This document shows positions 1 to 64,000 of a DNA stretch of 64,000 nucleotides, one piece after another. Numbering within the stretch: the first letter of the stretch is position 1; every line of letters begins with the position of its first letter. Location of the stretch: assembly GCA_023245895.1 (NCBI GenBank), contig JAHFJJ010000001.1, positions 7,621-71,620 of the forward strand, in the 5' to 3' direction. The notes below the pieces were generated by a model. That model was not told the origin of the DNA and searched no databases. It saw nothing but the letters and a program-made list of their open reading frames with translations. A program made the translations under genes and the position numbers. The stretch comes from Candidatus Doudnabacteria bacterium (lineage in GTDB: Bacteria; Patescibacteriota; Doudnabacteria; UBA920).

Positions 1-1
1 C

Positions 2-838
2 ATTCCGCTGGTGTTTATAAATGTCCTTGACCTTGTCGGCGTAGGACAAGAAGGCGACGCAATCAGCGAAACCTATAAAAACTTATTAAAAGGTTTGGGT
101 GATGTAGTAAAACAGGCAAAAATTGTCGCGCTAAAAGGCGAGACGGCGCAAATGGGAATCTTTATTAATTCCGAAATAGCTGATTCCAAAACTAAATTCA
201 ACTGGTCCGGCACAATGATAGGCGCTTACCATCCGGATAAAATGATAACCGGAAAAACTTTACAGGAAGGTCAGGTAATTATCGCCCTTAAGGAAAACGG
301 CTTTAGGTGCAACGGCATAAGCAGCGTGCGCCAAGCTTTAAAAGAAAAATTTGGAAATGAATGGTATAAAAATCCTGAAGCCGCGGAAAGTCTTAAACAA
401 GCCGCCGCTCCTTCCGTGCTTTACGATATGTTAATAAATACTTTGCACGGCTGGTTTAACCCTCATTTTAAAGCCGAAATTACTATCCACTCTGTCATCC
501 ACCTTTCCGGCGGCGGCATAAAAGAAAAATTGGCAAAAGACGTTATTTTCCCCCGCGGACTTTCGGCTGAACTTACGGAACTTTGGGAGCCGCCCCAAAT
601 AATGAAAGAGTGCGCGGCCTGGCACAATATTAGCGATGAAGAGTTTTATGAAGTCTGGAACGGCGGGCAGGGGATGTTGCTTATTATAGATGAAAAAGAT
701 GTCGATTTGTGCTTAAAAAGAGCGGCCGAATTTTCAGTCCAGGCAAAAATTTGTGGTAAAATAACCAAGGAAACAAACCCGCAAGTATTAATATCTTCAC
801 AATTCACCAAAGGCAAAAGCATTATTTACGATGGATAA
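2..838 (+). CDS. purM: Phosphoribosylformylglycinamidine cyclo-ligase (AIR synthetase), C-terminal part; the 5' end lies outside the window
   Basis: The C-terminal domain matches the PurM pattern: LSGGGI glycine motif, FxW...G.....EE.Y..WN.GQGM....D, then a lysine-rich end. The ORF track starts at GTG 11, but the frame is open back to the window edge. It overlaps purC by 8 nt, as in an operon. Confidence 0.7.
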   Translation: MPLVFINVLDLVGVGQEGDAISETYKNLLKGLGDVVKQAKIVALKGETAQMGIFINSEIADSKTKFNWSGTMIGAYHPDKMITGKTLQEGQVIIALKENGFRCNGISSVRQALKEKFGNEWYKNPEAAESLKQAAAPSVLYDMLINTLHGWFNPHFKAEITIHSVIHLSGGGIKEKLAKDVIFPRGLSAELTELWEPPQIMKECAAWHNISDEEFYEVWNGGQGMLLIIDEKDVDLCLKRAAEFSVQAKICGKITKETNPQVLISSQFTKGKSIIYDG

Positions 839-1796
839 ATCTATAATTGAACAAAACATAAATAAGGTCATAGAAAAAACTGATTTCAAAAATTTGGGCG
901 AGCGCCGCCAGGGCAAGGTGCGCGACATTTACACCCAGCCTGACAAAATAATTTTGGTATCAACCGACAGGTATTCTGCTTTTGACAGGAATTTGGCGCT
1001 AGTCCCCTTCAAGGGCCAGGTGCTGACCCAAACCAGCAAATGGTGGTTTGAAAAGACGGCTGATATAATCCAAAACCATCTCATTAGTTCGCCGGACCCA
1101 AATGTGGTGGTGGTAAAAAAATGCAGCGTGATCCCAATCGAAATGGTTGTAAGGGGCTATATAACCGGCGTGACCGGAACCGCGCTTTGGACGCTTTACC
1201 AAAACGGCCAGAGGAATTTTGGGGATTTTGTTTTGCCGGACGGCATGAAAAAAAACCAAAAGTTAGACAAGCCTGTCCTAACCCCTACTACAAAATCCGA
1301 CGACCACGATGCGCCTCTCACCACCAAAGAAATACTTGAACAGCAAATAGTGCCGAAAGAATTGTGGAAACAACTCGCAGACACCGCTATAAAATTATTC
1401 ATCCGCGGACAGGAACTGGCCCTTAAACAGGGATTAATTTTGGTAGATACCAAATACGAATTCGGCTTGGACGAAAACGGCAAACTAATGTTGATAGACG
1501 AAATCCATACGCCGGATTCTTCCAGGTACTGGCAGGCTGATTCCTATCAAGCCCGCATAGACGCCGGCCAGGAACCGCAGAACTTTGACAAAGAATTCTT
1601 GCGCCTGTGGTTTAAAGCCAACTCCAACCCCTACGAAGACAAAGAACTCCCCAAAGCCCCGACGGACATGATTGTCGAGCTCTCCGCCCGATACATCCAA
1701 ATTTACGAACAAATTACCGGCCAGAAATTCGAGGCGGACTTAAATACCCCTGTTTTGCAAAGGATAGAAAAGAATTTAAAGAACTACCAGCTGTAA
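831..1796 (+). CDS. purC: SAICAR synthetase, long form of about 320 aa
   Basis: GKVRDIY...LVSTDRYSAFD is the classic SAICAR synthetase signature. The length fits the long eukaryote/Bacteroidetes-type form. It sits between purM and purB. Confidence 0.85.
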   Translation: MDKSIIEQNINKVIEKTDFKNLGERRQGKVRDIYTQPDKIILVSTDRYSAFDRNLALVPFKGQVLTQTSKWWFEKTADIIQNHLISSPDPNVVVVKKCSVIPIEMVVRGYITGVTGTALWTLYQNGQRNFGDFVLPDGMKKNQKLDKPVLTPTTKSDDHDAPLTTKEILEQQIVPKELWKQLADTAIKLFIRGQELALKQGLILVDTKYEFGLDENGKLMLIDEIHTPDSSRYWQADSYQARIDAGQEPQNFDKEFLRLWFKANSNPYEDKELPKAPTDMIVELSARYIQIYEQITGQKFEADLNTPVLQRIEKNLKNYQL

Positions 1797-1808
1797 ATAA
1801 GCTCCGGA

Positions 1809-1836
1809 GTGTAGCGTGCCCATTTATGGGCGATCT
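1809..1836. repeat. REP half-site gtgtagcgtgcccatttatgggcgatct, flanking the RAYT on the left
   Basis: Hairpin gccca-tttat-gggc. The same unit recurs at 3720, 8133, 8781 and 20927. It is the inverted partner of the unit at 2266-2291. Confidence 0.7.
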
Positions 1837-1847
1837 AAGATCTAAAT

Positions 1848-2261
1848 ATGGATGGAAGAAAAAAAATTAGGCTAAAGAATTATGACTACAAAAGTAACGG
1901 CTACTACTTTATTACAGCTGTTTCCAAATTAAGAGAAAATATATTTTTAGGCAAAGAATACTTAGTTGAGGTGGAACTAAAAGACCTGCAAAGTAAAACT
2001 CCCGGAGTAAATCTTGATTATTTCGTAATAATGCCGAACCATATTCATGCTATACTAATTTTACAAAATTGCGATTTGCATTTAGGAGAGATAATTAGAA
2101 GGCTTAAGGCCAAAGTATCGTATAGCTTCGGACAGAACGTTTGGCAAGCCAATTACTACGAGCATGTAATTAGAAATGAGACAGCACTTACAAAAATTAG
2201 AGAATATATCATTAACAATCCGCAAGAGCTTTTATTAAAATTCGATAATTTCTATAAATAA
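1848..2261 (+). CDS. IS200/IS605-family Y1 (HuH) transposase, REP-associated (RAYT-like)
   Basis: HuH motif MPNHIHAIL. A tyrosine-bearing C-terminal segment ANYYEHVIRNE. The 137 aa size is typical of TnpA(IS200). It is flanked at 12-40 nt on each side by inverted REP units. Confidence 0.8.
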   Translation: MDGRKKIRLKNYDYKSNGYYFITAVSKLRENIFLGKEYLVEVELKDLQSKTPGVNLDYFVIMPNHIHAILILQNCDLHLGEIIRRLKAKVSYSFGQNVWQANYYEHVIRNETALTKIREYIINNPQELLLKFDNFYK

Positions 2262-2265
2262 CTGG

Positions 2266-2291
2266 GACGCCGATAAATCGGCACGCTACAG
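2266..2291. repeat. REP half-site, right flank of the RAYT
   Basis: gacgccgataaatcggcacgctacag is the near reverse complement of the left unit, with compensating loop changes (cat/gat, ggg/cgg). Confidence 0.7.
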
Positions 2292-2340
2292 CTCCCCCCT
2301 CAAGGGGGAGAACGAAAAGTAAAAGTTAGATAATAATCCC

Positions 2341-3723
2341 ATGCCACTATCATCTATCAGTCCCATTGACGGCCGCTACGCCAAACAAACCAAACCGCTG
2401 GTTGAATTTTTCAGCGAACAGGCTTTAATGCGCTACCGCCTTATTGTTGAAGGCGAATATTTAATCGCGCTGTCGGAACTAAAACTCAAGCTTAGGAAAT
2501 TATCTGACAAAGAAAAAAAACTTATCCGCTCCCTTTATAAATTGCCAACAACCGATGCGCAAATTATTTCTGATATTGAACAGAAAGGCTACAAAAATAT
2601 CCCGGCAACCAACCACGACGTAAAAGCCGTGGAATACTTTTTAAAGTTAAAGCTGGAAAAAACTTCCCTAAAAAAAGTCTTGGAATGGGTGCATTTTGGC
2701 TTAACTTCTTACGATATAAATACTCCCGCCCGCGGCATGATGCTGGGCGATGCTTTGGAAGAAGTAATCTTGCCGAAAATTAATTTGGTAATCCAAAATA
2801 TTGAATCGTTAGCGAAAAAACATAAAAGCCTGCCCATGCTTTCGCGCACCCACGGCCAGCCTGCCTCCCCCACCACTTTTGGCAAGGAGATGGCTGTTTT
2901 TTCCACGAGATTAAAAAAACAATTGGCTGTTCTGAAAAATACAAAAATCTCGGTAAAACTCAGCGGCGCCACCGGCAACTTTAACGCCCATGTGGCGGCT
3001 TACCCAAAAGTTGACTGGATAAAATTTGCCAAAAATTTTATTAACAGCGCCAATAAAAACAGAATCCTCAAACTGGAATTAAATTTGCCCACTACCCAAA
3101 TAGACCCGCATGACAGCGAAGCGGAAATTTTTGACTGTTTGCGCCGTATGAACAGCATTTTAATTGGCTTTAACCAGGACATGTGGCGCTACATTAGCGA
3201 CGAGTGGGTTGGCCAAAAAGCCGTAAAAGGCGAAGTCGGCTCCTCTGCCATGCCGCATAAAATCAACCCCATAAATTTTGAAAACAGCGAAGGCAACTTA
3301 GGCCTGGCCAATGCTTTGTTAAACCATTTTTCGATGAAATTGCCAATCTCGCGACTGCAAAGGGATTTATCAGATTCCACAGTAGAAAGAAACTTTGGTT
3401 CAGCCCTGGCTTACAGCCTAATTGCTTACGAAAATTTACTAAAAGGACTGTCCCGAATTGAGGTAAATAAATTTAAGATGGCGCAAGATTTAAAAGCCCA
3501 TCCCGAAGTCATTGCCGAAGCCATTCAAACAGTCTTGCGCAGGGAAGGCGTAAAAATGCCTTACGAAAAACTTAAAGAACTTACTCGCGGCGAAAAAGTT
3601 ACGCTCAATGATATGCATAAGTTTGTTGATGGTTTAGATGTAAGCGATAAAGTTAAAAAAGAGCTAAAAAAGTTTACCCCGGAAAATTATACCGGATTAG
3701 CAAATAAACTGGCCTTGATGTAG
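2341..3723 (+). CDS. purB: Adenylosuccinate lyase
   Basis: Fumarate-lyase family signature GSSAMPHKINPINFENSEGN. N-terminal SPIDGRYA. 460 aa. Confidence 0.9.
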   Translation: MPLSSISPIDGRYAKQTKPLVEFFSEQALMRYRLIVEGEYLIALSELKLKLRKLSDKEKKLIRSLYKLPTTDAQIISDIEQKGYKNIPATNHDVKAVEYFLKLKLEKTSLKKVLEWVHFGLTSYDINTPARGMMLGDALEEVILPKINLVIQNIESLAKKHKSLPMLSRTHGQPASPTTFGKEMAVFSTRLKKQLAVLKNTKISVKLSGATGNFNAHVAAYPKVDWIKFAKNFINSANKNRILKLELNLPTTQIDPHDSEAEIFDCLRRMNSILIGFNQDMWRYISDEWVGQKAVKGEVGSSAMPHKINPINFENSEGNLGLANALLNHFSMKLPISRLQRDLSDSTVERNFGSALAYSLIAYENLLKGLSRIEVNKFKMAQDLKAHPEVIAEAIQTVLRREGVKMPYEKLKELTRGEKVTLNDMHKFVDGLDVSDKVKKELKKFTPENYTGLANKLALM

Positions 3724-3773
3724 CGTGCCCATTTATGGGCGATCTTAGACGCCGATAAATCGGCACGCTACAC
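3720..3773. repeat. REP doublet (two inverted units with a 3-nt spacer) overlapping the purB stop codon
   Basis: gtagcgtgcccatttatgggcgatct-tag-acgccgataaatcggcacgctacac. The TAG stop of purB is the TAG inside the terminal GTAG of the REP. Confidence 0.8.
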
Positions 3774-3775
3774 GA

Positions 3776-3808
3776 AACAACCCCGGCAAGCCGGGGTTGT
3801 TTTTTTAA
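3776..3808. terminator. Bidirectional rho-independent terminator between purB (+) and the DinB gene (-)
   Basis: aaacaaccccgg-caag-ccggggttgttttttt. A 10-bp GC-rich stem with a T-run on the plus strand and an A-run on the other side. Confidence 0.75.
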
Positions 3809-3815
3809 ATTTGTA

Positions 3816-4316
3816 TTAGTTAGCTTCAGCAGGCTTGTGCTCGCCGTCCCAGGGTTCATCCGCGCTCGGGCCGTAAATGGAAGGCACCAAACCTCCGGCC
3901 AAACGGATGTAAACGCTAAACTGGCCGCGGTGGTGAATGGAATCCATCATCATAAAACCAAACACATCCATAGCGCGGATTTTCATTCCCGCAAAATCCA
4001 CAATTTGGTTGGTTTGCTCTTCGCTCGCCGACTTTATGGCATCCATAGAAGCTTTGTGGTTTTTTTCCAGCAGCGTCAGAATTTCACCCATGGTGGCAGG
4101 GACTTTGTTGTCGTAAACCGAAAAATCTATTTTGCCGTTAAGCGCGTCTGTATTCACTCTTTCTTCCAGGGCAAAATTGTACGCCAGCTCGCCCGCGCTT
4201 TTGGATTTTTCGTGCGGTTTAAAGCTTAGCTTGTCTGCCGGAAAAGCCTTAAGCACGCGGACTGTAGTCTGGTACTCTCTTTCTTTGACATTTAAAAACA
4301 TTTCTTTTTCGTTCAT
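3816..4316 (-). CDS. DinB/YfiT-like (DinB_2) family protein
   Basis: Conserved HHRGQ histidine triad region. The C-terminal GPSADE tail is shared with the paralog at 29470-29970. Confidence 0.7.
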   Translation of the reverse strand: MNEKEMFLNVKEREYQTTVRVLKAFPADKLSFKPHEKSKSAGELAYNFALEERVNTDALNGKIDFSVYDNKVPATMGEILTLLEKNHKASMDAIKSASEEQTNQIVDFAGMKIRAMDVFGFMMMDSIHHRGQFSVYIRLAGGLVPSIYGPSADEPWDGEHKPAEAN

Positions 4317-4540
4317 AAATCTCCTTTAGTCGCCTATGAGCGATCTAATTAATTTTATCTGGATAGTTATTATATCACAAATTTTCCCTGCTAACTTTAG
4401 ACAAAATTTGGTAACATTTCACAACCCTGAGTAAAGTCATAAATTTGCCAGTATTTGATGGACACCTTCTCTGAATTTCTTAAAGATTTCCGAGAAGGTG
4501 CCCATCTGACTTGGTCCTTTGAACTGTTACAAATTTGCTA

Positions 4541-4569
4541 TTGACAATTGGGCGGGTTATGTGTATTAT
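4541..4569 (+). promoter_or_regulatory. Sigma-70-like promoter: TTGACA, 17-nt spacer, TATTAT
   Basis: TTGACA at 4541-4546 and TATTAT at 4564-4569, 68 nt upstream of ATG 4637. A GAGG Shine-Dalgarno sits 8 nt before the ATG. Confidence 0.5.
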
Positions 4570-4636
4570 TTGGATACCTGTGCAACATTTCTAGACAGGA
4601 TAATGTTCACGTTCCAAAACTCAAAGTGAGGAAAAT

Positions 4637-5074
4637 ATGTTGAAGATCAGACTCTTCCTGCCACTGTTGCTCGTCTTGATTATCGGGACGGCAACTTCCG
4701 CTTTCGCGAACACGAGCCCCCCTGAAGCGCTGACAGTGGACTCCGCGGCGGTTCTGAACCAACTCCAGGTCAACGGCACGGCGAGTTACGCCGCTGGCAT
4801 GGAGAATTCCCTTTATATATTTGCTGCTTCGAACAACGGCGCGTCCCCGGGTCACCTTTTGAACCTTACCCTGGCGAACGTCAACGCGAATAGCATGCCC
4901 GACATGAACCTGGCCAACGGCGCTTCGCCCGGCTTTAACATCATTACGATGGCGACGAATACGGCTCCACACGACATAGCCCAAAACGTCGCGGCGAATC
5001 TGCAAACCCTATCGCGGCACCAAGTGGAGGCCACCTCCTCCGCCACGGTGACGTTCGGCAACATCCAGGGCTAA
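4637..5074 (+). CDS. Secreted hypothetical protein with a signal peptide, Ala/Asn/Thr-rich; visibly higher GC than its flanks
   Basis: N-terminal MLKIRLFLPLLLVLIIGTATSAFA looks like a signal peptide. Codon usage is GC3-rich, unlike the neighbours. It has its own promoter and terminator. Confidence 0.5.
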   Translation: MLKIRLFLPLLLVLIIGTATSAFANTSPPEALTVDSAAVLNQLQVNGTASYAAGMENSLYIFAASNNGASPGHLLNLTLANVNANSMPDMNLANGASPGFNIITMATNTAPHDIAQNVAANLQTLSRHQVEATSSATVTFGNIQG

Positions 5075-5087
5075 CTGCGTAACGGCC

Positions 5088-5128
5088 TACGGCCCCTGTG
5101 CATGAGCATAGGGGCCGGTTTCTTTTTT
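5088..5128 (+). terminator. Rho-independent terminator
   Basis: cggcccctgtgcatgagcataggggccgg followed by tttcttttttt. Confidence 0.7.
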
Positions 5129-5159
5129 TACCACGCCAAATGGCGTGTTTTTTGTTGGG

Positions 5160-5170
5160 CATGGTATAAT
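5160..5170 (+). promoter_or_regulatory. Extended -10 element TGGTATAAT upstream of cyoA
   Basis: TGnTATAAT sits only about 12 nt before ATG 5182. That implies a very short leader, or another promoter further upstream. Confidence 0.3.
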
Positions 5171-5181
5171 GAAAATATCAA

Positions 5182-6072
5182 ATGACACGCCGAAACAAAA
5201 TAAAACTGGCTATTTTTATTGCCGTTGACGCCTTACTGGTGGGTTTTTCACTCTGGATGATGGCAAGGCCGGAGTTCCACTTTGGCAACTTTGCCGTACT
5301 CAACCCTAAGGGCATTATTGCGCTAAAGGAACGCGGGCTAATGTTTACATCTGTTTTGTTGATGCTGTTTGCCGTAGTCCCGGCATATTTTCTTTTATTT
5401 TACTTTTCTAAAAAATATAGCGCTAAAAATAATTCCCAAAACAAATATTCGCCAAATTTGGAAAGCAACCTAATTGGCGCGCTTATTTGGGTAGTCCCGA
5501 GTGTTGTTATTTTTATTATTGCGGGAATTATTTGGAAAAGTACCCACGACCTTGACCCATACAAACCCATTGAGTCAAACATAAGACCTTTAACAATACA
5601 GGTTGTGGCACTAAGATGGAAATGGCTGTTTATTTACCCGGAGCAAAACATTGCGACTGTAAATTTTATTGAGTTCCCAAAAGACACGCCTATTAATTTT
5701 GAACTAACTTCAGACGGACCAATGAGTACCTTTTGGATTCCCCAGTTAAGCGGCCAAACCTACGCTATGGCCGCTATGAGCACCAAACTCCACCTAATGG
5801 CAAACGACACCGGAGAATTCAACGGCTTGTCTTCGGAAATAAACGGACAGGGATACTCGGGGATGCGTTTTGTGGCTAAGGCTACATCACAAAATGATTT
5901 TGAAGCCTGGGTGGAATCCATAAAAAAATCCCCGGATATTCTCAACGAAGACCAATATAACGAACTCGAAAAACCGAGCGAAAATAATCCGCGGGCCTAT
6001 TATTCAATGGTGGAAGAAAGTTTGTATAATAACATTATGATGAAGTATATGATACCTGATAAAGCCAAATAG
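5182..6072 (+). CDS. cyoA: Cytochrome bo3 ubiquinol oxidase subunit II
   Basis: FWIPQLSGQTYAMAAMSTKLHLMANDTGEFNGLSSE...GYSGMRF matches the E. coli CyoA C-terminal domain. The CuA Cys/His ligand motif is absent, which marks a quinol oxidase rather than a cytochrome c oxidase. The N-terminus is lipoprotein-like. Confidence 0.85.
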   Translation: MTRRNKIKLAIFIAVDALLVGFSLWMMARPEFHFGNFAVLNPKGIIALKERGLMFTSVLLMLFAVVPAYFLLFYFSKKYSAKNNSQNKYSPNLESNLIGALIWVVPSVVIFIIAGIIWKSTHDLDPYKPIESNIRPLTIQVVALRWKWLFIYPEQNIATVNFIEFPKDTPINFELTSDGPMSTFWIPQLSGQTYAMAAMSTKLHLMANDTGEFNGLSSEINGQGYSGMRFVAKATSQNDFEAWVESIKKSPDILNEDQYNELEKPSENNPRAYYSMVEESLYNNIMMKYMIPDKAK

Positions 6073-8136
6073 ATGTCTCTACTTTTTGGAAAACTTACAT
6101 TAGCCGCCCTGCCCCACGAATGGTTCACCATCGCGGGAACGGTTTCAATGATGTTAGGCGGCCTTGGCGTTGCGCTTTTTTTGACCTACTACAAGCGCTG
6201 GAAATGGCTGTGGACAGAATGGCTGACATCTACCGACCCTAAAAGAATTGGCATTATGTATTTTGTGGTGGCTTCTTTAATGCTGGCCAGGGGCGCTCTG
6301 GACGCGGGCATGATATGGCTACAGCAGGCGCTTTCAGTGGGCAGCTCCCACGGCTACTTAAGCGCCGACCACTTCCAGCAAATTTTTACGGCCCACGGCG
6401 CAATAATGGTCTTTTTTGTTACCATGGGTTTTTTGTCCGGACTAATTAACTACATAATGCCCCTGCAAATTGGCGCGCGCGACGTGGCATCGCCTTTGCT
6501 TAACACTTTAAGCTTTTGGCTTTACGTTGCCGGCGCGGTTTTAATAAATTTGTTTTTCGTGTTCGGCGGGGAATTCGCGGCAACCGGATGGCTGTCCATT
6601 GCCCCGCTTTCGGGCATTGAGTTTTCCCCCGGCGTAGGCGTGGACTACTGGATATGGAGTTTGCAAATTTCCGGCTTGGGCAGTTTGCTTGCGGGCGTGA
6701 ACTTTATTGTCACCATTTTAAAAATGCGAGCGCCGGGCATGACTTTAATGCGCATGCCAATGTTCGTTTGGACATCCCTCTCCAGCATGGTGCTGGTAGT
6801 TTCTGTTTTTCCAATTTTGGCCATGACTTTAATCCTTTTAACTTTAGACCGCCAATTCGGTACGCATTTTTTTACCTCGGGTTTTGGCGGCAACCCCATG
6901 CTTTATACCAACCTTATTTGGTCGTGGGGGCATCCGGAAGTTTATATTTTAATGATACCCGCCTTTGGCGTTTACTCCGAAGTCGTATCTACCTTTAGCC
7001 AGAAAAAATTATTCAGCTACAAGTCTTTGGTTGTCGCGGCCATTCTAATTACTTTGCTTTCGGTTTTGGTCTGGCTTCATCACTTCTTTACCATGGGCGC
7101 GGGCGCTAATGTTAACGCCTTTTTCGGAATTATGACCGGCGTAATTGCGATTCCAACCGGCGTGCAGGTTTTTACCTGGCTGGCCACAATGTACAAAGGA
7201 AAAATTAACTTTAAACAGCCCATGCTCTGGTTTGTTGGCTTTATCTGCACCTTTACCTTGGGCGGAGTGGCCGGAGTCATGCTTGGAATTCCGGGGATTG
7301 ATTTTCAGGTGCACAACAGCCTGTTTTTGGTTGCCCACTTCCATACCATGGCCATAGGCGGAGCGCTGTTCGGGATTTTTTGCGGCATTACCTACTGGTT
7401 CCCCAAAATTACAGGTTTTATGCTAAACGAACGGCTTGGCAAATACGCCTTCTGGTCTTGGATAGTCGGCTTTTTTGTTTCCTTTATGCCGCTCTACATT
7501 TTAGGTTTTATGGGCGCGCCCAGGAGGCTTGACCACTACGATGCATCGTTGGGCTGGCAATGGTTGTTTATAGTCGCGGGTTTTGGATTTTTAATTATTT
7601 GCTTAGGCGCGGCTTTGCAGGTTTTACAAATTATAGTAAGCGTTATACAAAGAAAAGAAAGTATGGATGTTACCGGAGACCCCTGGAACGGTAGGACTTT
7701 GGAGTGGGCAACGTCTTCTCCTCCCCCTGTTTACAATTTTGCAATTATACCCGAAGTTAGGGATCGCGATGCTTTCTGGGATATGAAACAATACGCTGTC
7801 ATTGCGAGAAGTGCAGCCGACGAAGCAATCTTATCCGAGAGTAGATTGCCGCGCCCCTCGGATGCACTCGGGGCTCGCAATGACACACAAAAAATTACTT
7901 ACAAAGATATAGTGATGCCAAAAAACACCGCCATTGGCATCTACATTTCCGCCTGCACCTTCTTTTTTGGCTTTGCTTTTGTTTGGCACATTTGGTGGCT
8001 GGTTATTGCAAGTGCAATAGGCGCAATCGTATGCTTAATTGTCAGGTCGTTCGATGAAGAAACTGAATATGTTATTACTGCGGTGGAAGTTGAAAAAATA
8101 GAAAGCATAAATAAATCTTCTACGTTCCCGATGTAG
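6073..8136 (+). CDS. cyoB: Cytochrome bo3 ubiquinol oxidase subunit I, with an in-frame palindromic-element insertion near the C-terminus
   Basis: Haem-copper oxidase subunit I with 12 or more TM helices and the motifs WFFGHPEVYI-like (GHPEVYILMIPAFG) and HFHTMAIGG. The C-terminal IVMPKNTAIG...VWHIWWL matches the CyoB tail. An extra segment of about 27 aa is encoded by the repeat at 7798-7886. Confidence 0.9.
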   Translation: MSLLFGKLTLAALPHEWFTIAGTVSMMLGGLGVALFLTYYKRWKWLWTEWLTSTDPKRIGIMYFVVASLMLARGALDAGMIWLQQALSVGSSHGYLSADHFQQIFTAHGAIMVFFVTMGFLSGLINYIMPLQIGARDVASPLLNTLSFWLYVAGAVLINLFFVFGGEFAATGWLSIAPLSGIEFSPGVGVDYWIWSLQISGLGSLLAGVNFIVTILKMRAPGMTLMRMPMFVWTSLSSMVLVVSVFPILAMTLILLTLDRQFGTHFFTSGFGGNPMLYTNLIWSWGHPEVYILMIPAFGVYSEVVSTFSQKKLFSYKSLVVAAILITLLSVLVWLHHFFTMGAGANVNAFFGIMTGVIAIPTGVQVFTWLATMYKGKINFKQPMLWFVGFICTFTLGGVAGVMLGIPGIDFQVHNSLFLVAHFHTMAIGGALFGIFCGITYWFPKITGFMLNERLGKYAFWSWIVGFFVSFMPLYILGFMGAPRRLDHYDASLGWQWLFIVAGFGFLIICLGAALQVLQIIVSVIQRKESMDVTGDPWNGRTLEWATSSPPPVYNFAIIPEVRDRDAFWDMKQYAVIARSAADEAILSESRLPRPSDALGARNDTQKITYKDIVMPKNTAIGIYISACTFFFGFAFVWHIWWLVIASAIGAIVCLIVRSFDEETEYVITAVEVEKIESINKSSTFPM
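7798..7886. repeat. Palindromic element family B (gtcattgcgag...ctcgcaatgac) lying in frame inside cyoB
   Basis: Perfect 11-bp terminal inverted repeat, gtcattgcgag at 7798-7808 against ctcgcaatgac at 7874-7884, with nested internal stems. Near-identical to the intergenic copy at 25249-25324. It translates as AVIARSAADEAILSESRLPRPSDALGARNDT, which has no counterpart in E. coli CyoB. Confidence 0.75.
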
Positions 8137-8186
8137 TTAGCCCATTTATGGGCTGTCTATAACAGCTGATAAATCAGCTAACTACA
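8133..8186. repeat. REP doublet (variant) overlapping the cyoB stop codon
   Basis: gtagttagcccatttatgggctgtct-ataac-agctgataaatcagctaactac. The cyoB TAG stop is the GTAG of the REP. Confidence 0.75.
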
Positions 8187-8198
8187 AAACAACAAACT

Positions 8199-8786
8199 AT
8201 GCAAAAACCTGATTTACAAATAACCCAACACAATGACAGCAAAACCATCCTCGGATTTTGGGTCTATTTAATGACGGACTTAATTATGTTCGCTGTGCTG
8301 TTCGCGACTTACGCCGCGCTTAAAACCAGCACCTTTGGCGGCCCCGGCCCAAGCGAACTTTTCAGCCTAAACGGAGCTCTTGCTGAAACGTTGATATTAC
8401 TTACCAGCAGTTTTACCTGCGGACTGGCTATGCTCGCGGCGCATCGCCAAAATAAAAACCAAACCATTATTTGGTTTCTGGTTACACTGGCTCTTGGCCT
8501 AACTTTCCTTGGCCTGGAATTAAAAGAATTTTCACAGCTTATTGCCGAAGGCCATACCTGGCAAAAAAGCGCGTTCTTGTCATCATTCTTTGCGCTCGTC
8601 AGCACTCACGGTTTGCATATTGCAATTGGCTCGCTTTGGATAGTTGTCGCCATAAAACAAATTTACTCGCGCGGACTTACACCTTTTATTACTTCCAAAC
8701 TCACCCGCCTAAGCCTCTTCTGGCACTTTTTGGATATTGTCTGGATTTTTATTTTTACGATTGTTTATTTAATGGCGAAAGTGTAG
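8199..8786 (+). CDS. cyoC: Cytochrome bo3 ubiquinol oxidase subunit III
   Basis: 195 aa with 5 TM helices. HGLHIAIG and FWHFLDIVWIFIF are typical of subunit III. It sits in the cyoABCDE order. Confidence 0.85.
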   Translation: MQKPDLQITQHNDSKTILGFWVYLMTDLIMFAVLFATYAALKTSTFGGPGPSELFSLNGALAETLILLTSSFTCGLAMLAAHRQNKNQTIIWFLVTLALGLTFLGLELKEFSQLIAEGHTWQKSAFLSSFFALVSTHGLHIAIGSLWIVVAIKQIYSRGLTPFITSKLTRLSLFWHFLDIVWIFIFTIVYLMAKV

Positions 8787-8808
8787 CGTACCGATTTATC
8801 GGCGAACT
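8781..8808. repeat. Single REP unit overlapping the cyoC stop codon
   Basis: gtgtagcgtaccgatttatcggcgaact. The TAG stop of cyoC lies within its GTAG. Confidence 0.7.
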
Positions 8809-8810
8809 AA

Positions 8811-8945
8811 GCAAAACTGCGGAGCCTTCTCCCCTGGCAAGGGGAGATGTCATGAGTGCATCCGAATGACAGAGAGGTCGAAACCGAGGAACACCTCATC
8901 TGTCCCTCAGATGCATTCGGGACATCTTCTCCTCAAGGAGAAGAG
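8811..8945. repeat. Cluster of three hairpins between cyoC and cyoD
   Basis: tctcccctggcaaggggaga, then a degenerate family-B core (gagtgcatccgaatgaca ... gatgcattcgggac), then tcttctcctcaaggagaaga. The ORF-track N-terminal extension of the cyoD ORF (8856) is encoded entirely by these hairpins. Confidence 0.55.
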
Positions 8946-8972
8946 GGTACACAAGGAATTGCAAACAAAAAT

Positions 8973-9311
8973 ATGGCAACATTCAAATCCTACATCACCG
9001 GCTTCATATTCTCCATCGCCTTAACCCTAATGGCCTATTTCGCCGTGGCCAACCACGCGCCTAATATACTGCCAATAATCCTAACCCTTGCCATAATCCA
9101 ACTATTCGTCCAGTTAATATTTTTCCTGCACGTCGGCAAAGGCTCAGACAGAATCTGGAACCTGGTAGTTTTATTTTCCACCGTCGGCATTGTGTTAATT
9201 CTGGTCTTAGGCTCAATTTGGATAATGGGGCATTTAAATTACAACATGACGCCCGGACAAGTACAGGAATTTATTTTAAAAGATGAAAGCTTAATGCCGG
9301 ATATGAAATAA
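8973..9311 (+). CDS. cyoD: Cytochrome bo3 ubiquinol oxidase subunit IV
   Basis: From MATFKSYITGFIFSIALTL it runs to about 113 aa with 3 TM helices, the size of E. coli CyoD. I prefer this start over the track start at 8856, which reads through the hairpin cluster. Confidence 0.6.
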   Translation: MATFKSYITGFIFSIALTLMAYFAVANHAPNILPIILTLAIIQLFVQLIFFLHVGKGSDRIWNLVVLFSTVGIVLILVLGSIWIMGHLNYNMTPGQVQEFILKDESLMPDMK

Positions 9312-9321
9312 CCGCTTATGT

Positions 9322-9424
9322 GTCATTGCGGGGAGTCCCGCCCTTTTTGCATAAAAGGGCGGGACGACGTGGCAATCCCTTACCTCGGATAAAAAGATTG
9401 CTTCGGTGCTACTGGCAATGACAA
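9322..9424. repeat. Composite palindromic element (family B ends, gtcattgc...gcaatgaca) between cyoD and cyoE
   Basis: Terminal inverted repeat tgtcattgc/gcaatgaca. Internal hairpins gtcccgccctttt-tgcat-aaaagggcgggac and gcaatc...gattgc. Confidence 0.65.
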
Positions 9425-9427
9425 AAA

Positions 9428-10318
9428 TTGCTTATGTTCAAAACCTACTACAAATTAGCCAAACCCGGAATTATTTACGGCAATGCCATAAATGCGATTG
9501 CCGGGTTTTTACTTGCCTCGCAGGACGGTTACGATTTTAGACTGTTAATGATAACCCTAATCGGTATTTCCTTGATAGTCGCCTCGGCCTGCGTTTTCAA
9601 CAACATTTGGGACGCGGAGATTGACGCCAAAATGGAACGCACCAAAAACCGCGCCATGGCAGTAAAATCCATAACAAAATCCAACGCGGCTGTTTACGGC
9701 GGCTTGCTTTTCATGCTGGGAGCAACTATTCTCCACTATCACATAAACGATGCCGCGCTCTTTGCCGCGTCTTTTGGTTTTTTAGTTTATGTATTCCTTT
9801 ATACCCCGCTCAAACGCCATACAATTTACGCCACGCAAATTGGCGCGGTTGCGGGAGCCATGCCCGCCGTTGCCGGATACACTGCCATAACGAATAATTT
9901 TGACCTTGGGGCCGGAATATTGTTTTTAATTATAGCCCTCTGGCAAATGCCCCACTTTTACGCCATAGCCATTTACAGGATGGATGAATACGCCGCGGCC
10001 GGTGTCCCCGTCCTTTCGGTTAAAAAAGGCATAAATTTTACCAAAATAAGTACTTTAATTTATTTAATAGCCTTTACTGCTTCTACCAGCTTACTAACGG
10101 TATACGGCTTGACCGGCTACCTTTATTTGGCGGTAATGTTGTTATTAGGCTTAATCTGGCTCTACAAAGGCGTAAAAGGACTTTCCGCCAGAGGCGGATC
10201 CGCCTTTGGCGGAAAAGTTGCTGACGATATTCTGTGGGCAAAAAAGATGTTCCGGTTATCGCTTATTATAATTTTGGCCTTTTGTGTTATAATTCCTATA
10301 GATAAATTTTTCAAATGA
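9428..10318 (+). CDS. cyoE: Protohaem IX farnesyltransferase (haem O synthase), carrying a 28-nt palindrome in frame
   Basis: UbiA-family polyprenyltransferase with about 9 TM helices and NxxxDxxxD (NNIWDAEIDAKMERT). It is the last gene of the cyo operon. Residues SARGGSAFGG are encoded by the palindrome at 10185-10212. Confidence 0.9.
   Translation: MLMFKTYYKLAKPGIIYGNAINAIAGFLLASQDGYDFRLLMITLIGISLIVASACVFNNIWDAEIDAKMERTKNRAMAVKSITKSNAAVYGGLLFMLGATILHYHINDAALFAASFGFLVYVFLYTPLKRHTIYATQIGAVAGAMPAVAGYTAITNNFDLGAGILFLIIALWQMPHFYAIAIYRMDEYAAAGVPVLSVKKGINFTKISTLIYLIAFTASTSLLTVYGLTGYLYLAVMLLLGLIWLYKGVKGLSARGGSAFGGKVADDILWAKKMFRLSLIIILAFCVIIPIDKFFK
10185..10212. repeat. Palindrome ccgccagaggcggatccgcctttggcgg inside the cyoE reading frame
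   Basis: The same 28-nt palindrome occurs intergenically at 10839-10866 as a perfect palindrome, and inside rpoD at 53916-53943. Confidence 0.7.
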
Positions 10319-10575
10319 TTTTAGTCTTCCACATAATAATAGCCTTAATAAGCCTCATGCAAACCGGATATGTATTTTTCCGTCCATCCGACTCCGGCCT
10401 TAAAGTTTCTTATGCCTTGGTTATTTTTACCCTAATTAGCGGTTTTGGCTTAGTGCTAAGCAAACCCGCAAACATGACTCAAGCCTGCGTAACCGGTTTG
10501 ATTTACCTTGGCTTTGTTTCTTTCGGAGTTGTTTCAGCAAGATACAGGCTGGCAAAAGCAAAAATAAATCCATAA
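10315..10575 (+). CDS. Small hypothetical membrane protein (2-3 TM helices) overlapping the cyoE stop
   Basis: Hydrophobic 86 aa ORF whose start overlaps the cyoE stop by 4 nt. No recognisable motif. Confidence 0.3.
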   Translation: MILVFHIIIALISLMQTGYVFFRPSDSGLKVSYALVIFTLISGFGLVLSKPANMTQACVTGLIYLGFVSFGVVSARYRLAKAKINP

Positions 10576-10584
10576 ATAAAAAAA

Positions 10585-10612
10585 TACCTCCGTCAGTCAC
10601 GGGGGTATTTTT
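10585..10612. terminator. Bidirectional terminator hairpin
   Basis: atacctccgtcagtcacgggggtat flanked by an A-run and a T-run, between convergent genes. Confidence 0.55.
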
Positions 10613-10622
10613 TTATTGAGCG

Positions 10623-10817
10623 CTATTTTTTGTTTAAAAATTTGGCCGCTTGATAGGCTAAGAAAAGCGCTACCGGCGCCCCTATCCAGCTCACCCACAA
10701 AGGTACTACAAAAGTGGAAATTTTTACCTGCCAACCATTAAGCAGGCGAAGCACATGGACTATGGCGATGACGGTAAAAATAACCGAAATTGTTTGCAAA
10801 TATATTTTTTGTTTCAT
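10623..10817 (-). CDS. Small hypothetical membrane protein, 64 aa with 2 TM helices
   Basis: Hydrophobic ORF between the terminator and the perfect palindrome at 10839. Confidence 0.3.
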   Translation of the reverse strand: MKQKIYLQTISVIFTVIAIVHVLRLLNGWQVKISTFVVPLWVSWIGAPVALFLAYQAAKFLNKK

Positions 10818-10838
10818 TAGTTTATAAGATTAATTTTC

Positions 10839-10866
10839 CGCCAAAGGCGGATCCGCCTTTGGCGGA
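10839..10866. repeat. Perfect 28-nt palindrome ccgccaaaggcggatccgcctttggcgg, the intergenic copy
   Basis: Its reverse complement is identical to itself. Same family as 10185 and 53916. Confidence 0.75.
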
Positions 10867-10975
10867 AATATTTAATATACTGATTATAACATACTTTACC
10901 AAACCTGGCACATTTCCCTGATGCCTGTCAGATACATATTGGCATAAGCCATTAATTTTATATTATTATACCCCT

Positions 10976-12205
10976 TTATTTCGGATTATTTTCTGCCGTG
11001 AGCCTTATTTTACGCGAAATAAGGAAACAAATTAAAATTAAAACCGCGCCGGCTAAGAACGCGTAATTTATGGCAAGCAAAGCAACCGCTCCCCCGGCCA
11101 AAGGCCCGACTATCTGCCCAAGGCTCATATAAGAAAAATTAACTCCCATAATCTCCCCCTGTCTCTGGGGCTCGGTTTCCAAAGAAAGTACAGTTGAGGA
11201 TAAAGTTTGAATTATAGAGTTAGACAGTCCCATAATTATAGAAGCTATAATAAGGCCGGTTAAGGTTTTAACAAAAAACAAAAGTGTGAAAGACGCTGTT
11301 AAAGTAAACAGCGCGAGAGTAAAAGCAGTAAGCACTCCCAATTTTTTACTTACCCTTGGCACTAGGAACAGCTGGCTAACCAGGCCAATGGCCCCGAACA
11401 TCACAAAAACCAAAGATACTCCCTTTGAAGTCAGGCCGATAATTTTTAAAGAAAAAGGCTGGAAAGCAAAAATAAACATACCAAAGGCAAAGGCCCACAA
11501 AAAGGTTATTAAAAGCGTGGAGCCGACCCGTTTGTCAAAAAGCGTTTTGCCCAGCTTTTTAAAGTCAAAAAGTTTCTTATGTTCCACTTGGCCAATATGG
11601 GGGTTGGTTTCGTCTAAAAGCGTAAAAGCCAAAATTACGGCAATAACGGAAATTATGCCGGCTATGATGAAAGGCAGGCTCATGGAGATTCCTACGGTCA
11701 GGGCGGAAATGGCCGGGCCGGCTATAAAACCTATGCCAAAGCACGCGCCAATAATCCCAAAACCTTTGGCTCGGTCCTGTCCCTCAATGGAGTCTGAAAT
11801 CACGGCCTGGGCCACGGGAAAGTTGCCCGCGGTCAAGCCATCCAAAGCCCGGGCCAAGAACAAGAACAGGGCGCTGGGGGCGAAAGCCATAATAAAGAAA
11901 GACACGGCTGTGCCTATTAGCGAAATAATCAGCAAAGGCCTTCTTCCATACCTGTCCGAAAGCATGCCAATTACCGGCGTAGATATAAATTGGCAAATGG
12001 AAAAAACAGAAAACAGGATGCCATTTTCAAAATCCGAAAGCCCGTATTTTACAGAATACGGATATAAAATAGGGATTACAATCCCGTAACCCAAAGCGCC
12101 CACCAAAGTAACCGCAGCAATTACTATAAGCCGTTTGTTGTTTTTAATCATAGGTTTCATTTTAGCAAAAAATCCCGGTTTTGCCAATGAAGCTCCCCGC
12201 GGCAA
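10976..12205 (-). CDS. MFS transporter, drug:H+ antiporter-like, 12 TM helices
   Basis: MFS motif A GMLSDRYGRRPLL, 12 predicted TM segments, 409 aa. Confidence 0.8.
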   Translation of the reverse strand: MPRGASLAKPGFFAKMKPMIKNNKRLIVIAAVTLVGALGYGIVIPILYPYSVKYGLSDFENGILFSVFSICQFISTPVIGMLSDRYGRRPLLIISLIGTAVSFFIMAFAPSALFLFLARALDGLTAGNFPVAQAVISDSIEGQDRAKGFGIIGACFGIGFIAGPAISALTVGISMSLPFIIAGIISVIAVILAFTLLDETNPHIGQVEHKKLFDFKKLGKTLFDKRVGSTLLITFLWAFAFGMFIFAFQPFSLKIIGLTSKGVSLVFVMFGAIGLVSQLFLVPRVSKKLGVLTAFTLALFTLTASFTLLFFVKTLTGLIIASIIMGLSNSIIQTLSSTVLSLETEPQRQGEIMGVNFSYMSLGQIVGPLAGGAVALLAINYAFLAGAVLILICFLISRKIRLTAENNPK

Positions 12206-12276
12206 GCCCTTTTACAAGCTCTTGCACATACTATCCTCTGCTTTGTGTGGATAACCTCCCACTAGAATAAATTTAG

Positions 12277-12942
12277 TCATAATTTTTTTAATAACTCTAA
12301 AGTTACCTCTCTAAGACTGCCGACTACTATGTCAGCCCTGGCGAAATTGTGGTCTTTAGTATAAATATTCGGAATGGCTATGGCTTTCATCCCGGCGTCT
12401 TTGGCAGAAATTATTCCGACATCTGTATCTTCTAAAACTATACATTCTTCCGGCTTTACTCCTATTTCTTTAGCGGTATGAAGGTAAATATCGGGATAAG
12501 GCTTACCCCTTCTTCCTTCCGCGGGCCCGACAATAGTACGGAAGTGGTGCTTAACCTTTAACTTTTCCAAAACTAAGTGCAGGAATGTTTCATTCCTATT
12601 GGAAGCCAGCGCGATTATTAATTTGTTTTCTTGGAGTAACGCAATAAGTTCGATAAACCCCGGAAATGCTTTAATTTCCTCCTCTTCCACCATTTTCTGC
12701 CAGTAGGCCCGCTTTTTATCCCGCACAATATCAGCATCTATTGGCAGATTATATTGTTTCTTAAAATTTTCATAATAAGTTTTTGCTTCCACAGCCCCTC
12801 CAATCTTATGCAACAAGCCGTTTTCATAGAGCTCGGCCTTTATTCCATATTCATTAAGCAGCTTTTCAAAAGAACGGGATTCTATAATCTCTGTATCAAG
12901 GATAAGTCCGTCCATGTCAAAAATCACAGCTTTGTATTTCAT
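12277..12942 (-). CDS. HAD-superfamily hydrolase, beta-phosphoglucomutase/phosphatase-like
   Basis: N-terminal AVIFDMDGLILDTE (the DxD motif of HAD subfamily IA). A C-terminal ...DTDVG... region. Confidence 0.75.
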   Translation of the reverse strand: MKYKAVIFDMDGLILDTEIIESRSFEKLLNEYGIKAELYENGLLHKIGGAVEAKTYYENFKKQYNLPIDADIVRDKKRAYWQKMVEEEEIKAFPGFIELIALLQENKLIIALASNRNETFLHLVLEKLKVKHHFRTIVGPAEGRRGKPYPDIYLHTAKEIGVKPEECIVLEDTDVGIISAKDAGMKAIAIPNIYTKDHNFARADIVVGSLREVTLELLKKL

Positions 12943-13403
12943 AACTTTTTTTTATAAAAAATTACTTCCAAAGGCCAGCCTTCGGTTGCCCTTCTTACTT
13001 CTGTAAACCCATATTTTTGGTAAAATTTTTGGGCTACAACCTGTTTAACAGTCGTATCAAGCACCAAATCCGTAAACCCCAACTGCCTTGCCCTGTCTTC
13101 TAATTTTTTCAGCATGATTTTACCTAATCCCTGGCCTTGCAGTTCAGGCAGCACCCTCATTCTTTTAATCTCGGCCGTTGTTGTAGAAATTTTTTTAAGC
13201 GCGCCCATTACAACCAGCCTGCCCTCCATAAACCCAACCAAAAACTCGCCTCCCTGCAAATACACCTCAGGGATTTTATCCAAGTCCCCGTCCCACTTGC
13301 CGCTTTTATAAAACGCCCCGGCAGACTTTAATGCCGCCTCATGAAGATTCTTTACCTGTTGCTTGTCAGCATCATCGTATTGGCGAAAAATAATTTTGTC
13401 CAT
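12939..13403 (-). CDS. GNAT family N-acetyltransferase
   Basis: Acetyl-CoA binding motif VLPELQGQGLGKIMLKKLEDRARQLG (Q/RxxGxG/A). Its stop overlaps the HAD gene start by 4 nt. Confidence 0.8.
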   Translation of the reverse strand: MDKIIFRQYDDADKQQVKNLHEAALKSAGAFYKSGKWDGDLDKIPEVYLQGGEFLVGFMEGRLVVMGALKKISTTTAEIKRMRVLPELQGQGLGKIMLKKLEDRARQLGFTDLVLDTTVKQVVAQKFYQKYGFTEVRRATEGWPLEVIFYKKKL

Positions 13404-13422
13404 AGTTCATTATTTATAAAAT

Positions 13423-14544
13423 TTACTGAAACTGAATATAAACCGGGATGGGAGTAAGTTTCAAGAGTTGCTGGGGTGTTAACATCCCGCCGCCCACAAC
13501 GTCGTTTTTATAAAAAAGTTTAAAGCCCGTGAATTGGATTGGCTCTTTATATACATACTGCTGGTAAGTATTTAGCTTGGCGCCCTGTCCGCCAAAGCCG
13601 TCCATGTCCATAACAATTTGGACTTCGGGAAGAGGCTGGATTTTTTTTGCGTTGGTGACCATTGCCTGGGTAAACCGGTGGACTATGAGAACTTTGGGCG
13701 TGAGGTTGTTATCGCGGACAATTTTTGCAAGATACTCCGCGGCAAAATTAAAATCAGCCGCGTCCAAAGTCCCTATTACGGTGCCCGGCCTTTGGCCGTT
13801 ATGCATGGCAAACTCCGGGTCTATGCCCAAATGCACATTGGGAAGTTTTAAATACTTTTCCAAAAGCGGGACTTCTGTTTGGACATTGCTTTGCCCGACT
13901 TGGATGTCCAAAAATACCAAACCGTGGATTTTATCAGCCATTGCTAATACTTTTTTTATTTCCGACTCCGGCATCCTTGCTCTATATTTTCCGTCGCGCC
14001 CTCCACCGGCCTGCGCTACTACCACAATGTAATGAAGTGCAGGGATTACTGGCGTAGTCGGATCGGCCTCCTGCCATTTCTTTACTTCGCTTGATAGTTT
14101 ATCCAGCATGACATCTTCGGTATACTCGCCCAGCACGCCCATGCCCTTTGAATATAAATTTCCGTAATAAGCCACTATCCGGTTAAAAGGCAAAAGCGCC
14201 CCGTAATTTGGGTAAACGGTTTTTACCGGCCATAGTAGGTTTTCCTTGCTCCCTCTCCCTATGGGAGAGGGCCGGGGTGAGGGTTCTGTGGACGTAGCAG
14301 TTGATGATGCGACTACAGGATTATTCGCTATCTGCTCTAACTTTAAATCATAAGCCACAAAATCCAGTTTAGGCGGTTCGGGAACGGGCGTTACTGTTTC
14401 CGCTGATTTAACCTGTCCGGGTTTTTGCATAACCGCAATTTTAGGATGGCTAAAAATCTTAAACTTCAAATAAAACCCTGCACATACCAAAACCGCCGCA
14501 GCCGTGATAAACCAAAAAACTTTATTTTTAAGCACATTTTTCAT
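13423..14544 (-). CDS. Membrane-anchored hypothetical protein with a Pro/Ser/Thr linker, carrying a short palindromic element in frame
   Basis: An N-terminal TM anchor followed by a large extracytoplasmic domain of unknown family. Residues SPRPSPIGRGS are encoded by the hairpin ccctctccctatgggagagggccggggtgaggg at 14251-14283. Confidence 0.45.
   Translation of the reverse strand: MKNVLKNKVFWFITAAAVLVCAGFYLKFKIFSHPKIAVMQKPGQVKSAETVTPVPEPPKLDFVAYDLKLEQIANNPVVASSTATSTEPSPRPSPIGRGSKENLLWPVKTVYPNYGALLPFNRIVAYYGNLYSKGMGVLGEYTEDVMLDKLSSEVKKWQEADPTTPVIPALHYIVVVAQAGGGRDGKYRARMPESEIKKVLAMADKIHGLVFLDIQVGQSNVQTEVPLLEKYLKLPNVHLGIDPEFAMHNGQRPGTVIGTLDAADFNFAAEYLAKIVRDNNLTPKVLIVHRFTQAMVTNAKKIQPLPEVQIVMDMDGFGGQGAKLNTYQQYVYKEPIQFTGFKLFYKNDVVGGGMLTPQQLLKLTPIPVYIQFQ
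14251..14283. repeat. Hairpin element ccctctccc-tatg-ggagaggg-ccggggtgaggg inside an ORF
   Basis: A related element, cccctctcttttcaaaagagaggggcggggtgag, lies intergenically at 56216-56250 immediately upstream of dnaG. Confidence 0.6.
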
Positions 14545-14609
14545 GTATTTACAGTATACGCCAAAATTAAAAAGCGCCCAAACGGACGCTTTTTAATTTA
14601 GCTCAAGCT

Positions 14610-15008
14610 TTATTTCGGCATGGACGCCGGGTCCGGCTGAATAACCCCAAAAATATTGCCCTCCGGGTCTTTGCGGTAGGCGAGCAAACCAACCCCAGGA
14701 ATATCCATTTTTTCCGTAGCAATAGTCCCGCCGGCTTTTTCTATTTTGGCAAGGGTCTCGTCTATACTACTTACCCCAATGGTGCAGACAAACGCGTTAA
14801 CGGCCGCGCCTTCTTTGGGCAAGTCGCCTTTGCGCAAAACCATGCCGCCGTTAATACCCATATCTCCGGGTTTGCCGCTTACCAAAACGCGGTAGCCACC
14901 AAATGCCTCGCCCATGGCAGACACTTCCCAGCCAAAACAATCCTGGTAAAATTTTTGCATTGCATCCATGTCTTTGGCATGGATTTCAAAATGTACGACA
15001 CGATTCAT
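14610..15008 (-). CDS. VOC (glyoxalase/bleomycin-resistance/dioxygenase) family protein
   Basis: 132 aa. HFEIHAKDMDAMQKFYQDCFGWEV is typical of PF00903 proteins. Confidence 0.7.
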   Translation of the reverse strand: MNRVVHFEIHAKDMDAMQKFYQDCFGWEVSAMGEAFGGYRVLVSGKPGDMGINGGMVLRKGDLPKEGAAVNAFVCTIGVSSIDETLAKIEKAGGTIATEKMDIPGVGLLAYRKDPEGNIFGVIQPDPASMPK

Positions 15009-15072
15009 GGTAATTTCCTTTCTTTTTTAATATTAATTTTTCCTATATAATACTTATAAATAAGGAGGTCTT

Positions 15073-15336
15073 ATGGCATCTGTCCTATATAGCGCGGAAG
15101 CGCTTGCGGGAAGGCTGGACCGGCTTTTTCCGACCGGAGGCAGGGAAGAAAAAATTGAGCCAATACGGGATGACTGCGATGAGTTGGCTGAATTGATTAC
15201 CGAGGTCTGGGATTCTTTGCCGCAAACTTTGCAGAAACGCATTCAAGACATTGAACTGGAAGTATGCAAACGGGAGCCTTTCGCCCTGCGCATCCTGCCT
15301 TGGGTAACAATCGAAATCCTTGATGACCTTGGGTAA
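15073..15336 (+). CDS. Hypothetical small acidic protein
   Basis: Strong Shine-Dalgarno AAGGAGG 6 nt upstream of the ATG, and a terminator directly after it. Confidence 0.5.
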   Translation: MASVLYSAEALAGRLDRLFPTGGREEKIEPIRDDCDELAELITEVWDSLPQTLQKRIQDIELEVCKREPFALRILPWVTIEILDDLG

Positions 15337-15344
15337 CCCCCACC

Positions 15345-15379
15345 CTAACTAGGGCACGTTAAACCGTGCCCTGATTTTT
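15345..15379 (+). terminator. Rho-independent terminator
   Basis: agggcacgttaaaccgtgccct followed by gatttttt. Confidence 0.65.
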
Positions 15380-15897
15380 TATCCCTGGGATGCTTTTTCC
15401 AAATCCGCGATTATTATCTTTTTCATTTTCAGCATGGCTTGCATTACTCGGCCCGACTTCTCCTTGTCCGGGTCGCTTAAAAGCTCGCCCAGTATCTTCG
15501 GGGTAACCTGCCAGCCAAAACCATATTTGTCCGAAAGCCAGCCGCATTGGGATTCCTTTCCGCCGCCCGTAATAAATTTATCCCAAAAATGGTCAACTTC
15601 TTCCTGAGTTTCGCATTCAATAAGCAGCGAAACTACTCCGCCTTTTGGAAAAACGCCCGGACCGCCGTCTAAAGCCATAAACCTTTGCCCTTCCAGTTCA
15701 AAAATCGCGGTTATAACCTTGCCCGATACTTCCTTTGGCCAAGGCGGATTTGGGATGTTCTCCGGATATTTTTGCATGCTTACCACCCTAGAGCCGCCTT
15801 TACTTTTTGGCGCGCTGTTAAAAAGTGACACATAGAAGTTAACGCCCTCTTCACAATCTTTCTCAAACCATAAACATGGGGTGATTTTTTGAACCAT
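15379..15897 (-). CDS. VOC-superfamily protein of the PhnB/YjdN type
   Basis: The N-terminal ITPCLWF motif is characteristic of this family. 172 aa. Confidence 0.65.
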   Translation of the reverse strand: MVQKITPCLWFEKDCEEGVNFYVSLFNSAPKSKGGSRVVSMQKYPENIPNPPWPKEVSGKVITAIFELEGQRFMALDGGPGVFPKGGVVSLLIECETQEEVDHFWDKFITGGGKESQCGWLSDKYGFGWQVTPKILGELLSDPDKEKSGRVMQAMLKMKKIIIADLEKASQG

Positions 15898-16132
15898 AAA
15901 AATTCCTTAATTGGCTCTACTAGATACTTAAATTTACGAAAATACAAAATCTAAGGTTTAAAGCTTTAGTATTTTATTTTAAGTTTCGCCTGCCTGCGGT
16001 AGGCAGGTATTTAGTAGAAAAATTTAATAATTATTTTATATGATTTATTGTAGCAAAATTTTGGCTTTTGTAAAAAGTAAAACGTTAATTTTTAATTATT
16101 GTTCTTATAATACTGCTAAGCCCTTACCAACA

Positions 16133-16351
16133 TGAGCCCAAAAACCTCTGTCATCCCGGAATTTTTTGGCACGTCCGACGTAGCTTTAGCGAAGTTGGAA
16201 GGGCTGTAAAAATATCCCTGCCTACCGCAGGCAGGCGGGATCCAGAACTTGGCTTATATACTGGATCCCGGCTCTCGGATGTCGTACCTTCGGTAGATCT
16301 GCCGTAGGCACGACATTCGGCCGGGATGACAGACTAAGGGTTTTTGGGCTC
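16133..16351. repeat. Composite nested palindrome of about 220 nt, MITE-like or a structured RNA
   Basis: Outer inverted repeat gagcccaaaaacc/ggtttttgggctc. Inner inverted repeat ctgtcatcccgg/ccgggatgacag. Internal pairs cgggatccag/ctggatcccg and cctgcctaccgcaggcagg. The last unit also occurs in opposite orientation at 15991-16010. Confidence 0.55.
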
Positions 16352-16367
16352 ACGTCTTACCAGCCAA

Positions 16368-16410
16368 ACAAAAGCGCAACCCCAACCATTGAAGGTCGTG
16401 GTTGCGCCTA
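16368..16410 (-). terminator. Terminator for the membrane-protein gene at 16448-17017
   Basis: On the minus strand it reads gcgcaacc...ggttgcgc followed by ttttgttt. Confidence 0.5.
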
Positions 16411-16447
16411 CGAAATACGCTTTGCTCTAAAAGACCCAACCGGAAAG

Positions 16448-17017
16448 CTATATTTTGCCTTTAAAAAAAGCGTTAATCTCGCGCTCTATTTCCTTGAGCG
16501 ACTCGCTAAACTTTTCTTCGCGCGAATCTACCTGCTTGGACATAAGCCAAGGCCATACGCATATTCCGGGCGCGCCGACCAAAACAGCCAGTACTAAGGA
16601 TTCCCAGTCTGCGAGCCGAAACCCCAGATAAATCCCATATAAGATTGTAAATCCGGAAGCCGTCCATAAGCCTGCCATAGCCAGCTGTTGCCATAAGGCA
16701 AGCTCCCCAAAGGGAACTTTTCTGTTGGCCGTCGGGGCGCGCGCGGGCATTGGCGTTTTCTCCTGGCGGATAGCCTCCTTTAAGGCTTGTGTTAAATCAG
16801 TCCTCTCTACCGGGGACACGGAAAGCAAGAACGCTGCCCCCATTAAAACAAACGCGACGGAAATATCCAGGTAGCTGGCAAACTCTCTCCAAAAAGCGCT
16901 AATAGGACGGTTGGTTTCATGCAGGATAAGTCCGAACATAAGTGTGACCGCGCAAAAGACCAGTAAAAGTCCTAAACGGCGCCTGCTGGAACCTTTTAAG
17001 AGCAAAAGTTTCTTCAT
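16448..17017 (-). CDS. Hypothetical integral membrane protein with 4-5 TM helices; higher GC than the flanks
   Basis: Hydrophobic 189 aa ORF with an Arg-rich N-terminus. Its GC-rich codon usage resembles the neighbouring island. Confidence 0.45.
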   Translation of the reverse strand: MKKLLLLKGSSRRRLGLLLVFCAVTLMFGLILHETNRPISAFWREFASYLDISVAFVLMGAAFLLSVSPVERTDLTQALKEAIRQEKTPMPARAPTANRKVPFGELALWQQLAMAGLWTASGFTILYGIYLGFRLADWESLVLAVLVGAPGICVWPWLMSKQVDSREEKFSESLKEIEREINAFFKGKI

Positions 17018-17250
17018 GTGCCCTCCTTATTTGATTCTAAATTATATCAATTAGGATGAATGTATGCAATCTTTAATATAATCTGTCAATTATTTTTAAC
17101 GAAATAATAATTAAAATTACCTTTAAATTAAAGCAAAAATTATTATTAATTTATATTATTCAAAATTAATTTACTATATTTGGTTGTATAAGTATATTAC
17201 TTAAGCCACTCAATTAAGGGCGGTAAATACAACCACAAAAAGAGGAAAAA

Positions 17251-18924
17251 ATGACCAATAGCGCGAGTCCGACAGGCAACGTTATTCTGCTTAACCGTTT
17301 CCAGTTCTGCCACGTTCGCAATAAGAACAACGGCGACATCCTGCTCCACGAGGGTGAGCCGAAACACGGCAAGCGCCTCCAGCTGGAAAGCCATGAAGAA
17401 GTGGTGGGAGTCTGGGAAAAAATCCGGGTGCCCGACCATAAGTACGCCGTAGTCCTCAACCCTTTCAGCGCCGCGACAGGTGACATTATTCCGGGCGACC
17501 GTGAAATCCGCCCCGGGCCGGCGGAATTCTCCCTGCATCCCGGGGAGGCCTTAGAAGGCATTGAAGATGAGATAGTTTTGGCCGACGACGAGGGGCTGCT
17601 GCTTAGGGCGGAAAAAGATTCTCCGCATCCCCTGGCCGGCGAGCAATCTTTTCCCGCCGAAGCCATGCTAAAAGCGGGCCAGGAAATCCTGATTAAAGGA
17701 GAGCGGCGGTACATTCCGCACAAACACATTCGGATAAAAGAAAAAAGGAAGTCCATACCGCTCTCGTCCAAAAACGGGAAGTATGTCCAAAACAGCGACA
17801 CGGGCAAAGTCCGGCTGGTCCGCGGCGAATGCGACTTGTTTTTGGAGCACAACGAATCGCTTTGGAACAAAACCTTGACCCGCGAGGAGGCACAAGCATT
17901 GGGCTACGAAGAACAAACCACGCCAAACCAAAGCCGCGTGCTGGTAGCTGAACCCCGCCAGCGCAAGGACCTATCCGACGCCATTGTGGTTGACCTTGAA
18001 GCCAACGAAGCCATTGCCATTTACAACGGCAATACCGAGCGGGTGGTATTCGGCCCCGATGCCGTTTTCCTGGAACCGCACGAGCGGCCAAAGGTACTGT
18101 TTATTTCCGGAGGCGTGCCGGTCAGGCCCAACGCGCTGAGGATTGCCATCCTCAAAATGGGTCCGGATTTTATTCACGACCAGCTTACAGTAAGAACCAA
18201 AGACAACGCGACGTTGGCCATAGACGTCAACTTCCGCTGGCGCTTCCAAATTGACCGCGAGCATCCGTACAGGCTGTTCGCCCTCAAAGACTTTGTGGGC
18301 TTTGTGGCCCAAACCTTGTCTTCGGAAATCCGCGAGGAAGCTGCCAAACACACCTTTGAGGACTTCCACTCCAAGGCCGCGGAACTGGTAAAGCAAACTT
18401 TGTTCAACGGCCAAAGCAGCCGCCTGTTCACGGAAAACGGCCTGGAAATTTTTGGCATTGACGTGGAAGGCATTGTGCCTGAAGACCCGGAAATCAAAAA
18501 GAAACTGGCCGATGCCATCAAGACCAACGTGGACATTTACACGCAACGCGTAAAGGAGGAGGCTGAACTGGAAAGCGCCCGCCGGCTAATTGACGGCCGG
18601 GAAAAAAACGAGAAAGCAAGGCAAAACTTAATTACCCTGGAAATTGCCAATAGCCGCACGCTGACTATTGAACAGGCAAAAATTAAGGGTGAAGCTGCGG
18701 TTGCCTTTGCCGAATCCGAAGCCCAAGCCGTGGAAATCCGGACCAAAGCCGAACGGGAAGCCGAGATACTGAGGCTAAAAGACCTTACCGGCATTTTGTC
18801 GGGAGACGGCGGCAAGGCCTACATTGAACTGGAACGGGCCAGGGCATTGCGCGAAACCGACAAGGTGGTAGTTCCAACCGATTCCAAGCTGGTTTTAGGG
18901 CTGGAAAAATACCTGAACGAATAA
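17251..18924 (+). CDS. Major vault protein (MVP) homolog, a shortened bacterial version: about three MVP repeats, the shoulder domain and part of the cap helix
   Basis: Collinear similarity to eukaryotic MVP, written as window sequence / human MVP. MVP repeats 7-9: HKYAVVLNPF / HNYCVILDPV; DEGLLLRAEK / QQGLLLRALQ; KNGKYVQNSDTGKVRLVRG / NEGIYVQDVKTGKVRAVIG. Shoulder domain: VVFGPDAVFLEPHERPKVLFISGGVPVRPNALRIAILKMGPDF / [43 protein letters not shown], and DFVGFVAQTLSSEIREEAAKHTFEDFHSKAAELVKQTLF / [39 protein letters not shown]. A coiled-coil cap-helix region follows. The human sequence is quoted from memory. Confidence 0.75.
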   Translation: MTNSASPTGNVILLNRFQFCHVRNKNNGDILLHEGEPKHGKRLQLESHEEVVGVWEKIRVPDHKYAVVLNPFSAATGDIIPGDREIRPGPAEFSLHPGEALEGIEDEIVLADDEGLLLRAEKDSPHPLAGEQSFPAEAMLKAGQEILIKGERRYIPHKHIRIKEKRKSIPLSSKNGKYVQNSDTGKVRLVRGECDLFLEHNESLWNKTLTREEAQALGYEEQTTPNQSRVLVAEPRQRKDLSDAIVVDLEANEAIAIYNGNTERVVFGPDAVFLEPHERPKVLFISGGVPVRPNALRIAILKMGPDFIHDQLTVRTKDNATLAIDVNFRWRFQIDREHPYRLFALKDFVGFVAQTLSSEIREEAAKHTFEDFHSKAAELVKQTLFNGQSSRLFTENGLEIFGIDVEGIVPEDPEIKKKLADAIKTNVDIYTQRVKEEAELESARRLIDGREKNEKARQNLITLEIANSRTLTIEQAKIKGEAAVAFAESEAQAVEIRTKAEREAEILRLKDLTGILSGDGGKAYIELERARALRETDKVVVPTDSKLVLGLEKYLNE

Positions 18925-18948
18925 AGCCCCGGTTCGCTACAATATGTT

Positions 18949-18990
18949 AAGTCAAGCGTGCGTTCAAACTTGGACGCACGCTTATTTTTA
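18949..18990 (+). terminator. Rho-independent terminator after the MVP gene
   Basis: aagcgtgcgttcaaacttggacgcacgctt followed by atttttat. Confidence 0.65.
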
Positions 18991-19224
18991 TATTTTCATT
19001 ATCTTATGGTCAGGATGTACGCAAACATAACAGTCGGCAAAAGAAAAGGCGAACAAATTAAGGTCTGCTTACTTCCGCTACTGCGCTAAAACACGCGCGT
19101 CCAAAATTTTAAGGACGCGCGGTTTTTTTATAAGTTGATTCTTAAATGAATCAACTCCGAACCTTAATTGGTGTTGGCGGTTTAAATTTAATTTTAAAAT
19201 AAATTTATTGCTTCTATTTTGGTA

Positions 19225-19572
19225 TTATGGTTTAAAAATTTTCCATTTCCCGTCTTTAAATACCGCTGCCGATGTTCCGCCTACGGGTACGCCATTTTCA
19301 TAATAAGTTACATGGATTTCGGTTGTAGAACTTTCGCGTTCCGGGTAGCGGCCTTTTCTTAAATAATCATAGCCTATTGTTTCTCCCGCCCCCTCACCCG
19401 GTACTTCAACATCCAATAAATAAAGGCCTTTTTCGTCTTCACGTTTTTTGGTTTCTTTATACTCTCTCCCTTGTCCTATTAACTCCCTAAACACCGAATG
19501 CACTTCTTCCGCGCTGGGAATATGCTCCGGATTCATTTCATGTACATTTCTTTCTTCTTCTGTCATAAACAC
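19225..19572 (-). CDS. Hypothetical protein, 115 aa
   Basis: ORF with no recognisable motif, inside the higher-GC island. Confidence 0.4.
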   Translation of the reverse strand: MFMTEEERNVHEMNPEHIPSAEEVHSVFRELIGQGREYKETKKREDEKGLYLLDVEVPGEGAGETIGYDYLRKGRYPERESSTTEIHVTYYENGVPVGGTSAAVFKDGKWKIFKP

Positions 19573-19648
19573 ATAATAGCATATAAAACTTTAATATATA
19601 AAAAGGGTAGCGAAACAGAATGTCTCGCTACCTGTAGAACCGAGCAAG

Positions 19649-20737
19649 CTACTCGGCGCTTAATGCTGTTCTGGAACGCAAAAAAAGTGTTGCGCTCCAG
19701 AGTTGTTCAAGCGCGCCGTACCCTTTGCCGGTGGCCGGGTCGTACCACTCGCGGAAGCCTTTAAGGCCGCTAAGTTTCCTAAACTGGTCTTCGGCCATAC
19801 CGCGCTCGCCTATCTTAAGGAGCGCTAGGATTGAGAAGCCAACAACAAAAGGCCAGACCACAACGCCATCGGTAATTTCCACAACCGCCTTCTCTTCTTG
19901 CGAGGTTGGGTTATGCCGGCACTGTATGGTAACGCCGTACGCTGTGTCAACCGAACGGAAACTTTCCGCTAAGCTGCCATAGCGTTCTTTTGGCGCCACA
20001 TCGTAAAGAATTGCGAAAGCGCCGCCGAGAGGGTCAAACCGTGAACTGCCCGGGTAGTCCAAATAACCGTTGCCCGTCCAAAACCTTTCGTTTATCCGTT
20101 TCTTAAGCTGTTCCGCTTTTGCCCGCTCTCCCATTAGCCGGTAAGCGTGGTACATAAGACAGTTGTTGGTTAAAAGCGGCTTGTTGCCCAACTCCAAATG
20201 CATGGTGTCGCGCCAATCACAGCCCAAAACCAAACCGTCTTTTATGAGGTTTTTCTCAATGTAGGCAAGGGCCCGTGTAATGCGCGAAGCATACTTTGCC
20301 AGCAAAGTCCCATCTCCGGTCCGGTTCGCGTACTCGTGCATTCCAATAATGTAAAGGATTTCCGAGTCCCTGGTTCCGGGCGTAAGGTTCCAAAGCTGGC
20401 CTTTTAGGAATCGGCCTAGCATAAACGCCAGCTTCTTGTCCCGCCAGCTCTTTTTGAGCTTTTCAAAAAGAAACGGTCTTGTTTGGTCAAGAAAGAGAAT
20501 TGGGATTTGACCCTTTGAGCGCTGTCGCTTAGAAAGGTTATTGAGATGAGTTTTGACTATTTCCTTCTGGCCCGATTCAATCAGCGCCGGCATAATCGCA
20601 ATAACAAAGTCACGCGTCCAGCATTGGAAACGATACCGCGTGGGATCGGCCCAAACGCCTTTAGTGCCAATGCACCTCTGTAGGATTGCGGTTGCTGTCC
20701 TAACTTTTCCGTATACGGAATCCACCAATTTCATCAT
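19649..20737 (-). CDS. Six-hairpin (alpha/alpha-toroid) glycoside hydrolase-like protein, GDE_C/GH63/GH100-like
   Basis: 362 aa. Trp/Tyr-rich segments (CWTRDF, GCDWRDTMH, FWTGNGYLDYPG) resemble the glycogen-debranching C-terminal and neutral-invertase type toroid glycosidases. Weakly supported. Confidence 0.4.
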   Translation of the reverse strand: MMKLVDSVYGKVRTATAILQRCIGTKGVWADPTRYRFQCWTRDFVIAIMPALIESGQKEIVKTHLNNLSKRQRSKGQIPILFLDQTRPFLFEKLKKSWRDKKLAFMLGRFLKGQLWNLTPGTRDSEILYIIGMHEYANRTGDGTLLAKYASRITRALAYIEKNLIKDGLVLGCDWRDTMHLELGNKPLLTNNCLMYHAYRLMGERAKAEQLKKRINERFWTGNGYLDYPGSSRFDPLGGAFAILYDVAPKERYGSLAESFRSVDTAYGVTIQCRHNPTSQEEKAVVEITDGVVVWPFVVGFSILALLKIGERGMAEDQFRKLSGLKGFREWYDPATGKGYGALEQLWSATLFLRSRTALSAE

Positions 20738-20926
20738 AAAGCCTCGCTTTCTGTTGGTACTTTCAGGCGTTCATTCGTATGTCCTTAGCGTCTTGCCGAA
20801 TGCTTTTTTTCATACGGTCCTCCTATAAACTATAACAACTAAAAATATCACAAAAGGCCTGTTTTGTAAAGGATTTGGGCTTTCCCCGCATAGGGGGTAT
20901 CGGTGCACAAGAACGAGCCACAAAGA

Positions 20927-20978
20927 GTAGTTGCCTGATTTATCAGGCCCTTGGAGGCTCGATAAATCGAGCAACTAC
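20927..20978. repeat. REP doublet (variant) in the intergenic region of the GC-rich island
   Basis: gtagttgcctgatttatcaggc-ccttggag-gctcgataaatcgagcaactac. Same gtag...ctac termini and ttatc/gataa loop logic as the REPs at 3720 and 8133. Confidence 0.7.
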
Positions 20979-21002
20979 AGGAAAAATATTAATAAAATTA
21001 AA

Positions 21003-21047
21003 AAAAGAAACGTACGTTACCATCGGTTAAGATGGACGTACGTTTAA
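21003..21047 (-). terminator. Terminator for the gene at 21084-21638
   Basis: On the minus strand: aaacgtacgtccatcttaaccgatggtaacgtacgttt followed by cttttttt. Confidence 0.6.
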
Positions 21048-21083
21048 TGGTGTTTGTGGTTGAGCCGCCAATCAGGTCTGTTG

Positions 21084-21638
21084 TTAACCACCTATTGGAC
21101 TTACCGCTAGCGAGCTGGTGGTCATCAAAGTATTGATTGCGTCCACGTCCGCCATTGGAATGCCGTTGGCCAAGATTGTCGTGCCACCAGTGCTATAGGT
21201 GACAGTTTTCAAAGGACCAACCCCTGTTTCCTCCGCCCTCTCCGAAGCCAACTGCCTAATTCTGGTCAAGTTTTCAGCTATGACCCTGCGGCCTTCGGGC
21301 GTTAATAGTTGCTCAGCCGTGGCTGGAGACCCAAGCACGTCAAGGCCGCGGAATGAAATACTGCGGGAGCCAAAAAACTCTTCGCAGAATTGCTTCAGTT
21401 TCAGCTCCTCGCTTTCGCCAACCTTAACCTGAATGTGGTAGCCGGCGGGATGTTCGTAGTAGCTGTCAACTGGCCGAAAGCGGTGAACTCCTTCCATTGA
21501 GTCGCCAAGAGCAAAAGCCTTGCCAAACGCTTCCATGAACTTCCACTCAAACCCCAACGGAACTACAATGTCCCAGCGGACATCACGCTTGTAGACAATC
21601 GCCCGCCTCGTCTCGCTATTACCAGACGGTGAACTCAT
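21084..21638 (-). CDS. Hypothetical protein, 184 aa
   Basis: ORF with GC-rich codon usage. No motif recognised. Confidence 0.4.
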   Translation of the reverse strand: MSSPSGNSETRRAIVYKRDVRWDIVVPLGFEWKFMEAFGKAFALGDSMEGVHRFRPVDSYYEHPAGYHIQVKVGESEELKLKQFCEEFFGSRSISFRGLDVLGSPATAEQLLTPEGRRVIAENLTRIRQLASERAEETGVGPLKTVTYSTGGTTILANGIPMADVDAINTLMTTSSLAVSPIGG

Positions 21639-21802
21639 GCTAATACCTCCTTCGTGACTCTTAACTTATTACTCCCAAGCGTTGCCAAGAGATTCTGCAT
21701 AATATCAAGAAAACCCGGACTTGTCCAGGTTAAAATTTATTATTAAAAAAAGAAGCGTGTGCTGTTGCTGGCTAAGGCCAACAACACACGCTTCCAAAGT
21801 TC

Positions 21803-22678
21803 TCAGTCCCGTTCCAGGACTTCCACCGTGTCGCCGACACGAATGTAGCCGGGTCCCCGGTGATTAAAGTTGCGTCCAAAGAACAGAGCGCTTTGCTTAG
21901 CCGGATCCATAATGCCAATGTGGCGGCCTCGCCTGTACTGCCCCCAAGTCGCGCTCGGCTCCTTTAGCCGCACTGCGGTTTCCTGGTTAGTGCAGGGTAA
22001 GGGGCAGCGTTCACAGAGCGTCATTCCATCCAGCACTATGCCGCTGTCGCCGCCTATCTTTACAACTTTCATATGGTCTTCGGCATGCGGCTCGCCGCCG
22101 CTGAACACAAAATTCGGGCGGAAACGGTTAACAGGCAGGCTTCCCTGGCCTTTGTTGGCCAAGCGCTCATTGAGTCCGTCAATAGAAGCCTGCTCTAATC
22201 CCATTAACGGATAAGCGTCGCCAAACCCTACCTGCGCTGTGCCCTGCTTAGCCTTCCGAAAAAAATCGTCAGCAATGCGCACAAGGCGATATTTGCCCGG
22301 TCGTTCCTGGCTCAGAAAGCTGCTAAACCAATCGGCAAGATGGTTGCCCATATCGTAGGCGCGGATGCCAGTAGTATTCCAAACCTGGACCACGACCTCT
22401 TGCTGTTGCATAGATGGATGGGCATAAACCGTCCGGCGGCCGGGGGCGGTAATAAAAATAGTGTCCGTGTCCTCTATCCACGTCCTAACCTTGCACAGGC
22501 TTTTGACTTCAATGCCAAGGCCTTTGGCTTTGCGCTGGGCCGCGAACATGCCGATGTTGGCATCTATAATCATATACTCGCGGTCGTGTTCAATGCCTCG
22601 CGGGCCGACCCGTGCCTCTGAAAGCCGAATGCCGCCGCACGATTTTATTGGGTAGCAATACAATTCGCTAATATGCAT
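21803..22678 (-). CDS. MOSC domain protein (MOSC_N beta-barrel plus MOSC), YcbX/mARC-like
   Basis: N-terminal LYCYPIKSCGG is the hallmark of the MOSC N-terminal beta-barrel. A C-terminal conserved Cys region (CERCPLPC). 291 aa. Confidence 0.75.
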   Translation of the reverse strand: MHISELYCYPIKSCGGIRLSEARVGPRGIEHDREYMIIDANIGMFAAQRKAKGLGIEVKSLCKVRTWIEDTDTIFITAPGRRTVYAHPSMQQQEVVVQVWNTTGIRAYDMGNHLADWFSSFLSQERPGKYRLVRIADDFFRKAKQGTAQVGFGDAYPLMGLEQASIDGLNERLANKGQGSLPVNRFRPNFVFSGGEPHAEDHMKVVKIGGDSGIVLDGMTLCERCPLPCTNQETAVRLKEPSATWGQYRRGRHIGIMDPAKQSALFFGRNFNHRGPGYIRVGDTVEVLERD

Positions 22679-22828
22679 CCTCCTGCTCCTTTCTTCTCTG
22701 ATGTGTATTTCAAAGACCCTGTATCATATCAAAAAATCCTGGCACTTGTCCAGGATAAAATTGAAAGTATTGTGTAAAAAAATAATACCCCGCGTTACTC
22801 GTCCGTTAGGACTTTCGCGCGGGCTCGG

Positions 22829-23446
22829 TTATGGACACCAGTGCTCACTGCACTCGCTATACGATACGCCGGAATGGTGCTTTACAAGGTCATCAATAAA
22901 TTCCCGAATGGTCGGGGGTATTTTGGGAAGTTTTTCGTCCGGAACTTGGTACTTAACCTCGCCGGAACTCATATCCAGGTCAACATCGCAAGCAACCCAA
23001 AACTTGCCCCACAGGCGGCGCAGGGACTGGGTATTAAGCGGGAGCAACTCAAGCTTAATCCCTTCCTGTATCTTCTTTGCGTCGTCCTCGGCAATCTCAA
23101 GCACTTCCGAAAGGGCCCTGTAAAATTTTGTCCTCGCATAATCCCGAGTCCAAGCAACATCTGTAACTTCACAACCGCACGGCAGGCACTGCCCGCGCTT
23201 GAGTTGTTGCATTTGCTCCATCCGCTCGCCGTAATTGCTGGGTTTCTCAAATTGGACGGTCATACGCGCCCGGAGTTTCGGAAGGTGGCTAGTCCACCCA
23301 AACATTCTTTCATGACACTGTTCACACACTTCAACGTGGCCGTCAATCTGCTCCGTGCGTTCACGAATAAATGTGTAAAAATCATAGTGGCGTTGCTGTA
23401 TGAGGGCATGAATATCTTCTGCATTAGCTTCACCGGTTTCCGTCAT
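22829..23446 (-). CDS. Hypothetical Cys/His-rich protein, 205 aa
   Basis: Several CxxC/CxC motifs (CEQCHE, CLPCGCE, ECSEHWCP) suggest metal binding. Confidence 0.4.
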   Translation of the reverse strand: MTETGEANAEDIHALIQQRHYDFYTFIRERTEQIDGHVEVCEQCHERMFGWTSHLPKLRARMTVQFEKPSNYGERMEQMQQLKRGQCLPCGCEVTDVAWTRDYARTKFYRALSEVLEIAEDDAKKIQEGIKLELLPLNTQSLRRLWGKFWVACDVDLDMSSGEVKYQVPDEKLPKIPPTIREFIDDLVKHHSGVSYSECSEHWCP

Positions 23447-23574
23447 AATTCCTCCTCAGGATATAAATTTTAACATTATAACATTATTAAAACAAACCTA
23501 TGTAAATTTGACTTAACATTGACTTAAGCCCCTAAACCGGCTATACTTTTTAATCAAACAAAGGGAGGACTTAT

Positions 23575-23895
23575 ATGTCGGAAAGGAAAGTGCCTGAATT
23601 AAAGGTGGGCTCGAGATTTAAGTTTTCTCGGGGGAAAACAATTTATACTGTAACGGAAATTTTTGTTCAAAGAGAAGATTTTGTCGAAATCGAAGTGGAA
23701 GACAATCAAGAACCCGATAAATGTATACAATGGATGTTCGACCTGACAGACCATACTGGGATTAATATATACAAAATATTTGTATATTCAATAGATAAAC
23801 TTGGGTTAAGCCTAGATCAGGTCAAAGATTGGGAACAGACGCACGCAGTTGGAACGGCATCCTTCAATTTTGATGGAGAAGAATTTTTACTATAG
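23575..23895 (+). CDS. Hypothetical protein, 106 aa
   Basis: Strong Shine-Dalgarno AAAGGGAGG 7 nt upstream of the ATG. Confidence 0.5.
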   Translation: MSERKVPELKVGSRFKFSRGKTIYTVTEIFVQREDFVEIEVEDNQEPDKCIQWMFDLTDHTGINIYKIFVYSIDKLGLSLDQVKDWEQTHAVGTASFNFDGEEFLL

Positions 23896-24241
23896 GGCAT
23901 CGACGAATTTGAGGATTACAAAAAATTATCTTTTTCTTCCTCAAAAATAAGCAAGGGATGTATTAACATCCAATGGTCCACTAAAGAAGATGCTGAATTC
24001 GTAGAACACATCGTATATCCTTTTAAAGTAGACATGAGACTCGAAACCTTCCAAAACCTATTCCAGCTTTTATCGGAGTAAGCATGCCTTTCACCAGACA
24101 CCTTTGGTCCGACTAGGCAAAATTAATAAACTCAGATCCTACGACGCAAGCGAGCGGTGGGTCCTGGGTTTTTTCTTTATTTTAACTCCCATTTGCCCAA
24201 CAAAAAATACTAGCTTTTCGCCAGCGTTTTTTAGTTTTGAT

Positions 24242-24637
24242 TTACGCTTGCTTTCTCGCAATATTTACCATCCACCTTATACCAAATTTGTCGCCCCAGG
24301 GAGCCGGTACCAAAGGCTGTTCTACTTTTCCGCCGGCAGACAGTTTATCCCAGTAACCTTGAAGTTCGACTTCTTCATCCCCGCTTAAAGAAATGGAAAT
24401 GTTGGTACCGGGCTTATATTCCCATTCTTTGGGAGTATCAGATGCCATAAGCGTTATTCCGTTATCCGCGACCAGCATGGCGTGCATAATTTTATTTTCT
24501 TCGCTTGGATCGTGCGGCATACCGCCTTCTTTAAAAGTACTCATGGTAAGCTTGCCGCCTAAAGCAGAACTATAAAACTCCATTACTTCCTTGGCTTTGC
24601 CGTCAAAATTTAAGTACGGGTTCAGTTTGTTGTTCAT
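24242..24637 (-). CDS. VOC-family protein of the PhnB type
   Basis: N-terminal PYLNFDGKAKEVMEFYSSALGG is the characteristic PhnB/3-demethylubiquinone-9 methyltransferase-like signature. Confidence 0.7.
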   Translation of the reverse strand: MNNKLNPYLNFDGKAKEVMEFYSSALGGKLTMSTFKEGGMPHDPSEENKIMHAMLVADNGITLMASDTPKEWEYKPGTNISISLSGDEEVELQGYWDKLSAGGKVEQPLVPAPWGDKFGIRWMVNIARKQA

Positions 24638-24702
24638 ATATTTTTATAATTAATTATTTTCTCTCATGATTATAACATATATTTAATAACAATAATAATA
24701 TA

Positions 24703-24731
24703 TTGACAAACGATAAATAGTAGTATACGAT
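24703..24731 (+). promoter_or_regulatory. Sigma-70-like promoter: TTGACA, 17 nt, TACGAT
   Basis: 32 nt upstream of the DUF2975 gene start at 24763. Confidence 0.4.
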
Positions 24732-24762
24732 ATTAATATCAAGAATTAAGCAATCAATCTTT

Positions 24763-25242
24763 ATGAAAAAAACCTCAACAATATTTCTTCAGGTAGTCAT
24801 TGTGGCTCTTGGCATTGTTGCGCTTGCCCTTTTGCTTTGGGAACCTCAAATCGAGGGCAGGAACGCGCATGCTACGCTCTTTGAGATTTACTTTAAAGAT
24901 CCATTTCTGGCTCTTGTCTACATAGGGTCTATTCCTTTTTTCATAGCACTCTACCAAGCATTCAAGTTGCTGGGGTACGTAAGGCAAAATAAGACATTCT
25001 CCCAGGCAACTGTAAAAGCTCTGCGTACTATAAAATATTGCGCGCTGGCTATAATTGGTTTTGTTGTGGTAGAAGAAATTTTTATTATGCTCAACCATGG
25101 TAGTGATGATCCTGCAGGCGGGGTTTTTATGGGTGTTCTCATTACCTTCGGTTCAATCGTCATTGCCACCGCGGCGGCGATGTTTCAACGGATTTTGCAA
25201 AATGCCGTGGAAATAAAATCGGAAAACGATTTAACAGTTTAG
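24763..25242 (+). CDS. DUF2975-family membrane protein, the partner of a YozG-like HTH regulator
   Basis: 159 aa with 4 TM helices. The typical pairing has a small XRE HTH gene immediately downstream. Confidence 0.6.
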   Translation: MKKTSTIFLQVVIVALGIVALALLLWEPQIEGRNAHATLFEIYFKDPFLALVYIGSIPFFIALYQAFKLLGYVRQNKTFSQATVKALRTIKYCALAIIGFVVVEEIFIMLNHGSDDPAGGVFMGVLITFGSIVIATAAAMFQRILQNAVEIKSENDLTV

Positions 25243-25248
25243 TAACAT

Positions 25249-25324
25249 GTCATTGCGAGGAGTGCAGCCGACGAAGCAATCTTATCTAAGGAAAAGATCG
25301 CTTCGGATGCACTCGCGATGACAT
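25249..25324. repeat. Palindromic element family B, the intergenic copy
   Basis: gtcattgcgaggagtgcagccgacgaagcaatcttatc...gatcgcttcggatgcactcgcgatgacat. Roughly 90 % identical to the copy inside cyoB. Confidence 0.75.
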
Positions 25325-25347
25325 GGAAGAGAATAATCAAAAATATT

Positions 25348-25551
25348 ATGGCAATAATAATAAATATAGATGTCATGCTGGCCAAAAGGAAAATGAGCGT
25401 CACCGAACTTACGGAAAAGGTCGGCATAACCATGGCCAACATTTCGATTTTAAAAAATGGCAAAGCAAAAGCCATCCGCTTTTCCACCCTGGAAGCAATT
25501 TGCAAAGCTTTAAATTGCCAACCTGGGGATATTTTAGAATTCAAAAGATAA
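25348..25551 (+). CDS. XRE-family HTH transcriptional regulator, YozG-like
   Basis: MAIIINIDVMLAKRKMSVTELTEKVGITMANISILKNGKAKAIRFSTLEAICKALNCQPGDILEF is a near-consensus YozG. I moved the start to ATG 25348, because the track start at 25318 lies inside the repeat. Confidence 0.8.
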   Translation: MAIIINIDVMLAKRKMSVTELTEKVGITMANISILKNGKAKAIRFSTLEAICKALNCQPGDILEFKR

Positions 25552-25602
25552 TTAAAAAACAGTGGGTTATCTACCCACTGTTTTTTAATCTCTGATGATT
25601 AT

Positions 25603-26484
25603 TTAGACAAATGATCCGGTTTTTACTTCTCCCGCTCTTTCGTAGTTGGCTACAATAACTCCGCTGGGTGTAACTTTGCTATCAGTTAATTTGAATGCGA
25701 CGGGAATTGTGCCTCCTGCCTGCCGCGTCCGGCCGGCTTTCCACTCACGTTTTAACCATTTTCGGCCAAATCCTGTCTTCAAATCATGCTCACGCTTTAC
25801 TGCCAGTTCACGAGTAATATACTCCTCATAATGGATTATCTCTATAGGCTTACGCAGTTTTGTGTGTTCAGCACCATAGCCGGCTGCATGCTGATTCCAA
25901 CGCTCTGATAGGTCTTGGGTTTGGCCAATATATATCGATCCATCATCACAGAGTATCGCATATACAAAAAATAGATTCGGCCGCGGCGCAGGCAGGTCGG
26001 CAAATAGGCGCTTACCCGAGCCTAAGGTTACAGGAAAAGTTTTTAGCAGTAATTCATCTACCAAATCGTGTTTCAAAAGCGTTTGGATGAGGTTAGCGCT
26101 GCCCCAGACTTTTAAGTCAGGCCCGTCTTGGGCTTTGAGTTTTTTAATTTCCTCTACAATGTCGTCTTTTATAATAATGGAGTTTTTCCAGTCAGCTTTT
26201 GTAAGCGTATTTGAAACTACATACTTGGTGGCTTCGTTAATGCCGGGCCAGCCTTCTTCGTGCTGTGGCCAATAGTTAGAAAATATGTCAAAAGTTTTTC
26301 TGCCCAGGAGCAAATCGGAAGGCTGTTTCATTTGCTCGCCCATTATTTTGCCGGCTACTTCATCAAAATAAGGAAAAGTCCAGCCGCCATACTTAAAGCC
26401 GCCCGAAGTATCTTCTTCCGGTCCGCCCGGCGCCTGCATTACGCCGTCTAAACTAATAAAACTAAGGACAATAATTTTTCTCAT
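25603..26484 (-). CDS. RibD_C/DHFR-like (YwjB-type) reductase-family protein with a GIY-YIG nuclease domain inserted in frame (aa 172-258)
   Basis: The N-terminal 171 aa (IIVLSFISLDGVMQAPGGPEED...GSGKRLF) and the C-terminal 35 aa (TIPVAFKLTDSKVTPSGVIVANYERA) together make a normal RibD C-terminal-domain protein. Between them sits a complete COG2827-type GIY-YIG domain (FFVYAILCDDGSIYIGQTQDLSERWNQHAAGYG...REHDLKTGFGRKWLKRE), encoded at about 25711-25971. Confidence 0.65.
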   Translation of the reverse strand: MRKIIVLSFISLDGVMQAPGGPEEDTSGGFKYGGWTFPYFDEVAGKIMGEQMKQPSDLLLGRKTFDIFSNYWPQHEEGWPGINEATKYVVSNTLTKADWKNSIIIKDDIVEEIKKLKAQDGPDLKVWGSANLIQTLLKHDLVDELLLKTFPVTLGSGKRLFADLPAPRPNLFFVYAILCDDGSIYIGQTQDLSERWNQHAAGYGAEHTKLRKPIEIIHYEEYITRELAVKREHDLKTGFGRKWLKREWKAGRTRQAGGTIPVAFKLTDSKVTPSGVIVANYERAGEVKTGSFV

Positions 26485-26721
26485 ATTTTCGCATTATTAA
26501 TTACGTTTAGACCCTCTATTGAACATTGCTTGGATTAATGGGCTTACTAATTTGTCTGTGAAAAAGGTATCAGGTATCTTTTCTTATTTAAGTTGGGCTG
26601 ACGGATGTTACTTTCCGGCCGCAAGGAGTATGCAGGCTTGGCCGGCGCGGGTTTTAGTGCCTGCCGATTGTTTGACTGAGTCTATCCAGGTAACAAAGTC
26701 CCAAAGTCGGGACTGACTGCT

Positions 26722-27063
26722 TTATTTAGTCCTGAACGGCCGTTGATTAACTTCTTTAAGGATTCTAAGTGTGGCGTGTACCGAGAGGTTATCGCTTGGT
26801 AAAAGTATTAGTTTATCGCCTAATTGGTTGAGCAGCCGGCTTAAAAACTCATCGGCCCAAGACGGCGACAGTGTTAATATGCCGGAAAAATCTATTTCCA
26901 GTTCTTCGTCTTTAGGTAGCCCCCGTAAAGTAGTTTGAAAAGCCTTAAAAGCCTCGCTGCCCAATTCACGCGATATTAAGGTTTTACCAAATTTTTCCAG
27001 TTGCAATTTCATAGTAAGTATTAAATTATTTCCATTTTTTAAAATTCTATTTTTGCCAAACAT
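26722..27063 (-). CDS. DUF4325/STAS-like small protein
   Basis: 113 aa, co-directional with the upstream GHKL ATPase gene and overlapping it by 25 nt. The SpoIIAA-like fold call is weak, made from pattern only. Confidence 0.4.
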   Translation of the reverse strand: MFGKNRILKNGNNLILTMKLQLEKFGKTLISRELGSEAFKAFQTTLRGLPKDEELEIDFSGILTLSPSWADEFLSRLLNQLGDKLILLPSDNLSVHATLRILKEVNQRPFRTK

Positions 27064-27758
27064 CCCCGTACAATGTTCTGCCCGCGTGTAACGCGAAATA
27101 GCTTATCTGTTCCTTGCATGCGCACCTCCGCGTCCCCGCTGGTAAAAAATAAGTCCAGCGGCTGCTCGATTACCACTTCACGGACAAGCTTAAGCCCGTT
27201 GCCGCGTTTTTCCGGCGCGCGTCCGGAGATGAATTCGGTAAACGCGACCTTCACCGCCTCAACATGGCTTGGAAGCTCAGGGCGAACTTGGCGCAAAGTT
27301 TCTAAAATACCCAAACCTCTGTCGGCAAGTACAACAATACCCTTAGCAAGATCGTAACCAAAAAAAATTCCTGCCGTGTCCGGCCATTTACCCAAGTTAT
27401 GGGCAAACGAATTATCGCCAATCTCTCCGGTAATTAAAGTAACCAAGGAATATAACTTTTCAAATCCAGGCTTTTGCATAAGTTCGTATTCCATTTTTGT
27501 GAGCCTTGCATTAAAAATGGAACTTGTTGGACAATAAAACACATTGGGAAACTCGACACCTTCCGAAATCCACTCGGAGGCAAATTTCATCATATCGCTG
27601 GCAAATATTTCTAAGTCTTTTTCTCGATAATAACGATGGCTGCCGCCGTCTTTTTTTATAGCTACCAATTTACCGCTCTCGTCCCAACGGCGTAGTGTAT
27701 TCAAAGAAACCCCAAGATATTGGGATGCCTGGCTAATTGTGAGTAATTTTTCTTCCAT
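27039..27758 (-). CDS. MerR/excisionase-type HTH fused to a GHKL (HATPase_c) ATPase domain
   Basis: N-terminal LTISQASQYLGVSLNTLRRWDESGKL is an HTH_17/MerR-like motif. The C-terminal half has the GHKL N-box and G-boxes (GEIGDNSFAHN; LADRGLGI; RGNGLKLV). Confidence 0.55.
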   Translation of the reverse strand: MEEKLLTISQASQYLGVSLNTLRRWDESGKLVAIKKDGGSHRYYREKDLEIFASDMMKFASEWISEGVEFPNVFYCPTSSIFNARLTKMEYELMQKPGFEKLYSLVTLITGEIGDNSFAHNLGKWPDTAGIFFGYDLAKGIVVLADRGLGILETLRQVRPELPSHVEAVKVAFTEFISGRAPEKRGNGLKLVREVVIEQPLDLFFTSGDAEVRMQGTDKLFRVTRGQNIVRGCLAKIEF

Positions 27759-27960
27759 ACAAACATACTATCACAATATTAAAATCTACACAAGTATAGT
27801 ATAAATCTACCCAAAAAGATGATAATCTACTCATTAATTAGCTAAAATACATACTAACCTAACATAATATTGAACATACATGTATACCGTATGTACATAT
27901 ATTATTCATAAAAATAAGGTAAAATTTGTTAAAACAATGAGGCAATGTCCCATTTTTATG

Positions 27961-28278
27961 TTATTTTTTAGATCGCCTATTAAGTGCCCATTGTACCGAA
28001 GGGCTCACAGACTTATCTGCGCGATGCATACAGCCCAGCCAGCAACACGGACGGCGCATGCCTTCTTTGAGTTCACTGACCACTCTTTTAACATGGTCCT
28101 TCCTGGTCTCTTCTTTCTTGACGAAGGTAGTCCAGCAAATCCACTCATTGCGAGCTAATGGAGTAATGTCCTGCCACAATGCCAAAGCTTTAGCATCGGA
28201 AGCCAGGGCTTTTTTTAAGTCCGTGGGCATTGTGTGCACTGTGCCAGAGGAGATTTTTTTAGTTAGTTTGGTATCCAT
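27961..28278 (-). CDS. YdeI/OmpD-associated family protein
   Basis: 105 aa with the pattern LARNEWICW...ETRKDHVKR typical of this family. Confidence 0.55.
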   Translation of the reverse strand: MDTKLTKKISSGTVHTMPTDLKKALASDAKALALWQDITPLARNEWICWTTFVKKEETRKDHVKRVVSELKEGMRRPCCWLGCMHRADKSVSPSVQWALNRRSKK

Positions 28279-28283
28279 TTATA

Positions 28284-28748
28284 TTACTGACTAATTAATA
28301 CTAATTTACCTTCTGGTTTAGTCCAGTCTGTCCACCGCCACCAAGTTGGAATAAAAACAAACTTCACATAATTTGGTCCGTGGGCCTTATCCTTCTTTTC
28401 AGGAAACTTCCCATGATAAATTTTTTCATACAAATCTGCTTCGTTACCTTTTATTAATCTTGCTATCCCATCCATTTGAAAAGTTTTCATATCTGCCTCA
28501 TTTGTCCCAATTACAACAGATGCCCTGGTTTCTTCCCTTCCGAAAAGGGCCTCGCTTTTCCTATAAGTTTTATTTGTCTCAAAGAAAAACATTAATGGAT
28601 TGTCCTGATGGGCAAAATGAACCGCGGCCGCGTGCGGTGAGCCGTCCATCATTTCTACTGACAACACGCAAACTCGCTGGGATTTAATATAATCAAGTAT
28701 TTCTCGGTTCATATAAAAATAAGCAGGGTTAGTTAAACCTAGAGCCAA
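28284..28748 (-). CDS. Pyridoxamine 5'-phosphate oxidase-like FMN-binding protein
   Basis: 154 aa in a split-barrel pattern (VCVLSVEMMDGSPHAAAVHFAH..., ...ETRASVVIG). Confidence 0.55.
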   Translation of the reverse strand: MALGLTNPAYFYMNREILDYIKSQRVCVLSVEMMDGSPHAAAVHFAHQDNPLMFFFETNKTYRKSEALFGREETRASVVIGTNEADMKTFQMDGIARLIKGNEADLYEKIYHGKFPEKKDKAHGPNYVKFVFIPTWWRWTDWTKPEGKLVLISQ

Positions 28749-28998
28749 AAAATAGAGCTGAGCACAAAATATTCATTATAAAAAACAAGGCCAGAATAAC
28801 CCATGGATTCTTTTGGGGAGTTGTATTTTTATAGACATAATAAATTATTAGCGTACCAATAATGGTGTATATAATCCAAGCCATTATTGCGGTAGGGATA
28901 GATAGGCTCTTGGTAGTTGCATCAAAAAGAAAAGACGTGGCTATTCCTAACATTACACTAACATAGTACATTCTTGAGCTGCTGCCTAAATTTGGCAT
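28729..28998 (-). CDS. Small membrane protein, 3 TM helices
   Basis: Hydrophobic 89 aa ORF overlapping the start of the upstream gene. Confidence 0.3.
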   Translation of the reverse strand: MPNLGSSSRMYYVSVMLGIATSFLFDATTKSLSIPTAIMAWIIYTIIGTLIIYYVYKNTTPQKNPWVILALFFIMNILCSALFFGSRFN

Positions 28999-29054
28999 AT
29001 TTTGTGATTTTACTTAATAAAAGAAGTAAAAGGGACCAAGAGCTTTTACTTTGC

Positions 29055-29462
29055 CTAATTATCTGAATTTTGGTTGATTCCTTTTTGGAGACTTAAAAAT
29101 TTTGTAACAATTTTATTTAACAACGGCCATTCCTTCCACTCTCCGGAGTTGGCTACCCTATTTATTCCTATAACTATTAAAAGCAGGACTGCGCTTATTA
29201 CGGTTTTAAAAATAAATAAAGGGCTGATAGAAACAACTTGATTGGCTATTTCGGTCCGAAAAATAAAGTAGACACCTATAAAAAATAAAATACCCGCTAC
29301 TAAATCAAAAAACTGTGAGAAAGGACGGTCTTTACTAACAACCCCATCTTCCGGTCTCCAGGCTGTATGACCAAAAGTATTACCTAACCAATATAACAAC
29401 AGGCTAATTGTTGCTGTGAGAATAAAAGGAATGAAAATAAAAAATTTAAACAACCTATTCAT
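29055..29462 (-). CDS. Membrane protein, 4 TM helices
   Basis: Hydrophobic 135 aa ORF. Confidence 0.35.
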   Translation of the reverse strand: MNRLFKFFIFIPFILTATISLLLYWLGNTFGHTAWRPEDGVVSKDRPFSQFFDLVAGILFFIGVYFIFRTEIANQVVSISPLFIFKTVISAVLLLIVIGINRVANSGEWKEWPLLNKIVTKFLSLQKGINQNSDN

Positions 29463-29469
29463 ATATTAC

Positions 29470-29970
29470 TTAAAAGTTTCCCTCGTCTGCCGAAGGCCCA
29501 TACAAGGAAGGGACGGGGAGGTTATTGAGCCTCATATATACGGTTAACTGGCCGCGGTGGTGGACCGAGTGGTTTATGGTGGAGCCGATAAAATCTTTAA
29601 TAGGCATGCTCATAAGCACTTTGCCGCCGGCTTTGAGCTCAAAGGGCTCTACTATGTCTTGGTCGGAAATATTTTGCAGGGCTTTTTTTGCTGCCTGCAT
29701 ATTTTCGTCAAAATGGTTAACCAAGTCCGCGGTTACTTTTAAGTCTATATGCTTCCAGGTGGCAAAATCTATTTCCCCGCCGCTGGCCATTGTGGCAATC
29801 CACTTGGGCACTTCCGCCACAAGCAACGCCAAATAACCCATAGCCATAGACTTTTCGTGCGGCTTATACTGGAACAAACTTTCCGGAATCCTCTCCAAAC
29901 ATTTCCTGCTGGCCGCTGCCTCTGCCTCCAGCTCTGCTAAAAACATTTGCCCTATTGTTGTATTATTCAT
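29470..29970 (-). CDS. DinB/YfiT-like (DinB_2) family protein, a paralog of 3816-4316
   Basis: HHRGQ motif. The C-terminal SLYGPSADE is almost identical to the other copy. 166 aa, the same length. Confidence 0.7.
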   Translation of the reverse strand: MNNTTIGQMFLAELEAEAAASRKCLERIPESLFQYKPHEKSMAMGYLALLVAEVPKWIATMASGGEIDFATWKHIDLKVTADLVNHFDENMQAAKKALQNISDQDIVEPFELKAGGKVLMSMPIKDFIGSTINHSVHHRGQLTVYMRLNNLPVPSLYGPSADEGNF

Positions 29971-29981
29971 GTTACCCCTTT

Positions 29982-30413
29982 CTATATATTATTTTTTTGA
30001 TGAATTTTTTTTCTATGCATATATACAGTTTTTATTAGCGAGGCCAGCACTTTCTCGTTTACATCGGAAAGGCGGTTTATGTACAGGCAGCCTCCGCCTC
30101 TTTTATGCTTTCCTAATTTAGCCAAAAGCGCCGGGTCTTCCTGCTTCCACGCCAAAATATAAAGAGTCAGGTTTTGCTTACGGGGTGAAAAACCCACCAA
30201 AAACCAGTCGCCCTCCTGCGCGCTTTTCTCGGATTTATAATGGTATTTCCCAAAGCCCACCATACTCGTCCCCCACATTACCGGTTTTTCGCCGGTAATT
30301 TTTTTAAAAAGTTTAAGCAATGTAAGGGCGTCTTTGCGCTTTTCGTCCGGCTTTATGGAGTTTATAAATTTTAAAACGCTCTCTTTGGTTGCCTTTGTTT
30401 TTAGTTCTGCCAT
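29982..30413 (-). CDS. DUF1801 (YdhG-like) family protein
   Basis: 143 aa with the pattern VLKFINSI...ALTLLKLFKKITGEKPVMWGTSMVGFGKYHYKS. Confidence 0.55.
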   Translation of the reverse strand: MAELKTKATKESVLKFINSIKPDEKRKDALTLLKLFKKITGEKPVMWGTSMVGFGKYHYKSEKSAQEGDWFLVGFSPRKQNLTLYILAWKQEDPALLAKLGKHKRGGGCLYINRLSDVNEKVLASLIKTVYMHRKKIHQKNNI

Positions 30414-30435
30414 AAAATTTGCTTTGTAAATTTTA

Positions 30436-30478
30436 CTCCGACCTGTTCCGACTGAAACGTCGGAACAGGTCGGAGTAA
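30436..30478. repeat. Perfect 19-bp-stem hairpin tactccgacctgttccgac-tgaaa-cgtcggaacaggtcggagta
   Basis: It lies between divergent genes. It is too long and GC-balanced for a simple terminator, so a recombination or operator site is possible. Confidence 0.5.
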
Positions 30479-31245
30479 GTACTAAATTTAATTATATAAT
30501 CATAATAACCCAAGGCGCTAGGCTTTGTCGAGGTCGCCTGCCTGCCTAACCCCCAGGATGCGCGGGAACACGTAAAATTTTCTATTATATACCTTTTGTG
30601 CTATACTCGTATTATGAAGAATAAAAAATATCTAGCTTTTGCAGGTTGTATGTTTTTGGGGATGGGCATAGGCGCTCTGTTGGGTGATACCGGCGCGGGC
30701 ACGCTCATTGGTATGGGCGCGGGCTTTCTTGCCAGTCTTTTCGTGAAATAGGAACGAACCCTTACTCATAAAACATTTGGAATGTAAAAACCACCATGAG
30801 CTTGTCGAATGGTGATTTTTGTTGGCTCAGCACTATAGAAAGCGTTGGAACTATTTGGAAAAGAAAATTAGACTTCTTTTGTCAGCTCCCATTTCCGATT
30901 ACGAACTGTATAAACTTTTTTCCATTGAACCCCAACTGCACCTTGGGGCGCCTCAACGTCGCCTTTATGATTATAATAGTCCTCAGTGCCTTTGCTTTCG
31001 TCGCGTCGCAAAATAACAGTATGTTGATCGCCTTCTTTTGAACCAAATCCGTCTTAGGATAACTCCCAGTTGAATACAGGCTCCTTTGCTGAACCTTGCC
31101 AGCCTGCTTCGGTTAAATAGTGATTTGTATCTAAACCGGAAAAATCGGGCGTTTCTTTTTCGTTCATATTTTTATAAAATAAATTTATTTAACTTTTTCT
31201 GCAACTTAATTATAGCATAAACAGGTCCGAGCTTCTACTTCCCCG

Positions 31246-31282
31246 AATTAAAATCCACCAATGTTTATTGGTGGATTTTAAT
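31246..31282. promoter_or_regulatory. 36-nt palindrome attaaaatccaccaat-gttt-attggtggattttaat upstream of the Fic-like gene
   Basis: A perfect 16-bp inverted repeat about 140 nt upstream of a TATAAT (31423-31428) and ATG 31442. Candidate operator or att-like site. Confidence 0.4.
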
Positions 31283-31441
31283 GGCTCCGAGCGGCACGAG
31301 AACTTAGAACCGTTATTTTAAGCGGATGGAAATCTTATAAAATGGACATGGCAGTAAAAATAATCAGAAAGGGTCTGTAAGCTTACTAGGCCAAGCCCCA
31401 ATTATGACCTTCCAATTAATTATTGCTATAATCGTATCAAT

Positions 31442-32530
31442 ATGATACGATATAAGTACTTAAATGATACGAAAATGACTACTATATCAACAAAACAGCA
31501 AACTATTATAGGTATCTTCCTTGAAAAAGGAGGTATACAATCATCCGATGTCTATGAAGAAGTCACCAAACTTGGAGAAAAAACTTCACTAGTAACGGTA
31601 AAAAGGATGCTGTCTGAAATGGCCAGTGAAGGTATTTTGGAAGTTTCCGGCTCCGGAAGGTCAACCGGCTATCATATTAGTCCTAAAGGTCGAGTGTTTG
31701 CCGAAATAAATTCCAAAGAATATATTTCTGCGGAACCTGATAAGCGGTTTGGCTTAAGCCGTTATAATTTTGACTTGTTGTCATCCATTCCCGAGGAGAT
31801 TTTTACAGATGAAGAATTAAAACGATTGAAAAACGCTACTATTGAATATGAAAAAAGAATAACGGACTTGCCAGCGGCAATCCAAAAAAAAGAAATGGAA
31901 CGGCTGATCATTGAGCTATCTTGGAAATCATCACGGATAGAAGGCAATACCTATACTCTCTTGGATACCGAGAAGTTGATTCTGGAAAACAAGGAAGCAC
32001 CTGGTCATAGTAAAAAAGAAGCGCAAATGATACTCAACCATAAAGATGCTTTTAACTACATTCACAAAAACTCCGCCCAATTTAAAACTTTGACCCGAAA
32101 AAATCTTGAAGAACTACACGCTATCTTGGTGAAAGATTTAAGTGTGGGACTGGGACTGCGAAAAAAACCGGTGGGAGTTACAGGTTCCAAATATTTACCC
32201 TTGGATAATATCCACCAGATTACAGAAGCAGTGGAAAACCTTTCGGCCACTGTAACGCGTATAACCACTCCTTATGCCAAGGCCTTGGTTGCCTTATTGG
32301 GTATTAGTTATATCCAACCGTTTGAAGACGGCAACAAAAGGACATCCCGGCTTATGGCTAATGCCTTACTTCTTTCCCATTCCCTTGCCCCGCTTTCGTA
32401 TAGGAGTGTTGATGAAAATGAATACCGCGAAGCCGTGTTGGTATTTTATGAATTGAATTCTCTTGTACCGATGAAAAAAATATTCATCAATCAATATGAG
32501 TTTGCTACCCAAAATTACGCGGTAAAATAA
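31442..32530 (+). CDS. Fic/Doc-family protein with a non-canonical motif (QPFEDGNKRTSR)
   Basis: N-terminal winged-helix-like region plus a Fic core. The motif position reads QPFEDGNKR. Canonical Fic is HPFx(D/E)GNGR and Doc is HxFx(D/N)(A/G)NKR, so it is Doc-like (NKR) with the catalytic His replaced by Gln. Confidence 0.7.
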   Translation: MIRYKYLNDTKMTTISTKQQTIIGIFLEKGGIQSSDVYEEVTKLGEKTSLVTVKRMLSEMASEGILEVSGSGRSTGYHISPKGRVFAEINSKEYISAEPDKRFGLSRYNFDLLSSIPEEIFTDEELKRLKNATIEYEKRITDLPAAIQKKEMERLIIELSWKSSRIEGNTYTLLDTEKLILENKEAPGHSKKEAQMILNHKDAFNYIHKNSAQFKTLTRKNLEELHAILVKDLSVGLGLRKKPVGVTGSKYLPLDNIHQITEAVENLSATVTRITTPYAKALVALLGISYIQPFEDGNKRTSRLMANALLLSHSLAPLSYRSVDENEYREAVLVFYELNSLVPMKKIFINQYEFATQNYAVK

Positions 32531-32531
32531 A

Positions 32532-34703
32532 TTAAATCTTTACAAGTTTGTTATAATAGCGTTTCCGCTGTTTAAATTGCCTTTCAAGAAAGGCGATTTT
32601 TTTGTCTTCGTAATCAATAATGGTTTTTTGGTTATTCTTGCCTCGCATGCGGCCAATATATTGGATTAGTTTTCCTTCAAAAGAAAATGGAAAAGCAATT
32701 ATCAAACAGTCAATGCTTGGGATGTCCAGCCCTTCACCAAAAAATTGGCCAGTTGAAAGAATTGCTTGGTAATGGCCGGTTTGGATTTGTTTCAGTTTGA
32801 TTGTTCGTTTGGCGTTGGAATCCTCACCTGATATGGTAATAGTTTCGCATAGGCCTTTGAGATAAAGACTTAAAATTTCCAAGTGATCACGTCGTTCCGA
32901 CAAAAACAAGACTTTTTTGCCTTGGCTGGTTTGTTCCTGAATGTCTTTGACTATCATCTGGTTGCGGTTAGTATCAAAACAAATAAGTTTGGCCAAGAGT
33001 TGAAAGTTGTCAGTGGTGAACTTGAAAGGAACTTCCAGGTTGGTTTCTCGGACAATGATTTGCGTGTTGACTGATTTGTAAGCTGCCGCAGCCGTTTCAG
33101 CTATTATTTCCAGTGCATACTCCATTTGGGCGATGATGTCTCCAATGAACATATAAATTAAGGGCTCATCGTTATGCTTCCGCTTGGGCGTAGCAGTAAG
33201 GCCATAAATGTATTTGGGATTAAGCTGGCTGATAACCTCGCGGAAAGTCTTGGCAGGAATATGGTGACATTCATCTACAATTATCGTACCGAATTTGTTT
33301 TGCAGTTCGGCAAAATTGCCAATTCGTACTAAAGTTTGCATCATGGCTATTGTAATTTCCTCGCCGGTCTTTTTCTTAACAGAATAGTATTGCCCAATGT
33401 CCTTTTTAGGAATTCCCAAAAACGATTGCGTACGTTCAACCCATTGGTCAAGCAATTGCTTGCGATGAACTAAAATTAAGGCCGGCAGTTTTCTTTTGGC
33501 GATAACCTCCAGACCTATTATAGTTTTGCCACTACCGGAAGGTGCGACAATAACGCCGCTATCAGCTTCCAAGGCCTTTGCTACAATCGGCTTCTGCTCA
33601 GGTAAGAGCTTAATGTTGCTCGTAAACTTTACCTCCGGTATTTGCGGTCGTTGGTCTTTAATTTGATAAGCAATTCGGTTATCATGCAAAAAAGAAATTA
33701 GCTGATTTAAAAATCCCCGCGGCAATAAAACATCATCGCCATCTTCCTCAAGCAATTTAAAGAACTTTTGGACTTTGTGAACGGATTTGCCTAACCGTTT
33801 CTTGGTTAAGTATTCCGTGCTAATAAAATTGAGCTTTTCTTTCAAAAAATGGATAAGCTGAGGGGTGAGCTCAGAGCGATTTAAAATAATTTTGCTGTTT
33901 AAAGTTAATCTGACCGATGAAACACCTAACGCTTCCGACACAAAGCTAACGGGCTTGTTAAATACGTTTGAATAAGCTGTTTCAAGTTCCACACCTGTGT
34001 GCTTATATATCGTTTGCAAAAAAGCCCATTGATCGGGATAGGGCTTAAAAGTTTCAGGATCTAAAAATAACGTATTGCTTAGCCGAACAGCTTGGCCTTG
34101 CAGAGGAATGGCAATAAGGTTACCAAACCCCTCTTTGGCTAAACTGTCTTGGTTTGGAAAAAGTCTGTCAAAGCTGACTTCCTTATCAAATTCCGAAAGT
34201 TTTAACACCCGGCGGATTATTTCCAAAATTATTTGTCGGCTCTTATAGCAAGGGTATGGGCTTCCAAAAAATATCCAAACATGCCCGCCGTTGCCTGAAC
34301 GGGATCGTTCAAGATAGGGGTGGAGGCCAACCTTTAGGCATTCGTCAATAAAATTTTTGCAATCCTGTTGCCAAGTACTGCCGTCAAAATCAGCGGCGAT
34401 AAAATACGAAGTATTATCTTGCAGAATTGGGTAAATACCAATAGCACTTGCACCAATTAAATGTTTTCTAACAATATCCGGTGTTAAGGGTATTAATTTT
34501 TTATCTTTAAAGTCCTTGAAGGCCCCACCCTTAAGTTTAAAATTATTGTAAGCTGTCCAATTGACGTCGTAAGCCGGACTATAGTTGCCTTGGCCATTCT
34601 TCTCCCAGTACTTGGCATACACATCTGTTCTGCCGCGAAAGAGCGACTGGTATAAATTCAGCTGTTCTTCAGTAATACTCTGTATCATATATTTAAATTC
34701 CAA
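32532..34703 (-). CDS. PrimPol (archaeo-eukaryotic primase-like) domain fused to an SF2 DExH helicase
   Basis: N-terminal AEP motifs: FIAADFDGSTW (the DxD motif) and SRSGNGGHVWIFF (sGxGxH). C-terminal helicase motifs: VIVAPSGSGKT (Walker A), IIVDECHH (motif II), GLTATP (III), LDIPSIDCLI (V) and QYIGRMRG (VI). 723 aa. Confidence 0.7.
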   Translation of the reverse strand: MEFKYMIQSITEEQLNLYQSLFRGRTDVYAKYWEKNGQGNYSPAYDVNWTAYNNFKLKGGAFKDFKDKKLIPLTPDIVRKHLIGASAIGIYPILQDNTSYFIAADFDGSTWQQDCKNFIDECLKVGLHPYLERSRSGNGGHVWIFFGSPYPCYKSRQIILEIIRRVLKLSEFDKEVSFDRLFPNQDSLAKEGFGNLIAIPLQGQAVRLSNTLFLDPETFKPYPDQWAFLQTIYKHTGVELETAYSNVFNKPVSFVSEALGVSSVRLTLNSKIILNRSELTPQLIHFLKEKLNFISTEYLTKKRLGKSVHKVQKFFKLLEEDGDDVLLPRGFLNQLISFLHDNRIAYQIKDQRPQIPEVKFTSNIKLLPEQKPIVAKALEADSGVIVAPSGSGKTIIGLEVIAKRKLPALILVHRKQLLDQWVERTQSFLGIPKKDIGQYYSVKKKTGEEITIAMMQTLVRIGNFAELQNKFGTIIVDECHHIPAKTFREVISQLNPKYIYGLTATPKRKHNDEPLIYMFIGDIIAQMEYALEIIAETAAAAYKSVNTQIIVRETNLEVPFKFTTDNFQLLAKLICFDTNRNQMIVKDIQEQTSQGKKVLFLSERRDHLEILSLYLKGLCETITISGEDSNAKRTIKLKQIQTGHYQAILSTGQFFGEGLDIPSIDCLIIAFPFSFEGKLIQYIGRMRGKNNQKTIIDYEDKKIAFLERQFKQRKRYYNKLVKI

Positions 34704-35556
34704 AACAATTTACGGCTTCATCCTTAAACCAATTTATAAATTGGGACATACTATCATGGGCTATTAAATCTTTGGCGTCGAAAGTAAAGAGTTGTCCGTA
34801 CCTAGAGAAATAAATTGCAAGTTTGTTTACCTCGCATTTGCCAGGGGTATCCCCAATGCCACCAATTTTATGCAGTAAATAATAACCGGCTAACTGATGA
34901 AGCATTGGTCTGTCAAATTTTAAGTATTTCGTTGTTTTGATGTCAATCAGGATATCGTCGACGAGCAAATCAGCATCCGCGCCGCCGACTAAATTAGAAG
35001 CATGTCCAAAAGTAGGATTAAGCAAACATATGTTTTTTGCGGCAAATATCTCTGGCTTAACCAAATGGATTAAATTTTCAAGATCGGTTACATCTCCCTG
35101 ATCAACAACGCCAAAGTTCCGATCAAGTCGGCCTTCCCTATAAATTTTATCAAGCTGGGCAAGGAGGATGGCGCTCTTAATGATTCCTTTTGTAATCTGG
35201 CCTGATTTAAGATAATCAGCATAAAGTTGTTTGGCCTCATTTAGAATTGCCAATCCTTTATTGTAAGTTTTTTCATACCAAGAGCGACCAAAAATGGAAT
35301 ATGATGTTCCCCATCCAAAGGTTTCGGGAATCTGCTTTACTGCCTGTTCGGCAACCCAGGTTTTAATTATAGCGTTTGGGTTTAAGCGCTTTAAATAGAA
35401 CCGCAGCAGATAATCAAAAGCCGTGCCGACCAGCATATAGTTTTGGGTAAGCGGAGGGGCTAGCAAAGCAGTTTGACAATTGAAATCCGGCAACATGAAT
35501 GTTTCCTGAAATTTTTCCCGCACCTGCTTTACTTTAATGAATGAAGTAAGGCTCAT
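34693..35556 (-). CDS. PD-(D/E)xK nuclease-like hypothetical protein, upstream of and overlapping the PrimPol-helicase
   Basis: GGADADLLVDDILIDIKTTKY fits the D...(D/E)xK restriction-endonuclease-fold motif. Weakly supported. Confidence 0.4.
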   Translation of the reverse strand: MSLTSFIKVKQVREKFQETFMLPDFNCQTALLAPPLTQNYMLVGTAFDYLLRFYLKRLNPNAIIKTWVAEQAVKQIPETFGWGTSYSIFGRSWYEKTYNKGLAILNEAKQLYADYLKSGQITKGIIKSAILLAQLDKIYREGRLDRNFGVVDQGDVTDLENLIHLVKPEIFAAKNICLLNPTFGHASNLVGGADADLLVDDILIDIKTTKYLKFDRPMLHQLAGYYLLHKIGGIGDTPGKCEVNKLAIYFSRYGQLFTFDAKDLIAHDSMSQFINWFKDEAVNCFGI

Positions 35557-35718
35557 TAAGGTATTTTAGCCTAAATAAAGCGGTTTATGCAAAAGGCCCA
35601 TTCCGCTATTTTTTGTTTTTTTATACAGGGTTTATTTTTTGTGGTATAATAAAAGCACTTAGTTTGCCTGAGCAAAACAAAACCAAAAATTTAATCTGCT
35701 TAAGCCACACTCTTCTAT

Positions 35719-35907
35719 ATGGAACCCCTAAGAGAAAATTTTTTAAAGACTTACGCCAATACCCCTATTAACTTGCGAGGAGATATAATTTTGGTTTTGG
35801 ATAAATTGGGACCGGTTAGTTGGAACGCGGCCTATATTGAAGTTGAACAAAAGTCAGAAATATCGGAAACAATTTTAAAAGAACTTAAGGCCCTGGATTT
35901 AATTTAA
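35719..35907 (+). CDS. Small hypothetical protein, 62 aa
   Basis: ORF only. Confidence 0.25.
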   Translation: MEPLRENFLKTYANTPINLRGDIILVLDKLGPVSWNAAYIEVEQKSEISETILKELKALDLI

Positions 35908-35911
35908 AACT

Positions 35912-36160
35912 ATGCAAAAAGAAACTCAAGAAAACTTGAAAAAAGAACGCGAGTTAGTTATAGCGCGTTTAGAAGTTATGTCGCCGGAATTGCATTTTTC
36001 CAGCGGTCATAGTTTTCAAAATTTCTCCAGGGACGAAATTATTGCCCAAATTAAGGAAGGTACCAATGTTGGAGCAGAGTTTGTTAAAACAGAAATGGAA
36101 TTCTTAAGAGCCTTAAAAGACGGTAAGTTACTAAAAAGTTTAATACCTGATCAAACATAG
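35912..36160 (+). CDS. Small hypothetical protein, 82 aa
   Basis: ORF only, in a tightly spaced co-directional series. Confidence 0.25.
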   Translation: MQKETQENLKKERELVIARLEVMSPELHFSSGHSFQNFSRDEIIAQIKEGTNVGAEFVKTEMEFLRALKDGKLLKSLIPDQT

Positions 36161-36814
36161 ATGTCTAGAATTCTTATTGTAACCAACCCATGCGACGATA
36201 AGGTTACTGAATATCTGGATACTTGGTCGGAAAAAGCAATTAATCTGGCTAAAGCTCAGCCAGATACTTTTGTTTATGAGCTGCGCGGGGGAAAGGCAAA
36301 CAGAGAAGACTTTGTTAAGGTTATAGAAGAAAAGCAGCCGCAACTTATTCTATTTAACAGTCATGGCAACCACGATTCTATTACCGGCTTTAATCAAGAC
36401 GTGCTCGTTCGGTGCGGTGAAAATGAACACCTATTAAAAGACAAAATAATCCATGCAATGTCTTGCAACGCGGGTAAAACGCTTGGACCGGAAGCCATAA
36501 AAATTGGAGGCGTGGCATATATAGGTTATAAAGAAGAGTTTAAGCTCACCCATCTTAACAAAAATACTAAAGCCGAACAGTTGCGAGATGAGGTCGCCCA
36601 GTTTTTCTTGGAGCCTGCCTATGAAGCCATAATAGCTCTTGTCGAAGGAAGCACAGTTGAAGAAGCTTTCAACCGTTCACGAAAAATGTGCGCAGATAAT
36701 TTAACTTCTTTAATAACCAGCAATTCTCCCAGTTTAAACTCCAGCGTTGCCAGTCGCTTATACCATAACTACCAGCATCAAGTTTATTTGGGAAATGGCG
36801 CAGCCACGTTCTAA
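36161..36814 (+). CDS. Hypothetical protein with a possible caspase-like His-Gly...Cys dyad
   Basis: LILFNSHGNHDSITG (His-Gly) followed about 40 aa later by IIHAMSCNAGKT (Cys) recalls the C14/CHAT-type protease dyad spacing. Speculative. Confidence 0.3.
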   Translation: MSRILIVTNPCDDKVTEYLDTWSEKAINLAKAQPDTFVYELRGGKANREDFVKVIEEKQPQLILFNSHGNHDSITGFNQDVLVRCGENEHLLKDKIIHAMSCNAGKTLGPEAIKIGGVAYIGYKEEFKLTHLNKNTKAEQLRDEVAQFFLEPAYEAIIALVEGSTVEEAFNRSRKMCADNLTSLITSNSPSLNSSVASRLYHNYQHQVYLGNGAATF

Positions 36815-36838
36815 TTTAACTCATTTCAAAACAGGCTC

Positions 36839-38257
36839 TTGGAAATACATACGCCGGGACAAATTTTTAGAAACACTCCGTACGATAAATTTATTTTGAA
36901 CCTTTCGTGCAGCCAAGCTAAGCTGGAAAATGACAACAAAGGAGTAGATGTAAAGCGCGGACTTAGAAAGAAAATTGCAGCAGGTATGACCATTGGCTTG
37001 GTACCGGAAGGTTATGTAAATTCCAAATATGCAGCCAGGGGCACAAACGTGGCGTTAAAAGATTCAGAGCGTTTTCCTTTGGTCCGCAAAATGTGGGACT
37101 TAATGCTTACAGGAAATTATACACCGCAACAAATTTTAAAAATTGCAAACAGAGAATGGGGTTATAAAACAATTCAGCGGCACAAAATTGGTGGCAAATC
37201 TTTATCTCGTAGTGCAATCTACCAAATGTTTAAAAATCCATTTTATTATGGTTCTATATTTCTTCGTAAAGCTGACGAAGTACATCCGGGCACTCACGAG
37301 CCAATGGTTACCAAAGAAGAATTTGACCGCGTCCAATTTTTGCTCCGCAGCAAGGGCTTAAAATCCGCGCCTCATACAAAAGAGTTTGCCCATACCGGAC
37401 AAATTGTTTGCCAGGAGTGCGGCTGCCAAATTACAGCAGAAGAAAAAAATAAATTCGTCTGCACCAATTGCAAACAAAAGTTCACCCATTCCTTTAAAGG
37501 TAATAAAGCGGCCTGCCCGTACTGCGGTACTTTAATTGCTAACATGGAAAAGCCAAAAAGCTACCATTATGTTCACTACCGCTGCACCAAACGCAAGAAC
37601 ACTGAAACTTTCCGCTGCTCTCAATCCAGCGTTAGTGAAAAAGACTTGGAAGGCCAGGTTAAAAACTTCCTAGCGACAATAAGCATAAACCCCAAATATC
37701 TGGAATGGGGCCTTAAGCATTTAAACGAAAACAAACCAAAAGAAGCCGTAACAGAGGAGGCTATAGCTCAAAATGCAGAAAAGGCATTAGCCGGCATAGA
37801 GAAAAAACTCGGTGGTTTAATTGATATGCGCGCTGCGGGAGAAATTAGCGAGGAGGAATTTAGCAAACGCAGGCAAGCGGCTCTAAATGAAAAGGAGCTG
37901 ATGGAAACAATTTTAAAAAAGAATAAACGCGATGACAGCCAAGGCACTAACAAAGCAAAAGAAACTTTAACATTTGCCGAGCGCGCCTTAAGAGAATACG
38001 AAAATGGCGACAAAAGAAAGAAACACGAGATATTAAAGACCTTAAGTTCGGAACTAAAGCTAAACAACAAAACACTTCTTATACATGCGCAGAAACCTTC
38101 TATAATTCTAACTCAATCTCTTGTGGCCGTACCTGAAGCAAAAGCAGGGTTAGGAACCGTAGAACCCACTATAAACAAAAGACGAACTGCGTCTTTCGAC
38201 GTCGTTCGTCCTTCGTGGCTCGGGAGCTGGGATTCGAACCCAGAACCAATCGATTAA
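36839..38257 (+). pseudogene. Large serine recombinase lacking the N-terminal catalytic (resolvase) domain: recombinase domain, zinc ribbon and coiled coil only
   Basis: It carries the recombinase-domain motif (YQMFKNPFYYGSI), a CxxC...CxxC zinc beta-ribbon (CQECGC...CTNC...CPYCG) and a coiled-coil tail. No Ser-containing resolvase domain or alpha-E helix appears upstream. Its 3' end runs into tRNA-Asn, the expected att site. Confidence 0.65.
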
Positions 38258-38290
38258 CAGTCGATTGCTCTACCGTTGAGCTACTCCCGA
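38216..38290 (-). tRNA. tRNA-Asn (anticodon GTT), CCA encoded
   Basis: The cloverleaf reads out by hand: acceptor tcgggag/ctcccga, D-arm gctc-aacggta-gagc, anticodon stem atcga/tcgat with loop ctGTTaa, T-arm ctggg-ttcgaat-cccag, discriminator G then CCA. 75 nt. Confidence 0.85.
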
Positions 38291-38526
38291 ATATTTTCGT
38301 CAAGCCATTTGCGGCCTTGACCAGACTTTAAGAATTTTTCTCTTCTTAAGGCCTCGTTTTTTGTCGCAAACATCTCTTGATGGATTAATATCCAAGGCTT
38401 GTTATGTCGAGTAAAGATGTTAGTCCCATTGTTATGTTCGGCAAGGCGCGCTTCCGCAGATTTTGAGCTGGAGCCGACATAGCGTTTGCTATTCCTTTGG
38501 CTTTTTAACACATATACGCGGAACAT
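38281..38526 (-). CDS. GIY-YIG nuclease (COG2827/Slx1-URI-like), free-standing; its last 3 codons overlap the tRNA-Asn 5' end
   Basis: 81 aa. YVLKSQ...RYVGSS...RLAEHNNG...KPWILIHQEMFATKNEALRREKFLKSGQGRKWLDEN. It is a paralog of the domain inserted in the DHFR-like gene. Confidence 0.75.
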   Translation of the reverse strand: MFRVYVLKSQRNSKRYVGSSSKSAEARLAEHNNGTNIFTRHNKPWILIHQEMFATKNEALRREKFLKSGQGRKWLDENIRE

Positions 38527-38538
38527 ATTTTTACAGTC

Positions 38539-38599
38539 TCCGCCGGAGGCGGACCAGCCTCTGGCTGGGATTGCTCTACCGTTGAGCTACTCCCGAATA
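38539..38599. repeat. Palindrome ccgccggaggcggaccagcctctggctgg, followed by a 31-nt duplicate of the tRNA-Asn 5' half
   Basis: 38569-38599 (gattgctctaccgttgagctactcccgaata) is identical to 38263-38293, which covers tRNA nt 1-28 plus 3 flanking nt. The GIY-YIG gene lies between the two copies. Confidence 0.75.
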
Positions 38600-38682
38600 A
38601 GATTATTACGATAAAACTCCTGTATATATTAACAGATTATAAAATTTCTATCAAGCAATTCTATCAAGCAGGGTATTAAACA

Positions 38683-38715
38683 AAATAAACGCCCCGCCAA
38701 TGGGGACGCTTATTT
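38683..38715. terminator. Bidirectional terminator hairpin
   Basis: aaacgccccgccaatggggacgctt flanked by an A-run and a T-run. Confidence 0.5.
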
Positions 38716-38731
38716 TTTAACTAAAATTAAA

Positions 38732-39019
38732 TTAAACTGTCTGGCGCAAAGCCCGGACTATGGCTATTAGCACTATGGCGCCCAGTAGCGCGACCAGGAA
38801 GCTGTAAAGGTTAAAACCGCTTATTCCGTTCTGACCAAAGAAGCTCATTAGCCAACCCCCTACTACCGCTCCAATTATCCCGACCACAACATTCATAAAC
38901 GAGCCTTGCTCGGCGTCGGTCTTCATTACGAGCGAAGCCACCCAGCCGACCAGCGCGCCAAAAATAATCCAAAGAATAATTCCCATACCCAGTATATCAA
39001 CTTTCAATTCCAACCGCAT
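38732..39019 (-). CDS. GlsB/YeaQ/YmgE-family stress membrane protein (transglycosylase-associated)
   Basis: 95 aa. ILWIIFGALVGWVASLVM...VVGIIGAVVGGWL is the family pattern. Confidence 0.75.
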   Translation of the reverse strand: MRLELKVDILGMGIILWIIFGALVGWVASLVMKTDAEQGSFMNVVVGIIGAVVGGWLMSFFGQNGISGFNLYSFLVALLGAIVLIAIVRALRQTV

Positions 39020-39124
39020 AAAGCGAATGGAGTTTAGATAAATTATAAAATTTAGCCTGCTTACACCCAGCTACAATATTGAAAGTTGTATTACTGGGCA
39101 TAAATTTTATTATTAATGATTAAA

Positions 39125-39328
39125 TTAATTAGAAGGTTTGCTGACATTCACGTCAATCCTGTCAGGCACGTTTATGTTGGTGCCGGAATTCCGCTCCCGC
39201 AAAGCGGGCAGGCCATAGGCGAAAAACAGGAAGACAAGCACAGCCGCCAGGATAATACCGATTATTAGTCCCGCGCTGCTGCCGCTATCACTGGCGTTTT
39301 GCGGCGGATTGTTTATTATAGTTGGCAT
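39125..39328 (-). CDS. Small single-pass membrane protein, 67 aa
   Basis: Hydrophilic Ser-rich N-terminus followed by 1 TM helix. Confidence 0.3.
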   Translation of the reverse strand: MPTIINNPPQNASDSGSSAGLIIGIILAAVLVFLFFAYGLPALRERNSGTNINVPDRIDVNVSKPSN

Positions 39329-39362
39329 ATGTTTATTTGTTATTAATTATCTAATATAAGGC

Positions 39363-39506
39363 CTAGTCCCTATCCCTTAAAACTTCAGCCTCCTCGCGGT
39401 GGCCGGCGGCCTTGTCCTGCTCCTCCGCGGCAGCGGCATCGTGCTCCCGCGCCGCGTTCTCTTCAGCCTGGGCCGCGTCGTTGTCGGCCTGGTTGGTATC
39501 TGCCAT
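39363..39506 (-). CDS. Small acidic Ala/Glu-rich protein, 47 aa; an alternative frame to the track ORF 39377-39568
   Basis: MADTNQADNDAAQAEENAAREHDAAAAEEQDKAAGHREEAEVLRDRD, with aaaggga 7 nt upstream of the ATG. I cannot decide from sequence whether this frame or the track frame is real. Confidence 0.25.
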   Translation of the reverse strand: MADTNQADNDAAQAEENAAREHDAAAAEEQDKAAGHREEAEVLRDRD

Positions 39507-39632
39507 ATAATTTCCCTTTCATAAAGATTGCGCCGCCCGCCCGCTTGGGCCTGACTAAGGCGAGACAAGCCAAACCTTATTTATTAACTATTCCGTCCCC
39601 GCCATTTATAACGCTTATTTTTGGAAAATGAT

Positions 39633-39992
39633 TCAACTAAAAGCTAATTTTTGCTTGGCCTTTTCTACCACCTCACGCAAACTCCAGTTATAAGGCAGGT
39701 GTTCGTCCAGCCCCATGGAGTACTGCGTGAATATTTCTCGGTCCCGGAAGCTGTTGAGGAATAAAGCCGGCAGCTTCCTTGCCCAGCTCTGCCTGCGGAT
39801 TTGATTTACCGCCGGCTGCCCTTCTTCTTCGGCCACATCCACTACCACTAAGTCCGGATGCCGGCTCTGCGCGACTTTTACCGCTGCCTGTCCGCTGGAA
39901 GCGGTTAGCACCTCAAAACCCTCGGTCTTAAATTTTTGTACCCAGGCCTTTTCCAGGCTCGCGGTATCTTCTATTACTAATATTTTTGCCAT
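39633..39992 (-). CDS. Response regulator receiver (CheY-like) domain protein
   Basis: ILVIED near the N-terminus, the phospho-acceptor region DLVVVD, 119 aa. It lies directly downstream of the GGDEF-EAL gene. Confidence 0.65.
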   Translation of the reverse strand: MAKILVIEDTASLEKAWVQKFKTEGFEVLTASSGQAAVKVAQSRHPDLVVVDVAEEEGQPAVNQIRRQSWARKLPALFLNSFRDREIFTQYSMGLDEHLPYNWSLREVVEKAKQKLAFS

Positions 39993-40065
39993 TTTGGCTC
40001 CTTTTTTAATTTTAATTATTTTTTACGCCGGCCTTACGACTTAGCCGGCATCAAAATATTTCTAT

Positions 40066-40150
40066 AAAAACAAAAACCGAACAAACATTTGTCCGGTTTC
40101 GCCATTGGCCTCCCCGCAGCTTTAAGGCGACCATATAATAAGCTGCGGAT
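40066..40150 (-). ncRNA. Conserved structured element, copy A: hairpin with conserved loop ATTATaTGGTCGCCTTA plus palindrome ccgGacaaatgtttgttcgg
   Basis: A second copy sits at 44333-44458. Loop and palindrome are conserved between copies, while the flanking stem differs with compensatory changes (gcagctt/aagctgc against ctgaaagtt/aactttcag). Confidence 0.4.
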
Positions 40151-40167
40151 TTAGGGCTTACAGAATA

Positions 40168-42480
40168 TTAAATTTTTACCGGTTCCTGCGCGGGTTCTTT
40201 TTTCGGCAACAGCTTTTTTGCTTCCAGCCAGCCGGCGACTGCTTCAGGCGCCATAGGCGGGGAAATATAATAGCCCTGCGCCGCGTCGCATCCCAGGCCT
40301 GCCAAAAAATTAAATTGCTGGTCAGTCTCCACGCCTTCGGCAATGACTTTTAAATTCAAGGTGCGGGCCATAGAAACAATGGTGCGCACAATACCCGCGT
40401 CCTGTTCATTTACAATGCACTGCCTGACGAAAGAACGGTCAATTTTAAGGTTATGGATAGGAAAGCGCTTTAAATAACTTAAGGAGGAATAGCCCGTCCC
40501 AAAATCATCTATGCTAATCCTAACGCCCATTTTCTTAAGCTGTTTCAAATTATGGCTTGTGGTTTCCAGGTTGCTCATTGCAACGCTCTCGGTAATCTCT
40601 ACTTCCAGGTTGCCCGCATCCATGGCGGATTCTTGCAAAATACGCGCCAGCTGCTCAAGGAATTCGCTGTCGGCAAAGCTTTGGGCTGAAAGATTAACAG
40701 CCATCCGGAACTGCGGAAAACCCATAGCCTCCCAGTCTATATATTGCCGGCAGGTCGCTTTTAAGGCATATTCGCTAAAGCGTAAAATTAAACCGGTTTC
40801 TTCGGCCAGGGGAATAAATTCCGCCGGCGAAAGTAATCCTTTAACCGGATGCTGCCAGCGGGCCAGGGCTTCCATAGCCATGAGTTTTCCGGTTTTCAAA
40901 TTTACAATCGGCTGGTAATAAAGCGACACTTGATTTTCGGCCAGAGCGCGGCGGAGGTCATTTTCCAAAGCCAGTTTTTCAGAGGCGTGGGTGTCCGAGG
41001 ATGGGTTATAGAGGCTGTAACAGTTGCGGCCTTTTTCCTTGGCGCGGTAGAGGGCCATATCCGCGTGCTTTTTTAGTTCATGAGTATCGTGGCCGTCGTA
41101 AGGGTAAATAGCAATACCAATGCTGACCGAAGGGTGGAATGTATGCGCGCCCAGCTGTACCGGTATGCTACTGGCTTTTAGGATTTTTTCCGCGACCTTT
41201 ACCGCCTCGCCTCCGGAATGTATTTCGTTCAATAAAATTAAAAACTCATCCCCCCCAAAACGCGCAATAGTGTCCTCCGCCCTCAGACAGGACTTAAAAC
41301 GCGTGGCCGCTAATTTTAGCACGGTATCGCCCACCGAATGGCCCAGTGTGTCATTAATGCTTTTAAAGCGGTCCATGTCCAAAAACATTATTGCCATTTT
41401 CCTGTTATGCCGCTTAGCCGCTTCTATGGCTTGTTCAACCCTAATACCGAATTGCTTGCGGTTGGGCAGGCCGGTTAGGGAATCATGGTAGGCCTGGTGT
41501 AAAATGGTCTGTTCTGAAAATTTGCGTTCGGTAATGTCGCGCAGGTTGGCCACAATACTGCCTACGCCGGGATGGTCCATCATGTTAACCAATGTCGCTT
41601 CCAGCCAGCGCACGGAACCGTCGCTATGCCAAAAACGGAACTCAAGCGTTTTGGAGCTTTGGGGGACCTGCAAAATTTCAGTGCTATGGGAACGTAAAAG
41701 CGGCAGGTCTTCTTCTAAAACCAACTCGGTAATTTTTTTGTTAATTAAATCGGCCGATTTGTATCCGGACACCTTTGCGGCCGAAGGAGTCATGTCTAAA
41801 ATTTGCCCCTCGGGAGAAATAAGGGCAATAATGTCATAGCTGTTTTCAACCAGGGCCTGGAAACGGGATTTTTGGTTTTCGGCTTCCAGCCTGGCGGCCT
41901 GTTCGCTGGCCAACAAACGGTATATGGTAATGGCCTGGGCGGCACTATGACCAATTAAAACACAAAGGTCTTTTTCATCATCCGTGAATTCGTGTACGTT
42001 GTTGTAGCAAATGTTGAAAGTGCCGTAATTAGTATTTTTATATGCAATGGGAATTGCCACAAAACCTTTAATGTAGGGCTTGAGCTCAGATACCAGCTTG
42101 TCCCATTGTGTATAATCCGACATATAAATAGGCATTTTGTCGTCAAATGCCTTTTGTGTAATGCCGTCTGTCCTGGGCGGGGTCGGTTCAAAAGGAGTAC
42201 GCGGGTCTTTATAGAGCAGCCTAAATTCTTTTTCAGTACTGTCTTTAAAAAAAGAAAAGCCGTAATTGGCGTTTAAAATATCAACTGTAACGTCAGTAAA
42301 ATTTTGTACGATTTGCCTCTCGTTGGCCGCGCCGACAGATTTAAGGACAGCCTGGTTTAACCTATTAAAATTTTTCTTAATGTTTTCTTGCATAAAGTTA
42401 AAGGAAAGGGGCTTGCTGGAGGAATGGGAAATTCCCCCAGCAAGTGTAGCGTAGGCTATTGGAACACCAACAAACGGCAC
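40168..42480 (-). CDS. GAF/PAS sensor protein with GGDEF and EAL domains (c-di-GMP turnover)
   Basis: RFGGDEF with an upstream LDMDRFKSIND GGDEF core. EAL motifs EALARWQHP and the DDFGTGYSSL region. Central PAS segment. 770 aa. Confidence 0.85.
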   Translation of the reverse strand: MPFVGVPIAYATLAGGISHSSSKPLSFNFMQENIKKNFNRLNQAVLKSVGAANERQIVQNFTDVTVDILNANYGFSFFKDSTEKEFRLLYKDPRTPFEPTPPRTDGITQKAFDDKMPIYMSDYTQWDKLVSELKPYIKGFVAIPIAYKNTNYGTFNICYNNVHEFTDDEKDLCVLIGHSAAQAITIYRLLASEQAARLEAENQKSRFQALVENSYDIIALISPEGQILDMTPSAAKVSGYKSADLINKKITELVLEEDLPLLRSHSTEILQVPQSSKTLEFRFWHSDGSVRWLEATLVNMMDHPGVGSIVANLRDITERKFSEQTILHQAYHDSLTGLPNRKQFGIRVEQAIEAAKRHNRKMAIMFLDMDRFKSINDTLGHSVGDTVLKLAATRFKSCLRAEDTIARFGGDEFLILLNEIHSGGEAVKVAEKILKASSIPVQLGAHTFHPSVSIGIAIYPYDGHDTHELKKHADMALYRAKEKGRNCYSLYNPSSDTHASEKLALENDLRRALAENQVSLYYQPIVNLKTGKLMAMEALARWQHPVKGLLSPAEFIPLAEETGLILRFSEYALKATCRQYIDWEAMGFPQFRMAVNLSAQSFADSEFLEQLARILQESAMDAGNLEVEITESVAMSNLETTSHNLKQLKKMGVRISIDDFGTGYSSLSYLKRFPIHNLKIDRSFVRQCIVNEQDAGIVRTIVSMARTLNLKVIAEGVETDQQFNFLAGLGCDAAQGYYISPPMAPEAVAGWLEAKKLLPKKEPAQEPVKI

Positions 42481-43247
42481 TTGTCGTCTTGGTTCTCCAA
42501 TACCGGGCCTGAGTCATGGACCAGGCGCATGGGCTGTAGGTGCGTCTGGTAGCTTAGAGTATGCCAGTGCCAAGCCCCAGGGCTTGCAGGGCGGTCTTGC
42601 GGCCTGTCGTTTTCAAACAGTTCAGTTATGGCCAAAATACCTTCCGGCTTAAGCAGGGACTTAACCGATGCCAGGGTCAAAACCCTTTCCTCATTTGGTA
42701 CCCTGTGCAGTCCGCGGATAGCTACGACCGCGTCCACCATGCCTAGCAACACTCCGTGCCTTGCGAGTTCGTCAGCGACTAAATGGACCGGAGTATGAAG
42801 GACCTGGGCGTTGGGGAAAGAATCGCGATGTTTGGCCAGCTCTCTTTTCAAATCGGCTACTACGCTCTCGGCATAGTCAACCAAAAACAGCGTACCATTT
42901 AGGCCTGCCATTGTGGCCAATTCCAGCCCAAAGTCCATACCCGCGCAAAGATAGACAACAACGCCGGCATCCAACTTGGACATAACCAGTTCACTACGGG
43001 CAAGGGAAGCTGTAAGCTGGTCATGGAATTTTTGGTTGGCAACCAGATGCTCAGCAATCAGCTCCCGTTGCGAACCGGTGTCTCCCATGTAGTAGGCCTG
43101 CATAATGGCTTCCCGCTTGGGAGCGCGGGCAACAAAAAAATCCGGGCAATGAAGCGCGTCTCTGCAAAAAGCGTACCATTGGCTCCAGGCATCAGCATCG
43201 GTCAGTACAGGCACCTGTTGCAAGCTCAGACCTGGATGATCTTTCAT
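42456..43247 (-). CDS. Putative class I SAM-dependent methyltransferase-like protein; higher GC
   Basis: VVYLCAGMDFGLELATMAGLNGTLFLVDYAE resembles methyltransferase motif I and post-I. It overlaps the start of the GGDEF-EAL gene by 25 nt. Weakly supported. Confidence 0.4.
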   Translation of the reverse strand: MKDHPGLSLQQVPVLTDADAWSQWYAFCRDALHCPDFFVARAPKREAIMQAYYMGDTGSQRELIAEHLVANQKFHDQLTASLARSELVMSKLDAGVVVYLCAGMDFGLELATMAGLNGTLFLVDYAESVVADLKRELAKHRDSFPNAQVLHTPVHLVADELARHGVLLGMVDAVVAIRGLHRVPNEERVLTLASVKSLLKPEGILAITELFENDRPQDRPASPGAWHWHTLSYQTHLQPMRLVHDSGPVLENQDDKCRLLVFQ

Positions 43248-43368
43248 TTGTCCTCCAACACTAATTGAAATCTATTCGCAAGCCTAAGCTTGCGGACTAT
43301 GAGTATTATAATCAAAGGCCAATAATACCACAAACCCAAAACTCCCCCTCACCACCCTTAAAAAACCT

Positions 43369-43614
43369 TTAATTATGCGGGAACCGGTTTAAAGAACGGC
43401 CAATATGGATGATTGCCACCGCGCCCGTTAGCGCTACTAATAGCGTATAAGTGGTGTACCCCGCCGCGCCAGGCATGCCGATAGCGCTAATTAAAGAACT
43501 GCTGGCCAGGGCGCCAACTATGCCCATGGCAATGTCCCAGCGGCGGTTTTGCGAAGGCTTGGAAACCAGCCAACCCACAATGCCGCCAAAAAACATTAAA
43601 ATTAAAATATCCAT
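43369..43614 (-). CDS. GlsB/YeaQ/YmgE-family stress membrane protein, second paralog
   Basis: 81 aa. FFGGIVGWLVS...AMGIVGALASS. Confidence 0.7.
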   Translation of the reverse strand: MDILILMFFGGIVGWLVSKPSQNRRWDIAMGIVGALASSSLISAIGMPGAAGYTTYTLLVALTGAVAIIHIGRSLNRFPHN

Positions 43615-43945
43615 AAATCTTCCTTTCTTAAAAATTAATCTTCTGATTACTCAGCGTACAATCAGCGTCCCTGTCATTACCTAGACTTCGCTCGGAGTGA
43701 CGCTGATCCTCCTAAGGCGGACTAATGGGTCAGCGAATAATCAGCGGTCATAAGATTCAAGCGCCTGGATTTTTGAGCCCCGCCAAAAGCAGGAGCTGTG
43801 TAACTGTGCAAGCCCGGTAGAGCAACGTTACAAGCTATTTATTAAAAAACCAAAAAAATATCAAACGTTTTTTAACTACCACAGTAGAATAAAGCAACTA
43901 ATTGTAACGTGATTCTACCGGGCAAGCGCATAAATCCTAAATAAT

Positions 43946-44112
43946 ACTATGGCCCCGCAATAAAGGTTTCCCACCGCAAGCAGCGGGGTATTGGAACCTA
44001 TATTAGCTCCTCGGCTCGCTCGGCTGCAAGCAGCCGGACTCGCTCTACGTCGCTAATAAAGCTAGAAGATTTCCCGCTTTTCCTCCAAGTCCCTCCGAAC
44101 TTGCGGGGCCAT
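43946..44112. ncRNA. Candidate structured RNA of about 165 nt, closed by a 12-bp terminal helix
   Basis: tggccccgcaa at the 5' end pairs with ttgcggggcca at the 3' end. Internal hairpins cccaccgcaagcagcggggt and cggctgcaagcagccg. It sits in a roughly 1 kb non-coding gap with no ORF. Identity unknown. Confidence 0.25.
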
Positions 44113-44133
44113 ATTAACAGTCAAAATTAAGCC

Positions 44134-44230
44134 CTATTCATTATCTTGGCTCATGTCTCCTTGTCCTCGATGGTCAGCCTGGCCAGACTTGCCTTGCTGG
44201 TTACCTGCCTGGTTATTGTAAATCTGCATA
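44134..44230 (-). CDS. Small Gln/Gly-rich protein of 31 aa with a strong RBS, KGG/stress-peptide-like
   Basis: GGAGAGGGG sits 8 nt upstream of the ATG. The product is MQIYNNQAGNQQGKSGQADHRGQGDMSQDNE. Confidence 0.3.
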
Positions 44231-44332
44231 TTTCTCACCCCTCTCCAAATATCTAATTAATTTTACCTAAATAACCTATCCGCTTCGTTTTGTTTTTGCC
44301 CCGGCAAAAGCCCAGGGGTTTTAGGAAGCGAA

Positions 44333-44458
44333 AAAACAAAAAATCCGAACAAATGTTTGTTCGGTTTCGCCATTGGCCTTGGCCGCCTAAATTTTATTGG
44401 CAATAAAATTTTGGTGGCCTAGCTGAAAGTTTAAGGCGACCAGATAATAACTTTCAGG
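44333..44458 (-). ncRNA. Conserved structured element, copy B, with an extra internal hairpin
   Basis: ccgaacaaatgtttgttcggtttcgccattggcc and ctgaaagtt-taaggcgaccagataat-aactttcag. See copy A. Confidence 0.4.
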
Positions 44459-44605
44459 TTACAGGCTAACAATTTATATGAAATTTTTGCTTTCTTTACT
44501 AAAGATACTCCTGTTTAAAAAAAGTGTCAAGCAAGATTTTTGCTTTTTCTTTAGGGGGATTTTTTGTTTATCCACAAAAAATAAGCGCTATGTTTAAATC
44601 GGCTT

Positions 44606-45853
44606 TTAAAAAACCAGCGTTGAAAAATAATCCTCTAAAGTTTCCGCGCGTCGAATGAGCTTATGGCTTCCGTCTTTACACAAAAGCAATTCAGCGGAAC
44701 GCAGCTTGCCATTATAATTAAAACCCATGGAGTGGCCGTGCGCGCCGGCGTCGTGAATTACTAAAATGTCTCCAATTTCTATTTTGGGAAGCCTTCTTCC
44801 CACACAGAACTTATCGTTATTCTCACATAAAGACCCTACTACATCATACACTTGAGTTTGGGGCTGGGCTTCTTTGCCTAAAATGCTAATGTGGTGGTAA
44901 GCCCCGTACATGCCGGGCCGCATTAAATTCGCCATGCACGCGTCCACGCCAACGTAGTCTTTATAAGTATGCTTTTCATGTACTACCCGCGTAACCAAAT
45001 AACCATAAGGGCCGGTAACCATGCGGCCCGATTCCGTAAAAATTTTAAGCGGCGGCAAATTGTTGTTAATAATTTTTGCTTCATACATTGAGCGGATGCC
45101 GGCAGACCATTTTTCCAAATCCACGGCCTGCTCTTCCGGTTTATAAGCTATACCAATGCCGCCTCCCAAATTTATAAACTCAAAAGTTATATTTAATTTC
45201 CCGGAAATTTCTACAACCAAATCTAAAACCGCCTCGGCTGTTTCGGCCAAAGCCTCCAGCCTAAGTTCATTGGAAACCACCATGGTATGAAGGCCAAACC
45301 TTTTTACGCCTTTGTCCCTCATTATCCTGTAACCCTCTAAAAGCTGTTCTTTGGTCATGCCGAACTTGGCCTCAGTCGGATCGCCGATAATTGAATTGCC
45401 AACGCTTTTCCTAAAAGGACCCGGATTAAAGCGAAAGCTTATTATTTCAGGCACAGGCAAGACAGATTCCAGCATAGGTATGTGGGAAATATCATCTAAA
45501 TTTATTATGGCTTTTAATTCAGCGGCCTTTGTAAACTCTTCCAAAGAAGTATTGTTGGATGTAAACATAATACCCTCTCCCCTCATGCCACACCTTTCGG
45601 CTAACACCAATTCCGCAAGTGAGCTGCAATCTACTCCCATGCCCGCCTGTTTTAAAAGGCTGATTATGTGCGGATTCGGCAAAACTTTTACCGCGAAATA
45701 ATTTTTATACGCTGACGCCCAAGAAAAAACCCCATACAACCTTCGGGCATTATCTAAAATCGCTTTTTCGTCGTAAATATAAAAAGGCGTTGGATAAGTT
45801 CTAACAATCTGTTCAATTTCTTTTTTGCCAAACGGCAATTGTTTATTGTCCAT
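44606..45853 (-). CDS. lysA: Diaminopimelate decarboxylase (Orn/DAP/Arg decarboxylase family 2)
   Basis: N-terminal TPFYIYDE. A TIM-barrel PLP region with the conserved Lys (YAVKVL?N). C-terminal ...GAYG/CEN.D.. pattern (VVGSLCENNDKF). 415 aa. A carboxynorspermidine decarboxylase cannot be fully excluded. Confidence 0.7.
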   Translation of the reverse strand: MDNKQLPFGKKEIEQIVRTYPTPFYIYDEKAILDNARRLYGVFSWASAYKNYFAVKVLPNPHIISLLKQAGMGVDCSSLAELVLAERCGMRGEGIMFTSNNTSLEEFTKAAELKAIINLDDISHIPMLESVLPVPEIISFRFNPGPFRKSVGNSIIGDPTEAKFGMTKEQLLEGYRIMRDKGVKRFGLHTMVVSNELRLEALAETAEAVLDLVVEISGKLNITFEFINLGGGIGIAYKPEEQAVDLEKWSAGIRSMYEAKIINNNLPPLKIFTESGRMVTGPYGYLVTRVVHEKHTYKDYVGVDACMANLMRPGMYGAYHHISILGKEAQPQTQVYDVVGSLCENNDKFCVGRRLPKIEIGDILVIHDAGAHGHSMGFNYNGKLRSAELLLCKDGSHKLIRRAETLEDYFSTLVF

Positions 45854-45930
45854 AAATTTTTATATAGATAAGAATAGTGGCGGGGATTGGCAGTCTCCCC
45901 GCCGGTATACCACATTCCTTACTACCTCCT

Positions 45931-47250
45931 TCAATTTTGTTTAGGATAGAACTTCCTAAACTTTCCGTAAATTGCCCGAATCGCGTTTTGCCACTGGCTT
46001 TCATCAACCCCAACTATTACGTTAGCCTGCCGAAAGTCCTGGCTAATCATACGAACCTTAATTCCCTCGTTAGCCAAAGCTTCTGCAATGTCAGCTAGGC
46101 TACGAGTATAGTTGGCCATACCGAATCCCACAATAGTAACTAAAGCAATCCCATTAGAAACTTCCACGGGATTTCCGGGGGTTATGGCCTGCAGCCGCTC
46201 AAGCACTCTATCTGTTTTATCACAAAGTTTATCCTTATGAACGACTACAGATAAAGTATCAGTCCCGGTCGGAAAATGCTCTACTGAAACTCCGAGGTCG
46301 CGGAAAACGCAAAATACGCTGGCGGCAAAACCCGTTTGGTCATGAAGACCCGGCATAGCCAAATTAAAACGTACGAACCCTGCCTTGCCCGCTATGCCCG
46401 CAACAACTTCTGGTCCAGGCTCTCTCTCAAACCGGATTATGCTGCCAAGGTCATTGGGTTTGTTGGTGTCGGCTATGCGTATTTGGACGCCTCTTACCCT
46501 TGCCGGCTCAATCGCGTCTGCGTGCAAAACACTAGCCCCTAAATAAGCAAGCTCCCGTATTTCACGGAAAGTAATGCTCCGAATTATAGCGGCATCTGGT
46601 ACAATCCTGGGGTCGGCTACCCTCAACGGTGTATCGGACCAATTCTCATACAAATCTGCGGCAAGAGCTCCGGCCACAATTGCGCCGGTAATGTCCGATC
46701 CGTTCCTTGGAAAGGCCTTTACTGCTTCTCCCTGTCTACCATAGAAGCCGGGAACAATATATCCATTGGACCCATTGCAACGCTCCGCAATTTTTTCGTA
46801 AGTTACAGGGTGGACTTGGCCGTGGTGGCCAAAAAAGATGAGCTGGTCTGCGTCGACAAACTCGAAATCCATGTATTGTGCCATAAGCAGCCCGCAAAGG
46901 TACTCGCCCCGGCTGACCACGAAGTCGTAAGTTGCCTTCTTTGACCGGATTTGCTTTTCAATCGTGGCAAAATACGCCGGAAGATCAAGCCTCAACTTCA
47001 GGTCCGCAGCAATTTCCACAAAACGCTCCGTAACAGCCTTCCATGGTCCTGACCAGTCTTGACTGACCCTTCTTGAGTCCCAAACTTTAACAAGGAAATC
47101 CGTTACCTTGTCCGGATGCGCCTCATCTTTGCCCGGGGCTGACACCACTATAAACCGACGACTTGGATCATCCCGGACAATTGCGGCAATTTTCCTAAAC
47201 TGTACTGCGTTGGCAGTCGACGACCCTCCAAACTTGCATACTTTCTTCAT
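45931..47250 (-). CDS. lysC: Aspartate kinase
   Basis: N-terminal KFGGSS, an amino-acid kinase fold, C-terminal ACT-like regions. 439 aa. Adjacent to lysA. Confidence 0.8.
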   Translation of the reverse strand: MKKVCKFGGSSTANAVQFRKIAAIVRDDPSRRFIVVSAPGKDEAHPDKVTDFLVKVWDSRRVSQDWSGPWKAVTERFVEIAADLKLRLDLPAYFATIEKQIRSKKATYDFVVSRGEYLCGLLMAQYMDFEFVDADQLIFFGHHGQVHPVTYEKIAERCNGSNGYIVPGFYGRQGEAVKAFPRNGSDITGAIVAGALAADLYENWSDTPLRVADPRIVPDAAIIRSITFREIRELAYLGASVLHADAIEPARVRGVQIRIADTNKPNDLGSIIRFEREPGPEVVAGIAGKAGFVRFNLAMPGLHDQTGFAASVFCVFRDLGVSVEHFPTGTDTLSVVVHKDKLCDKTDRVLERLQAITPGNPVEVSNGIALVTIVGFGMANYTRSLADIAEALANEGIKVRMISQDFRQANVIVGVDESQWQNAIRAIYGKFRKFYPKQN

Positions 47251-47385
47251 TCCTTAATCCTCCTTAAAAATTTCTGCCTTAGCGGCATTTGGCTGAGGGT
47301 TTACTTAAGCCCGCAAACAAATTCCGCCAATCATCCGCCTCAGGCGGACTATCTTCTATAATATAAATTAAGATAAATAGAAAAA

Positions 47386-47420
47386 CGCCACCCGGCTGGG
47401 GTGGCGCTTTAAAGTTTTTA
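47386..47420. terminator. Bidirectional terminator
   Basis: aaaaacgccaccc-ggct-ggggtggcgcttt flanked by an A-run and a T-run. Confidence 0.65.
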
Positions 47421-47589
47421 GACAAACTAAAGCATTACCGCCTCAAACGGGTGGAAATGCTCTTCTTAGCGAATTGTGAGAATTGCGCGTTCATCTTATT
47501 TTTTATTCCTGGCGATTAAAGTGGGCAAAGCTAAAAGAATAAATCCTAAGACTACTACAGCAATGGTTAAATATCCTATTAACATATTT

Positions 47590-47808
47590 TTATTTAGCCT
47601 TAATTAATACCAAACTACAAACAAAACAAAAAATAGCAACAAGGATTCCAAAGAACAAGAGCAATATATTAAACCTGTCAAAAATGGCGGGTAAGACTAT
47701 GGAAGCTATGCACACTAGGCCTAAATCTGCAGTAATATCGGACAATTTTTGCAGTTGTTCAGAAGACAAACGTATGTCTTTGTATTTATTATACCTTATT
47801 CGGAACAT
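47590..47808 (-). CDS. Small membrane protein, 72 aa with 2 TM helices
   Basis: Hydrophobic ORF. Confidence 0.3.
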   Translation of the reverse strand: MFRIRYNKYKDIRLSSEQLQKLSDITADLGLVCIASIVLPAIFDRFNILLLFFGILVAIFCFVCSLVLIKAK

Positions 47809-47823
47809 ATGTCAAATGTAACT

Positions 47824-49338
47824 CTAAATTGAATTTAAGTCAACCGTCTCATCAATCCGAATTTGCGAAACAAAATCAGGAATATGGGAGACCATTAACA
47901 TTGCGCCTTGGTATTCGTCCAATGCTTTGGCGATGATGGGAAGATGGCGGAAGTTTATGTGGTTGGTGGGTTCATCTAATATCAGCAACCCCGGTTTCAT
48001 TAAGACTAACCTGCAAAAAGATAGTAACCCTTTTTGCCCTTCGGACAAAGCGGCAATCGGATGGTCTAAAAGTTTGCCGTCGATTAAAAAGCCCGCAGCG
48101 GTGGCGCGTAAATGGTGCTCGTCAAACTTTTCCATAACTTCTTTTAGCGCGTCAAAGGCTTTTTGTTCAAAGTCAAAATTGCTGAAGTCCTGTTTGTAGT
48201 AGCCTATTTTTATGCCTTTGGCGATTGCGAAACCATCAGAAGTTAAGGGATTCCTCGGCTCGGATGCACTCGCCTCGGAATGACGGGGAAAGGTGGAAGC
48301 GATTTTTTCAAGTAAAGTTGATTTGCCAATGCCATTAGGTCCGCTGATGATGATATGGGTATTTTTGCGGACGACCAACTCCAGCTCTTTTGTTATCGGC
48401 TGATGATTTTTGAGCGCCGATATTGAATTGAATTCCATTATCTTTCCGTCAAAAAATTTATCAAACTCCTGGCAAGGCATAACAAATTCGCGGATGGTTC
48501 TGTCTTCCTGCCTAACTTCCACAATATTTTCCTCGGCTTCTTCCGCCGCCTCGCGCATGCGTTTGGCAACCGCGCGAAGCTTGCCGCCTTTGTGGGCAAA
48601 AACTTCCGCCTGGCTTCGCTTTTCTTTAATTTCCATTTGCATACGCGCGTTCTGCAAATTTTCTCTCTCTATTCGATTTTTAATTTCTTCAACTACATCG
48701 TAATAGTTGCCGGAATACTGTTCAACCTTATGAGTAAAGACATCTAAATACAAAACGCCGTCAGAAAAAGCGTTTAAAAAATCCGCGTCGTGGGAAATTA
48801 CAATTACGGTTTTTTCATACATCATTAAAAAACCGGTTAAATGCTCTATGCCCTGCTGGTCTAAATTGTTGGTGGGCTCGTCCAGCAAAAGAATGTCGGG
48901 ATTTTGGATTAAAGCGTGCGCCAAAAGCAACCTAGCCTGCTGTCCGCCCGATAAAGCTTTTACCTGCCTGTCCAAAGGCAAATCCACATTTACAACCTCA
49001 AAAACATCTTTAATCAGCTTGTCCAAATTATATTTCTTTTCCGTAAACGCCGTGGCAAAATAATCCCTGACGGTTAATTCCAAAACATCCAAAGGCATAA
49101 CCTGGCGCGCAATGGCAATACTGGCATCCCTTGGCGTGCGGTGAACATCTCCCGATGTCGGCTTAAGCTCGCCGGTTATCATTTTAAAAAGGGAAGATTT
49201 CCCCGCGCCGTTCTGTCCCATTAAAGTTATCCGGCTTCCGGTGCGCACGGAAAAACTCGCCTCATCTAAAATGTGCTTATTATGGCCGTATTCAAAACTG
49301 ACATCGGAAAATCTAAGTATGACGCTGTCGTTTGGCAT
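47824..49338 (-). CDS. ABC-F family ATPase (two ABC domains, no TM region), carrying a partial family-B palindromic element in frame
   Basis: Two Walker A motifs (GQNGAGKSSL; GPNGIGKSTL), two ABC signature motifs (LSGGQQ; LSEGQK) and D-loops. 504 aa. Residues FPRHSEASASEPRNPLTSD are encoded by 48252-48287, which matches the family-B core tcggatgcactcg. Confidence 0.85.
   Translation of the reverse strand: MPNDSVILRFSDVSFEYGHNKHILDEASFSVRTGSRITLMGQNGAGKSSLFKMITGELKPTSGDVHRTPRDASIAIARQVMPLDVLELTVRDYFATAFTEKKYNLDKLIKDVFEVVNVDLPLDRQVKALSGGQQARLLLAHALIQNPDILLLDEPTNNLDQQGIEHLTGFLMMYEKTVIVISHDADFLNAFSDGVLYLDVFTHKVEQYSGNYYDVVEEIKNRIERENLQNARMQMEIKEKRSQAEVFAHKGGKLRAVAKRMREAAEEAEENIVEVRQEDRTIREFVMPCQEFDKFFDGKIMEFNSISALKNHQPITKELELVVRKNTHIIISGPNGIGKSTLLEKIASTFPRHSEASASEPRNPLTSDGFAIAKGIKIGYYKQDFSNFDFEQKAFDALKEVMEKFDEHHLRATAAGFLIDGKLLDHPIAALSEGQKGLLSFCRLVLMKPGLLILDEPTNHINFRHLPIIAKALDEYQGAMLMVSHIPDFVSQIRIDETVDLNSI
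48252..48287. repeat. Partial family-B palindromic element inside the ABC-F ORF
   Basis: cctcggctcggatgcactcgcctcggaatgacg compared with the family-B right half cttcggatgcactcgcgatgaca. Confidence 0.55.
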
Positions 49339-49486
49339 GGAGTTAAAAAATCCCCGCCCGGGGATAAAATTTACCTATGTATTATACTTTTATTTTGTCG
49401 TCGCGTCAATGGATTGGAAGTCATTTTTTAAAAAACAATAGGGCAGAATCCTTACGGATCCCGCCCTTAAAGCTTTTCGATTCGGC

Positions 49487-50230
49487 CTACTGAACGAGTC
49501 GAGCAAAAGCCCCTTTGGATTTGGTTCTCATCTCTTCCAGGAAGACCCTGCTTGTCAGAGGTACATAACCATTTCGTGTCCTAACCCAGAGTTGTCCGAG
49601 GTCAGACATGCTGGCGCCCTGTTGCCCCATAAGCCTTACAGGAGTTTGCCTAGTCCTTCGCAGAAGTTTAAATGGAACGAAACGGCGGATTTGGCCTCCA
49701 ACGACAATCATCCCAATGTCGAATGCAAGCCACAGTTCGATTGACCCACTTAATCCACCGCATAATGCTTTTACTGCGGCTTCATACCTTTTTATGGGCA
49801 CAAAATTGAGGCCAGAAAGGAATCGCAGAAAATAGAGCTCCGTGTCACTCGGTCTTGCAGAGGCTTCGGTGTGCAGGGCGTGAACAGCCTGTTCAAAAGC
49901 GTTCACAACTCCGGCATTTCGATACTCTGTTAAGAGGCCGCCAAATTCCTTTTTAATCCTGACTCCCGGATCAGCCGCCTCCTTGACCGGCAGTACTTCA
50001 ACTTCCAAAATTTTTATCTCCAAATGAAGCTGAAGAACCGCGCTACAATGCGGGCAGTCCATGCACTCGCTGCGCTCAAAGTTTTCCTCTTCGGGGAGTC
50101 TTGGGCTGCGTATTTCAAATTCTTCCAACTTAAACGTTTTTCGGATTTGAACTTTTTTGAGAAAAGCCAGCTCGTTTTTGCAATTGGGACAAACCACCGA
50201 CTGACGAAAGGTAGTGTTTTGTTCGCTCAT
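49487..50230 (-). CDS. Hypothetical protein with an N-terminal zinc ribbon
   Basis: CPNCKN...CMDCPHC, a four-Cys ribbon. The C-terminal 150 aa have no recognised family. Confidence 0.4.
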   Translation of the reverse strand: MSEQNTTFRQSVVCPNCKNELAFLKKVQIRKTFKLEEFEIRSPRLPEEENFERSECMDCPHCSAVLQLHLEIKILEVEVLPVKEAADPGVRIKKEFGGLLTEYRNAGVVNAFEQAVHALHTEASARPSDTELYFLRFLSGLNFVPIKRYEAAVKALCGGLSGSIELWLAFDIGMIVVGGQIRRFVPFKLLRRTRQTPVRLMGQQGASMSDLGQLWVRTRNGYVPLTSRVFLEEMRTKSKGAFARLVQ

Positions 50231-50291
50231 GTTCCTCCTTTTGAAAGATTATACTACATTAAAAAGGAAGGGGTTGCAAATGGACGTATAA

Positions 50292-50325
50292 CAAAACAAC
50301 CCTGCTTTTAAAAAGCAGGGTTGTT
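50292..50325. terminator. Terminator hairpin
   Basis: aacaaccctgc-ttttaaaa-gcagggttgtt. Confidence 0.5.
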
Positions 50326-50545
50326 CATAAGTTTTAAATTTAGGATGTCTTAATGGCGGCTTTTAAATTGACCCGGGCTTTTTCCGCAGCCGTATGGAAG
50401 TCGTCCATGGCTTTTTTAACCGCCGCGTTGCGGGTCTGCGCCAAAGCACTAATTTGCGGACCGGCCTTTGTCTATAGCTTTGCGGTCAGCTACAAGCTGG
50501 GTTACGGCAGTTTTAATAAAGCGAGAAATTATAAGCTTTGTTTCA

Positions 50546-51001
50546 CTAAGCCAAATTCACTTCTTGGCCGCAAAAGGCGCAACGTTTGGCCAAAACAGGA
50601 ATTTCACTTAGGCACTCCGGGCATTTTTTTGTTTGCCCTGAACCGGAGGAATTTGATGACGACTGGTTCGGGGTGGTTGGGTCAGACTCTTTGCGGAGCC
50701 TGGCAAGGAAAAGGTTCATGGGCGTAATGACAAAAAAATAGACCACGGAGGCAATGAGTACAAAAGAAATTAGGGCGTTTAAAAAATCCCCGTACAAAAA
50801 TTGGCTGTCGTTTATGCTAAACGACAAATTGGAAAAATCCGAAGTATTTATAATCGCGCCGATGATTGGCGTTATTAAATCTTTAACCAGCGAATTCACT
50901 ACATTGGAAAACCCCGCGCCAATAACAACACCAACCGCCAAATCTATGGCATTACCGCGTAAAATAAATTTTTTAAACCCGCTTAATGTATCTTTTATCA
51001 T
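50546..51001 (-). CDS. mscL: Large-conductance mechanosensitive channel with a C-terminal zinc-ribbon extension
   Basis: The N-terminus GFKKFILRGNAIDLAVGVVIGAGF is a near-consensus MscL. A Ser-rich linker follows, then CPECLSEIPVLAKRCAFCGQ. Confidence 0.8.
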   Translation of the reverse strand: MIKDTLSGFKKFILRGNAIDLAVGVVIGAGFSNVVNSLVKDLITPIIGAIINTSDFSNLSFSINDSQFLYGDFLNALISFVLIASVVYFFVITPMNLFLARLRKESDPTTPNQSSSNSSGSGQTKKCPECLSEIPVLAKRCAFCGQEVNLA

Positions 51002-51130
51002 AATATCCTTAGCTTAATACTTATTACATAAAGAAGCAAGATCCAAGAATCAAGAAGCGGAAAAATTTAAATATTCAAACCTTGGTTCTTTTTTGGTTCT
51101 TGCAATCTTGATTCTTGGTTCTTATTATTG

Positions 51131-52468
51131 TTATTTACCCAAGTCAGCAATATCATCTTCATACTTCTTAGCCGTGGCCATTACACTATCCCCGTAAAAA
51201 CGGTACTTCACATTGGTGCCGCCGGAAAAATAGCGCATCGCAGCGTTCCACTCGCCCTGGTAAGTGCCGTCCGCGCCGCCGGCGCTAAGCTTAATGGCTG
51301 AAGCTAAAAACGCGTCGCGGATGTCCCAGGGGTTCGCGGCTTTGCCGGTTATGGCCGTCACTTTGTCTTTATAGCCCATCCAGGTAGATGGGATAAATTG
51401 CGCCGGCCCCATGGCTCCGCCCCAGCCCGACTGGTTGCCGTTCCTGTCTTTTAAAGGGCAAGACACCGGCGTCACTTCCGGGTCAAGCCCGAGCTCGGCA
51501 GTAATTTGCAAAAACGGCTGGATGTCGCGGTCGGGCTTCATTACAACTTTATAACTTTTGTTTGGCGGGTCGCCGGGACGGTTGCAGGTGCCTACGTTTT
51601 TGCCTAAGTTTGATTCTTGAGTAAGAATTGCCAGCAAAAATGCCGGCCTGATACCCGTAGATTGCTGGGCCCACTGCGCAATTTTAAGCGCCTCGCCAAA
51701 AGTAATTTGCGAACTAATACCTAAAAGCTGGTAAATGCGGCCCTGGATTTCCGCGGCCTGCCGCTTAGTATCGTTAAGCGTAATTTGGTAATCTGCCTCA
51801 CGGCCCTTAGTCTGCTGGAGCAAAACATTCTGCTGGCCAACAGTATCTGCAAGCTGGGCCTGTTGCAAAACTTTTATTGACAATAAATTTTCCGCGTCTT
51901 CCTGCTGGCCGGTCAGCTCTTCCTGTTGTTTGGCCAATGCAATGTTGGACTCTCTTATTTCCCCAACTAAGGCAGACAAATTTTCGGAGACTTTTTGGTA
52001 ATCGTAATAGGCGTTAAAGATGTCGGACAATTGTTTCTTGGAAACTACGGTGTATAAAAATGGGTAGGAATCACCTTCACTTATTCTCCTAATTACTTCC
52101 GCCACCTTAACTTTTAACTGCTGGGCGTGTTCAATATTTTGGCTAATGGACTGCTTGGTTTCATTAATTTGCCCGCCCAAAGCCGTGACTTGCAAATTAG
52201 TCTGCTTAATTTGCAAATTTAAAACGCTCTGCTGTTTTTTTAAAACTTTAATTTTATTGGCCAGGGTATTTTTTTCCGCCTGGGTCTGGGCCAATTGGCC
52301 CTGGAACAGGGCTATTTGGTTCTGGATTTCCAAAAGCTGTTGCTGCAATTGCGCCTGTTGGACAACTCTATCAGCTTGTTCGTCGGCAAAAATTGTTCCC
52401 GGATAACACAAAAAGCTTAAATAAGCGACTATAACAATACTTATAGAAAACTTTTTCCAAATTTCCAT
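51131..52468 (-). CDS. Secreted coiled-coil protein with a C-terminal lytic transglycosylase (SLT_2/MltB-like) domain
   Basis: Signal peptide, then about 200 aa of Gln-rich coiled coil. The C-terminal LAILTQESNLG ... GAMGPAQFIPSTW is the SLT catalytic-Glu and substrate-binding signature. Confidence 0.7.
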   Translation of the reverse strand: MEIWKKFSISIVIVAYLSFLCYPGTIFADEQADRVVQQAQLQQQLLEIQNQIALFQGQLAQTQAEKNTLANKIKVLKKQQSVLNLQIKQTNLQVTALGGQINETKQSISQNIEHAQQLKVKVAEVIRRISEGDSYPFLYTVVSKKQLSDIFNAYYDYQKVSENLSALVGEIRESNIALAKQQEELTGQQEDAENLLSIKVLQQAQLADTVGQQNVLLQQTKGREADYQITLNDTKRQAAEIQGRIYQLLGISSQITFGEALKIAQWAQQSTGIRPAFLLAILTQESNLGKNVGTCNRPGDPPNKSYKVVMKPDRDIQPFLQITAELGLDPEVTPVSCPLKDRNGNQSGWGGAMGPAQFIPSTWMGYKDKVTAITGKAANPWDIRDAFLASAIKLSAGGADGTYQGEWNAAMRYFSGGTNVKYRFYGDSVMATAKKYEDDIADLGK

Positions 52469-52825
52469 ATTTTAATCATACCATAAGTATACGAACCTAT
52501 AAACGATAAACCCCCTCGTCCTAAAATGGATGGAGGGGGTTTACCCTAAGGTAGCTTTTCCCATATGCGATTTTCTCGTTTTCTACTTAATTGTAGAGGT
52601 CAGGTTTAGCACCTGTAGGCTCTTCGCTGCTTTGGAAAAGCTACCTGTCCGTAACCTGTTAATCATCTATGGCGTTCCTTTCTAATTAAATGTTACGCCT
52701 GCTAAAATTCCGGGTCAAGCAAGTTATCCACTTTATCCGATTTTTTAGCGTAAGATGAAGCAAAAACAAAATTCCGCCCTTTTTTAAGGGTGGAATTTTG
52801 AACACGCCGCAAGCTATATATAAAA

Positions 52826-53020
52826 TTATTTTCTAGTTGCAGCAATGGCTGTTTGTAATTTTACTATCAGACTTTCAACAGTAGATCGCGAATTGGGATA
52901 TGCTTTAAAATAATTCACCAAAGATCTTTCTGTAAAGCCATTTAATCCCATTAGCTTAGTGTTTATATCTTCTACTAACTCTCTATCCATACTTTCTTGA
53001 GAAACTTGCGGATAATCCAT
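52826..53020 (-). CDS. Small hypothetical protein, 64 aa
   Basis: ORF only, downstream of rpoD. Confidence 0.25.
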   Translation of the reverse strand: MDYPQVSQESMDRELVEDINTKLMGLNGFTERSLVNYFKAYPNSRSTVESLIVKLQTAIAATRK

Positions 53021-53041
53021 ATAATTAATCCTTTTTTAAAT

Positions 53042-54361
53042 TTAATAATCTCTTAATTTATTTATATCAATATGCTCCCTTATCCTTTCAAGGGCTTTTG
53101 ATTCAATTTGCCTAATGCGTTCCCTGGTAACTCCGAATTCTTCACCCACTTCTTCCAAGGTATGGGTTACGCCGTCTTCCAGGCCAAAGCGCATTTTTAA
53201 AATTTTCTGTTCGCGCGGGTCTAAGTCATTCAAAATTCCGCCCACGTATTCTTTTAAAATTTGCCTGCCGGCCACTTCATTTGGCTTGGTGGTTTCTTCG
53301 TCTACTATAAAGTCGCCCAAAGATGAGTCTTCACCGTCATCTTCCCCTACCGGCGAGTCTATGGAAACCGTTTCCTGCGAGATTTTTTTAAGATGGTAAA
53401 CTTTTTCAACCTCAATGCCCATTTCCGCGGCAATTTCTTCGGGCAAAGGTTCGCGGCCTAAATCTTGAACCAATGATCTTTCTGCCTGGGCATATTTATT
53501 CAAAGTTTCCACCATGTGGACCGGGATGCGGATAGTACGGGACTGGTCAGCCAGCGCGCGGGTAATGGCTTGTCTTATCCACCACGTGGCGTAAGTAGAA
53601 AACTTATAGCCCTTTCGCCAGTCAAACTTTTCCACGGCCCTGAACAAACCCAGGTTGCCTTCCTGGATTAAATCCAACAGCCCCAAATTCCTGCCCATGT
53701 ATTTTTTAGCAATAGAAACTACCAAACGCAGGTTGGCTTCGGTAAGTTTTTTTCTCGCGGCCACATCGCCTTTGGTAATCCTTTTGGCCAGCTCCACCTC
53801 TTCTTCGCCTTTGAGCAAAGACACTTTGCCAATCTCGCGCAAATACATTTGAATGCTGTCGTCGTAAATGTCGCCCAGGTCAAAGGCGTCCACCATGTCA
53901 TCCGACTTTTTTCTGCCGGAGGTAGATCCGCCTTTGGCGGACTTTTTGCCCTTGCCTTTTACCGCTGTTTCATCATCCGCAGGCGCCTTGTTCTGCTCCC
54001 AAACGCTGGCTACTTCCTGGTCAACAATTTCAATGCCGCGCTTTTCCAACTGCTCCATTACATTTTCCAAACCCTGTATGTCGTCTTCAAAATAAGGGAT
54101 GCTATGCAAAATTTCCGCTTCCGTAACAAAACCGCGCTCACTGGCTTTTTCCATGAGCTTCTTTAAAAGTTTTTCCGTGTCCACCACCGGCTGCTTCAAC
54201 GGCAAAGCCCCCTGCACGGGCTTTGCGGCCGCGCGCTTGGCTTTTGCCTTAAGGCGCATTTTTATGGCCTTCTTATGCTGATTGTTTTGCTTGCGCTTAA
54301 CAACCTTCTGCTTCTTTGCGCCCTTCGCAGATTTTTTAATTGCCTTTTTTTTCTTAGCCAT
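53042..54361 (-). CDS. rpoD: RNA polymerase primary sigma factor (sigma-70), short form with a Lys-rich N-terminus; contains the GGATCC-palindrome element in frame
   Basis: Region 2 [40 protein letters not shown]. Regions 3 and 4 present, including [20 protein letters not shown]. It follows dnaG, the macromolecular-synthesis operon order. 53916-53943 encodes [11 protein letters not shown]. Confidence 0.9.
53916..53943. repeat. GGATCC-centred palindrome family, a copy inside the rpoD N-terminal low-complexity region
   Basis: ccggaggtagatccgcctttggcggac compared with the perfect palindrome ccgccaaaggcggatccgcctttggcgg at 10839. Confidence 0.6.
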
Positions 54362-54454
54362 ATATAAAGGATATTTATGGATATTAGGATATTAATAGAT
54401 ATTGAATTTGTAGATATTTGACAATATCCAATATCAATAAATATCTACTAATAC

Positions 54455-56215
54455 CTAAAGATGATTCTCAAATACTGCTCTCTCTTTTAACAAATTAGCA
54501 AAGGTTAGATTTAATTCATCAACTCTTAGTTTATTGCCGGCGGTTTCCGCGGCCTTAATGTCGGACTGCAAAGCCTGCTGTTGGCGTTTTAAGGAATTAA
54601 CTTTGAGCAATGCGAAAGATTTTTCTAAAATTCTCCTTAATCTGTCAGTCTCTCCGCCCAGTTCGTCCAGTTGTGATTCTACCATAAAAAGCACTTCTTT
54701 GGCTAGTGTTGTCTGTCGCGCTGATGCGGCTTGTTCTCCCCCTGCAATTAGCTGGCTTACTGCCTTACCAACCTCAGGATCCTCAAAATCTTGCGCCTGG
54801 ATTTTGCCCAAAATTGCAGCCAAAAAATCCGGCAAAAACAGCAACCCCCCCAAAACTTCCTTTTGCAAAAGCAGCCCCGGCGCAACTTTTTGGGCCTGTG
54901 ATATACTATCCCCTATACCCTGTACCCTCAACCCTCCCTTTATCTGGTCCCGAATAACCTTTTCCGAAATTAAAAACCTGGTGGCAATATTATGCACGTA
55001 ATGGTCCTGCTCTAACGGGTCGCTCACAAAGCCTAAAAACGGTACCACCTCTTTACTCAAATATAATTTTTGCTCTACCGAACCCTGTTTAAAATTGTTT
55101 TCGGCTAAATCTATGTAGTAATCCAAAAACCAAATAGCTTCGCTGATGGCTTTTTCCCAAAGCCCCGGAGATTTTTTTATTAGTTCGTCGGGGTCCTTAA
55201 CATTTTTAAGGATGATGAGTTTTAAACGGAAGCCATTCTTCAAAGCCAGCTCCCCGGCGCGTCGGCTGGCAGTCTGACCCGCGGCGTCACTGTCAAAACA
55301 AAACTTTAAATTTTTTGTCAGGCGCCCTAGTTGCTGGAGCTGTTGTTCTGTCAAAGCCGTGCCGCTGGATGCCACGGTGTTTGCAAAGCCAGCCTGGTGA
55401 GCCGCAATGCAATCCATTTGTCCCTCGACAATGACCGCTTCATCTTTTTTGCGAATAGCGTCTTTGGCAAAATTCAGCCCGAACAAAATTTTGCTTTTGT
55501 TGTAAATGGCGGTTTCAGGGCTATTAACATATTTCGCGGACTTACCATCATCGCGCAAAATTCTGGCAGAGAAACCAACGGTCTCACCAAAATAATTATA
55601 AATGGGAAAAGTTACGCGCCCACGGAATCGGTCGTACATTTGTCCGCGTTCATTTTTGGCCGACACTCCGGCTTTTACCAGCTCGTTGATGTTAACTTTT
55701 TTAGTTGCCAAAGCTTTTTCCAAAGCGTGAAAATCATCAGCCGCAAAACCAATTTCCCAGTTTTTTATTGTCGCCTCGCTAAGTCCGCGCGTTTTTAAAT
55801 ACTCCAAAGCTTCCGCGCCGCCTTTGCTTAATAAGACCTGATGATAGTAACGCGCGGCAAAAGCGTTTATCCTTAACAATAATTCTTTTTCATCCTGCTG
55901 ATACTGGTCAACCGGCTTATAGGTTGGCAACTTCACCCCCGCTTTGTCAGCCAAAATTTTCAGCGCGTCCCTAAATTCCAAATTCTCATATTTTCTCACA
56001 AAACCAAAAACATCCCCGCCCTCGCCGCAGCCAAAGCAATGCCAAATCTGCTTTTGCGGGCTTATGATTAAAGACGGTGACTTCTCATTATGAAAAGGGC
56101 AAGGCGCCTTAAAATTGACGCCGGCCTTCTTAAGTTGAATATAACCGCCGATGATATCCGCAATATTCAGCCTATCCTTAATCTCTTGTAATACCGGATC
56201 GTTCATAGGTTTCAA
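54455..56215 (-). CDS. dnaG: DNA primase
   Basis: Zinc-binding CPFHNEKSPSLIISPQKQIWHCFGCGEGGDVFGFV. A TOPRIM region (EGQMD...D.D..G). 586 aa. Immediately upstream of rpoD. Confidence 0.9.
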   Translation of the reverse strand: MKPMNDPVLQEIKDRLNIADIIGGYIQLKKAGVNFKAPCPFHNEKSPSLIISPQKQIWHCFGCGEGGDVFGFVRKYENLEFRDALKILADKAGVKLPTYKPVDQYQQDEKELLLRINAFAARYYHQVLLSKGGAEALEYLKTRGLSEATIKNWEIGFAADDFHALEKALATKKVNINELVKAGVSAKNERGQMYDRFRGRVTFPIYNYFGETVGFSARILRDDGKSAKYVNSPETAIYNKSKILFGLNFAKDAIRKKDEAVIVEGQMDCIAAHQAGFANTVASSGTALTEQQLQQLGRLTKNLKFCFDSDAAGQTASRRAGELALKNGFRLKLIILKNVKDPDELIKKSPGLWEKAISEAIWFLDYYIDLAENNFKQGSVEQKLYLSKEVVPFLGFVSDPLEQDHYVHNIATRFLISEKVIRDQIKGGLRVQGIGDSISQAQKVAPGLLLQKEVLGGLLFLPDFLAAILGKIQAQDFEDPEVGKAVSQLIAGGEQAASARQTTLAKEVLFMVESQLDELGGETDRLRRILEKSFALLKVNSLKRQQQALQSDIKAAETAGNKLRVDELNLTFANLLKERAVFENHL

Positions 56216-56250
56216 CCCCCTCTCTTTTCAAAAGAGAGGGGCGGGGTGAG
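56216..56250. repeat. Hairpin element cccctctcttttcaaaagagaggggcggggtgag directly upstream of dnaG
   Basis: Same family as the in-frame element at 14251-14283. Confidence 0.55.
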
Positions 56251-56304
56251 TTCTTTTGAGATATTCTTACCCTATTTTAGCTGTATTTCCAATATTCCAC
56301 TATA

Positions 56305-56334
56305 TTGACAGTATAGTCAATTTTATGCTATAAT
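56305..56334 (+). promoter_or_regulatory. Sigma-70-like promoter: TTGACA, 18 nt, TATAAT
   Basis: Consensus hexamers 160 nt upstream of ATG 56497. The leader contains two small hairpins. Confidence 0.5.
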
Positions 56335-56496
56335 ATAAGGTTAAATTAAATAATTGATTATTGTGAAAATTAGCCCATTTTTACGGCAATTTCCCGTTTA
56401 ATCAATTCTTTATAGGAATTGAACGTTCTTTGTCCGACCACTTAATCGTGGCCGGAAATTCAAACCTGCCCAAATGGGCAAACAAAAGAGGGAAAA

Positions 56497-57330
56497 ATGA
56501 AAGAAGAAAATAATATTGGAAACGCGTCCGACCAAACCGACTCCCCTGCATCTTCAGAGTCTACTCAAGAAGTCAGACTCGTGGAAGAAACTTCGGGATT
56601 AATTGCGTCACCAACACCGGTTGACAGCGAGACCCAAAAACCGCAAGAAAAAACGGGCAAAGATATCGTGCTCGTGTCTCAAGATCGCACAATCTTCAAA
56701 TCCGTCTACGCCTTGGAGGTCACCGGCCGAAGAGTGCAGTCGGTCTCCGGAATCCTTCACTGGAAGCCGGAGACTCTTATCAGAAGAATTAAAACGGCCC
56801 TTCCGGCAGTGGTTGAACAGCAGCTCTACCTTCATGTAGGCGGAGATTTCCGGATTCAACCGGAATCTTTGGCGAAGTTGCTGAGGAGTTTTCTGGGAAG
56901 CTATGAACTGCAACCCGACGATTTCTTCAGTGTTTCTGTCGGTAACAACCTCGTCAAAAACAAGTTTGCCGACGTTGCCGACTTTCTGGAAGGCGCGCTG
57001 ACCTTGCTCGACAAAGTTTCAATCGACTACGCTGGTTTTACCATGAGCATGGAAGACGCGGCGGAATTGGTAAAGACTTACGGCCCAGAGGGCGCAGAGT
57101 CAATAATCGATTCAATCGCGGCCAACATCGACCATATTGCCCCACGGCTGAATGCTGAAAACCGTTCTTTCGAACGCGCAATGGGCATTGCCATCGGGTT
57201 CCTGGTAGACGTAATCATTCCGGACAACCGTTCTTCACCGGCGGTTCTGGATATGCTTGAATACTTTCAAGACACTGACGGCCTCCTACGCGCGCAAATG
57301 CGCAGGGCCACCGGAAAGGACGAAGAATGA
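56497..57330 (+). CDS. Hypothetical protein, 277 aa; higher GC
   Basis: Acidic, Ser/Thr-rich N-terminus. It overlaps the downstream J-domain gene by 4 nt. Confidence 0.4.
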   Translation: MKEENNIGNASDQTDSPASSESTQEVRLVEETSGLIASPTPVDSETQKPQEKTGKDIVLVSQDRTIFKSVYALEVTGRRVQSVSGILHWKPETLIRRIKTALPAVVEQQLYLHVGGDFRIQPESLAKLLRSFLGSYELQPDDFFSVSVGNNLVKNKFADVADFLEGALTLLDKVSIDYAGFTMSMEDAAELVKTYGPEGAESIIDSIAANIDHIAPRLNAENRSFERAMGIAIGFLVDVIIPDNRSSPAVLDMLEYFQDTDGLLRAQMRRATGKDEE

Positions 57331-58457
57331 GCGACTTCACACGCGAGCTTCGAAGACAGTTCGAAGCCAAGCCCGTATGGGGCGACATAAATCCGCTGGT
57401 TGTTATGGGGCTGACCGAAGCTATTCTGGATTTGGAAGTTTCTGAAGACCAGTTGCACAAGATAGTCCGCAGTTTCGCCCGCCAACTTTCTGCCCAAGTT
57501 CACCCCGACAAAGCCCCTAACCAAGAAGTTACGGAGCGGCAAAAAAGCATTATTGCCGCCTTTGACTTCATTGACGATGAGGAAACTTTCCGGGTCGCTT
57601 TGAAAGACTTTAGGAATCTCAAAGCTGAGGATAGGAAAGAAAACCAAGCTCTTCGCCAAACTATCGCTGCCCTTCGCCGCCAACTTACTAGTCATGCAGA
57701 AGAGATGAATAGATTTGCGGACATTAGAAGGCAAATTACTGAAGAACGCTCCGCCTTCGAAAGAACAAAACTTGAAGATCCGGCCATGGTCCCAATTCTG
57801 GAGGAAAAAATTGAAAGATTCAACCAGGTGATCAGCGCACAAGAGCGGCGTATTGGGCATTCTGAAGAGATTCAAAAGCAATGGAGACGCAGGCATGCCG
57901 ATTCGCTCCGTTACATTATTAACCTAGGAGAAAGAGAGGAAAACCAACCTGGGGCAATTTTTGTGTACGACACGAAGTGGGCGGCCATTGCATCGCTCCC
58001 CGATATCGATTCGCCTTGGGTAGGAAAGCGACAAGAAATGGAGGATGTAGCACAAGCTGCAAAATCGATAGGAATCGCAGACAAGGAGATTACGCAGATA
58101 AAGGAAGCTTGGCAAAGGTATTACAATGATAACCAATTAGCAAGAAAGAGTCAGAACCATCGGCTAAGCCTCATCCAACTAAACACTGGAAAGCCCTCGC
58201 TGGTTATTGGTCAAAAGACCGCCGTATGGGGTGGCAACTTAATTGGCTCATTGGATCCTAAAGCCCTTCCTACGATGGGAAGAGGTTGGCTGGAATTCTC
58301 GCTGCAATATGAGAAGGTGATAAACACACTCACACCTTATCTCGCACCGGGCAATCTGCTGGTTTCCGTCTTTAAGAAAAGAGGTGATTCTCACCTGGAC
58401 ATTACTTGCCCAGCATTCAAGTTCACTACAAAGAAAATCATCATCGCTGTAGGTTAA
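57327..58457 (+). CDS. J-domain (DnaJ-like HPD motif) protein with a long coiled-coil and C-terminal domain of unknown function
   Basis: LHKIVRSFARQLSAQVHPDKAP reads as J-domain helix II followed by the HPD loop. No Gly/Phe region and no zinc-finger region, so it is not a DnaJ/CbpA orthologue. Confidence 0.5.
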   Translation: MSDFTRELRRQFEAKPVWGDINPLVVMGLTEAILDLEVSEDQLHKIVRSFARQLSAQVHPDKAPNQEVTERQKSIIAAFDFIDDEETFRVALKDFRNLKAEDRKENQALRQTIAALRRQLTSHAEEMNRFADIRRQITEERSAFERTKLEDPAMVPILEEKIERFNQVISAQERRIGHSEEIQKQWRRRHADSLRYIINLGEREENQPGAIFVYDTKWAAIASLPDIDSPWVGKRQEMEDVAQAAKSIGIADKEITQIKEAWQRYYNDNQLARKSQNHRLSLIQLNTGKPSLVIGQKTAVWGGNLIGSLDPKALPTMGRGWLEFSLQYEKVINTLTPYLAPGNLLVSVFKKRGDSHLDITCPAFKFTTKKIIIAVG

Positions 58458-58738
58458 CGACGTTTCCAGGCTGCGCGAAGCCAAAACAACAATCCGAGAC
58501 AAAGTATCGCGCTACTTTGTCTCTTTTCCAAAGCTTGTGATTCCGATCATGAATTTTGGAAAACAACTATCGACAAAACCAAATAAAAATGATATTCTAT
58601 GCAAAGCCACTTTAAAAGGACTCCCGAAAATCCACCTGAGAATTTTATTAAGGGATTTTTGGGAAAGAGGAGCAACTGCGGAGGGCGAGAGGCGATTCGC
58701 TTTAGCGAATCCCGAAAGCCCGAAGCAAGTTGCGACGA

Positions 58739-58828
58739 GGAAGCGTCGCATAGTGGTCTAGTGCACGCGCTTGGAAAGCGCGCAACCTGTCAAAGGGTTC
58801 GGGAGTTCGAATCTCCCCGCTTCCGCCA
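58739..58828 (+). tRNA. tRNA-Ser (anticodon GGA), CCA encoded
   Basis: Acceptor ggaagcg/cgcttcc, D-arm gcat-agtggtcta-gtgc, anticodon stem cgcgc/gcgcg with loop ttGGAaa, a long variable arm aacc-tgtcaaag-ggtt, T-arm gggag-ttcgaat-ctccc, discriminator G then CCA. 90 nt. Confidence 0.75.
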
Positions 58829-58835
58829 CAAAAAA

Positions 58836-58866
58836 CCAATCACAGATGTGATTGGTTTTTTGTGTC
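58836..58866 (+). terminator. Rho-independent terminator after tRNA-Ser
   Basis: aaccaatcacagatgtgattggtt followed by ttttgtgt. Confidence 0.7.
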
Positions 58867-58895
58867 CCGAGCGAAGTCGAGGGGCAAAAAATATG

Positions 58896-61361
58896 TTATT
58901 TCCCCAATTTATCTTCTACCTTCTTTATATTCATACTGGCTTTCAAAACTGTATCTGGATTTAACGATATCGAATCTATGCCGAGGCCGACTAAAAATTC
59001 CCCAAAATCCGGGAAGTCAGATGGCCCTTGGCCGCAAATGCCTACCTTAAGGCCGCGGTTGTGGGCTTCAGGGATGAGGATGGATATTAGTTTTTGCACA
59101 GATTTGTTGCGTTCGTTGCCAATGTGGGCGATGAGTTTGCTGTCGCGATCAAGTCCGAGCGTCAGTTGGGTTAAGTCGTTGCTGCCGATTGAAAATCCGT
59201 CAAAAATTTCCGCGAACTCGTCTACCTGCAAAATATTGGAAGGAATTTCGGCCATCACCCAAACTTCCACGCCTTCCACAAGGTCTCCATTTTTCTTTTT
59301 CTTCCTGTCATCAGCCGATATTCTTTTCAGGCCATGATAATTTAATATCTCAATTACTTTTTTTCCTTCTTCCGGCGTGCGGCAGAACGGCACCATAACG
59401 CTTAAATTCCACAAGCCCATTTCTTCGCGGATTTTTTTTACGGCTTCCACTTCCAAAGAGAACGCCTTTTCAAATTTGGAATCGTAATAGCGGCTAGCCC
59501 CGCGCCAGCCCATCATGGGATTTTCTTCAATGGGTTCGTATAATTTACCGCCAACTAATCCCGCGTATTCATTACTCTTGAAATCGGAAAATCTTAGCAG
59601 GACATCGTACGGATAAAAAGCGGAAGCCAGCTGGGCAACGCCGTAAGCAAACTTTTCGGAATAATACTGCACCTTGTCTTTATAGCCAGCGGTTAAACTG
59701 TCTATTTGCTGCTTAACTTTCTCATCCGTAAGCTTGTCATAATCAATGAGCGCGTTAGGGTGGATTTTAATAAAGTTGGAGATAATAAATTCCACGCGCG
59801 CAAGGCCTACGCCCTTGTTGGGCAAAAAAGAATAGTTAAAAGCCAATTCCGGGTCGGCGGCTATCATTTTAATATCTGTTTTGGGCGGCTGGAAATTGGT
59901 CAGGTCGGTTTTGTTGATTCTAAATTTCAGCAAGCCTTCGTAAACCTTGCCGACTTCGCCTTCGGCGCAGGATACGGTAATTTCCATGCCGTCCTTAATT
60001 ACTTCCGTGGCATTGCCGCAACCCACGACCGCCGGAATACCAAGCTCGCGCGAGACAATAGCCGCGTGCGATGTCCTGCCCCCCGCGTTAGTAACAATCG
60101 CGGACGCAATTTTCATAATCGGTTCCCAGTCCGGGTCCGTAATTTCCGTAACCAAAACTTCGCCCTTTTTAAATTCGCTAAGCTGTCCGGCATTGCGTAT
60201 ATAGCGGGCCTTGCCCTGGCCAATCTTGGCGCCCACCGCGGCCCCTTGAGCGATGATGTTACCCTTTTCTTCCATCACAAATTCTTCCAAAACATTTCCT
60301 TCTTTACGCGCCTGCACGGTTTCCGGCCTGGCCTGCACAATAAAGAGTTCTTTTGTTACTCCGTCGTAAGCCCATTCAATGTCCATTGGCCTTTGGTAGT
60401 GCTCCTCTATAATTACCGCCCACTTGGCCAATTTTAAAATCTGTTCATCGTTTAAAGTCCAGGCGTGCCTGTCTAAAGGGTCGACCGGCAATTCTTGTGT
60501 AGGTTCAGATGACCCCGCGGGGGTATAGACCAGCTTTTTCTCTTTGCTGCCTAAGCGTTTGCTAATTATGGACTTAAAGCCTTTTTTTAAAGTTGGCTTA
60601 AAAACTTTAAACTCATCCGGCGTAACCACGCCTTTAACCACAAACTCGCCAAGGCCCCAGGAGGCGTTAATTAAAACTAAATCTTTAAAGCCGCTTTCCG
60701 TATCCAGTGTAAAAATTACGCCGCTTGAGCCGCGGTCACTGCGCGCCATTTTTTGCACAGCCACGGAAAGTGCAATGTTAAAGTGGTCATAATTCTTGTC
60801 CTGCCTGTAAGAAATAGCCCGGTTGGTAAAAAGCGAGGCGAAAGCTTTTTTTATTGATTCCAGCAATTCGTGGTCGCCGCGCACATTTAAATAACTCTCC
60901 TGCTGTCCGGCAAAAGAAGCATCGGGCAAATCTTCCGCGGTTGCGGATGAACGGACAGCCACATCCAAATCCGCGGGCGAAAGTTTGAGTTTTTCCCCTA
61001 ACTGGCCAAAAGCTACTTTAATTTCCATTTCTAAATCTGCCGGAAACGGGGCCGATAAAATCAGCTCCCGCACTTGTGCGCCTTTTTCTTCCAAGTGTTT
61101 TATATTGTGCGTGTCCAAACCTGCCAAGGCGTCCTTAATTTTTTGGTCAAGGTTATTTTGCTTTATAAAATAATTATAGGAATAAGCGGAAACGGCAAAC
61201 CCAAAAGGAACAGAAATTTTTTCCCCGGGAAACAGCTTGCTCTCGGCGCCGGTTAAATTACGGTACATTTCCCCCAAATTCGCGTTCTTGCCTCCAACCA
61301 AATTCACATCTTCTTTGCCAATCTCGTCAAACCAAAAAATGAACTGATCTTCTTTTGCCAT
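58896..61361 (-). CDS. ppsA: Phosphoenolpyruvate synthase (pyruvate, water dikinase)
   Basis: N-terminal VNLVGGKNANLGEM. A central phospho-His domain (GGRTSHAAIVSRELGIPAVVG). A C-terminal PEP-utilising TIM barrel. 821 aa. Confidence 0.85.
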   Translation of the reverse strand: MAKEDQFIFWFDEIGKEDVNLVGGKNANLGEMYRNLTGAESKLFPGEKISVPFGFAVSAYSYNYFIKQNNLDQKIKDALAGLDTHNIKHLEEKGAQVRELILSAPFPADLEMEIKVAFGQLGEKLKLSPADLDVAVRSSATAEDLPDASFAGQQESYLNVRGDHELLESIKKAFASLFTNRAISYRQDKNYDHFNIALSVAVQKMARSDRGSSGVIFTLDTESGFKDLVLINASWGLGEFVVKGVVTPDEFKVFKPTLKKGFKSIISKRLGSKEKKLVYTPAGSSEPTQELPVDPLDRHAWTLNDEQILKLAKWAVIIEEHYQRPMDIEWAYDGVTKELFIVQARPETVQARKEGNVLEEFVMEEKGNIIAQGAAVGAKIGQGKARYIRNAGQLSEFKKGEVLVTEITDPDWEPIMKIASAIVTNAGGRTSHAAIVSRELGIPAVVGCGNATEVIKDGMEITVSCAEGEVGKVYEGLLKFRINKTDLTNFQPPKTDIKMIAADPELAFNYSFLPNKGVGLARVEFIISNFIKIHPNALIDYDKLTDEKVKQQIDSLTAGYKDKVQYYSEKFAYGVAQLASAFYPYDVLLRFSDFKSNEYAGLVGGKLYEPIEENPMMGWRGASRYYDSKFEKAFSLEVEAVKKIREEMGLWNLSVMVPFCRTPEEGKKVIEILNYHGLKRISADDRKKKKNGDLVEGVEVWVMAEIPSNILQVDEFAEIFDGFSIGSNDLTQLTLGLDRDSKLIAHIGNERNKSVQKLISILIPEAHNRGLKVGICGQGPSDFPDFGEFLVGLGIDSISLNPDTVLKASMNIKKVEDKLGK

Positions 61362-61418
61362 GTTTATATTTTAATAATCATAAAATATTATACCAATTTT
61401 AGATACTTTAATAAATTA

Positions 61419-61452
61419 GCCTCAATAATTCACGGCCGTGAATTATTGAGGC
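61419..61452. promoter_or_regulatory. Perfect 34-nt palindrome gcctcaataattcacggccgtgaattattgaggc covering the stop of the PaaX-like gene
   Basis: Exact self-complementarity. It shares the core ttcacggccgtgaa with the second palindrome at 62003-62036. Confidence 0.6.
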
Positions 61453-62009
61453 TTTCTGATTTTGTTCAAATCAAATCTTTTTCTTAGCTCCTCATCATTA
61501 TCCATTTCATCGACTTTAATAATCCTTATATAATTCATTAGACCGCTTTGCTGCAGATAGCCTATAGCCTCTCTGTTTAAAGGATAAGGGTTAATAAAAA
61601 CGCTGGCTTGAAGCTTTACAAAATTATTTCTTTTTAAAAGGCCTCGTAATTGATCTCGTTTATCTCTAGCCTCTTCTGGTACATCAAAAATTACAATCCT
61701 CCATTTTCCATCCCAATGATTGCTTTTACTGATACTTGCCTTTACAAAAAGTTTTTCCAATTCACCTTTGCTAGTTAAGGCAAGAAAATTGTTACTTCCT
61801 TTTTTAGCTACCTTTACCAATCCTTTACTTTTCATTCGGCGTATAGATTCATAACAACTTTTCTTGCTTGCCCCTTTAAGTTGATTTCGACGCCAGCTAT
61901 CCGTGTGCTCTAAAGGCCATTGGAAAAAGCCCGTCGATTCACCTATAGCTGTTAATAATATACTGCTTAATGACCCGTATTTATTGCTCATAAATTTATT
62001 ATACCTCAT
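61443..62009 (-). CDS. PaaX-family-like transcriptional regulator
   Basis: WDGKWRIVIFDVPEEARDKRDQLRGLLKRNNFVKLQASVF matches the PaaX C-terminal-domain pattern. The N-terminal part is winged-helix-like. Its start and stop codons lie inside the two flanking perfect palindromes. Confidence 0.5.
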   Translation of the reverse strand: MRYNKFMSNKYGSLSSILLTAIGESTGFFQWPLEHTDSWRRNQLKGASKKSCYESIRRMKSKGLVKVAKKGSNNFLALTSKGELEKLFVKASISKSNHWDGKWRIVIFDVPEEARDKRDQLRGLLKRNNFVKLQASVFINPYPLNREAIGYLQQSGLMNYIRIIKVDEMDNDEELRKRFDLNKIRKPQ

Positions 62010-62036
62010 TATTTCACGGCCGTGAAATAATGAGGT
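62003..62036. promoter_or_regulatory. Perfect 34-nt palindrome acctcattatttcacggccgtgaaataatgaggt covering the start codon of the PaaX-like gene
   Basis: Exact self-complementarity, about 85 % identical to the palindrome at 61419. Confidence 0.6.
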
Positions 62037-62043
62037 TATTTAA

Positions 62044-63309
62044 TCAAAATAAACTTGTTTGTTTAGGTTTTTTGAATAATTTTTCTTTTTCGTCCTGCTC
62101 ATATATACGAATTTTTCCGAACACTCCGTCGTAGCCGCCTTCTATGTGAACGTTGCCTTCCCGAACACGCAGAATCGATGTCGATATCTCCGGAGTAGCT
62201 ATTTTGGTAATTCTTTCCTTATCAAAATCTAGTAGAATTTCAAATTCCGGATATTTGGCCACCATTTGCTCATACATTGCTAAAACTTTTTTGCTTTGCG
62301 TACCCACTTCCATAGTATCAGCAATAATTTCTTCCAAAGGGATAACATTTTTAAACGGCACGGCTCTTGATGGGGCAAAACCCAATTCCCTGTCGGCTAA
62401 CTCGTCAACACGGTTTAAAACCCCCACAAGCAGCTTTTTGCCGCAGACCGGACAAATACCTTTTAGTTTTTTAGTCTGCGCTGGCAGGCAGGAAAATTTG
62501 CAGTCACGGTGGCCGTCCAAATGGTATTTTCCTTCTTCGGGAAAAAACTCTAAAGTGTATAAAAATTCTTTAGGGTTTTTACTGTAAAGCACTCTGATAA
62601 TTTCGGAATAAGATAGTTTTTCAGGATTAATTTCAAAAACATTTGCTTCCCTGCCAATCTTCCTTAAAGAATGCGCGTCAGAGTTGGAAGTAAGTGAATA
62701 CTTGTCCAAACCCGAAATTTGCCAGTTCATTTTTGGGTCCGAAGAAAGGCCCGTTTCAATTGCCTTAATATACTTTGCCTGGTCGCCGAAAGCTTCCTCT
62801 ATAGAATTAAAACCGGAAAGCGAACCAAACACCCCAAAATGCGGCGTCCAGGCGTGGGCGGGGATGACTTCGGTTTCCGCAGATGCTTCTTTTACTATCT
62901 TTACTAACTCGTCGCAGTGAATGCCCATAATCGGCCGGCCGTCGGCTTTTAGGTTTGCGCCGCGCTTTTCCAGGCCGCTGATAATTCTATCCACGGCCTC
63001 AAAATTCGGGGCAAAAATCATATTATGGACCCGCCGGACTTTCTCTCCCTGCTTATATATAGAGGAGACTTCGGATGTCAGCATAAAGTAAGCCCGTGCC
63101 GATTTATCTTTCAATTGGTATAACCCAGGCCTTACTTCTTCAAGAGCCTCTTTTAATTCCATTAGCCATTTTGGATGCGTAAAATCTCCGGTGCCAATTA
63201 CCTGTATGCCTTTTTTATCCGCCCAGTGGCCAATATTTTTTGGGTTTAAATCCTGCGAGCAGGCCCTGGAATATTTACTGTGAATTTGGAGGTCGGCTAT
63301 CACGCGCAT
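62044..63309 (-). CDS. PHP-domain protein with a zinc finger, endonuclease Q (TIGR00375)-like
   Basis: N-terminal ADLQIHSKYS (a PHP metal-binding His pair) and other His/Asp ligands (HAWTPHFG; SDAH). A CPVCG zinc finger. 421 aa, the size of EndoQ. Confidence 0.55.
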   Translation of the reverse strand: MRVIADLQIHSKYSRACSQDLNPKNIGHWADKKGIQVIGTGDFTHPKWLMELKEALEEVRPGLYQLKDKSARAYFMLTSEVSSIYKQGEKVRRVHNMIFAPNFEAVDRIISGLEKRGANLKADGRPIMGIHCDELVKIVKEASAETEVIPAHAWTPHFGVFGSLSGFNSIEEAFGDQAKYIKAIETGLSSDPKMNWQISGLDKYSLTSNSDAHSLRKIGREANVFEINPEKLSYSEIIRVLYSKNPKEFLYTLEFFPEEGKYHLDGHRDCKFSCLPAQTKKLKGICPVCGKKLLVGVLNRVDELADRELGFAPSRAVPFKNVIPLEEIIADTMEVGTQSKKVLAMYEQMVAKYPEFEILLDFDKERITKIATPEISTSILRVREGNVHIEGGYDGVFGKIRIYEQDEKEKLFKKPKQTSLF

Positions 63310-63333
63310 AAGTTATCTGTTATAATGATTGCT

Positions 63334-64000
63334 ATGAATAATCAGGATTATTTAAAAATTGCTATACAAGCCGCTAAAGCCTGCGGTCCTATGTTTAAAA
63401 AAACTTTTGGGAATGCCCCAGGTGTTACAAGCAAGAATAACGACCCGGCCAACTTGGTTACCGAAACGGACAAGGCTATTGAACTGAAAATTAGGAAGAT
63501 GCTTAATAAAAATTTCCCATCACACAAAATTATCGGCGAAGAGTTCTCAAAGGACGTTGTAGGGAAAAAAGATTTTGTTTGGGCCATTGACCCAATAGAC
63601 GGCACCACCAACTACATTCATGGCCTTCCTTTTTGCTGTATTTCTATAGGCTTGTGGGATGGCCAAGGGCCTTTAGTAGCGGCCCTTTACAACCCACTTT
63701 TAAAACAACTGTTTACCGCCATTCGCGGCAAAGGCGCCTGGCTTAACCAAAAGCCTATTAAGACATCAAACCAAAAAAAACTTAAAGATGCTTTTGGCGC
63801 GCTTGGCTGGATGAATATGGACGACGGCATAAAATTGTTTGCCGATATAGTTAAAAATTCCCGCAGGCCCCGGGTGCTGGCCAGTTCTGCTCTGCAAATT
63901 TGCCTGGTCGCTTCGGGGAATTTGGACTATTACGCGACTACCGATGTAAAAATTTGGGATTTTGCCGCGGCTGTGCTTGTCTTAACTGAAGCCGGCGGCC
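63334..64000 (+). CDS. Inositol monophosphatase-family protein (SuhB/IMPase-like); the 3' end lies outside the window
   Basis: WAIDPIDGTTNYIHGLPFF is the IMPase metal-binding signature, with the upstream EE..G motif (IGEEF). The frame is open to the window edge. The track ORF 63348-63611 on the opposite strand is antisense to it. Confidence 0.75.
   Translation, partial: MNNQDYLKIAIQAAKACGPMFKKTFGNAPGVTSKNNDPANLVTETDKAIELKIRKMLNKNFPSHKIIGEEFSKDVVGKKDFVWAIDPIDGTTNYIHGLPFCCISIGLWDGQGPLVAALYNPLLKQLFTAIRGKGAWLNQKPIKTSNQKKLKDAFGALGWMNMDDGIKLFADIVKNSRRPRVLASSALQICLVASGNLDYYATTDVKIWDFAAAVLVLTEAGG

What the first reader, a model, noticed from the sequence alone, without database searches (positions are those of the whole stretch)
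1809..2291. REP-RAYT system whose REPs supply the stop codons of purB, cyoB and cyoC
An IS200-like Y1 transposase with the HuH motif MPNHIHAIL is flanked by inverted REP units. The same REPs occur at 3720-3773, 8133-8186, 8781-8808 and 20927-20978. In three cases the terminal GTAG of the REP begins exactly at the last sense codon, so the TAG stop of purB, cyoB and cyoC is part of the REP. That implies REP insertion replaced the native gene ends. REP variants show compensatory stem changes (cat/gat with ggg/cgg; gcc/agc).
Basis: partly seen in the sequence, partly recalled or inferred. Interest (0 to 1): 0.6.

Follow-up and report, generated by a model that had tools for sequence, protein, structure and literature searches.

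The report
REP hairpin repeats doubling as stop codons
A small uncultured (Patescibacteria) bacterium carries a known kind of short hairpin repeat and its helper enzyme, and the repeat's fixed GTAG head is used as the TAG stop codon of three genes; this overlap is real and non-random but already described in other bacteria, and it has not shortened or lengthened the proteins.

Summary
A 137-aa HUH/Y1 transposase (1848-2261) closest to E. coli TnpAREP is flanked by inverted REPs. Nine REP units (YGTAG + 3 nt + 4-5 bp stem + loop) lie at five sites, and the TAG of GTAG is the stop codon of purB, cyoB and cyoC. The overlap is not chance. Among 212 REP units collected from related metagenome contigs, 19 have their TAG exactly as the stop of an ORF of at least 100 codons; no other single offset has more than 4.

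The interpretation that REP insertion replaced the native gene ends is not supported. PurB and CyoC end at the same residue position as their REP-free orthologues. CyoB's tail is naturally variable and of ordinary length. At most the last two bases of the final codon plus the stop are REP sequence.

The phenomenon is published: Di Nocera et al. 2013 state that GTAG REP termini often provide the TAG stop of flanking ORFs. What is new is the host lineage, a Doudnabacteria-like Patescibacteria. There the RAYT sits between purC and purB in three species, consistent with vertical inheritance. I found no paper describing REP-RAYT systems in this phylum. Verdict: a new member of a known kind, of modest interest.

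The parts
1810..1836 (+). Left REP unit flanking the RAYT gene (T-GTAG-CGT-GCCC-ATTTAT-GGGC-GATCT). It lies 11 nt upstream of the RAYT start codon.
   Evidence: Exact pattern match with 0 matches in shuffles. Stem/loop scan. Sequence read.
1848..2261 (+). RAYT gene: a 137-aa HUH/Y1 transposase with HUH = H65-I-H67 and catalytic Tyr120 aligned to E. coli TnpAREP Y115. It is the only copy in the window and sits between purC and purB.
   Evidence: Pfam Y1_Tnp, 27.8 bits. NCBIfam REP_Tyr_transpos, 74.4 bits against a cut-off of 80. PDB 4ER8 at E 1.8e-7 with the single sequence and 2.4e-14 with the family profile. AF2 model with pLDDT 85; best fold hit 4ER8, rmsd 2.1 A. No second copy in the window.
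2266..2290 (-). Right REP unit flanking the RAYT gene, inverted relative to the left one (GTAGCGTGCCGATTTATCGGCGTC on the minus strand). It starts 4 nt after the RAYT stop.
2341..3723 (+). purB (adenylosuccinate lyase). Its last codon ATG and stop TAG (3721-3723) overlap the TGTAG head of the following REP doublet.
   Evidence: Pfam Lyase_1 + ASL_C. Sequence. Orthologue C-termini.
3719..3772 (.). REPIN-like inverted REP doublet with GTAG heads facing outward. Both arms are 100% identical to the RAYT-flanking REPs. The left head supplies the purB stop.
   Evidence: Folds as a long hairpin at -22 kcal/mol, z -7.6.
6073..8136 (+). cyoB (quinol oxidase subunit I). Its last codon ATG and stop TAG (8134-8136) overlap the REP head.
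   Evidence: Pfam COX1. Sequence. Tail alignment.
8132..8187 (.). REPIN-like inverted doublet of a variant REP (GTAGTTAGCCC.../GTAGTTAGCTG...) in the cyoB-cyoC spacer. The left head supplies the cyoB stop.
   Evidence: Fold at -16.7 kcal/mol, z -7.2.
8199..8786 (+). cyoC (quinol oxidase subunit III). Its last codon GTG and stop TAG (8784-8786) overlap the REP head.
   Evidence: Pfam COX3. Sequence. C-terminus comparison.
8782..8806 (+). Single, slightly degenerate REP unit (GTAGCGTACCGATTTATCGGCGAA, with a weakened outer stem pair) that supplies the cyoC stop.
   Evidence: 3-mismatch match. Weak hairpin, -2.9 kcal/mol, z -0.1.
20927..20978 (.). REPIN-like inverted doublet of a third REP variant (GTAGTTGCCTG.../GTAGTTGCTCG...). 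It is intergenic and does not touch a stop codon.
   Evidence: Fold at -14.4 kcal/mol, z -5.4.

Best explanation
This is a REP/REPIN-RAYT system of the GTAG-tagged kind in a Doudnabacteria-like Patescibacteria genome.

Shown here:
- A single RAYT gene sits inside the purine operon, flanked by inverted REPs.
- The same REPs, as single units or inverted doublets, are scattered through nearby intergenic spacers.
- Each unit has a conserved unpaired head, (T/C)GTAG. A short hairpin follows, and its stem is kept by compensatory changes.
- The RAYT is syntenic (purC-RAYT-purB) in related species.
- About 9% of REP units have their TAG in frame at the end of the upstream gene, where it serves as that gene's stop codon.
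- PurB and CyoC keep the length of their REP-free orthologues, and CyoB's tail length is ordinary. The REP therefore coincides with the native stop position and does not cut into the gene.

Inferred from E. coli TnpAREP biochemistry:
- The RAYT binds the hairpin plus the GTAG guide and cleaves and joins single-stranded DNA, which spreads and maintains the repeats.

Inferred:
- The overlap position accumulates because it is the closest a REP can lie to a gene without damaging it. It needs only xTG TAG in place of xTx TAA.
- In very compact genomes, insertion close to gene ends and/or deletional squeezing of spacers would pile elements up at that boundary.
- A hairpin that starts 3 nt after the stop may also influence termination or 3' mRNA stability within the cyo operon.
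For: RAYT identity:
- HUH motif and Tyr aligned to TnpAREP.
- The family profile hits 4ER8 at 2.4e-14, against 8e-5 for ISDra2 TnpA.
- The best structural match is 4ER8, rmsd 2.1 A.
- All 31 aligned family members hit NCBIfam REP_Tyr_transpos.

REP family:
- Exact repeats flank the gene and recur at four more sites.
- The purB doublet equals the two RAYT-flanking REPs joined together.
- Stem covariation is 132 complementary combinations of 133.
- The doublets form stable hairpins.
- The same REP consensus flanks RAYT orthologues in L043 and L045.
- The REP pattern occurs in more than 120 metagenome stretches.

Vertical inheritance:
- purC-RAYT-purB synteny holds in L043 and L045.
- RAYT identity between the window and these relatives is 78%, comparable with PurC at 78-81% and PurB at 70-71%.

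Stop-codon overlap is non-random:
- 19 units sit at offset 0; every other offset has 4 or fewer.
- The cases include another PurB (L071) and a RAYT gene itself (L159).

No truncation:
- C-terminus comparisons for PurB, CyoC and CyoB.
- The C-terminal Pfam domains are complete in the other REP-stopped genes, e.g. HGTP_anticodon 1-93/94 and PMM 3-218/221.

Prior description:
- PMC3733652 states that GTAG REP termini often provide the TAG stop.
- PMC3479197 describes GTAG as the protein-bound guide sequence.
Against: - The NCBIfam equivalog score, 74.4, is below the curated cut-off of 80.
- No whole genome was available, so copy number and single-copy status rest on 64 kb plus related contigs.
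- No strain-level empty/filled site pair was found. The order of events (insertion at the stop, against later sliding by deletion) is therefore undetermined.
- The spike at offset 0 is much larger than at the abutting offsets (-5: 4 units). Passive tolerance alone may not explain that.
- The cyoC unit barely folds.
- RAYT activity on these REPs is untested.
Confidence: 0.85

Rival explanations
1. REP insertions landed inside the 3' ends of purB, cyoB and cyoC and replaced the native C-termini, and the REP's TAG created new, truncated or altered gene ends.
For: The TAG stops are inside the REP head. The last residues are Met, Met and Val, as dictated by the REP's T-1/G0, whereas PurB orthologues mostly end in Leu, Ser or Lys. 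A different palindromic element does supply the last 8 codons and the stop of cyoB in a relative, L173, so gene-end replacement does happen in this lineage.
Against: PurB ends at the same position as the nearest REP-free orthologues. CyoC ends at the same position as 71 of 120 homologues and as the 82%-identical REP-free L172. The length of CyoB's tail lies within the normal range. C-terminal domains are complete in other REP-stopped genes. At most 2 nt plus the stop are REP sequence.
Confidence: 0.08
2. Active targeting or selection. The RAYT inserts REPs preferentially at stop codons or TAG-like sites. Alternatively, REPs fused to the stop are positively selected as 'stop plus hairpin' cassettes that tune termination, tmRNA rescue or 3' mRNA decay, for example setting subunit ratios in the cyoABCD operon.
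For: The spike at offset 0 (19 units) is far above the neighbouring offsets, which have 4 or fewer. REP-at-stop is shared by orthologous genes in different species: the MurI pair L080/L085, the phosphoribosyltransferase pair L119/L122, and PurB in the window and in L071. In E. coli, REPs within 15 nt of a stop are reported to stall ribosomes and lower translation, as summarised in PMC12306157.
Against: No biochemical data exist for this RAYT. In E. coli, GTAG is a guide bound by the protein and cleavage occurs at CT dinucleotides, not at TAG. About 90% of REP units are not at stops. An absorbing boundary under deletion bias could give the same spike. The cyoC unit is degenerate and barely folds.
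Confidence: 0.2
3. The hairpins are ordinary intrinsic terminators or unrelated palindromes, and the GTAG/TAG overlap is coincidence.
For: They are short G+C-rich hairpins downstream of genes.
Against: None of the REP units is followed by a T-run. The purB doublet is followed by a separate terminator-like hairpin with a T-run at about 3776-3806. The same sequences flank a RAYT gene. Two REP sites lie between cistrons of one operon. The family is conserved across species, with a fixed YGTAG head and covarying stems. The pile-up at offset 0 excludes coincidence.
Confidence: 0.02

Closest known systems
E. coli TnpAREP (RAYT) with its REP/BIME sequences (PDB 4ER8; Ton-Hoang 2012, Messing 2012)
   Same: Both have the HUH motif and a single catalytic Tyr on the same fold, and 4ER8 is the best sequence and structure match. 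In both, the gene is flanked by inverted REPs. In both, the REP is an unpaired 5' GTAG followed by a short hairpin.
   Different: Sequence identity is only 26%. The protein is 137 aa rather than 165 aa and lacks the C-terminal tail that in TnpAREP contacts GTAG (my reading of the alignment). The stems are shorter (4-5 bp) with an ATTTAT loop region. The host is a Patescibacteria, not a gammaproteobacterium. The score is below the NCBIfam equivalog cut-off.
GTAG-tagged REP superfamily (Di Nocera, De Gregorio & Rocco 2013, BMC Genomics 14:522)
   Same: The units have an unpaired GTAG tag at one end of a short palindrome. They occur as single units and as dimers, lie close to or overlap ORF ends, and are associated with RAYT genes. 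The paper states explicitly that GTAG REP termini often provide the TAG stop codon of flanking ORFs.
   Different: That survey covered Proteobacteria, Cyanobacteria, Chloroflexi, the PVC group and others (8 phyla) and predates most CPR genomes. Here the offset distribution is quantified, and I show that protein lengths are unchanged.
REPIN-RAYT systems of Pseudomonas and Enterobacteria (Bertels & Rainey 2011 and later work)
   Same: The mobile unit appears to be an inverted REP doublet. The RAYT is single-copy and consistent with vertical inheritance. The RAYT diverges at a rate similar to neighbouring housekeeping genes.
   Different: The doublets are very short, with a modal span of 52-53 nt. 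By my strict criterion most units are single. The population structure of the REPINs could not be analysed without a full genome.
Rickettsia palindromic elements and other intragenic MITEs
   Same: These are palindromic repeats that become part of coding sequence. In this window a different element (terminal inverted repeat TGTCATTGCGAG) lies in frame inside cyoB, and in a relative it supplies the cyoB tail.
   Different: The GTAG REPs studied here contribute only the stop codon and at most two bases of the last codon. They add no peptide segment.

Membership tests
RAYT (REP-associated tyrosine transposase, IS200/IS605 HUH-Y1 superfamily) | HUH metal-binding motif and a single catalytic tyrosine on the Y1 fold | tested here: met
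   H65-I-H67 lies within MPNHIHAIL. Y120 aligns with TnpAREP Y115. H67 and Y120 are invariant and H65 nearly invariant (at least 90%) in 31 homologues. AF2 model with pLDDT 85 and a beta-alpha fold.
RAYT (REP-associated tyrosine transposase, IS200/IS605 HUH-Y1 superfamily) | Closer to the RAYT clade than to classical IS200/IS605 TnpA | tested here: met
   The family profile scores 2.4e-14 against 4ER8 and 8e-5 against the best IS200/IS605 entry. Foldseek puts 4ER8 at the top with rmsd 2.1 A, against 5.9 A or more for the others. NCBIfam REP_Tyr_transpos scores 8.5e-21 against 2e-3 for transpos_IS200.
RAYT (REP-associated tyrosine transposase, IS200/IS605 HUH-Y1 superfamily) | Passes the curated NCBIfam equivalog threshold (NF047646) | tested here: not met
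   74.4 bits against a cut-off of 80. The protein is a divergent member by that curated criterion.
RAYT (REP-associated tyrosine transposase, IS200/IS605 HUH-Y1 superfamily) | Gene flanked by inverted copies of a REP that is dispersed elsewhere in the genome | tested here: met
   REPs at 1811-1836 (+) and 2266-2289 (-), with seven more units at four sites. The same arrangement is seen in L043, L045 and L048.
RAYT (REP-associated tyrosine transposase, IS200/IS605 HUH-Y1 superfamily) | Single copy per genome, vertically inherited | tested here: inconclusive
   There is one copy in 64 kb. Position is syntenic in two other species, and divergence is like that of the neighbouring genes. The exact protein is always found in the same context. 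The whole genome was not available.
RAYT (REP-associated tyrosine transposase, IS200/IS605 HUH-Y1 superfamily) | Binds and cleaves its REP | not testable with these tools
   Needs biochemistry.
GTAG-tagged REP / REPIN | Unpaired 5' GTAG followed by a short palindrome | tested here: met
   All nine units in the window have it. In the census, T is at position -1 in 84% of units, and positions 7-10 pair with positions 17-20.
GTAG-tagged REP / REPIN | Multi-copy and dispersed, mainly extragenic | tested here: met
   Nine units at five sites in the window. 170 distinct loci were collected. The genome-wide count for this organism is not known.
GTAG-tagged REP / REPIN | Inverted doublets (REPINs) able to form a long hairpin | tested here: met
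   Three doublets in the window. 28 of 33 census doublets have their GTAG heads outward. Fold energies are -14 to -22 kcal/mol with z -5.4 to -7.6.
GTAG-tagged REP / REPIN | Stem maintained by compensatory changes | tested here: met
   At the unconstrained positions S10/S17 the combinations are G-C 85, C-G 47, G-G 1, C-C 0.
Intrinsic (Rho-independent) terminator | G+C-rich hairpin followed directly by a run of T | tested here: not met
   No T-run follows any REP unit (sequences). A separate hairpin with a T-run lies downstream of the purB doublet at about 3776-3806.

The most novel reading that the evidence does not exclude
In this streamlined Patescibacteria lineage, REPs would not merely be tolerated next to genes. 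They would be inserted at, or selectively retained on, stop codons as ready-made 'TAG plus hairpin' cassettes. The RAYT-REP system would then act as a domesticated supplier of termination and mRNA-end modules, for example setting subunit ratios within cyoABCD.
Probability: 0.15. Interest if true: 0.55.

Novelty: new member of a known kind. Interest (0 to 1): 0.3.

Why it matters
It extends REP-RAYT systems to the Patescibacteria/CPR, organisms with very small genomes in which persistent, domesticated repeat systems are not expected to be common. It also gives a clean quantitative picture of how often, and how precisely, the REP head is fused to a stop codon without altering protein length. The biological principle (GTAG REPs providing TAG stops, REPs flanking a RAYT) is already in the literature, so the finding refines rather than changes current understanding. 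The sharp pile-up at the stop codon could serve as a test case for whether RAYTs have target preferences, or whether stop-proximal hairpins are selected.

Tried and rejected
1. GTAG as a pre-existing insertion target, by analogy with the TTAC target of IS608. A relative's purB ends ttG TAG without a REP, which looked supportive. However, the TnpAREP structure paper shows that GTAG is the guide bound by the protein and that cleavage occurs at CT. I therefore kept this only as part of a low-probability rival.

2. Search for empty against filled sites. I blasted the flanks of 188 REP loci against all collected loci and aligned the candidates. Only pairs at 70-85% identity were found, which is too diverged to define insertion boundaries. 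Pairs at 89% identity or more were filled on both sides.

3. Exact look-up of the window's PurB returned nothing.

4. A generic scan for GTAG followed by any hairpin found no additional REP families in the window; the extra hits were about as many as the shuffled expectation of 8.3.

5. Two of the 19 'stop-supplying' ORFs (L045 at 13171 and L053 at 885) have no Pfam hit and look like spurious frames. The credible number is 17.

6. Literature searches combining RAYT/REPIN terms with CPR or Patescibacteria names found no relevant paper.

Full report
**What is in the window**

The window has 44% G+C. Its closest PurB relatives are Candidatus Nomurabacteria and Doudnabacteria MAGs at 74-75% identity, so it comes from a Patescibacteria/CPR organism. 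The first 10 kb carry these genes (Pfam):

| Gene | Coordinates |
|---|---|
| purC | 831-1796 |
| 137-aa ORF | 1848-2261 |
| purB | 2341-3723 |
| cyoA | 5182-6072 |
| cyoB | 6073-8136 |
| cyoC | 8199-8786 |
| cyoD | ends 9311 |
| cyoE | 9428-10318 |

**The RAYT**

- The 137-aa ORF matches Pfam Y1_Tnp at 27.8 bits.
- It matches NCBIfam REP_Tyr_transpos at 74.4 bits, just under the curated cut-off of 80. It scores far better there than against transpos_IS200.
- It matches E. coli TnpAREP (PDB 4ER8) at E 1.8e-7. H65-I-H67 aligns with the HUH motif and Y120 with the catalytic Y115.
- A profile of 31 homologues hits 4ER8 at 2.4e-14, against 8e-5 for the best IS200/IS605 transposase.
- An AlphaFold model (pLDDT 85) has 4ER8 as its best structural match, rmsd 2.1 A over 113 columns. 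IS200/IS605 structures come next at 5.9 A or more.
- The protein therefore belongs to the RAYT branch of the family, as a divergent and short member.

**The REPs**

- The gene is flanked by GTAGCGTGCCCATTTATGGGCGATCT at 1811-1836 (+) and by GTAGCGTGCCGATTTATCGGCGTC at 2266-2289 (-).
- The doublet at 3720-3771 consists of exactly these two arms joined by a few bases.
- Variant doublets lie at 8133-8186 and 20927-20978, and a degenerate single unit lies at 8783-8806.
- All nine units share GTAG, then 7 nt, then ATTTAT, with a 4-5 bp stem around the loop.
- The doublets fold into long hairpins at -14 to -22 kcal/mol, z -5.4 to -7.6.
- A generic search found no further members, and all nine units lie within 20 kb of the RAYT.

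**The stop codons**

- Read directly from the sequence, purB ends atG TAG (3721-3723), cyoB ends atG TAG (8134-8136) and cyoC ends gtG TAG (8784-8786). In each case this is the GTAG head of a REP.
- Of the 14 TAG stops among 56 long ORFs in the window, three are REP-supplied.

**Is the overlap more than chance?**

- The same REP consensus flanks RAYT orthologues in other Doudnabacteria contigs (L043, L045). I therefore scanned metagenome contigs for GTAGCGTRCCSATTTATSGGC.
- Across all collected DNA there are 208-212 distinct REP units at 170 loci: 133 single units and 33 doublets, 28 of them with GTAG heads outward and a modal span of 52-53 nt.
- For each unit I located the nearest stop of an ORF of at least 100 codons. 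19 units have it exactly at the REP's TAG. No other single offset has more than 4, and the mean over -60..-1 is about 0.65. So the overlap is a strong property of the family in this lineage.
- Two of the 19 ORFs look spurious. The other 17 include adenylate kinase, MurI, a Mur ligase, GlyRS, a phosphomannomutase-like protein, another PurB (L071) and a RAYT gene itself (L159).
- The base before GTAG is T in 84% of units and C in 12%, and nothing further upstream is conserved. The element thus begins at -1, and a REP-stopped gene must end in an NTG codon (Leu, Met or Val).
- The stem's closing pair was left free in the scan pattern. It is G-C 85 times, C-G 47 times, G-G once and C-C never. This confirms compensatory variation.

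**Did REPs replace gene ends?**

- PurB: the nine closest REP-free orthologues (64-75% identity) end at ...KLAxx*. That is the same length as the window's ...KLALM*, except for one that is a residue shorter, and most use TAA. L045 carries the syntenic RAYT, yet its purB ends ttG TAG and is followed by a terminator-like hairpin with no REP. L043 ends cta TAA.
- CyoC: 71 of the 120 closest homologues end at the window's position, and some have the identical tail ...YLMAKV. The 82%-identical L172 ends atc TAA one base before the cyoD start codon. L004 ends gtt TAA.
- CyoB: the last 2-12 residues vary in length among orthologues, and the window falls in the middle of that range.
- Other REP-stopped genes have C-terminal Pfam domains that are complete to within 1-3 residues of the end.
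- The proteins are therefore neither truncated nor extended.

**How it probably works**

- By homology with TnpAREP, the RAYT binds the hairpin and the GTAG guide, then cleaves and joins single strands (PMC3479197). This step is inferred, not shown.
- The RAYT lies between purC and purB in three species. It has diverged about as much as its neighbours: RAYT 78%, PurC 78-81%, PurB 70-71%. This fits the vertically inherited, domesticated behaviour described for RAYTs. A homologue at 58% identity sits elsewhere and has a co-varying REP with an ATTCAT loop.
- Why units pile up exactly on the stop remains unresolved. The position is the only gene-overlapping one that is harmless, so deletional squeezing of spacers would stop there. 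Insertion preference or selection for a hairpin 3 nt behind the stop cannot be excluded.
- In E. coli, REPs within 15 nt of a stop are reported to reduce translation (summarised in PMC12306157).
- I found no strain-level empty/filled pair that would settle the order of events.

**Comparison with what is known**

- REPs with a 5' GTAG, RAYT genes flanked by them, and REPIN doublets are all well described.
- Di Nocera et al. [quoted passage not shown]
- The host lineage seems to be new. JGI's automatic annotation already names many of the 1015 homologues 'REP element-mobilizing transposase RayT', and NCBI labels some as Doudnabacteria or Patescibacteria transposases. No paper in the searchable library connects RAYT or REPIN with CPR/Patescibacteria.
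- I rate this a new member of a known kind, of modest interest.

**Other things seen**

- A second palindromic element, with terminal inverted repeat TGTCATTGCGAG...CTCGCAATGACA, lies in frame inside cyoB at 7797-7885. It adds about 30 residues that most orthologues lack.
- In the relative L173 the same element supplies the last eight codons and the stop of cyoB. That is a true case of a repeat replacing a gene end, but by a different element.
- Further repeat families and an expanded cyoC-cyoD spacer are listed under the things noticed in passing.

Noticed in passing
window 7797-7885 (inside cyoB); also 9321-9423 and 25248-25323: A second palindromic element family with terminal inverted repeat TGTCATTGCGAG...CTCGCAATGACA (8 hits against 0.66 expected). 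One copy lies in frame inside cyoB and encodes about 30 extra residues (AVIARSAADEAILSESRLPRPSDALGARNDT). Most CyoB orthologues lack these residues and a few share them, which resembles the Rickettsia palindromic elements.
   Followed up: partly
L173 2173-2270 (CyoB relative, 79% identity): In this relative the TGTCATTGCGAG element sits at the very end of cyoB and supplies the last eight codons (VIARRPGL) and the TAA stop. This is a genuine repeat-derived gene end, but by a different element from the GTAG REP (tails).
   Followed up: partly
window 10182-10215, 10835-10868, 38537-38570, 53910-53943: A third palindromic repeat family, TTTCCGCCAGAGGCGGATCCGCCTTTGGCGGAAA (a double hairpin). The first copy overlaps the 3' end of the cyoE ORF (family D1).
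   Followed up: no
window 8787-8972 (cyoC-cyoD spacer) and 2291-2340: If cyoD starts at about 8973, the cyoC-cyoD spacer is about 186 nt and is filled with the REP plus further palindromes (e.g. ctcccctggcaaggggag and gcatccgaatg/cattcgggac). In the 82%-identical relative L172 the same junction is 1 nt. A similar G-rich hairpin (ctcccccctcaagggggag) follows the right REP of the RAYT.
   Followed up: partly
window 1810-20978 against 21000-64000: All nine REP units lie within about 20 kb of the RAYT gene, and there are none in the remaining 43 kb. This is reminiscent of the clustering of REPs near the rayt gene noted by Nunvar et al. 2010 for Thauera.
   Followed up: partly
L159 about 1889; L071 about 374 (-); L080 5365 / L085 7311: In related contigs the REP's TAG also terminates a RAYT gene itself (...FDQFYM*, the same length as the window's ...FDNFYK*) and another species' purB. 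It also terminates orthologous murI genes in two species, with different REP variants.
   Followed up: partly
window 38263-38293 and 38569-38599: Two 100% identical 31-nt direct repeats 306 nt apart (GATTGCTCTACCGTTGAGCTACTCCCGAATA). They look like parts of duplicated tRNA genes. This was not checked (family D16).
   Followed up: no
window 5182-10318: A complete cytochrome bo-type quinol oxidase operon (cyoABCDE) in a Patescibacteria genome. Many CPR homologues exist. Aerobic respiratory components in soil CPR are reported in the literature (PMC8407418, title seen).
   Followed up: no

Follow-up and report, generated by a model that had tools for sequence, protein, structure and literature searches.

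A palindromic doublet in frame within the quinol oxidase gene cyoB, probably a member of a REPIN/RPE-like repeat family of uncultured bacteria

Introduction

The cyoB gene in a 64-kb stretch of DNA (the window, meaning the whole stretch that was analysed) contains an 89-nt palindrome that leaves the reading frame open. This raises the question of what kind of sequence has settled in a conserved respiratory enzyme, and of how it came to be there. The first-pass annotation had proposed a selfish palindrome, similar in behaviour to the RPEs of Rickettsia, in cyoB and in an ABC-F gene. The in-frame repeats described below support this core reading.

Several systems offer points of comparison. RPEs are palindromes of about 100–150 bp found in frame in housekeeping genes of Rickettsia (Ogata et al. 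2000, 2002; summarised in PMC10969869). Such behaviour had been taken to be documented mainly in that genus, but it is known well beyond it. R. conorii RPE-4 and RPE-6, together with Neisseria dRS3, have been placed in the CGTC-tagged REP superfamily (Di Nocera et al. 2013, PMC3733652), and in-frame tagged REPs are catalogued in Sphingomonas, Sphingopyxis, Rhodopseudomonas, Erythrobacter, Coxiella, Pseudomonas, Thauera, and others. The CGTC families have stems of 8–9 bp, loops of 4–5 nt, and a CCA tail (PMC3733652). REPINs, which are mobilised by RAYTs, are described as extragenic; the GTAG-type REPs that they carry are also found on either side of a single-copy RAYT gene (Bertels and Rainey 2011, PMC3116915; PMC3337134). 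MITEs with occasional ORF fusions include Coxiella QMITE1/2, ERIC, and Correia elements (PMC10969869).

Results

An intact cyoB gene hosts the palindrome

The product of cyoB matches subunit I of E. coli cytochrome bo3 (8f68_A / 1fft_A) with E = 4e-250 and has the invariant residues common to 54 homologues. The flanking genes were identified by profile scores as cyoA, cyoC, cyoD, and cyoE. The ORF is uninterrupted, and the proposed in-frame palindrome in a quinol oxidase subunit I gene is thereby borne out. Frameshifts that would make pseudogenes of the host genes were looked for in both the cyoB and the ABC-F ORFs, and both are intact. The nearest database relatives of the host are labelled Patescibacteria/CPR (Doudnabacteria, Saccharimonadales), not Rickettsia.

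The alignment with the E. coli protein is broken at FWDMKQY(574) and restarts at YKDIVMPKN(610), with 35 residues in between in the window protein versus 9 in E. coli. The insert itself, from GTC to GAC, consists of 87 nt, or 29 codons, and corresponds to residues 576–604. About 27 extra residues had been announced at the short E. coli linker; the site was right, and the size is 29 codons. The insertion point is the start of a hypervariable linker that follows transmembrane helix XII and that measures 16–25 residues in most CyoB proteins. Structure prediction of CyoB with the insert was run with AlphaFold. The insert was modelled at low confidence (pLDDT below 50 for residues 579–606), and the next two transmembrane helices at about 90. 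Three of the six reading frames of the element are open, and the lack of a stop codon in the frame that is used suggests that the 87 nt are translated. The predicted tryptic peptides spanning the junctions are SAADEAILSESR and LPRPSDALGAR.

The palindrome is a doublet of hairpin units

By inspection, GTCATTGCGAG is found at positions 7798–7808 and its exact reverse complement at 7874–7884. As T7797 pairs with A7885, the inverted repeat is 12 bp long and the element spans 7797–7885. The 89-nt palindrome of the first-pass annotation (7798–7886, with 11-bp ends) is therefore real, with coordinates one base off and ends one base pair too short. Allowing up to one mismatch, the 11-mer occurs eight times in the window, versus 0.66 expected, and none of 100 shuffled sequences reached eight. 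As RNA, the element region has a folding energy of −43 kcal/mol (z = −5.3).

The element is a doublet of two hairpin units in inverted orientation (Table 1). Each unit, roughly 33–41 nt long, consists of a TGTC or CGTC tag, a stem starting with AT (usually ATTGC/GCAAT), the loop GAGTGCATCCGA of 12 nt, and a tail whose first base is C. The exact loop motif is present in the right unit at 7858–7869.

Table 1. Hosts, units, and copies of the palindromic family in the 64-kb window
Feature	Position	Strand	Description
cyoB	6073..8136	+	cytochrome bo3-type quinol oxidase subunit I; intact 687-aa ORF hosting the element
Palindromic doublet in cyoB	7797..7885	.	89 nt, 12-bp perfect terminal inverted repeats; in-frame peptide (A)VIARSAADEAILSESRLPRPSDALGARND(T)
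Left unit of cyoB doublet	7797..7831	+	TGTC tag, ATTGC stem, loop AAGTGCAGCCGA, GCAAT stem, C tail; nhmmer 39.2 bits, E = 3.9e-11
Right unit of cyoB doublet	7843..7885	-	TGTC, ATTGC-GAG-CCCC, loop GAGTGCATCCGA, GGGG-CGCG-GCAAT, C tail; nhmmer 39.2 bits
Mini-copy, cyoC-cyoD spacer	8848..8871	.	TGTCAT-GAGTGCATCCGA-ATGACA; nhmmer partial match, E = 0.003
Related mini-hairpin, cyoC-cyoD spacer	8901..8924	.	TGTCCC-TCAGATGCATTC-GGGACA; loop motif with 2 mismatches, family membership weak
Composite doublet between cyoD and cyoE	9321..9424	.	ends TGTCATTGCGGG and CTGGCAATGACA; nested GC-rich hairpin (about 9333-9367) splits the left unit
Intergenic doublet	25248..25323	.	76 nt, directly 3' of the stop codon of ORF 24763-25242; nhmmer units 43.4 and 22.6 bits
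ABC-F family ATPase gene hosting single unit	47824..49338	-	NF000355 321 bits, below curated cutoff of 380
Single unit in ABC-F gene	48248..48288	-	CGTC-ATTCCGAGGC-GAGTGCATCCGA-GCCGAGGAAT-CCC, in frame, peptide PRHSEASASEPRNP; nhmmer 34.3 bits

Other copies in the window

The window holds three doublets, all with TGTC tags, and one or two mini-copies; a single unit, tagged CGTC, lies in the reading frame of the ABC-F gene. Of six or seven members of the family in the window, four or five fall within the cyo operon, as do two GTAG REPs. Three copies besides that in cyoB had been noticed in the first-pass annotation. The intergenic one (25249–25324), described as near-identical, deserves the term for its left half, which matches the cyoB copy at 38 of 39 nt; its right arm is shorter, and the right unit has a compensated stem, ATCGC/GCGAT. 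The composite copy between cyoD and cyoE (9322–9424) is present, with one mismatch in each end. The ABC-F copy (48252–48287) is in frame as claimed, but it is a complete single unit rather than a half-copy. At this insertion site, 94 of 120 ABC-F orthologues have a 20-residue loop versus 36 residues in the window protein, to which orthologues are 80–87% identical. An exact look-up of the window ABC-F protein matched no contig.

A family with a conserved loop across metagenomes

A metagenome scan returned 95 stretches containing the exact unit. The tag is TGTC in 136 of 160 units and CGTC in 20. Pairing of the stem is kept: ATTGC has its partner GCAAT in 126 of 132 units, and variant stems (ATCGC, ATTCC, ATCCC, ATCCT) have their exact complement in 17 of 20, which includes the pairs ATTCC/GGAAT and ATCCC/GGGAT. 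The constant stem of 5 bp is stretched to about 9–14 bp in some subfamilies. The tail nearly always starts with C (CTT 60, CTC 35, CCC 19, CTA 18, CCA 3), and the 12-nt loop is kept across unrelated genes and genomes. Inverted dimers with outward tags make up 57 of 84 matches; single units also occur alone. Doublets measure about 70–127 nt. Decaying copies are found in cyoB of L087, among the mini-copies, and in L113. A stretch of roughly 41 nt, the right half of the cyoB doublet, is identical in cyoB of the window and of L081 and in the ABC-F gene of another genome (L085), which shows the family to be mobile on an evolutionary scale.

Long ORFs span 27 of 56 unique doublets. Seven hosts were checked with NCBIfam profiles: acetate-CoA ligase, LeuRS, ATP synthase gamma, GatB, CarA, UvrC, and RNase HII. 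Most of these proteins match their profile in two separate segments, one on each side of the insert. PurL and RecJ are further core enzymes with in-frame copies. Counted from T to A, a length of 3n+1 is found for 19 of 27 doublets within ORFs versus 7 of 29 outside (Fisher p = 0.0011). The cyoB copy of the window, with its 89 nt (3n+2), belongs to the minority length class.

A phmmer search with the 32-residue window peptide gave one genuine additional host, the tRNA-dihydrouridine synthase P0255; apart from this, it matched two low-complexity sequences, both false positives, and the fragment of the window itself. A concatenated 60-residue peptide query of protein homologues returned no matches, and neither did a BLAST search of the element against plasmids. 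Rfam (E-value mode) over positions 7600–9600 gave chance-level matches only, and a literature search for the end sequences or the peptide yielded nothing but primer noise.

The same codon is occupied in scattered relatives

At least five other CyoB genes (P0001, P0008, P0009, P0010, and L165) have a member of this family at the identical codon, and a sister subfamily is found about one codon away in P0003. The first-pass annotation expected a lineage-specific segment and named, as evidence against itself, relatives that carry the extra segment but no nucleotide palindrome. Most CyoB and ABC-F orthologues do lack the insert, but it is not private to one genome, and the palindrome is present in every relative examined. 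None of the CyoB relatives from the genome collection (at most 71% identity) has paired ends.

In a neighbor-joining tree of CyoB with masked columns and bootstraps, P0010 clusters with the element-free P0094 and P0110 (99% bootstrap) and P0008 with four element-free proteins (90%). Occupancy of the same codon thus does not follow the tree, which requires that the element was either gained several times at a single site or cleanly lost several times. Neither is predicted by simple selfish insertion followed by neutral decay.

Between the window and L081, third positions within the element are identical in 26 of 29 codons versus 52.8% across the gene (P = 2.7e-5). The element is therefore conserved beyond the synonymous sites of its host, which calls for constraint, homogenisation, or youth. 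The 10 nt differences between the two copies produce six non-synonymous and two synonymous codon changes. Nine of the 10 lie at unpaired positions of the predicted fold (spacer and unit loops), and one in the inner stem. A recombination tract around the insert, sought with a sliding window, received no support, as flank identity was not raised.

Insertion sites and a candidate enzyme

Target-site duplications of 2–5 nt, the test of which had been proposed in the first-pass annotation, were sought in 55 unique doublets with five boundary definitions. There were none, matches being at or near chance. The doublet flanks were also searched for a conserved target motif and displayed weak biases only (T at −2, C or G at −1, A-rich downstream).

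A RAYT-like Y1 gene is found in the window at 1848–2261 (PF01797, E = 2.9e-6). It is flanked by a GTAG-tagged REP, GTAGCGTGCCsATTTATsGGC, and not by TGTC units. No fetched locus contains a second RAYT or a counterpart of that of the window. No transposase or other enzyme linked to the TGTC family was found among the fetched loci and the 64-kb window, nor any insertion sequence with the same ends in about 1.9 Mb of fetched loci.

Discussion

The observations are best accounted for, with a probability of about 0.7, by a selfish, non-autonomous palindromic repeat of REPIN or RPE type whose peptide is a passenger. The 89-nt sequence would be one copy of such a family, arranged as an inverted doublet as in REPINs. 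Translation of its 87 nt would add about 29 residues, with Ala, Ser, and Asp abundant among them, and these probably form a loose loop that leaves the oxidase core intact. Constraint would bear on the nucleotide hairpin, the peptide itself not being selected. The in-frame copies may be survivors, insertions having presumably been retained where they kept the frame, were free of stops, and fell in permissive loops. The lack of target-site duplications, the tagged hairpin unit, and the doublet form fit hairpin transposition by HUH/Y1 enzymes as in REPs and REPINs. By this analogy it is weakly suggested that the elements move as single-stranded hairpins served in trans by a RAYT-like enzyme. Several points weigh against a selfish repeat: no sign of recent movement was seen in the 64 kb of the window's genome, no enzyme linked to the family was found in the window or the fetched loci, occupancy of the cyoB codon departs from the gene tree, the element is conserved beyond the synonymous sites of cyoB, and the window copy is of the minority length class.

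By its features, the family is best read as closest to the CGTC-tagged REP superfamily. Both bear a terminal tag, CGTC or frequently TGTC, and have stems that open with A-T pairs. The tails agree in part: here they nearly always start with C, mostly as CTT, CTC, or CCC, where the published consensus is CCA. Both occur mostly as inverted dimers with no linked transposase, and both are found within the coding sequences of known proteins, whether singly (S) or as dimers (D). The encoded peptides, which run here from VI... to ...ND or ...MT, recall the VIPAKAGI and ..SRFRGND of PMC3733652. Unlike the CGTC families, with their longer stems and much shorter loops, the present family combines a constant stem of 5 bp, sometimes extended, with a conserved 12-mer loop, and the phyla of PMC3733652 do not include CPR-like bacteria. 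RPEs, compared here by description, are likewise palindromes repeated in unrelated housekeeping genes, with peptides at sites compatible with the fold; intergenic copies and decay are known for them too, and a transposase is not. They differ in host and in their greater length, and probably in sequence, and the present unit is set apart by its conserved 12-nt loop. With REPINs, the family shares two inverted REP-like units that form one long hairpin with a short spacer, the lack of target-site duplications, and long persistence with vertical inheritance. REPINs are described as extragenic, and the RAYT of the 64-kb window borders another repeat family instead of being flanked by the same REP.

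It is unlikely that the element is instead maintained by the host as a functional cis element, whether for mRNA stabilisation or processing, as a pause site before transmembrane helices XIII–XIV, or as a site for a DNA-structuring protein in the cyo operon. Such a role would agree with the conservation beyond synonymous sites, the compensatory changes in stems, the loop kept in unrelated contexts, the concentration of window copies in the cyo operon, and the several relatives with an element at one cyoB codon. Yet dozens of unrelated genes carry the same sequence, as does intergenic DNA, it is absent from most CyoB and ABC-F orthologues, and decay is visible in several copies. The conservation of loop and stem is equally expected of the recognition site of a mobilising enzyme.

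A classical MITE, that is, an internally deleted insertion sequence with a DDE transposase, moved through the 12-bp terminal inverted repeats, is disfavoured and very unlikely. MITEs, too, are small and non-autonomous, have inverted ends, form a stable hairpin in the transcript, and are occasionally fused in frame to ORFs, and the perfect TG...CA termini of a multicopy element would suit this origin. But MITEs have target-site duplications and a parent insertion sequence, neither of which was seen in 55 doublets and about 1.9 Mb of loci, respectively; stand-alone single units exist, and conservation reaches beyond the ends to the whole tagged hairpin unit with its loop. There is negligible probability that the insert is an ancient, vertically inherited expansion of the CyoB linker that merely resembles a repeat, or an assembly artefact or pseudogene. 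Its identical position in several CyoB relatives is what a linker expansion would give, but these relatives retain the nucleotide palindrome, near-identical sequence is present in other genes and between genes, and the changes within the element are mostly non-synonymous. An artefact or pseudogene is refuted by the intact ORF, by the exact 687-aa protein on record in NCBI and ENA, and by the presence of the element in independent assemblies (JGI, ENA, NCBI, and Logan).

A more far-reaching interpretation is put forward tentatively, and is itself somewhat unlikely. The family would be a long-lived, mostly vertically inherited population of replicators that resides largely inside essential genes of CPR-like bacteria and is held at orthologous codons. 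Its ends and 12-nt loop would be under nucleotide-level constraint or continual homogenisation, and it would either be served by a loop-recognising enzyme or have been recruited by co-option as a signal, structural or regulatory. In that case, living in frame would be a stable way of life rather than an occasional accident.

The repeat family is undescribed until now and belongs to poorly known uncultured bacteria, although in-frame behaviour itself was already known. Selfish DNA inside protein-coding genes, for which Rickettsia has so far been the best-known case and of which catalogues exist for the tagged REPs of several phyla, is thus extended to another group of uncultured bacteria by a well-defined family, with its tag, AT-stem, conserved 12-nt loop, and many in-frame cases in core enzymes. 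As the inserts lengthen conserved proteins, they can mislead annotation, alignment, and structure prediction in such lineages. With its off-tree occupancy of one codon and its conservation beyond synonymous sites, the family is a usable test case for how tagged palindromes persist and move.

An in-frame palindrome in cyoB

The 11-mer GTCATTGCGAG at 7798-7808 and its exact reverse complement at 7874-7884 were read directly in the sequence. T7797 and A7885 also pair, giving a 12-bp inverted repeat and an element of 89 nt spanning 7797-7885. The perfect 11-bp ends described in the first-pass annotation are therefore exact, but the pairing is one base pair longer and the span 7798-7886 had to be shifted. 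Allowing at most one mismatch, the 11-mer occurs eight times in the 64 kb versus 0.66 expected, a count that was reached by none of the shuffled sequences. The element region is predicted to fold as RNA into a single long hairpin of -43 kcal/mol (z = -5.3).

The surrounding open reading frame (6073-8136) is not interrupted, confirming that the palindrome lies in frame within an intact cyoB. Its product is subunit I of a cytochrome bo3 quinol oxidase (E = 4e-250 against the E. coli chains 8f68_A and 1fft_A), and the genes around it score as cyoA, cyoC, cyoD, and cyoE. The 87 nt from GTC to GAC form 29 codons, read as VIARSAADEAILSESRLPRPSDALGARND. The alignment with the E. coli protein ends at FWDMKQY(574) and picks up again at YKDIVMPKN(610), with 35 residues between the two blocks in the window CyoB versus 9 in E. 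coli. In an AlphaFold model computed with 55 homologues in the alignment (mean pLDDT 75, pTM 0.82), residues 579-606 have a pLDDT below 50, and the two transmembrane helices that follow the insert (621-638 and 641-659) have values of about 90. As helix XII of heme-copper oxidases terminates at the cytoplasmic face, the linker with its insert should be cytoplasmic.

Anatomy of the repeat unit

When the window copies are compared with copies found elsewhere, what is repeated turns out to be a unit of about 30-45 nt. It consists of a (T/C)GTC tag, a stem beginning with AT, a 12-nt loop GAGTGCATCCGA, the complementary stem, and a tail beginning with C. All fetched DNA together yielded 160 units, 136 of them tagged with TGTC and 20 with CGTC. 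Of the 132 units with the stem ATTGC, 126 have GCAAT as the following arm, and 17 of the 20 units with a variant stem (ATCGC, ATTCC, ATCCC, or ATCCT) have its exact complement, so compensatory changes maintain the unit hairpin. The cyoB element comprises two inverted units with outward tags and an 11-nt spacer.

Further copies were located by searching the window with a unit profile (see table). The copy in the ABC-F ATPase gene, previously taken for a half-copy, proved to be a complete unit: CGTC-ATTCCGAGGC-GAGTGCATCCGA-GCCGAGGAAT-CCC. The copy between cyoD and cyoE is indeed composite, its left unit being split by a GC-rich hairpin (GGAGTCCCGCCC..GGGCGGGAC, 9333-9367), of which no further copy was found in the window.

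Repeats located in the window (GTAG REPs form a second, separate family)
Feature	Position	Strand	Basis
cyoB doublet, left unit	7797-7831	+	profile search
cyoB doublet, right unit	7843-7885	-	profile search
Intergenic doublet	25248-25323		profile search
Composite doublet, left unit interrupted by nested GC-rich hairpin	9321-9424		profile search
Single unit in ABC-F gene	48248-48288		profile search
Mini-copy TGTCAT-loop-ATGACA	8848-8871		profile search
Doubtful relative	8901-8924		
GTAG REP left of RAYT-like gene	1811-1831	+	
GTAG REP right of RAYT-like gene	2269-2289	-	
GTAG REP inverted pair directly past purB	3720-3771		
GTAG REP over cyoB stop codon, GTAGTTAGCCCATTTATGGGC, 3 mismatches	8133-8153		
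GTAG REP over cyoC stop codon	8783-8803		

The longest cyoD reading frame (8856-9311) starts at GTG 8856 within the mini-copy, and the CyoD profile match begins only at its residue 41. The true start is probably ATG 8973, which leaves a cyoC-cyoD spacer of 186 nt packed with repeats.

Insertions in orthologues and in other genes

The segment from the second Walker A motif to IGYYKQ in ABC-F is exactly 20 residues long in 94 of the 120 best homologues (73-88% identical), and 36 in the window. At the site of the window insert, the homologue P0136 has a full doublet. In its DNA (L085), the right half of the doublet is identical to that of the window cyoB copy, so the genes that the subfamily has entered differ from genome to genome.

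The CyoB linker has 16-25 residues in most of the 120 best homologues. A peptide AVIA(R)S...RND is found at the position of the window insert in P0001, P0008, P0009 (ending in ...RNS), and P0010/11. A conserved protein segment lacking the nucleotide palindrome, the case that the first-pass annotation had set against its own reading, was not encountered, since the DNA of these relatives (L081, L082/83, L084, and L087) contains the palindrome. Both 12-nt ends are the same as in the window in three of the four lineages; L087 is visibly decayed. The metagenome contig L165 provides one more cyoB case. In P0003 (L086), a sister subfamily (TGTC-ATCCCGG...) sharing the loop lies about one codon off the window site.

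Other, unrelated-looking inserts occur in the CyoB linker and the ABC-F loop of relatives (P0047, P0051-P0053, P0137, P0004, P0039, P0054, and P0104). They include FAKATAGK/AEATKDK-type peptides, short ..RFARND or ..SPRND remnants, a 49-residue linker (P0004), and a tandem duplication (P0039). The two sites act as sinks for insertions in general.

A single scan of JGI metagenomes with GTCATTGCGAG-N(0-6)-AGTGCATCCGA matched 95 stretches. The 80 loci returned contain 56 unique doublets, 27 of which are spanned by a reading frame running at least 40 codons past the doublet on each side. In a check of seven hosts against NCBIfam (acetate-CoA ligase, LeuRS, ATP synthase gamma, GatB, CarA, UvrC, and RNase HII), most showed a profile match broken in two around the insert. 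PurL, PurQ, RecJ, a UvrD-like helicase, RsmI, PrmC, an O-antigen ligase, and a threonine-dehydrogenase-like enzyme were recognized by eye only. The common encoded peptide is VIARSASDEAIS..KKIAS.ALAMT; the sole genuine additional match in an exhaustive peptide search was a dihydrouridine synthase with HVIARSASDEAISSKNGLPRPSDAFGARND. The ATP synthase gamma gene of L137 and the threonine-dehydrogenase-like gene of L152 each contain two in-frame related repeats at different positions.

Frame, conservation, and same-site occupancy

Target-site duplications, proposed as a check, were not detected at 2-5 nt in 55 doublets under five boundary definitions, and the flanks show weak biases only. Their absence speaks against a DDE-type MITE and is consistent with REP/REPIN-like elements. 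A length of 3n+1 (T to A inclusive) is found in 19 of the 27 in-ORF doublets versus 7 of the 29 outside ORFs (Fisher p = 0.0011), the hallmark of a frame filter; the 89-nt window cyoB copy belongs to the minority length class. The element ends are open in two frames out of three in either orientation, as the third reads TGA.

Between the window and L081, cyoB has 74.6% nucleotide identity and 52.8% at third codon positions. Within the element, nucleotide identity reaches 88.5% and 26 of the 29 third positions agree (P = 2.7e-5). Nine of its 10 differences are unpaired in the predicted fold, in the spacer and unit loops, and one is in the inner stem; together they cause six non-synonymous and two synonymous codon changes. 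What is conserved is the nucleic acid rather than the peptide. Copies from different genomes and unrelated genes resemble each other (about 90%, L120 and L153) as much as copies at orthologous sites do. This high conservation could reflect constraint on a recognition structure, homogenization by other copies, or youth.

In a bootstrapped neighbor-joining tree of CyoB with the linker masked, P0010 clusters with the element-free P0094 and P0110 (99% bootstrap) and P0008 with four element-free proteins (90%), while the element-free P0002 is nearer to the window protein and to P0001 than these two are to each other. Occupancy of the same codon therefore departs from the gene tree. It may result from repeated gain at a preferred site, and yet the flank motif is so weak that no strong target preference is evident. 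Exchange between lineages is another option; identity around the insert was not raised in a sliding-window test, so a recombination tract is unsupported. Repeated clean loss is the third.

A separate GTAG family with a RAYT-like gene

A Y1/IS200-like (RAYT-type) protein is encoded at 1848-2261 (PF01797, E = 2.9e-6). Its gene lies between inverted copies of a GTAG-tagged REP (GTAGCGTGCCsATTTATsGGC, present six times in the window), so that 1811-2289 is a textbook REPtron of the GTAG family, not of the TGTC/CGTC family. A search of the other fetched loci turned up no RAYT homologue. Mobilization of the TGTC/CGTC family by an HUH enzyme is therefore suggested by architecture alone.

The two families occupy almost every gene junction of the cyo operon. 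A third small palindrome, TCCCC-N6-GGGGA, adjoins a GTAG REP at both of its only sites (2293-2309 and 8830-8845), a number near chance level.

Other features of the window

A c-di-GMP-II-GAG riboswitch (40082-40170, minus strand; 44.8 bits, gathering score 40) abuts the 3' end and overlaps the stop of a same-strand reading frame encoding a GAF-PAS-GGDEF-EAL protein (40168-42480, minus strand), so its regulated target lies below 40082. A possible integrated island (31442-38290) adjoining tRNA-Asn (38216-38290) encodes a Fic protein, a TOTE-type AEP primase-helicase (PF22548, E = 3e-77), a serine recombinase, and two further products without family match. The product of 17251-18924 combines major-vault-protein shoulder and repeat domains with a Band 7 domain (PF11978, E = 1.4e-25), an unusual find in bacteria.

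Relation to known repeats

The named CyoB and ABC-F homologues are mostly from metagenome-assembled genomes labeled by their submitters as Patescibacteria group, Candidatus Doudnabacteria, Saccharimonadales, or Parcubacteria, with two Limnocylindria and one Gammaproteobacteria. Saccharibacteria that have a cytochrome bo oxidase have been reported (PMC6031116). In the literature searched, no link of such repeats to Patescibacteria/CPR and no paper containing these sequences was found.

The first-pass comparison with Rickettsia palindromic elements was essentially right, as the present family behaves in the same way (PMC10969869). Among defined classes, the CGTC-tagged REP superfamily of Di Nocera et al. 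(PMC3733652), which includes RPE-4 and RPE-6 of R. conorii, comes closest. Its members have a CGTC, often TGTC, tag, stems starting with AT, and a short tail, mostly form inverted dimers, and have no linked transposase. In the supplement of that study, dozens of units, single or dimeric, are recorded in frame within known proteins of Rickettsia, Sphingomonas, Sphingopyxis, Rhodopseudomonas, Erythrobacter, and Coxiella; their peptides start with VI.. and finish with ..ND or ..MT. The tag, AT-stem, and dimeric form are shared by the present family, whereas its stem has 5 constant base pairs and its loop 12 conserved nucleotides, instead of 8-9 bp and 4-5 nt. Its tail almost always begins with C but is mostly CTT, CTC, or CCC, the superfamily consensus being CCA. 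The doublet form matches that of REPINs (PMC3116915, PMC3337134), although a cognate RAYT was not detected.

The most fitting classification of the element is as a new family near the CGTC-tagged REPs, of a known kind: palindromic repeats surviving in frame within genes. That phenomenon is already known; what is new is the host group, the large number of core genes hit, and the puzzling coincidence of same-site occupancy with high nucleotide conservation.

What the first reader, a model, noticed from the sequence alone, without database searches (positions are those of the whole stretch)
14251..14283. Third hairpin family (CCCTCTC...GAGAGGG-CGGGGTGAG) present both in frame and upstream of dnaG
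ccctctccctatgggagagggccggggtgaggg sits inside the ORF 13423-14544, encoding PSPRPSPIGRGS in a linker. A sibling, cccctctcttttcaaaagagaggggcggggtgag, lies at 56216-56250 immediately 5' of the dnaG start. Hairpins tctcccc-tggcaa-ggggaga (8827) and gctcccccctcaagggggagaac (2281) look related. Together with the two families above, this genome carries at least three independent palindromic element families that insert in frame.
Basis: seen in the sequence. Interest (0 to 1): 0.5.

Follow-up and report, generated by a model that had tools for sequence, protein, structure and literature searches.

The report
BoxC triplex-motif repeats in a CPR genome
The two "hairpins" are copies of a known, nearly universal 33-nt bacterial repeat (BoxC / PIT / TMECO triplex motif, first described in E. 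coli). What is unusual here is that one copy sits in frame inside a protein linker and the other lies in the dnaG leader of a Patescibacteria genome.

Summary
Copy A (14251-14283) and copy B (56217-56252) share an exact 16-of-17-nt core, GAGAGGGNCGGGGTGAG, plus the complementary left arm. They are not a genome-specific family. A is 32/34 identical to E. coli MG1655 "TMECO no. 1" (BoxC / PIT element / intrastrand triplex motif, type B). It also matches 4,532 of 5,426 E. coli genomes. The same 17-mer with the same left arm occurs in genomes of most bacterial phyla and in viral contigs.

Both copies obey the three-block purine-motif triplex rule perfectly (9 and 10 triads; about 0.05 GC-rich hits per shuffled window).

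The window comes from a Patescibacteria (CPR) bacterium. A is a 33-nt in-frame insert (PSPRPSPIGRG) in a low-confidence, unstructured (likely disordered) linker of a conserved membrane-anchored protein. Most orthologues lack it. A scattered minority carry variant copies at the same place, strand and frame, with three-way covarying blocks. Other loci recovered through CPR protein homologues carry the element in frame in purB and dnaG.

B lies between a conserved -10 box and the dnaG ATG. Its G-arm is the only Shine-Dalgarno-like sequence and is sequestered in an 11-bp hairpin.

The hairpins at 8828 and 2292 lack the third block and are not members. The kind is known; the host and the in-frame location are new.

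The parts
14251..14283 (+). Copy A: canonical BoxC/PIT/TMECO type-B element, G-rich strand on +. Block 1 CCCTCTCCC 14251-14259; loop TAT; block 2 GGGAGAGGG 14263-14271; loop CCG; block 3 GGGTGAGGG 14275-14283.
   Evidence: Sequence. Nine perfect triads in the triplex scan. 32/34 identical to E. coli MG1655 TMECO no. 1 in Table 1 of PMC4666352. BLAST hits in 4,532 of 5,426 E. coli genomes.
13423..14544 (-). Host gene of copy A: 373-aa protein conserved in Patescibacteria. It has an N-terminal transmembrane helix (residues 8-31), a low-confidence, unstructured linker (about 77-109) and a TIM-barrel-like domain. Copy A encodes residues 88-98, PSPRPSPIGRG.
   Evidence: Translation. 8,000 homologues, the named ones from Patescibacteria. 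Alignment A1 shows the insert absent from most orthologues. AlphaFold pLDDT is below 50 with no secondary structure at 77-87 and 89-109. Weak TIM-barrel fold matches. No Pfam, NCBIfam or PDB sequence hit.
56217..56252 (+). Copy B: divergent BoxC/TM variant. Block 1 CCCCTCTCTT 56217-56226; loop; block 2 AAGAGAGGGG 56232-56241; C; block 3 GGGGTGAGTT 56243-56252. As a hairpin it has an 11-bp stem, 56217-56227 / 56231-56241.
   Evidence: 10 perfect triads. 16/17 identity with A over GAGAGGGNCGGGGTGAG. RNA hairpin in the dnaG leader in the MFE and centroid folds.
56207..56216 (-). 9-10-nt spacer between the G-rich arm of B (GAGAGGGGG on the mRNA strand; the only Shine-Dalgarno-like sequence) and the dnaG ATG.
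   Evidence: SD-like 4-mers precede 15 of 43 window genes, against an 8% background.
54455..56206 (-). dnaG (DNA primase), start ATG at 56206.
   Evidence: Pfam Zn_ribbon_DnaG, DNAG_N, Toprim and DnaB_bind. Orthologues start at the same MNDP/MADQ position.
56274..56279 (-). Candidate -10 box TAAAAT, within 'atacagctaaaatagg'. In close relatives this box lies only about 6-8 nt before the dnaG ATG. In the window about 67 nt, including copy B, separate it from the ATG.
   Evidence: Upstream comparison of 30 orthologous loci and L150. A second promoter-like site, TTGACT-18-AATATT at 56320-56291, comes from the consensus scan. Inferred, not shown.
8828..8847 (+). Pyrimidine-arm/purine-arm hairpin TCTCCCCT-GGCA-AGGGGAGA. 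Not a member: no third block. It lies 16 nt after a REP-like GTAG element (8782-8812).
2292..2310 (+). Pyrimidine-arm/purine-arm hairpin CTCCCCC-CTCAA-GGGGGAG. Not a member: no third block. It abuts an inverted REP-like GTAG element (2268-2291).

Best explanation
Identity. Both elements are copies of the known BoxC / PIT / TMECO repeat. This is a 33-37-nt non-coding interspersed element with three parts: a C-rich block, its complementary purine block, and a third G-rich block that mirrors the purine block. Single-stranded, the G-rich strand can fold into a hairpin plus a purine-motif intrastrand triplex. This was shown in vitro for the E. coli element. Canonical copies can alternatively form a G-quadruplex.

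Spread. The element carries no gene, and how it spreads is unknown. It turns over quickly, with patchy presence and absence at orthologous sites.

Copy A (inferred passenger). A is 33 nt long and stop-free in the frame used, and in 4 of the 6 frames overall. It encodes a Pro/Ser/Gly-rich peptide and landed in a likely disordered linker between the membrane anchor and the catalytic-looking domain. The protein therefore tolerates it. In compact CPR genomes with very little intergenic DNA, such permissive linkers and loops are among the few places where copies can survive.

Copy B (inferred). B sits in the dnaG 5' leader, downstream of the likely -10 box. Its G-arm supplies the only Shine-Dalgarno-like sequence, 9-12 nt before the ATG. 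The 11-bp hairpin sequesters that sequence, so B probably sets, and most likely limits, dnaG translation initiation.

Shown versus inferred. Shown: identity, anatomy, in-frame location, absence from most orthologues, position relative to dnaG. Inferred: neutrality of A, the RBS and attenuator role of B, and any in vivo DNA structure.
For: Identity:
- A fits the published pattern CCCTCNCCC-N3-6-GGGNGAGGG-N3-GGGNGAGGG with the type-B loop CCG. It is 32/34 identical to MG1655 TMECO no. 1.
- A 45-nt query around A hits 4,532 of 5,426 E. coli genomes. The median is 7 places per genome, 90-95% identity, with no annotated feature beneath the eight best places listed.

Architecture beyond the search pattern:
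- 113 of 122 genomic instances and 130 of 137 viral instances of the 17-mer also have the CCCTCTC left arm.

Triplex rule:
- A has 9/9 triads and B 10/10. GC-rich hits occurred once in 20 shuffled windows.
- Rare block-2 variants in 2.5 Mb of collected loci carry matching block-3 variants. Examples: AGGGGAGGG/GGGTGGGGA, GAGGAGAGG/GGTGAGGAG, AAAGGGGGG/GGGGGGATT.

A is an insertion in a real gene:
- Most orthologues lack it.
- The window linker is 11 aa (33 nt) longer than that of the closest insert-free orthologue, P0002.
- pLDDT is below 50 and there is no secondary structure at residues 77-109.

The same phenomenon elsewhere:
- TM variants occur at the same linker site, strand and frame in L121, L122, L123, L124 and L126.
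- A TM lies in frame inside purB in L124, as an insertion relative to the solved structure 4nsl.
- A TM lies in frame in the DnaG C-terminal region in L178.

B:
- It is absent upstream of dnaG in about 28 of 30 orthologous loci.
- The close relatives L127 and L131 have the same 'atacagctaaaata' box about 6-8 nt from the ATG.
- L150 has a TM in the same orientation, also 9 nt before the ATG.
- The hairpin is present in both the MFE and centroid folds.
- SD-like motifs are used in this genome.
Against: - No experiment bears on these two copies.
- For the E. coli element, published in vivo DMS footprinting did not detect a stable triplex in double-stranded DNA. Earlier work found no promoter or terminator activity (PMC4666352). 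Any structural role is therefore unproven.
- The leader fold is not more stable than shuffled sequence (z = -1.4). The hairpin is real but the leader as a whole is unremarkable.
- B departs from the strict published pattern. It lacks the terminal GG of block 3, which is G in 99% and 91% of other copies, and may simply be decaying.
- The linker copies share the same site, strand and frame in 6-7 scattered orthologues. This fits either one old insertion with many precise losses or site-specific re-insertion, and I could not separate the two. It also hints at something more than random insertion plus survivorship.
Confidence: 0.85

Rival explanations
1. One reading: a novel palindromic element family specific to this genome. 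It would include the hairpins at 8828 and 2292 and would actively insert in frame.
For: GC-rich hairpins with a pyrimidine arm and a purine arm are enriched: 5 observed against 0.1 expected in shuffles. The extra hairpins are therefore not random. A is in frame.
Against: The element is the published BoxC/TMECO and occurs across phyla. The hairpins at 8828 and 2292 lack block 3 and have different stems. They flank copies of a separate REP-like GTAG family.
Confidence: 0.05
2. Copy B is an exapted cis-regulatory RNA element. The TM hairpin in the dnaG leader would be retained because it provides and occludes the Shine-Dalgarno sequence, keeping primase synthesis low. This is compatible with the main explanation but claims selection for function.
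For: The G-arm GAGAGGGGG lies 9-12 nt before the ATG and is the only SD-like motif. The 11-bp hairpin appears in both MFE and centroid folds. L150, whose DnaG is 54% identical, has a TM in the same orientation exactly 9 nt before its ATG, with GGAGG in the arm. Relatives without the TM look leaderless.
Against: Only 2-3 of about 30 orthologous leaders have a TM. The leader is not unusually stable. dnaG upstream regions in these genomes collect many unrelated micro-repeats, so this may simply be one of the few free intergenic sites. PIT elements showed no effect on RNA polymerase, promoter or terminator activity in E. coli (as cited in PMC4666352).
Confidence: 0.3
3. The relevant structure is a G-quadruplex/hairpin/duplex switch rather than a triplex. 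This is the 'cHPG2' reading of the same E. coli element.
For: A's G-strand GGGAGAGGGCCGGGGTGAGGG is identical to cHPG2 and has four G3+ tracts.
Against: B has only two G-tracts of three or more and so cannot form an intramolecular G4, yet it keeps the hairpin and the mirror third block. Variant copies covary in the way the triplex rule predicts, including A/T positions that a G4 does not need.
Confidence: 0.15
4. The DNA similarity results from selection for a Pro/Ser-rich peptide linker motif (PSPxPSP...GxG), not from a DNA element.
For: Several orthologues have PSPxPSP at the same place and in the same frame.
Against: B is non-coding. The purB copy in L124 is read from the opposite strand as SLSLWERDGVRV. 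The same DNA lies under no annotated feature in the E. coli hits listed and is reported as intergenic there. Most orthologues have no such peptide.
Confidence: 0.02

Closest known systems
BoxC repeat / PIT (potential intrastrand triplex) element / TMECO triplex motif of E. coli. Sources: Bergler and Bachellier 1990s; Hoyne and Maher 2000; Holder et al. 2015, PMC4666352. It is the same sequence as the 'cHPG2' putative G-quadruplex motif (bioRxiv 10.1101/032615).
   Same: Copy A matches block for block and carries the type-B CCG loop. It is 32/34 identical to MG1655 copy no. 1. Both window copies obey the three-block rule. The element is multi-copy and interspersed, has no associated mobility gene, and is patchily present or absent between relatives.
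   Different: In E. coli every copy is reported as intergenic. Here A is translated in frame, and related copies sit inside purB and dnaG. The host is a Patescibacteria/CPR genome, whereas the 2015 survey reported 262 proteobacterial genomes. B replaces the distal G-C/G triads with A-T/T and lacks the terminal GG, so it falls outside the strict published pattern.
Rickettsia palindromic elements (RPE), which insert in frame into protein-coding genes. From my own knowledge of Ogata et al. 2000; alluded to in PMC2267715.
   Same: A short palindromic repeat that survives inside ORFs as an in-frame, stop-free peptide insert in surface, loop or linker regions of otherwise conserved proteins, in a small reduced genome.
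   Different: RPEs are about 100-150 bp and restricted to Rickettsia. They have no third mirror block and no sequence similarity to this element. This is an analogy of behaviour only.
REP / REPIN elements mobilised by RAYT (IS200/IS605-like) transposases.
   Same: Short GC-rich hairpin repeats scattered outside genes and often paired head to head. The window has such a family of its own: GTAGCGTRCC[CG]ATTTAT[CG]GGCG.
   Different: REPs are defined by a 5' GTAG/GTGG tetranucleotide next to the palindrome and by a cognate RAYT. The BoxC/TM copies have neither, and no mobilising enzyme is known for them.
MITEs such as Correia/NEMIS or ERIC.
   Same: Non-autonomous interspersed repeats that can be co-transcribed and can alter expression of neighbouring genes.
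   Different: MITEs have terminal inverted repeats matching a transposase and target-site duplications, and are 100 bp or longer. None of that is visible here.

Membership tests
BoxC / PIT / TMECO intrastrand triplex motif | Sequence pattern 5'-CCCTCNCCC N3-6 GGGNGAGGG N3 GGGNGAGGG-3' (PMC4666352). | tested here: met
   Copy A is CCCTCTCCC-TAT-GGGAGAGGG-CCG-GGGTGAGGG. Copy B meets it only in the core: 16/17 over GAGAGGGNCGGGGTGAG. The distal two positions of all three blocks are T/A/T instead of C/G/G.
BoxC / PIT / TMECO intrastrand triplex motif | Type-B second loop (CCG), or type A (TTA). | tested here: met
   A has CCG, i.e. type B. B has GCG in the same register. Among 122 genomic instances the variable base is C 78, T 34, G 6, A 4.
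BoxC / PIT / TMECO intrastrand triplex motif | Three blocks satisfy the class II purine-motif rule: block 1 complementary to block 2; block 3 antiparallel to block 2 with G*G and A/T*A. | tested here: met
   A has 9/9 triads and B 10/10, each with 0 mismatches. GC-rich hits occurred once in 20 shuffles. Variants elsewhere covary three ways.
BoxC / PIT / TMECO intrastrand triplex motif | Direct sequence similarity to E. coli copies. | tested here: met
   A 45-nt query around A matched 4,532 of 5,426 E. coli genomes at mostly 90-95% identity, with a median of 7 places per genome. It is 32/34 identical to Table 1 entry no. 1.
BoxC / PIT / TMECO intrastrand triplex motif | Intergenic location. This is a descriptive property in E. 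coli, not a structural definition. | tested here: not met
   A is translated in frame. B is intergenic. In E. coli all copies are intergenic.
BoxC / PIT / TMECO intrastrand triplex motif | [quoted passage not shown] | not testable with these tools
   Shown for the E. coli oligonucleotide in PMC4666352. A has identical stems, so the same is expected. B is untested.
Putative G-quadruplex motif cHPG2 | Four G-tracts of at least 3 with loops of 1-7; sequence GGGAGAGGGCCGGGGTGAGGG. | tested here: met
   A contains this 21-mer exactly. B does not meet it, having only two G-tracts of 3 or more.
REP / REPIN (RAYT-associated) | Conserved GTAG/GTGG tetranucleotide adjacent to the palindrome. | tested here: not met
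   Neither A nor B has a GTAG next to it. The window's separate D2 family does.
Intrinsic (Rho-independent) terminator | GC-rich hairpin followed by a U-run on the transcribed strand. | tested here: not met
   There is no T-run after either hairpin on either strand. The terminator scan around B reports only an unrelated site at 56483-56464.
Rfam RNA families | Covariance-model match at or above the gathering score. | tested here: not met
   No family matched at A or B at gathering threshold. The best sub-threshold hit at A scored 15 bits against a cutoff of 37.

The most novel reading that the evidence does not exclude
In Patescibacteria the BoxC/triplex motif behaves as a protein-invading micro-element, analogous to Rickettsia RPEs but only 33 nt long and shared across bacteria. 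Copies recur at the same site, strand and frame in scattered orthologues. The sites are the linker of the 373-aa protein and the leader 9 nt before the dnaG ATG. Their three blocks covary. Together this would mean either a site- and orientation-specific insertion mechanism acting on structured or single-stranded DNA, or long-term selection that maintains the three-block fold in situ. Either outcome would give the first handle on how and why this near-universal element persists with almost invariant sequence.
Probability: 0.25. Interest if true: 0.6.

Novelty: new member of a known kind. Interest (0 to 1): 0.35.

Why it matters
BoxC/PIT/TMECO has been known for thirty years, yet it has no accepted function or spreading mechanism.

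Three results here are modest but concrete extensions:
- A near-identical copy (32/34 nt) sits in a CPR bacterium, and the core 17-mer plus its unsearched left arm recurs across many phyla and in viral contigs.
- In these gene-dense genomes the element survives inside genes as a translated insert (a linker protein, PurB, DnaG).
- Variant copies at orthologous sites covary in all three blocks.

These points bear on three practical matters. Annotators should expect PSPxPSP..GRG or SLSLWERxGVR peptides as repeat-derived. The debate over which structure is relevant (triplex or G-quadruplex) gains evidence from copy B and the covarying variants. The recurrent same-site copies also open the question of whether the element is mobile.

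For the window itself the finding is mostly explained by a known element.

Tried and rejected
- Chance. Rejected: two exact 17-mers, with the complementary arm present though not searched for.
- Misread gene start, with A lying in a 5' UTR upstream of an internal ATG at about 14233. Rejected: the N-terminal transmembrane helix and the YDxKL..ANNP region upstream of A are conserved in orthologues, and a terminator plus a -10 box precede the ATG at 14544.
- Terminator role. Rejected: no T-run.
- Known RNA family. None found.
- Conserved dnaG leader element. Rejected as a general feature: absent from most orthologous leaders.
- Monophyly of the linker insert. The NJ tree of the C-terminal domain scatters insert-bearing orthologues among insert-free sisters. 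The tree is rough, and I could not decide between many losses and many gains.
- Naming the host protein. Pfam, NCBIfam and PDB sequence searches were empty. The fold search gave only weak generic TIM-barrel matches.
- Fetching the source contig. The look-up returned no DNA and no record name, so a genome-wide census of copies was not possible.
- Literature on in-frame BoxC copies or on such repeats in CPR genomes. Nothing relevant found.
Full report
**1. Observation**

The quoted sequences are present. Copy A reads CCCTCTCCC-TAT-GGGAGAGGG-CCG-GGGTGAGGG at 14251-14283 on the + strand. Copy B reads CCCCTCTCTTT-TCA-AAAGAGAGGGG-C-GGGGTGAG at 56217-56250.

The two share GAGAGGGNCGGGGTGAG. This pattern occurs exactly twice in the window with no mismatch, and no further site appears even at three mismatches. 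The hairpin arms are perfect: 9 bp in A and 11 bp in B.

A lies in the minus-strand ORF 13423-14544 and is read as PSPRPSPIGRG, residues 88-98. B ends 9-10 nt upstream of the ATG (56206) of a gene with the full DnaG domain set.

**2. What the element is**

A full-text search for the two G-rich words led to Holder et al. 2015 (PMC4666352) and to a bioRxiv paper on E. coli G-quadruplexes. The element is the BoxC repeat of E. coli. It was later called the PIT (potential intrastrand triplex) element and then the TMECO triplex motif. Its published pattern is CCCTCNCCC-N3-6-GGGNGAGGG-N3-GGGNGAGGG, with type A (loop TTA) and type B (loop CCG).

- Copy A fits the pattern exactly and is type B.
- A differs from MG1655 copy no. 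1 (CCCTCTCCCTGTGGGAGAGGGCCGGGGTGAGGGC) at one loop base and the last base.
- A's G-strand 21-mer equals the 'cHPG2' G-quadruplex motif.
- A 45-nt query around A matched 4,532 of 5,426 complete E. coli genomes. The median was 7 places per genome, mostly at 90-95% identity, with no annotated feature beneath the eight best places listed.

**3. Distribution**

An exact scan of one genome per species stopped at its 120-locus limit. The hits came from Proteobacteria (including Enterobacteriaceae), Verrucomicrobia, Planctomycetes, Acidobacteria, Bacteroidetes, Chloroflexi, Deinococcus, Bifidobacterium, Myxococcota and others. The viral-contig collection also hit its limit.

The left arm was not part of the search pattern. 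Even so, 113 of 122 genomic instances and 130 of 137 viral instances have CCCTCTC (at most 1 mismatch) at the right distance. A short (T)TCT precedes block 1, and GG follows GGGGTGAG in 91-99% of the genomic instances (74-96% of the viral ones). The element is therefore a single, almost invariant sequence family spread across Bacteria. It is not a family of this genome.

**4. Anatomy**

I wrote a scanner for class II intrastrand triplex motifs. It requires a pyrimidine block, its complementary purine block, and a third block antiparallel to the purine block with G*G and A/T*A.

- In the window it returns A (9 triads, no mismatch), B (10 triads, no mismatch) and one AT-rich 7-mer.
- Twenty shuffled windows gave one GC-rich hit in total.
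- Relative to A, B has changed the two distal positions of all three blocks together: CC/GG/GG becomes TT/AA/TT.
- B lacks four G-tracts, so it cannot form an intramolecular G-quadruplex.
- Across 2.5 Mb of collected loci, rare purine-block variants carry matching third blocks. Examples are AGGGGAGGG with GGGTGGGGA, GAGGAGAGG with GGTGAGGAG, and AAAGGGGGG with GGGGGGATT.

This is three-way covariation, as the triplex rule predicts. It does not prove that a triplex forms in cells. The 2015 paper saw the triplex only for the isolated strand and not in vivo.

**5. Copy A in its gene**

The 373-aa ORF is real. It has thousands of homologues, and those that carry names are from Patescibacteria (Doudnabacteria, Paceibacteria, Nomurabacteria), which identifies the window's organism as a CPR bacterium.

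The alignment shows an N-terminal hydrophobic helix, a variable Ser/Thr-rich linker, and a conserved domain starting at W105. AlphaFold gives pLDDT below 50 and no secondary structure for residues 77-87 and 89-109. The domain after that is a reasonably confident alpha/beta fold with only weak TIM-barrel matches.

Most orthologues have a short linker without the insert. The closest one, P0002, is 11 residues (33 nt) shorter there.

Some orthologues carry variant copies close to the same place: 11-13 nt before the conserved TGG codon in the five orthologues read at DNA level, against 18 nt in the window. These are P0003, P0004, P0012, P0020 and P0025 (read at DNA level), and P0065 (judged from its peptide only). 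All are on the same strand and in the same frame. Their block variants keep the three-block rule:
- CCCTCCCCC/GGGGGAGGG/GGGAGGGGG in L123.
- TCCTCTCCC/GGGAGAGGA/AGGTGAGGG in L126.
- One mismatch in L121.

Two of the copies have a second micro-repeat nested in a loop. On a rough NJ tree the insert-bearing proteins are scattered among insert-free sisters. The history therefore involves several gains or several precise losses.

The element also occurs in frame elsewhere. In L124 it sits inside purB on the other strand, read as SLSLWERDGVRV. It is a clear insertion relative to the solved adenylosuccinate lyase 4nsl. In L178 it sits in the C-terminal part of DnaG. In E. coli, by contrast, both published surveys report that every copy is intergenic.

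**6. Copy B and dnaG**

I compared 110 nt upstream of dnaG in 30 related metagenomic loci. Many share a TTGTCGAGGTTGC motif and a TAAAAT box.

- In the closest full-length relatives (L127, L131; 68-70% identity) the string 'atacagctaaaata' ends only about 6-8 nt before the ATG. This suggests a leaderless or nearly leaderless mRNA.
- The window has the same string at 56286-56273, but about 67 nt, including B, follow before the ATG.
- B therefore lies downstream of the likely promoter and overlaps the ribosome-binding region.
- On the mRNA strand its 3' arm reads AAAAGAGAGGGGG and ends 9 nt before the ATG. It is the only Shine-Dalgarno-like sequence and is paired in the 11-bp hairpin in both the MFE and centroid folds.
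- This genome does use SD-like motifs: 15 of 43 genes, against an 8% background. Many other genes look leaderless.
- L150 (54% identical DnaG) has a TM in the same orientation, also 9 nt before its ATG, with GGAGG in the arm. L152 has one about 80 nt upstream.
- The other leaders lack it and carry unrelated micro-repeats instead.

A role for B in setting dnaG translation is plausible but inferred. The leader as a whole is no more stable than shuffled sequence (z = -1.4).

**7. The other two hairpins**

The hairpins at 8828-8847 and 2292-2310 have 7-8-bp pyrimidine/purine stems but no third block, and they do not align with A or B beyond base composition. Each sits beside a copy of a different family, GTAGCGTRCC[CG]ATTTAT[CG]GGCG. 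That family has the GTAG-plus-palindrome layout of REP elements and occurs singly or as head-to-head doublets after stop codons.

GC-rich hairpins with a pyrimidine arm and a purine arm are nevertheless enriched in the window: 5 observed against 0.1 in shuffles. A distant relationship cannot be excluded, but they fail the family's defining features.

**8. Mechanism and rivals**

Best reading:
- A is a tolerated passenger. It is 33 nt long and stop-free in four of six frames. It encodes Pro/Ser/Gly in a likely disordered linker, in a genome with little intergenic space.
- B is a leader insertion whose G-arm now serves as, and is masked as, the SD.
- The element itself is a structure-prone selfish or neutral repeat whose spreading mechanism is unknown.

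Rivals considered: a genome-specific new family (refuted); selection for a peptide motif (refuted by the non-coding and opposite-strand copies); a G-quadruplex as the relevant structure (weakened by B and by covariation at A/T positions); and B as a selected regulator (open).

The recurrence at the same site, strand and frame in scattered orthologues is not explained by simple random insertion. It is the most interesting loose end.

**9. Novelty**

The kind is known and published. Three things are new. The host clade is Patescibacteria. The translated in-frame location contrasts with the strictly intergenic E. coli copies. The breadth of near-identical copies across phyla and in viral contigs goes beyond the 262 proteobacterial genomes reported in 2015.

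Literature searches found no report of in-frame BoxC copies or of such repeats in CPR genomes. The library searched is incomplete, so this absence is weak evidence.

Noticed in passing
window 1810-1840, 2268-2291, 3719-3773, 8132-8190, 8782-8812: A REP-like family, GTAGCGTRCC[CG]ATTTAT[CG]GGCG (GTAG plus palindrome). It occurs singly and as head-to-head doublets, usually right after stop codons. No RAYT-like gene was looked for.
   Followed up: partly
window 10182-10215, 10835-10868, 38537-38570, 53910-53943: A 34-nt perfect palindrome family, TTTCCGCCAGAGGCGGATCCGCCTTTGGCGGAAA. Two copies fall inside long ORFs (9428-10318 and 53042-54361), so they may also be in-frame inserts.
   Followed up: no
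window 7797-7835 and 25248-25286: A 39-nt repeat, TGTCATTGCGAGRAGTGCAGCCGACGAAGCAATCTTATC, 97% identical between the two copies. The first lies inside ORF 6073-8136.
   Followed up: no
window 40082-40170 (-) and about 44334-44471: A c-di-GMP-II-GAG riboswitch match (44.8 bits, gathering score 40) lies upstream of the 770-aa ORF 40168-42480. A diverged second copy of the same about 100 nt (72-88% identical) lies upstream of ORF 44606-45853 and did not reach Rfam's threshold.
   Followed up: no
window 38263-38293 and 38569-38599: An exact 31-nt duplicate of the 5' part (on the minus strand) of tRNA-Asn (38216-38290, minus strand), 306 nt away. It may be an attachment-site duplication or a remnant of an integration.
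   Followed up: no
window 8787-8960: A non-coding-looking stretch with several stacked hairpins, including 8828-8847, 8925-8944 and an imperfect long-range pairing around 8850-8915. It has no Rfam hit at gathering threshold.
   Followed up: no
L122 5001-6158 and L124 5001-6173 (orthologues P0003, P0020); peptides of P0007 and P0095: A second micro-repeat, cttcgccaaggctWcgSSggaca, is nested inside the loops of the TM copy in two orthologues. A third element, encoding 'RSLGEGG', occupies the same linker in two others. The linker, and perhaps the TM loops themselves, is a hotspot for several repeat families.
   Followed up: partly
window, gene starts such as 14544, 5182, 31442, 35556, 61361: Many genes have a -10-like box (TATACT, TATAAT, TAAAAT) only 6-10 nt before the ATG and no Shine-Dalgarno sequence. 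This suggests widespread leaderless mRNAs alongside SD-led genes (15 of 43).
   Followed up: partly
L127-L157, 30-110 nt upstream of dnaG: A conserved motif, TTGTCGAGGTTGC, recurs upstream of dnaG in many Patescibacteria loci but not in the window. It may be a promoter or operator element.
   Followed up: no
L207-L286 (IMG/VR viral contigs): The BoxC/TM 17-mer with its left arm is common in viral and prophage contigs. Several contigs carry 3-4 copies (e.g. L223, L231, L233). This contrasts with the published statement that the E. coli element is not associated with phages or plasmids.
   Followed up: partly
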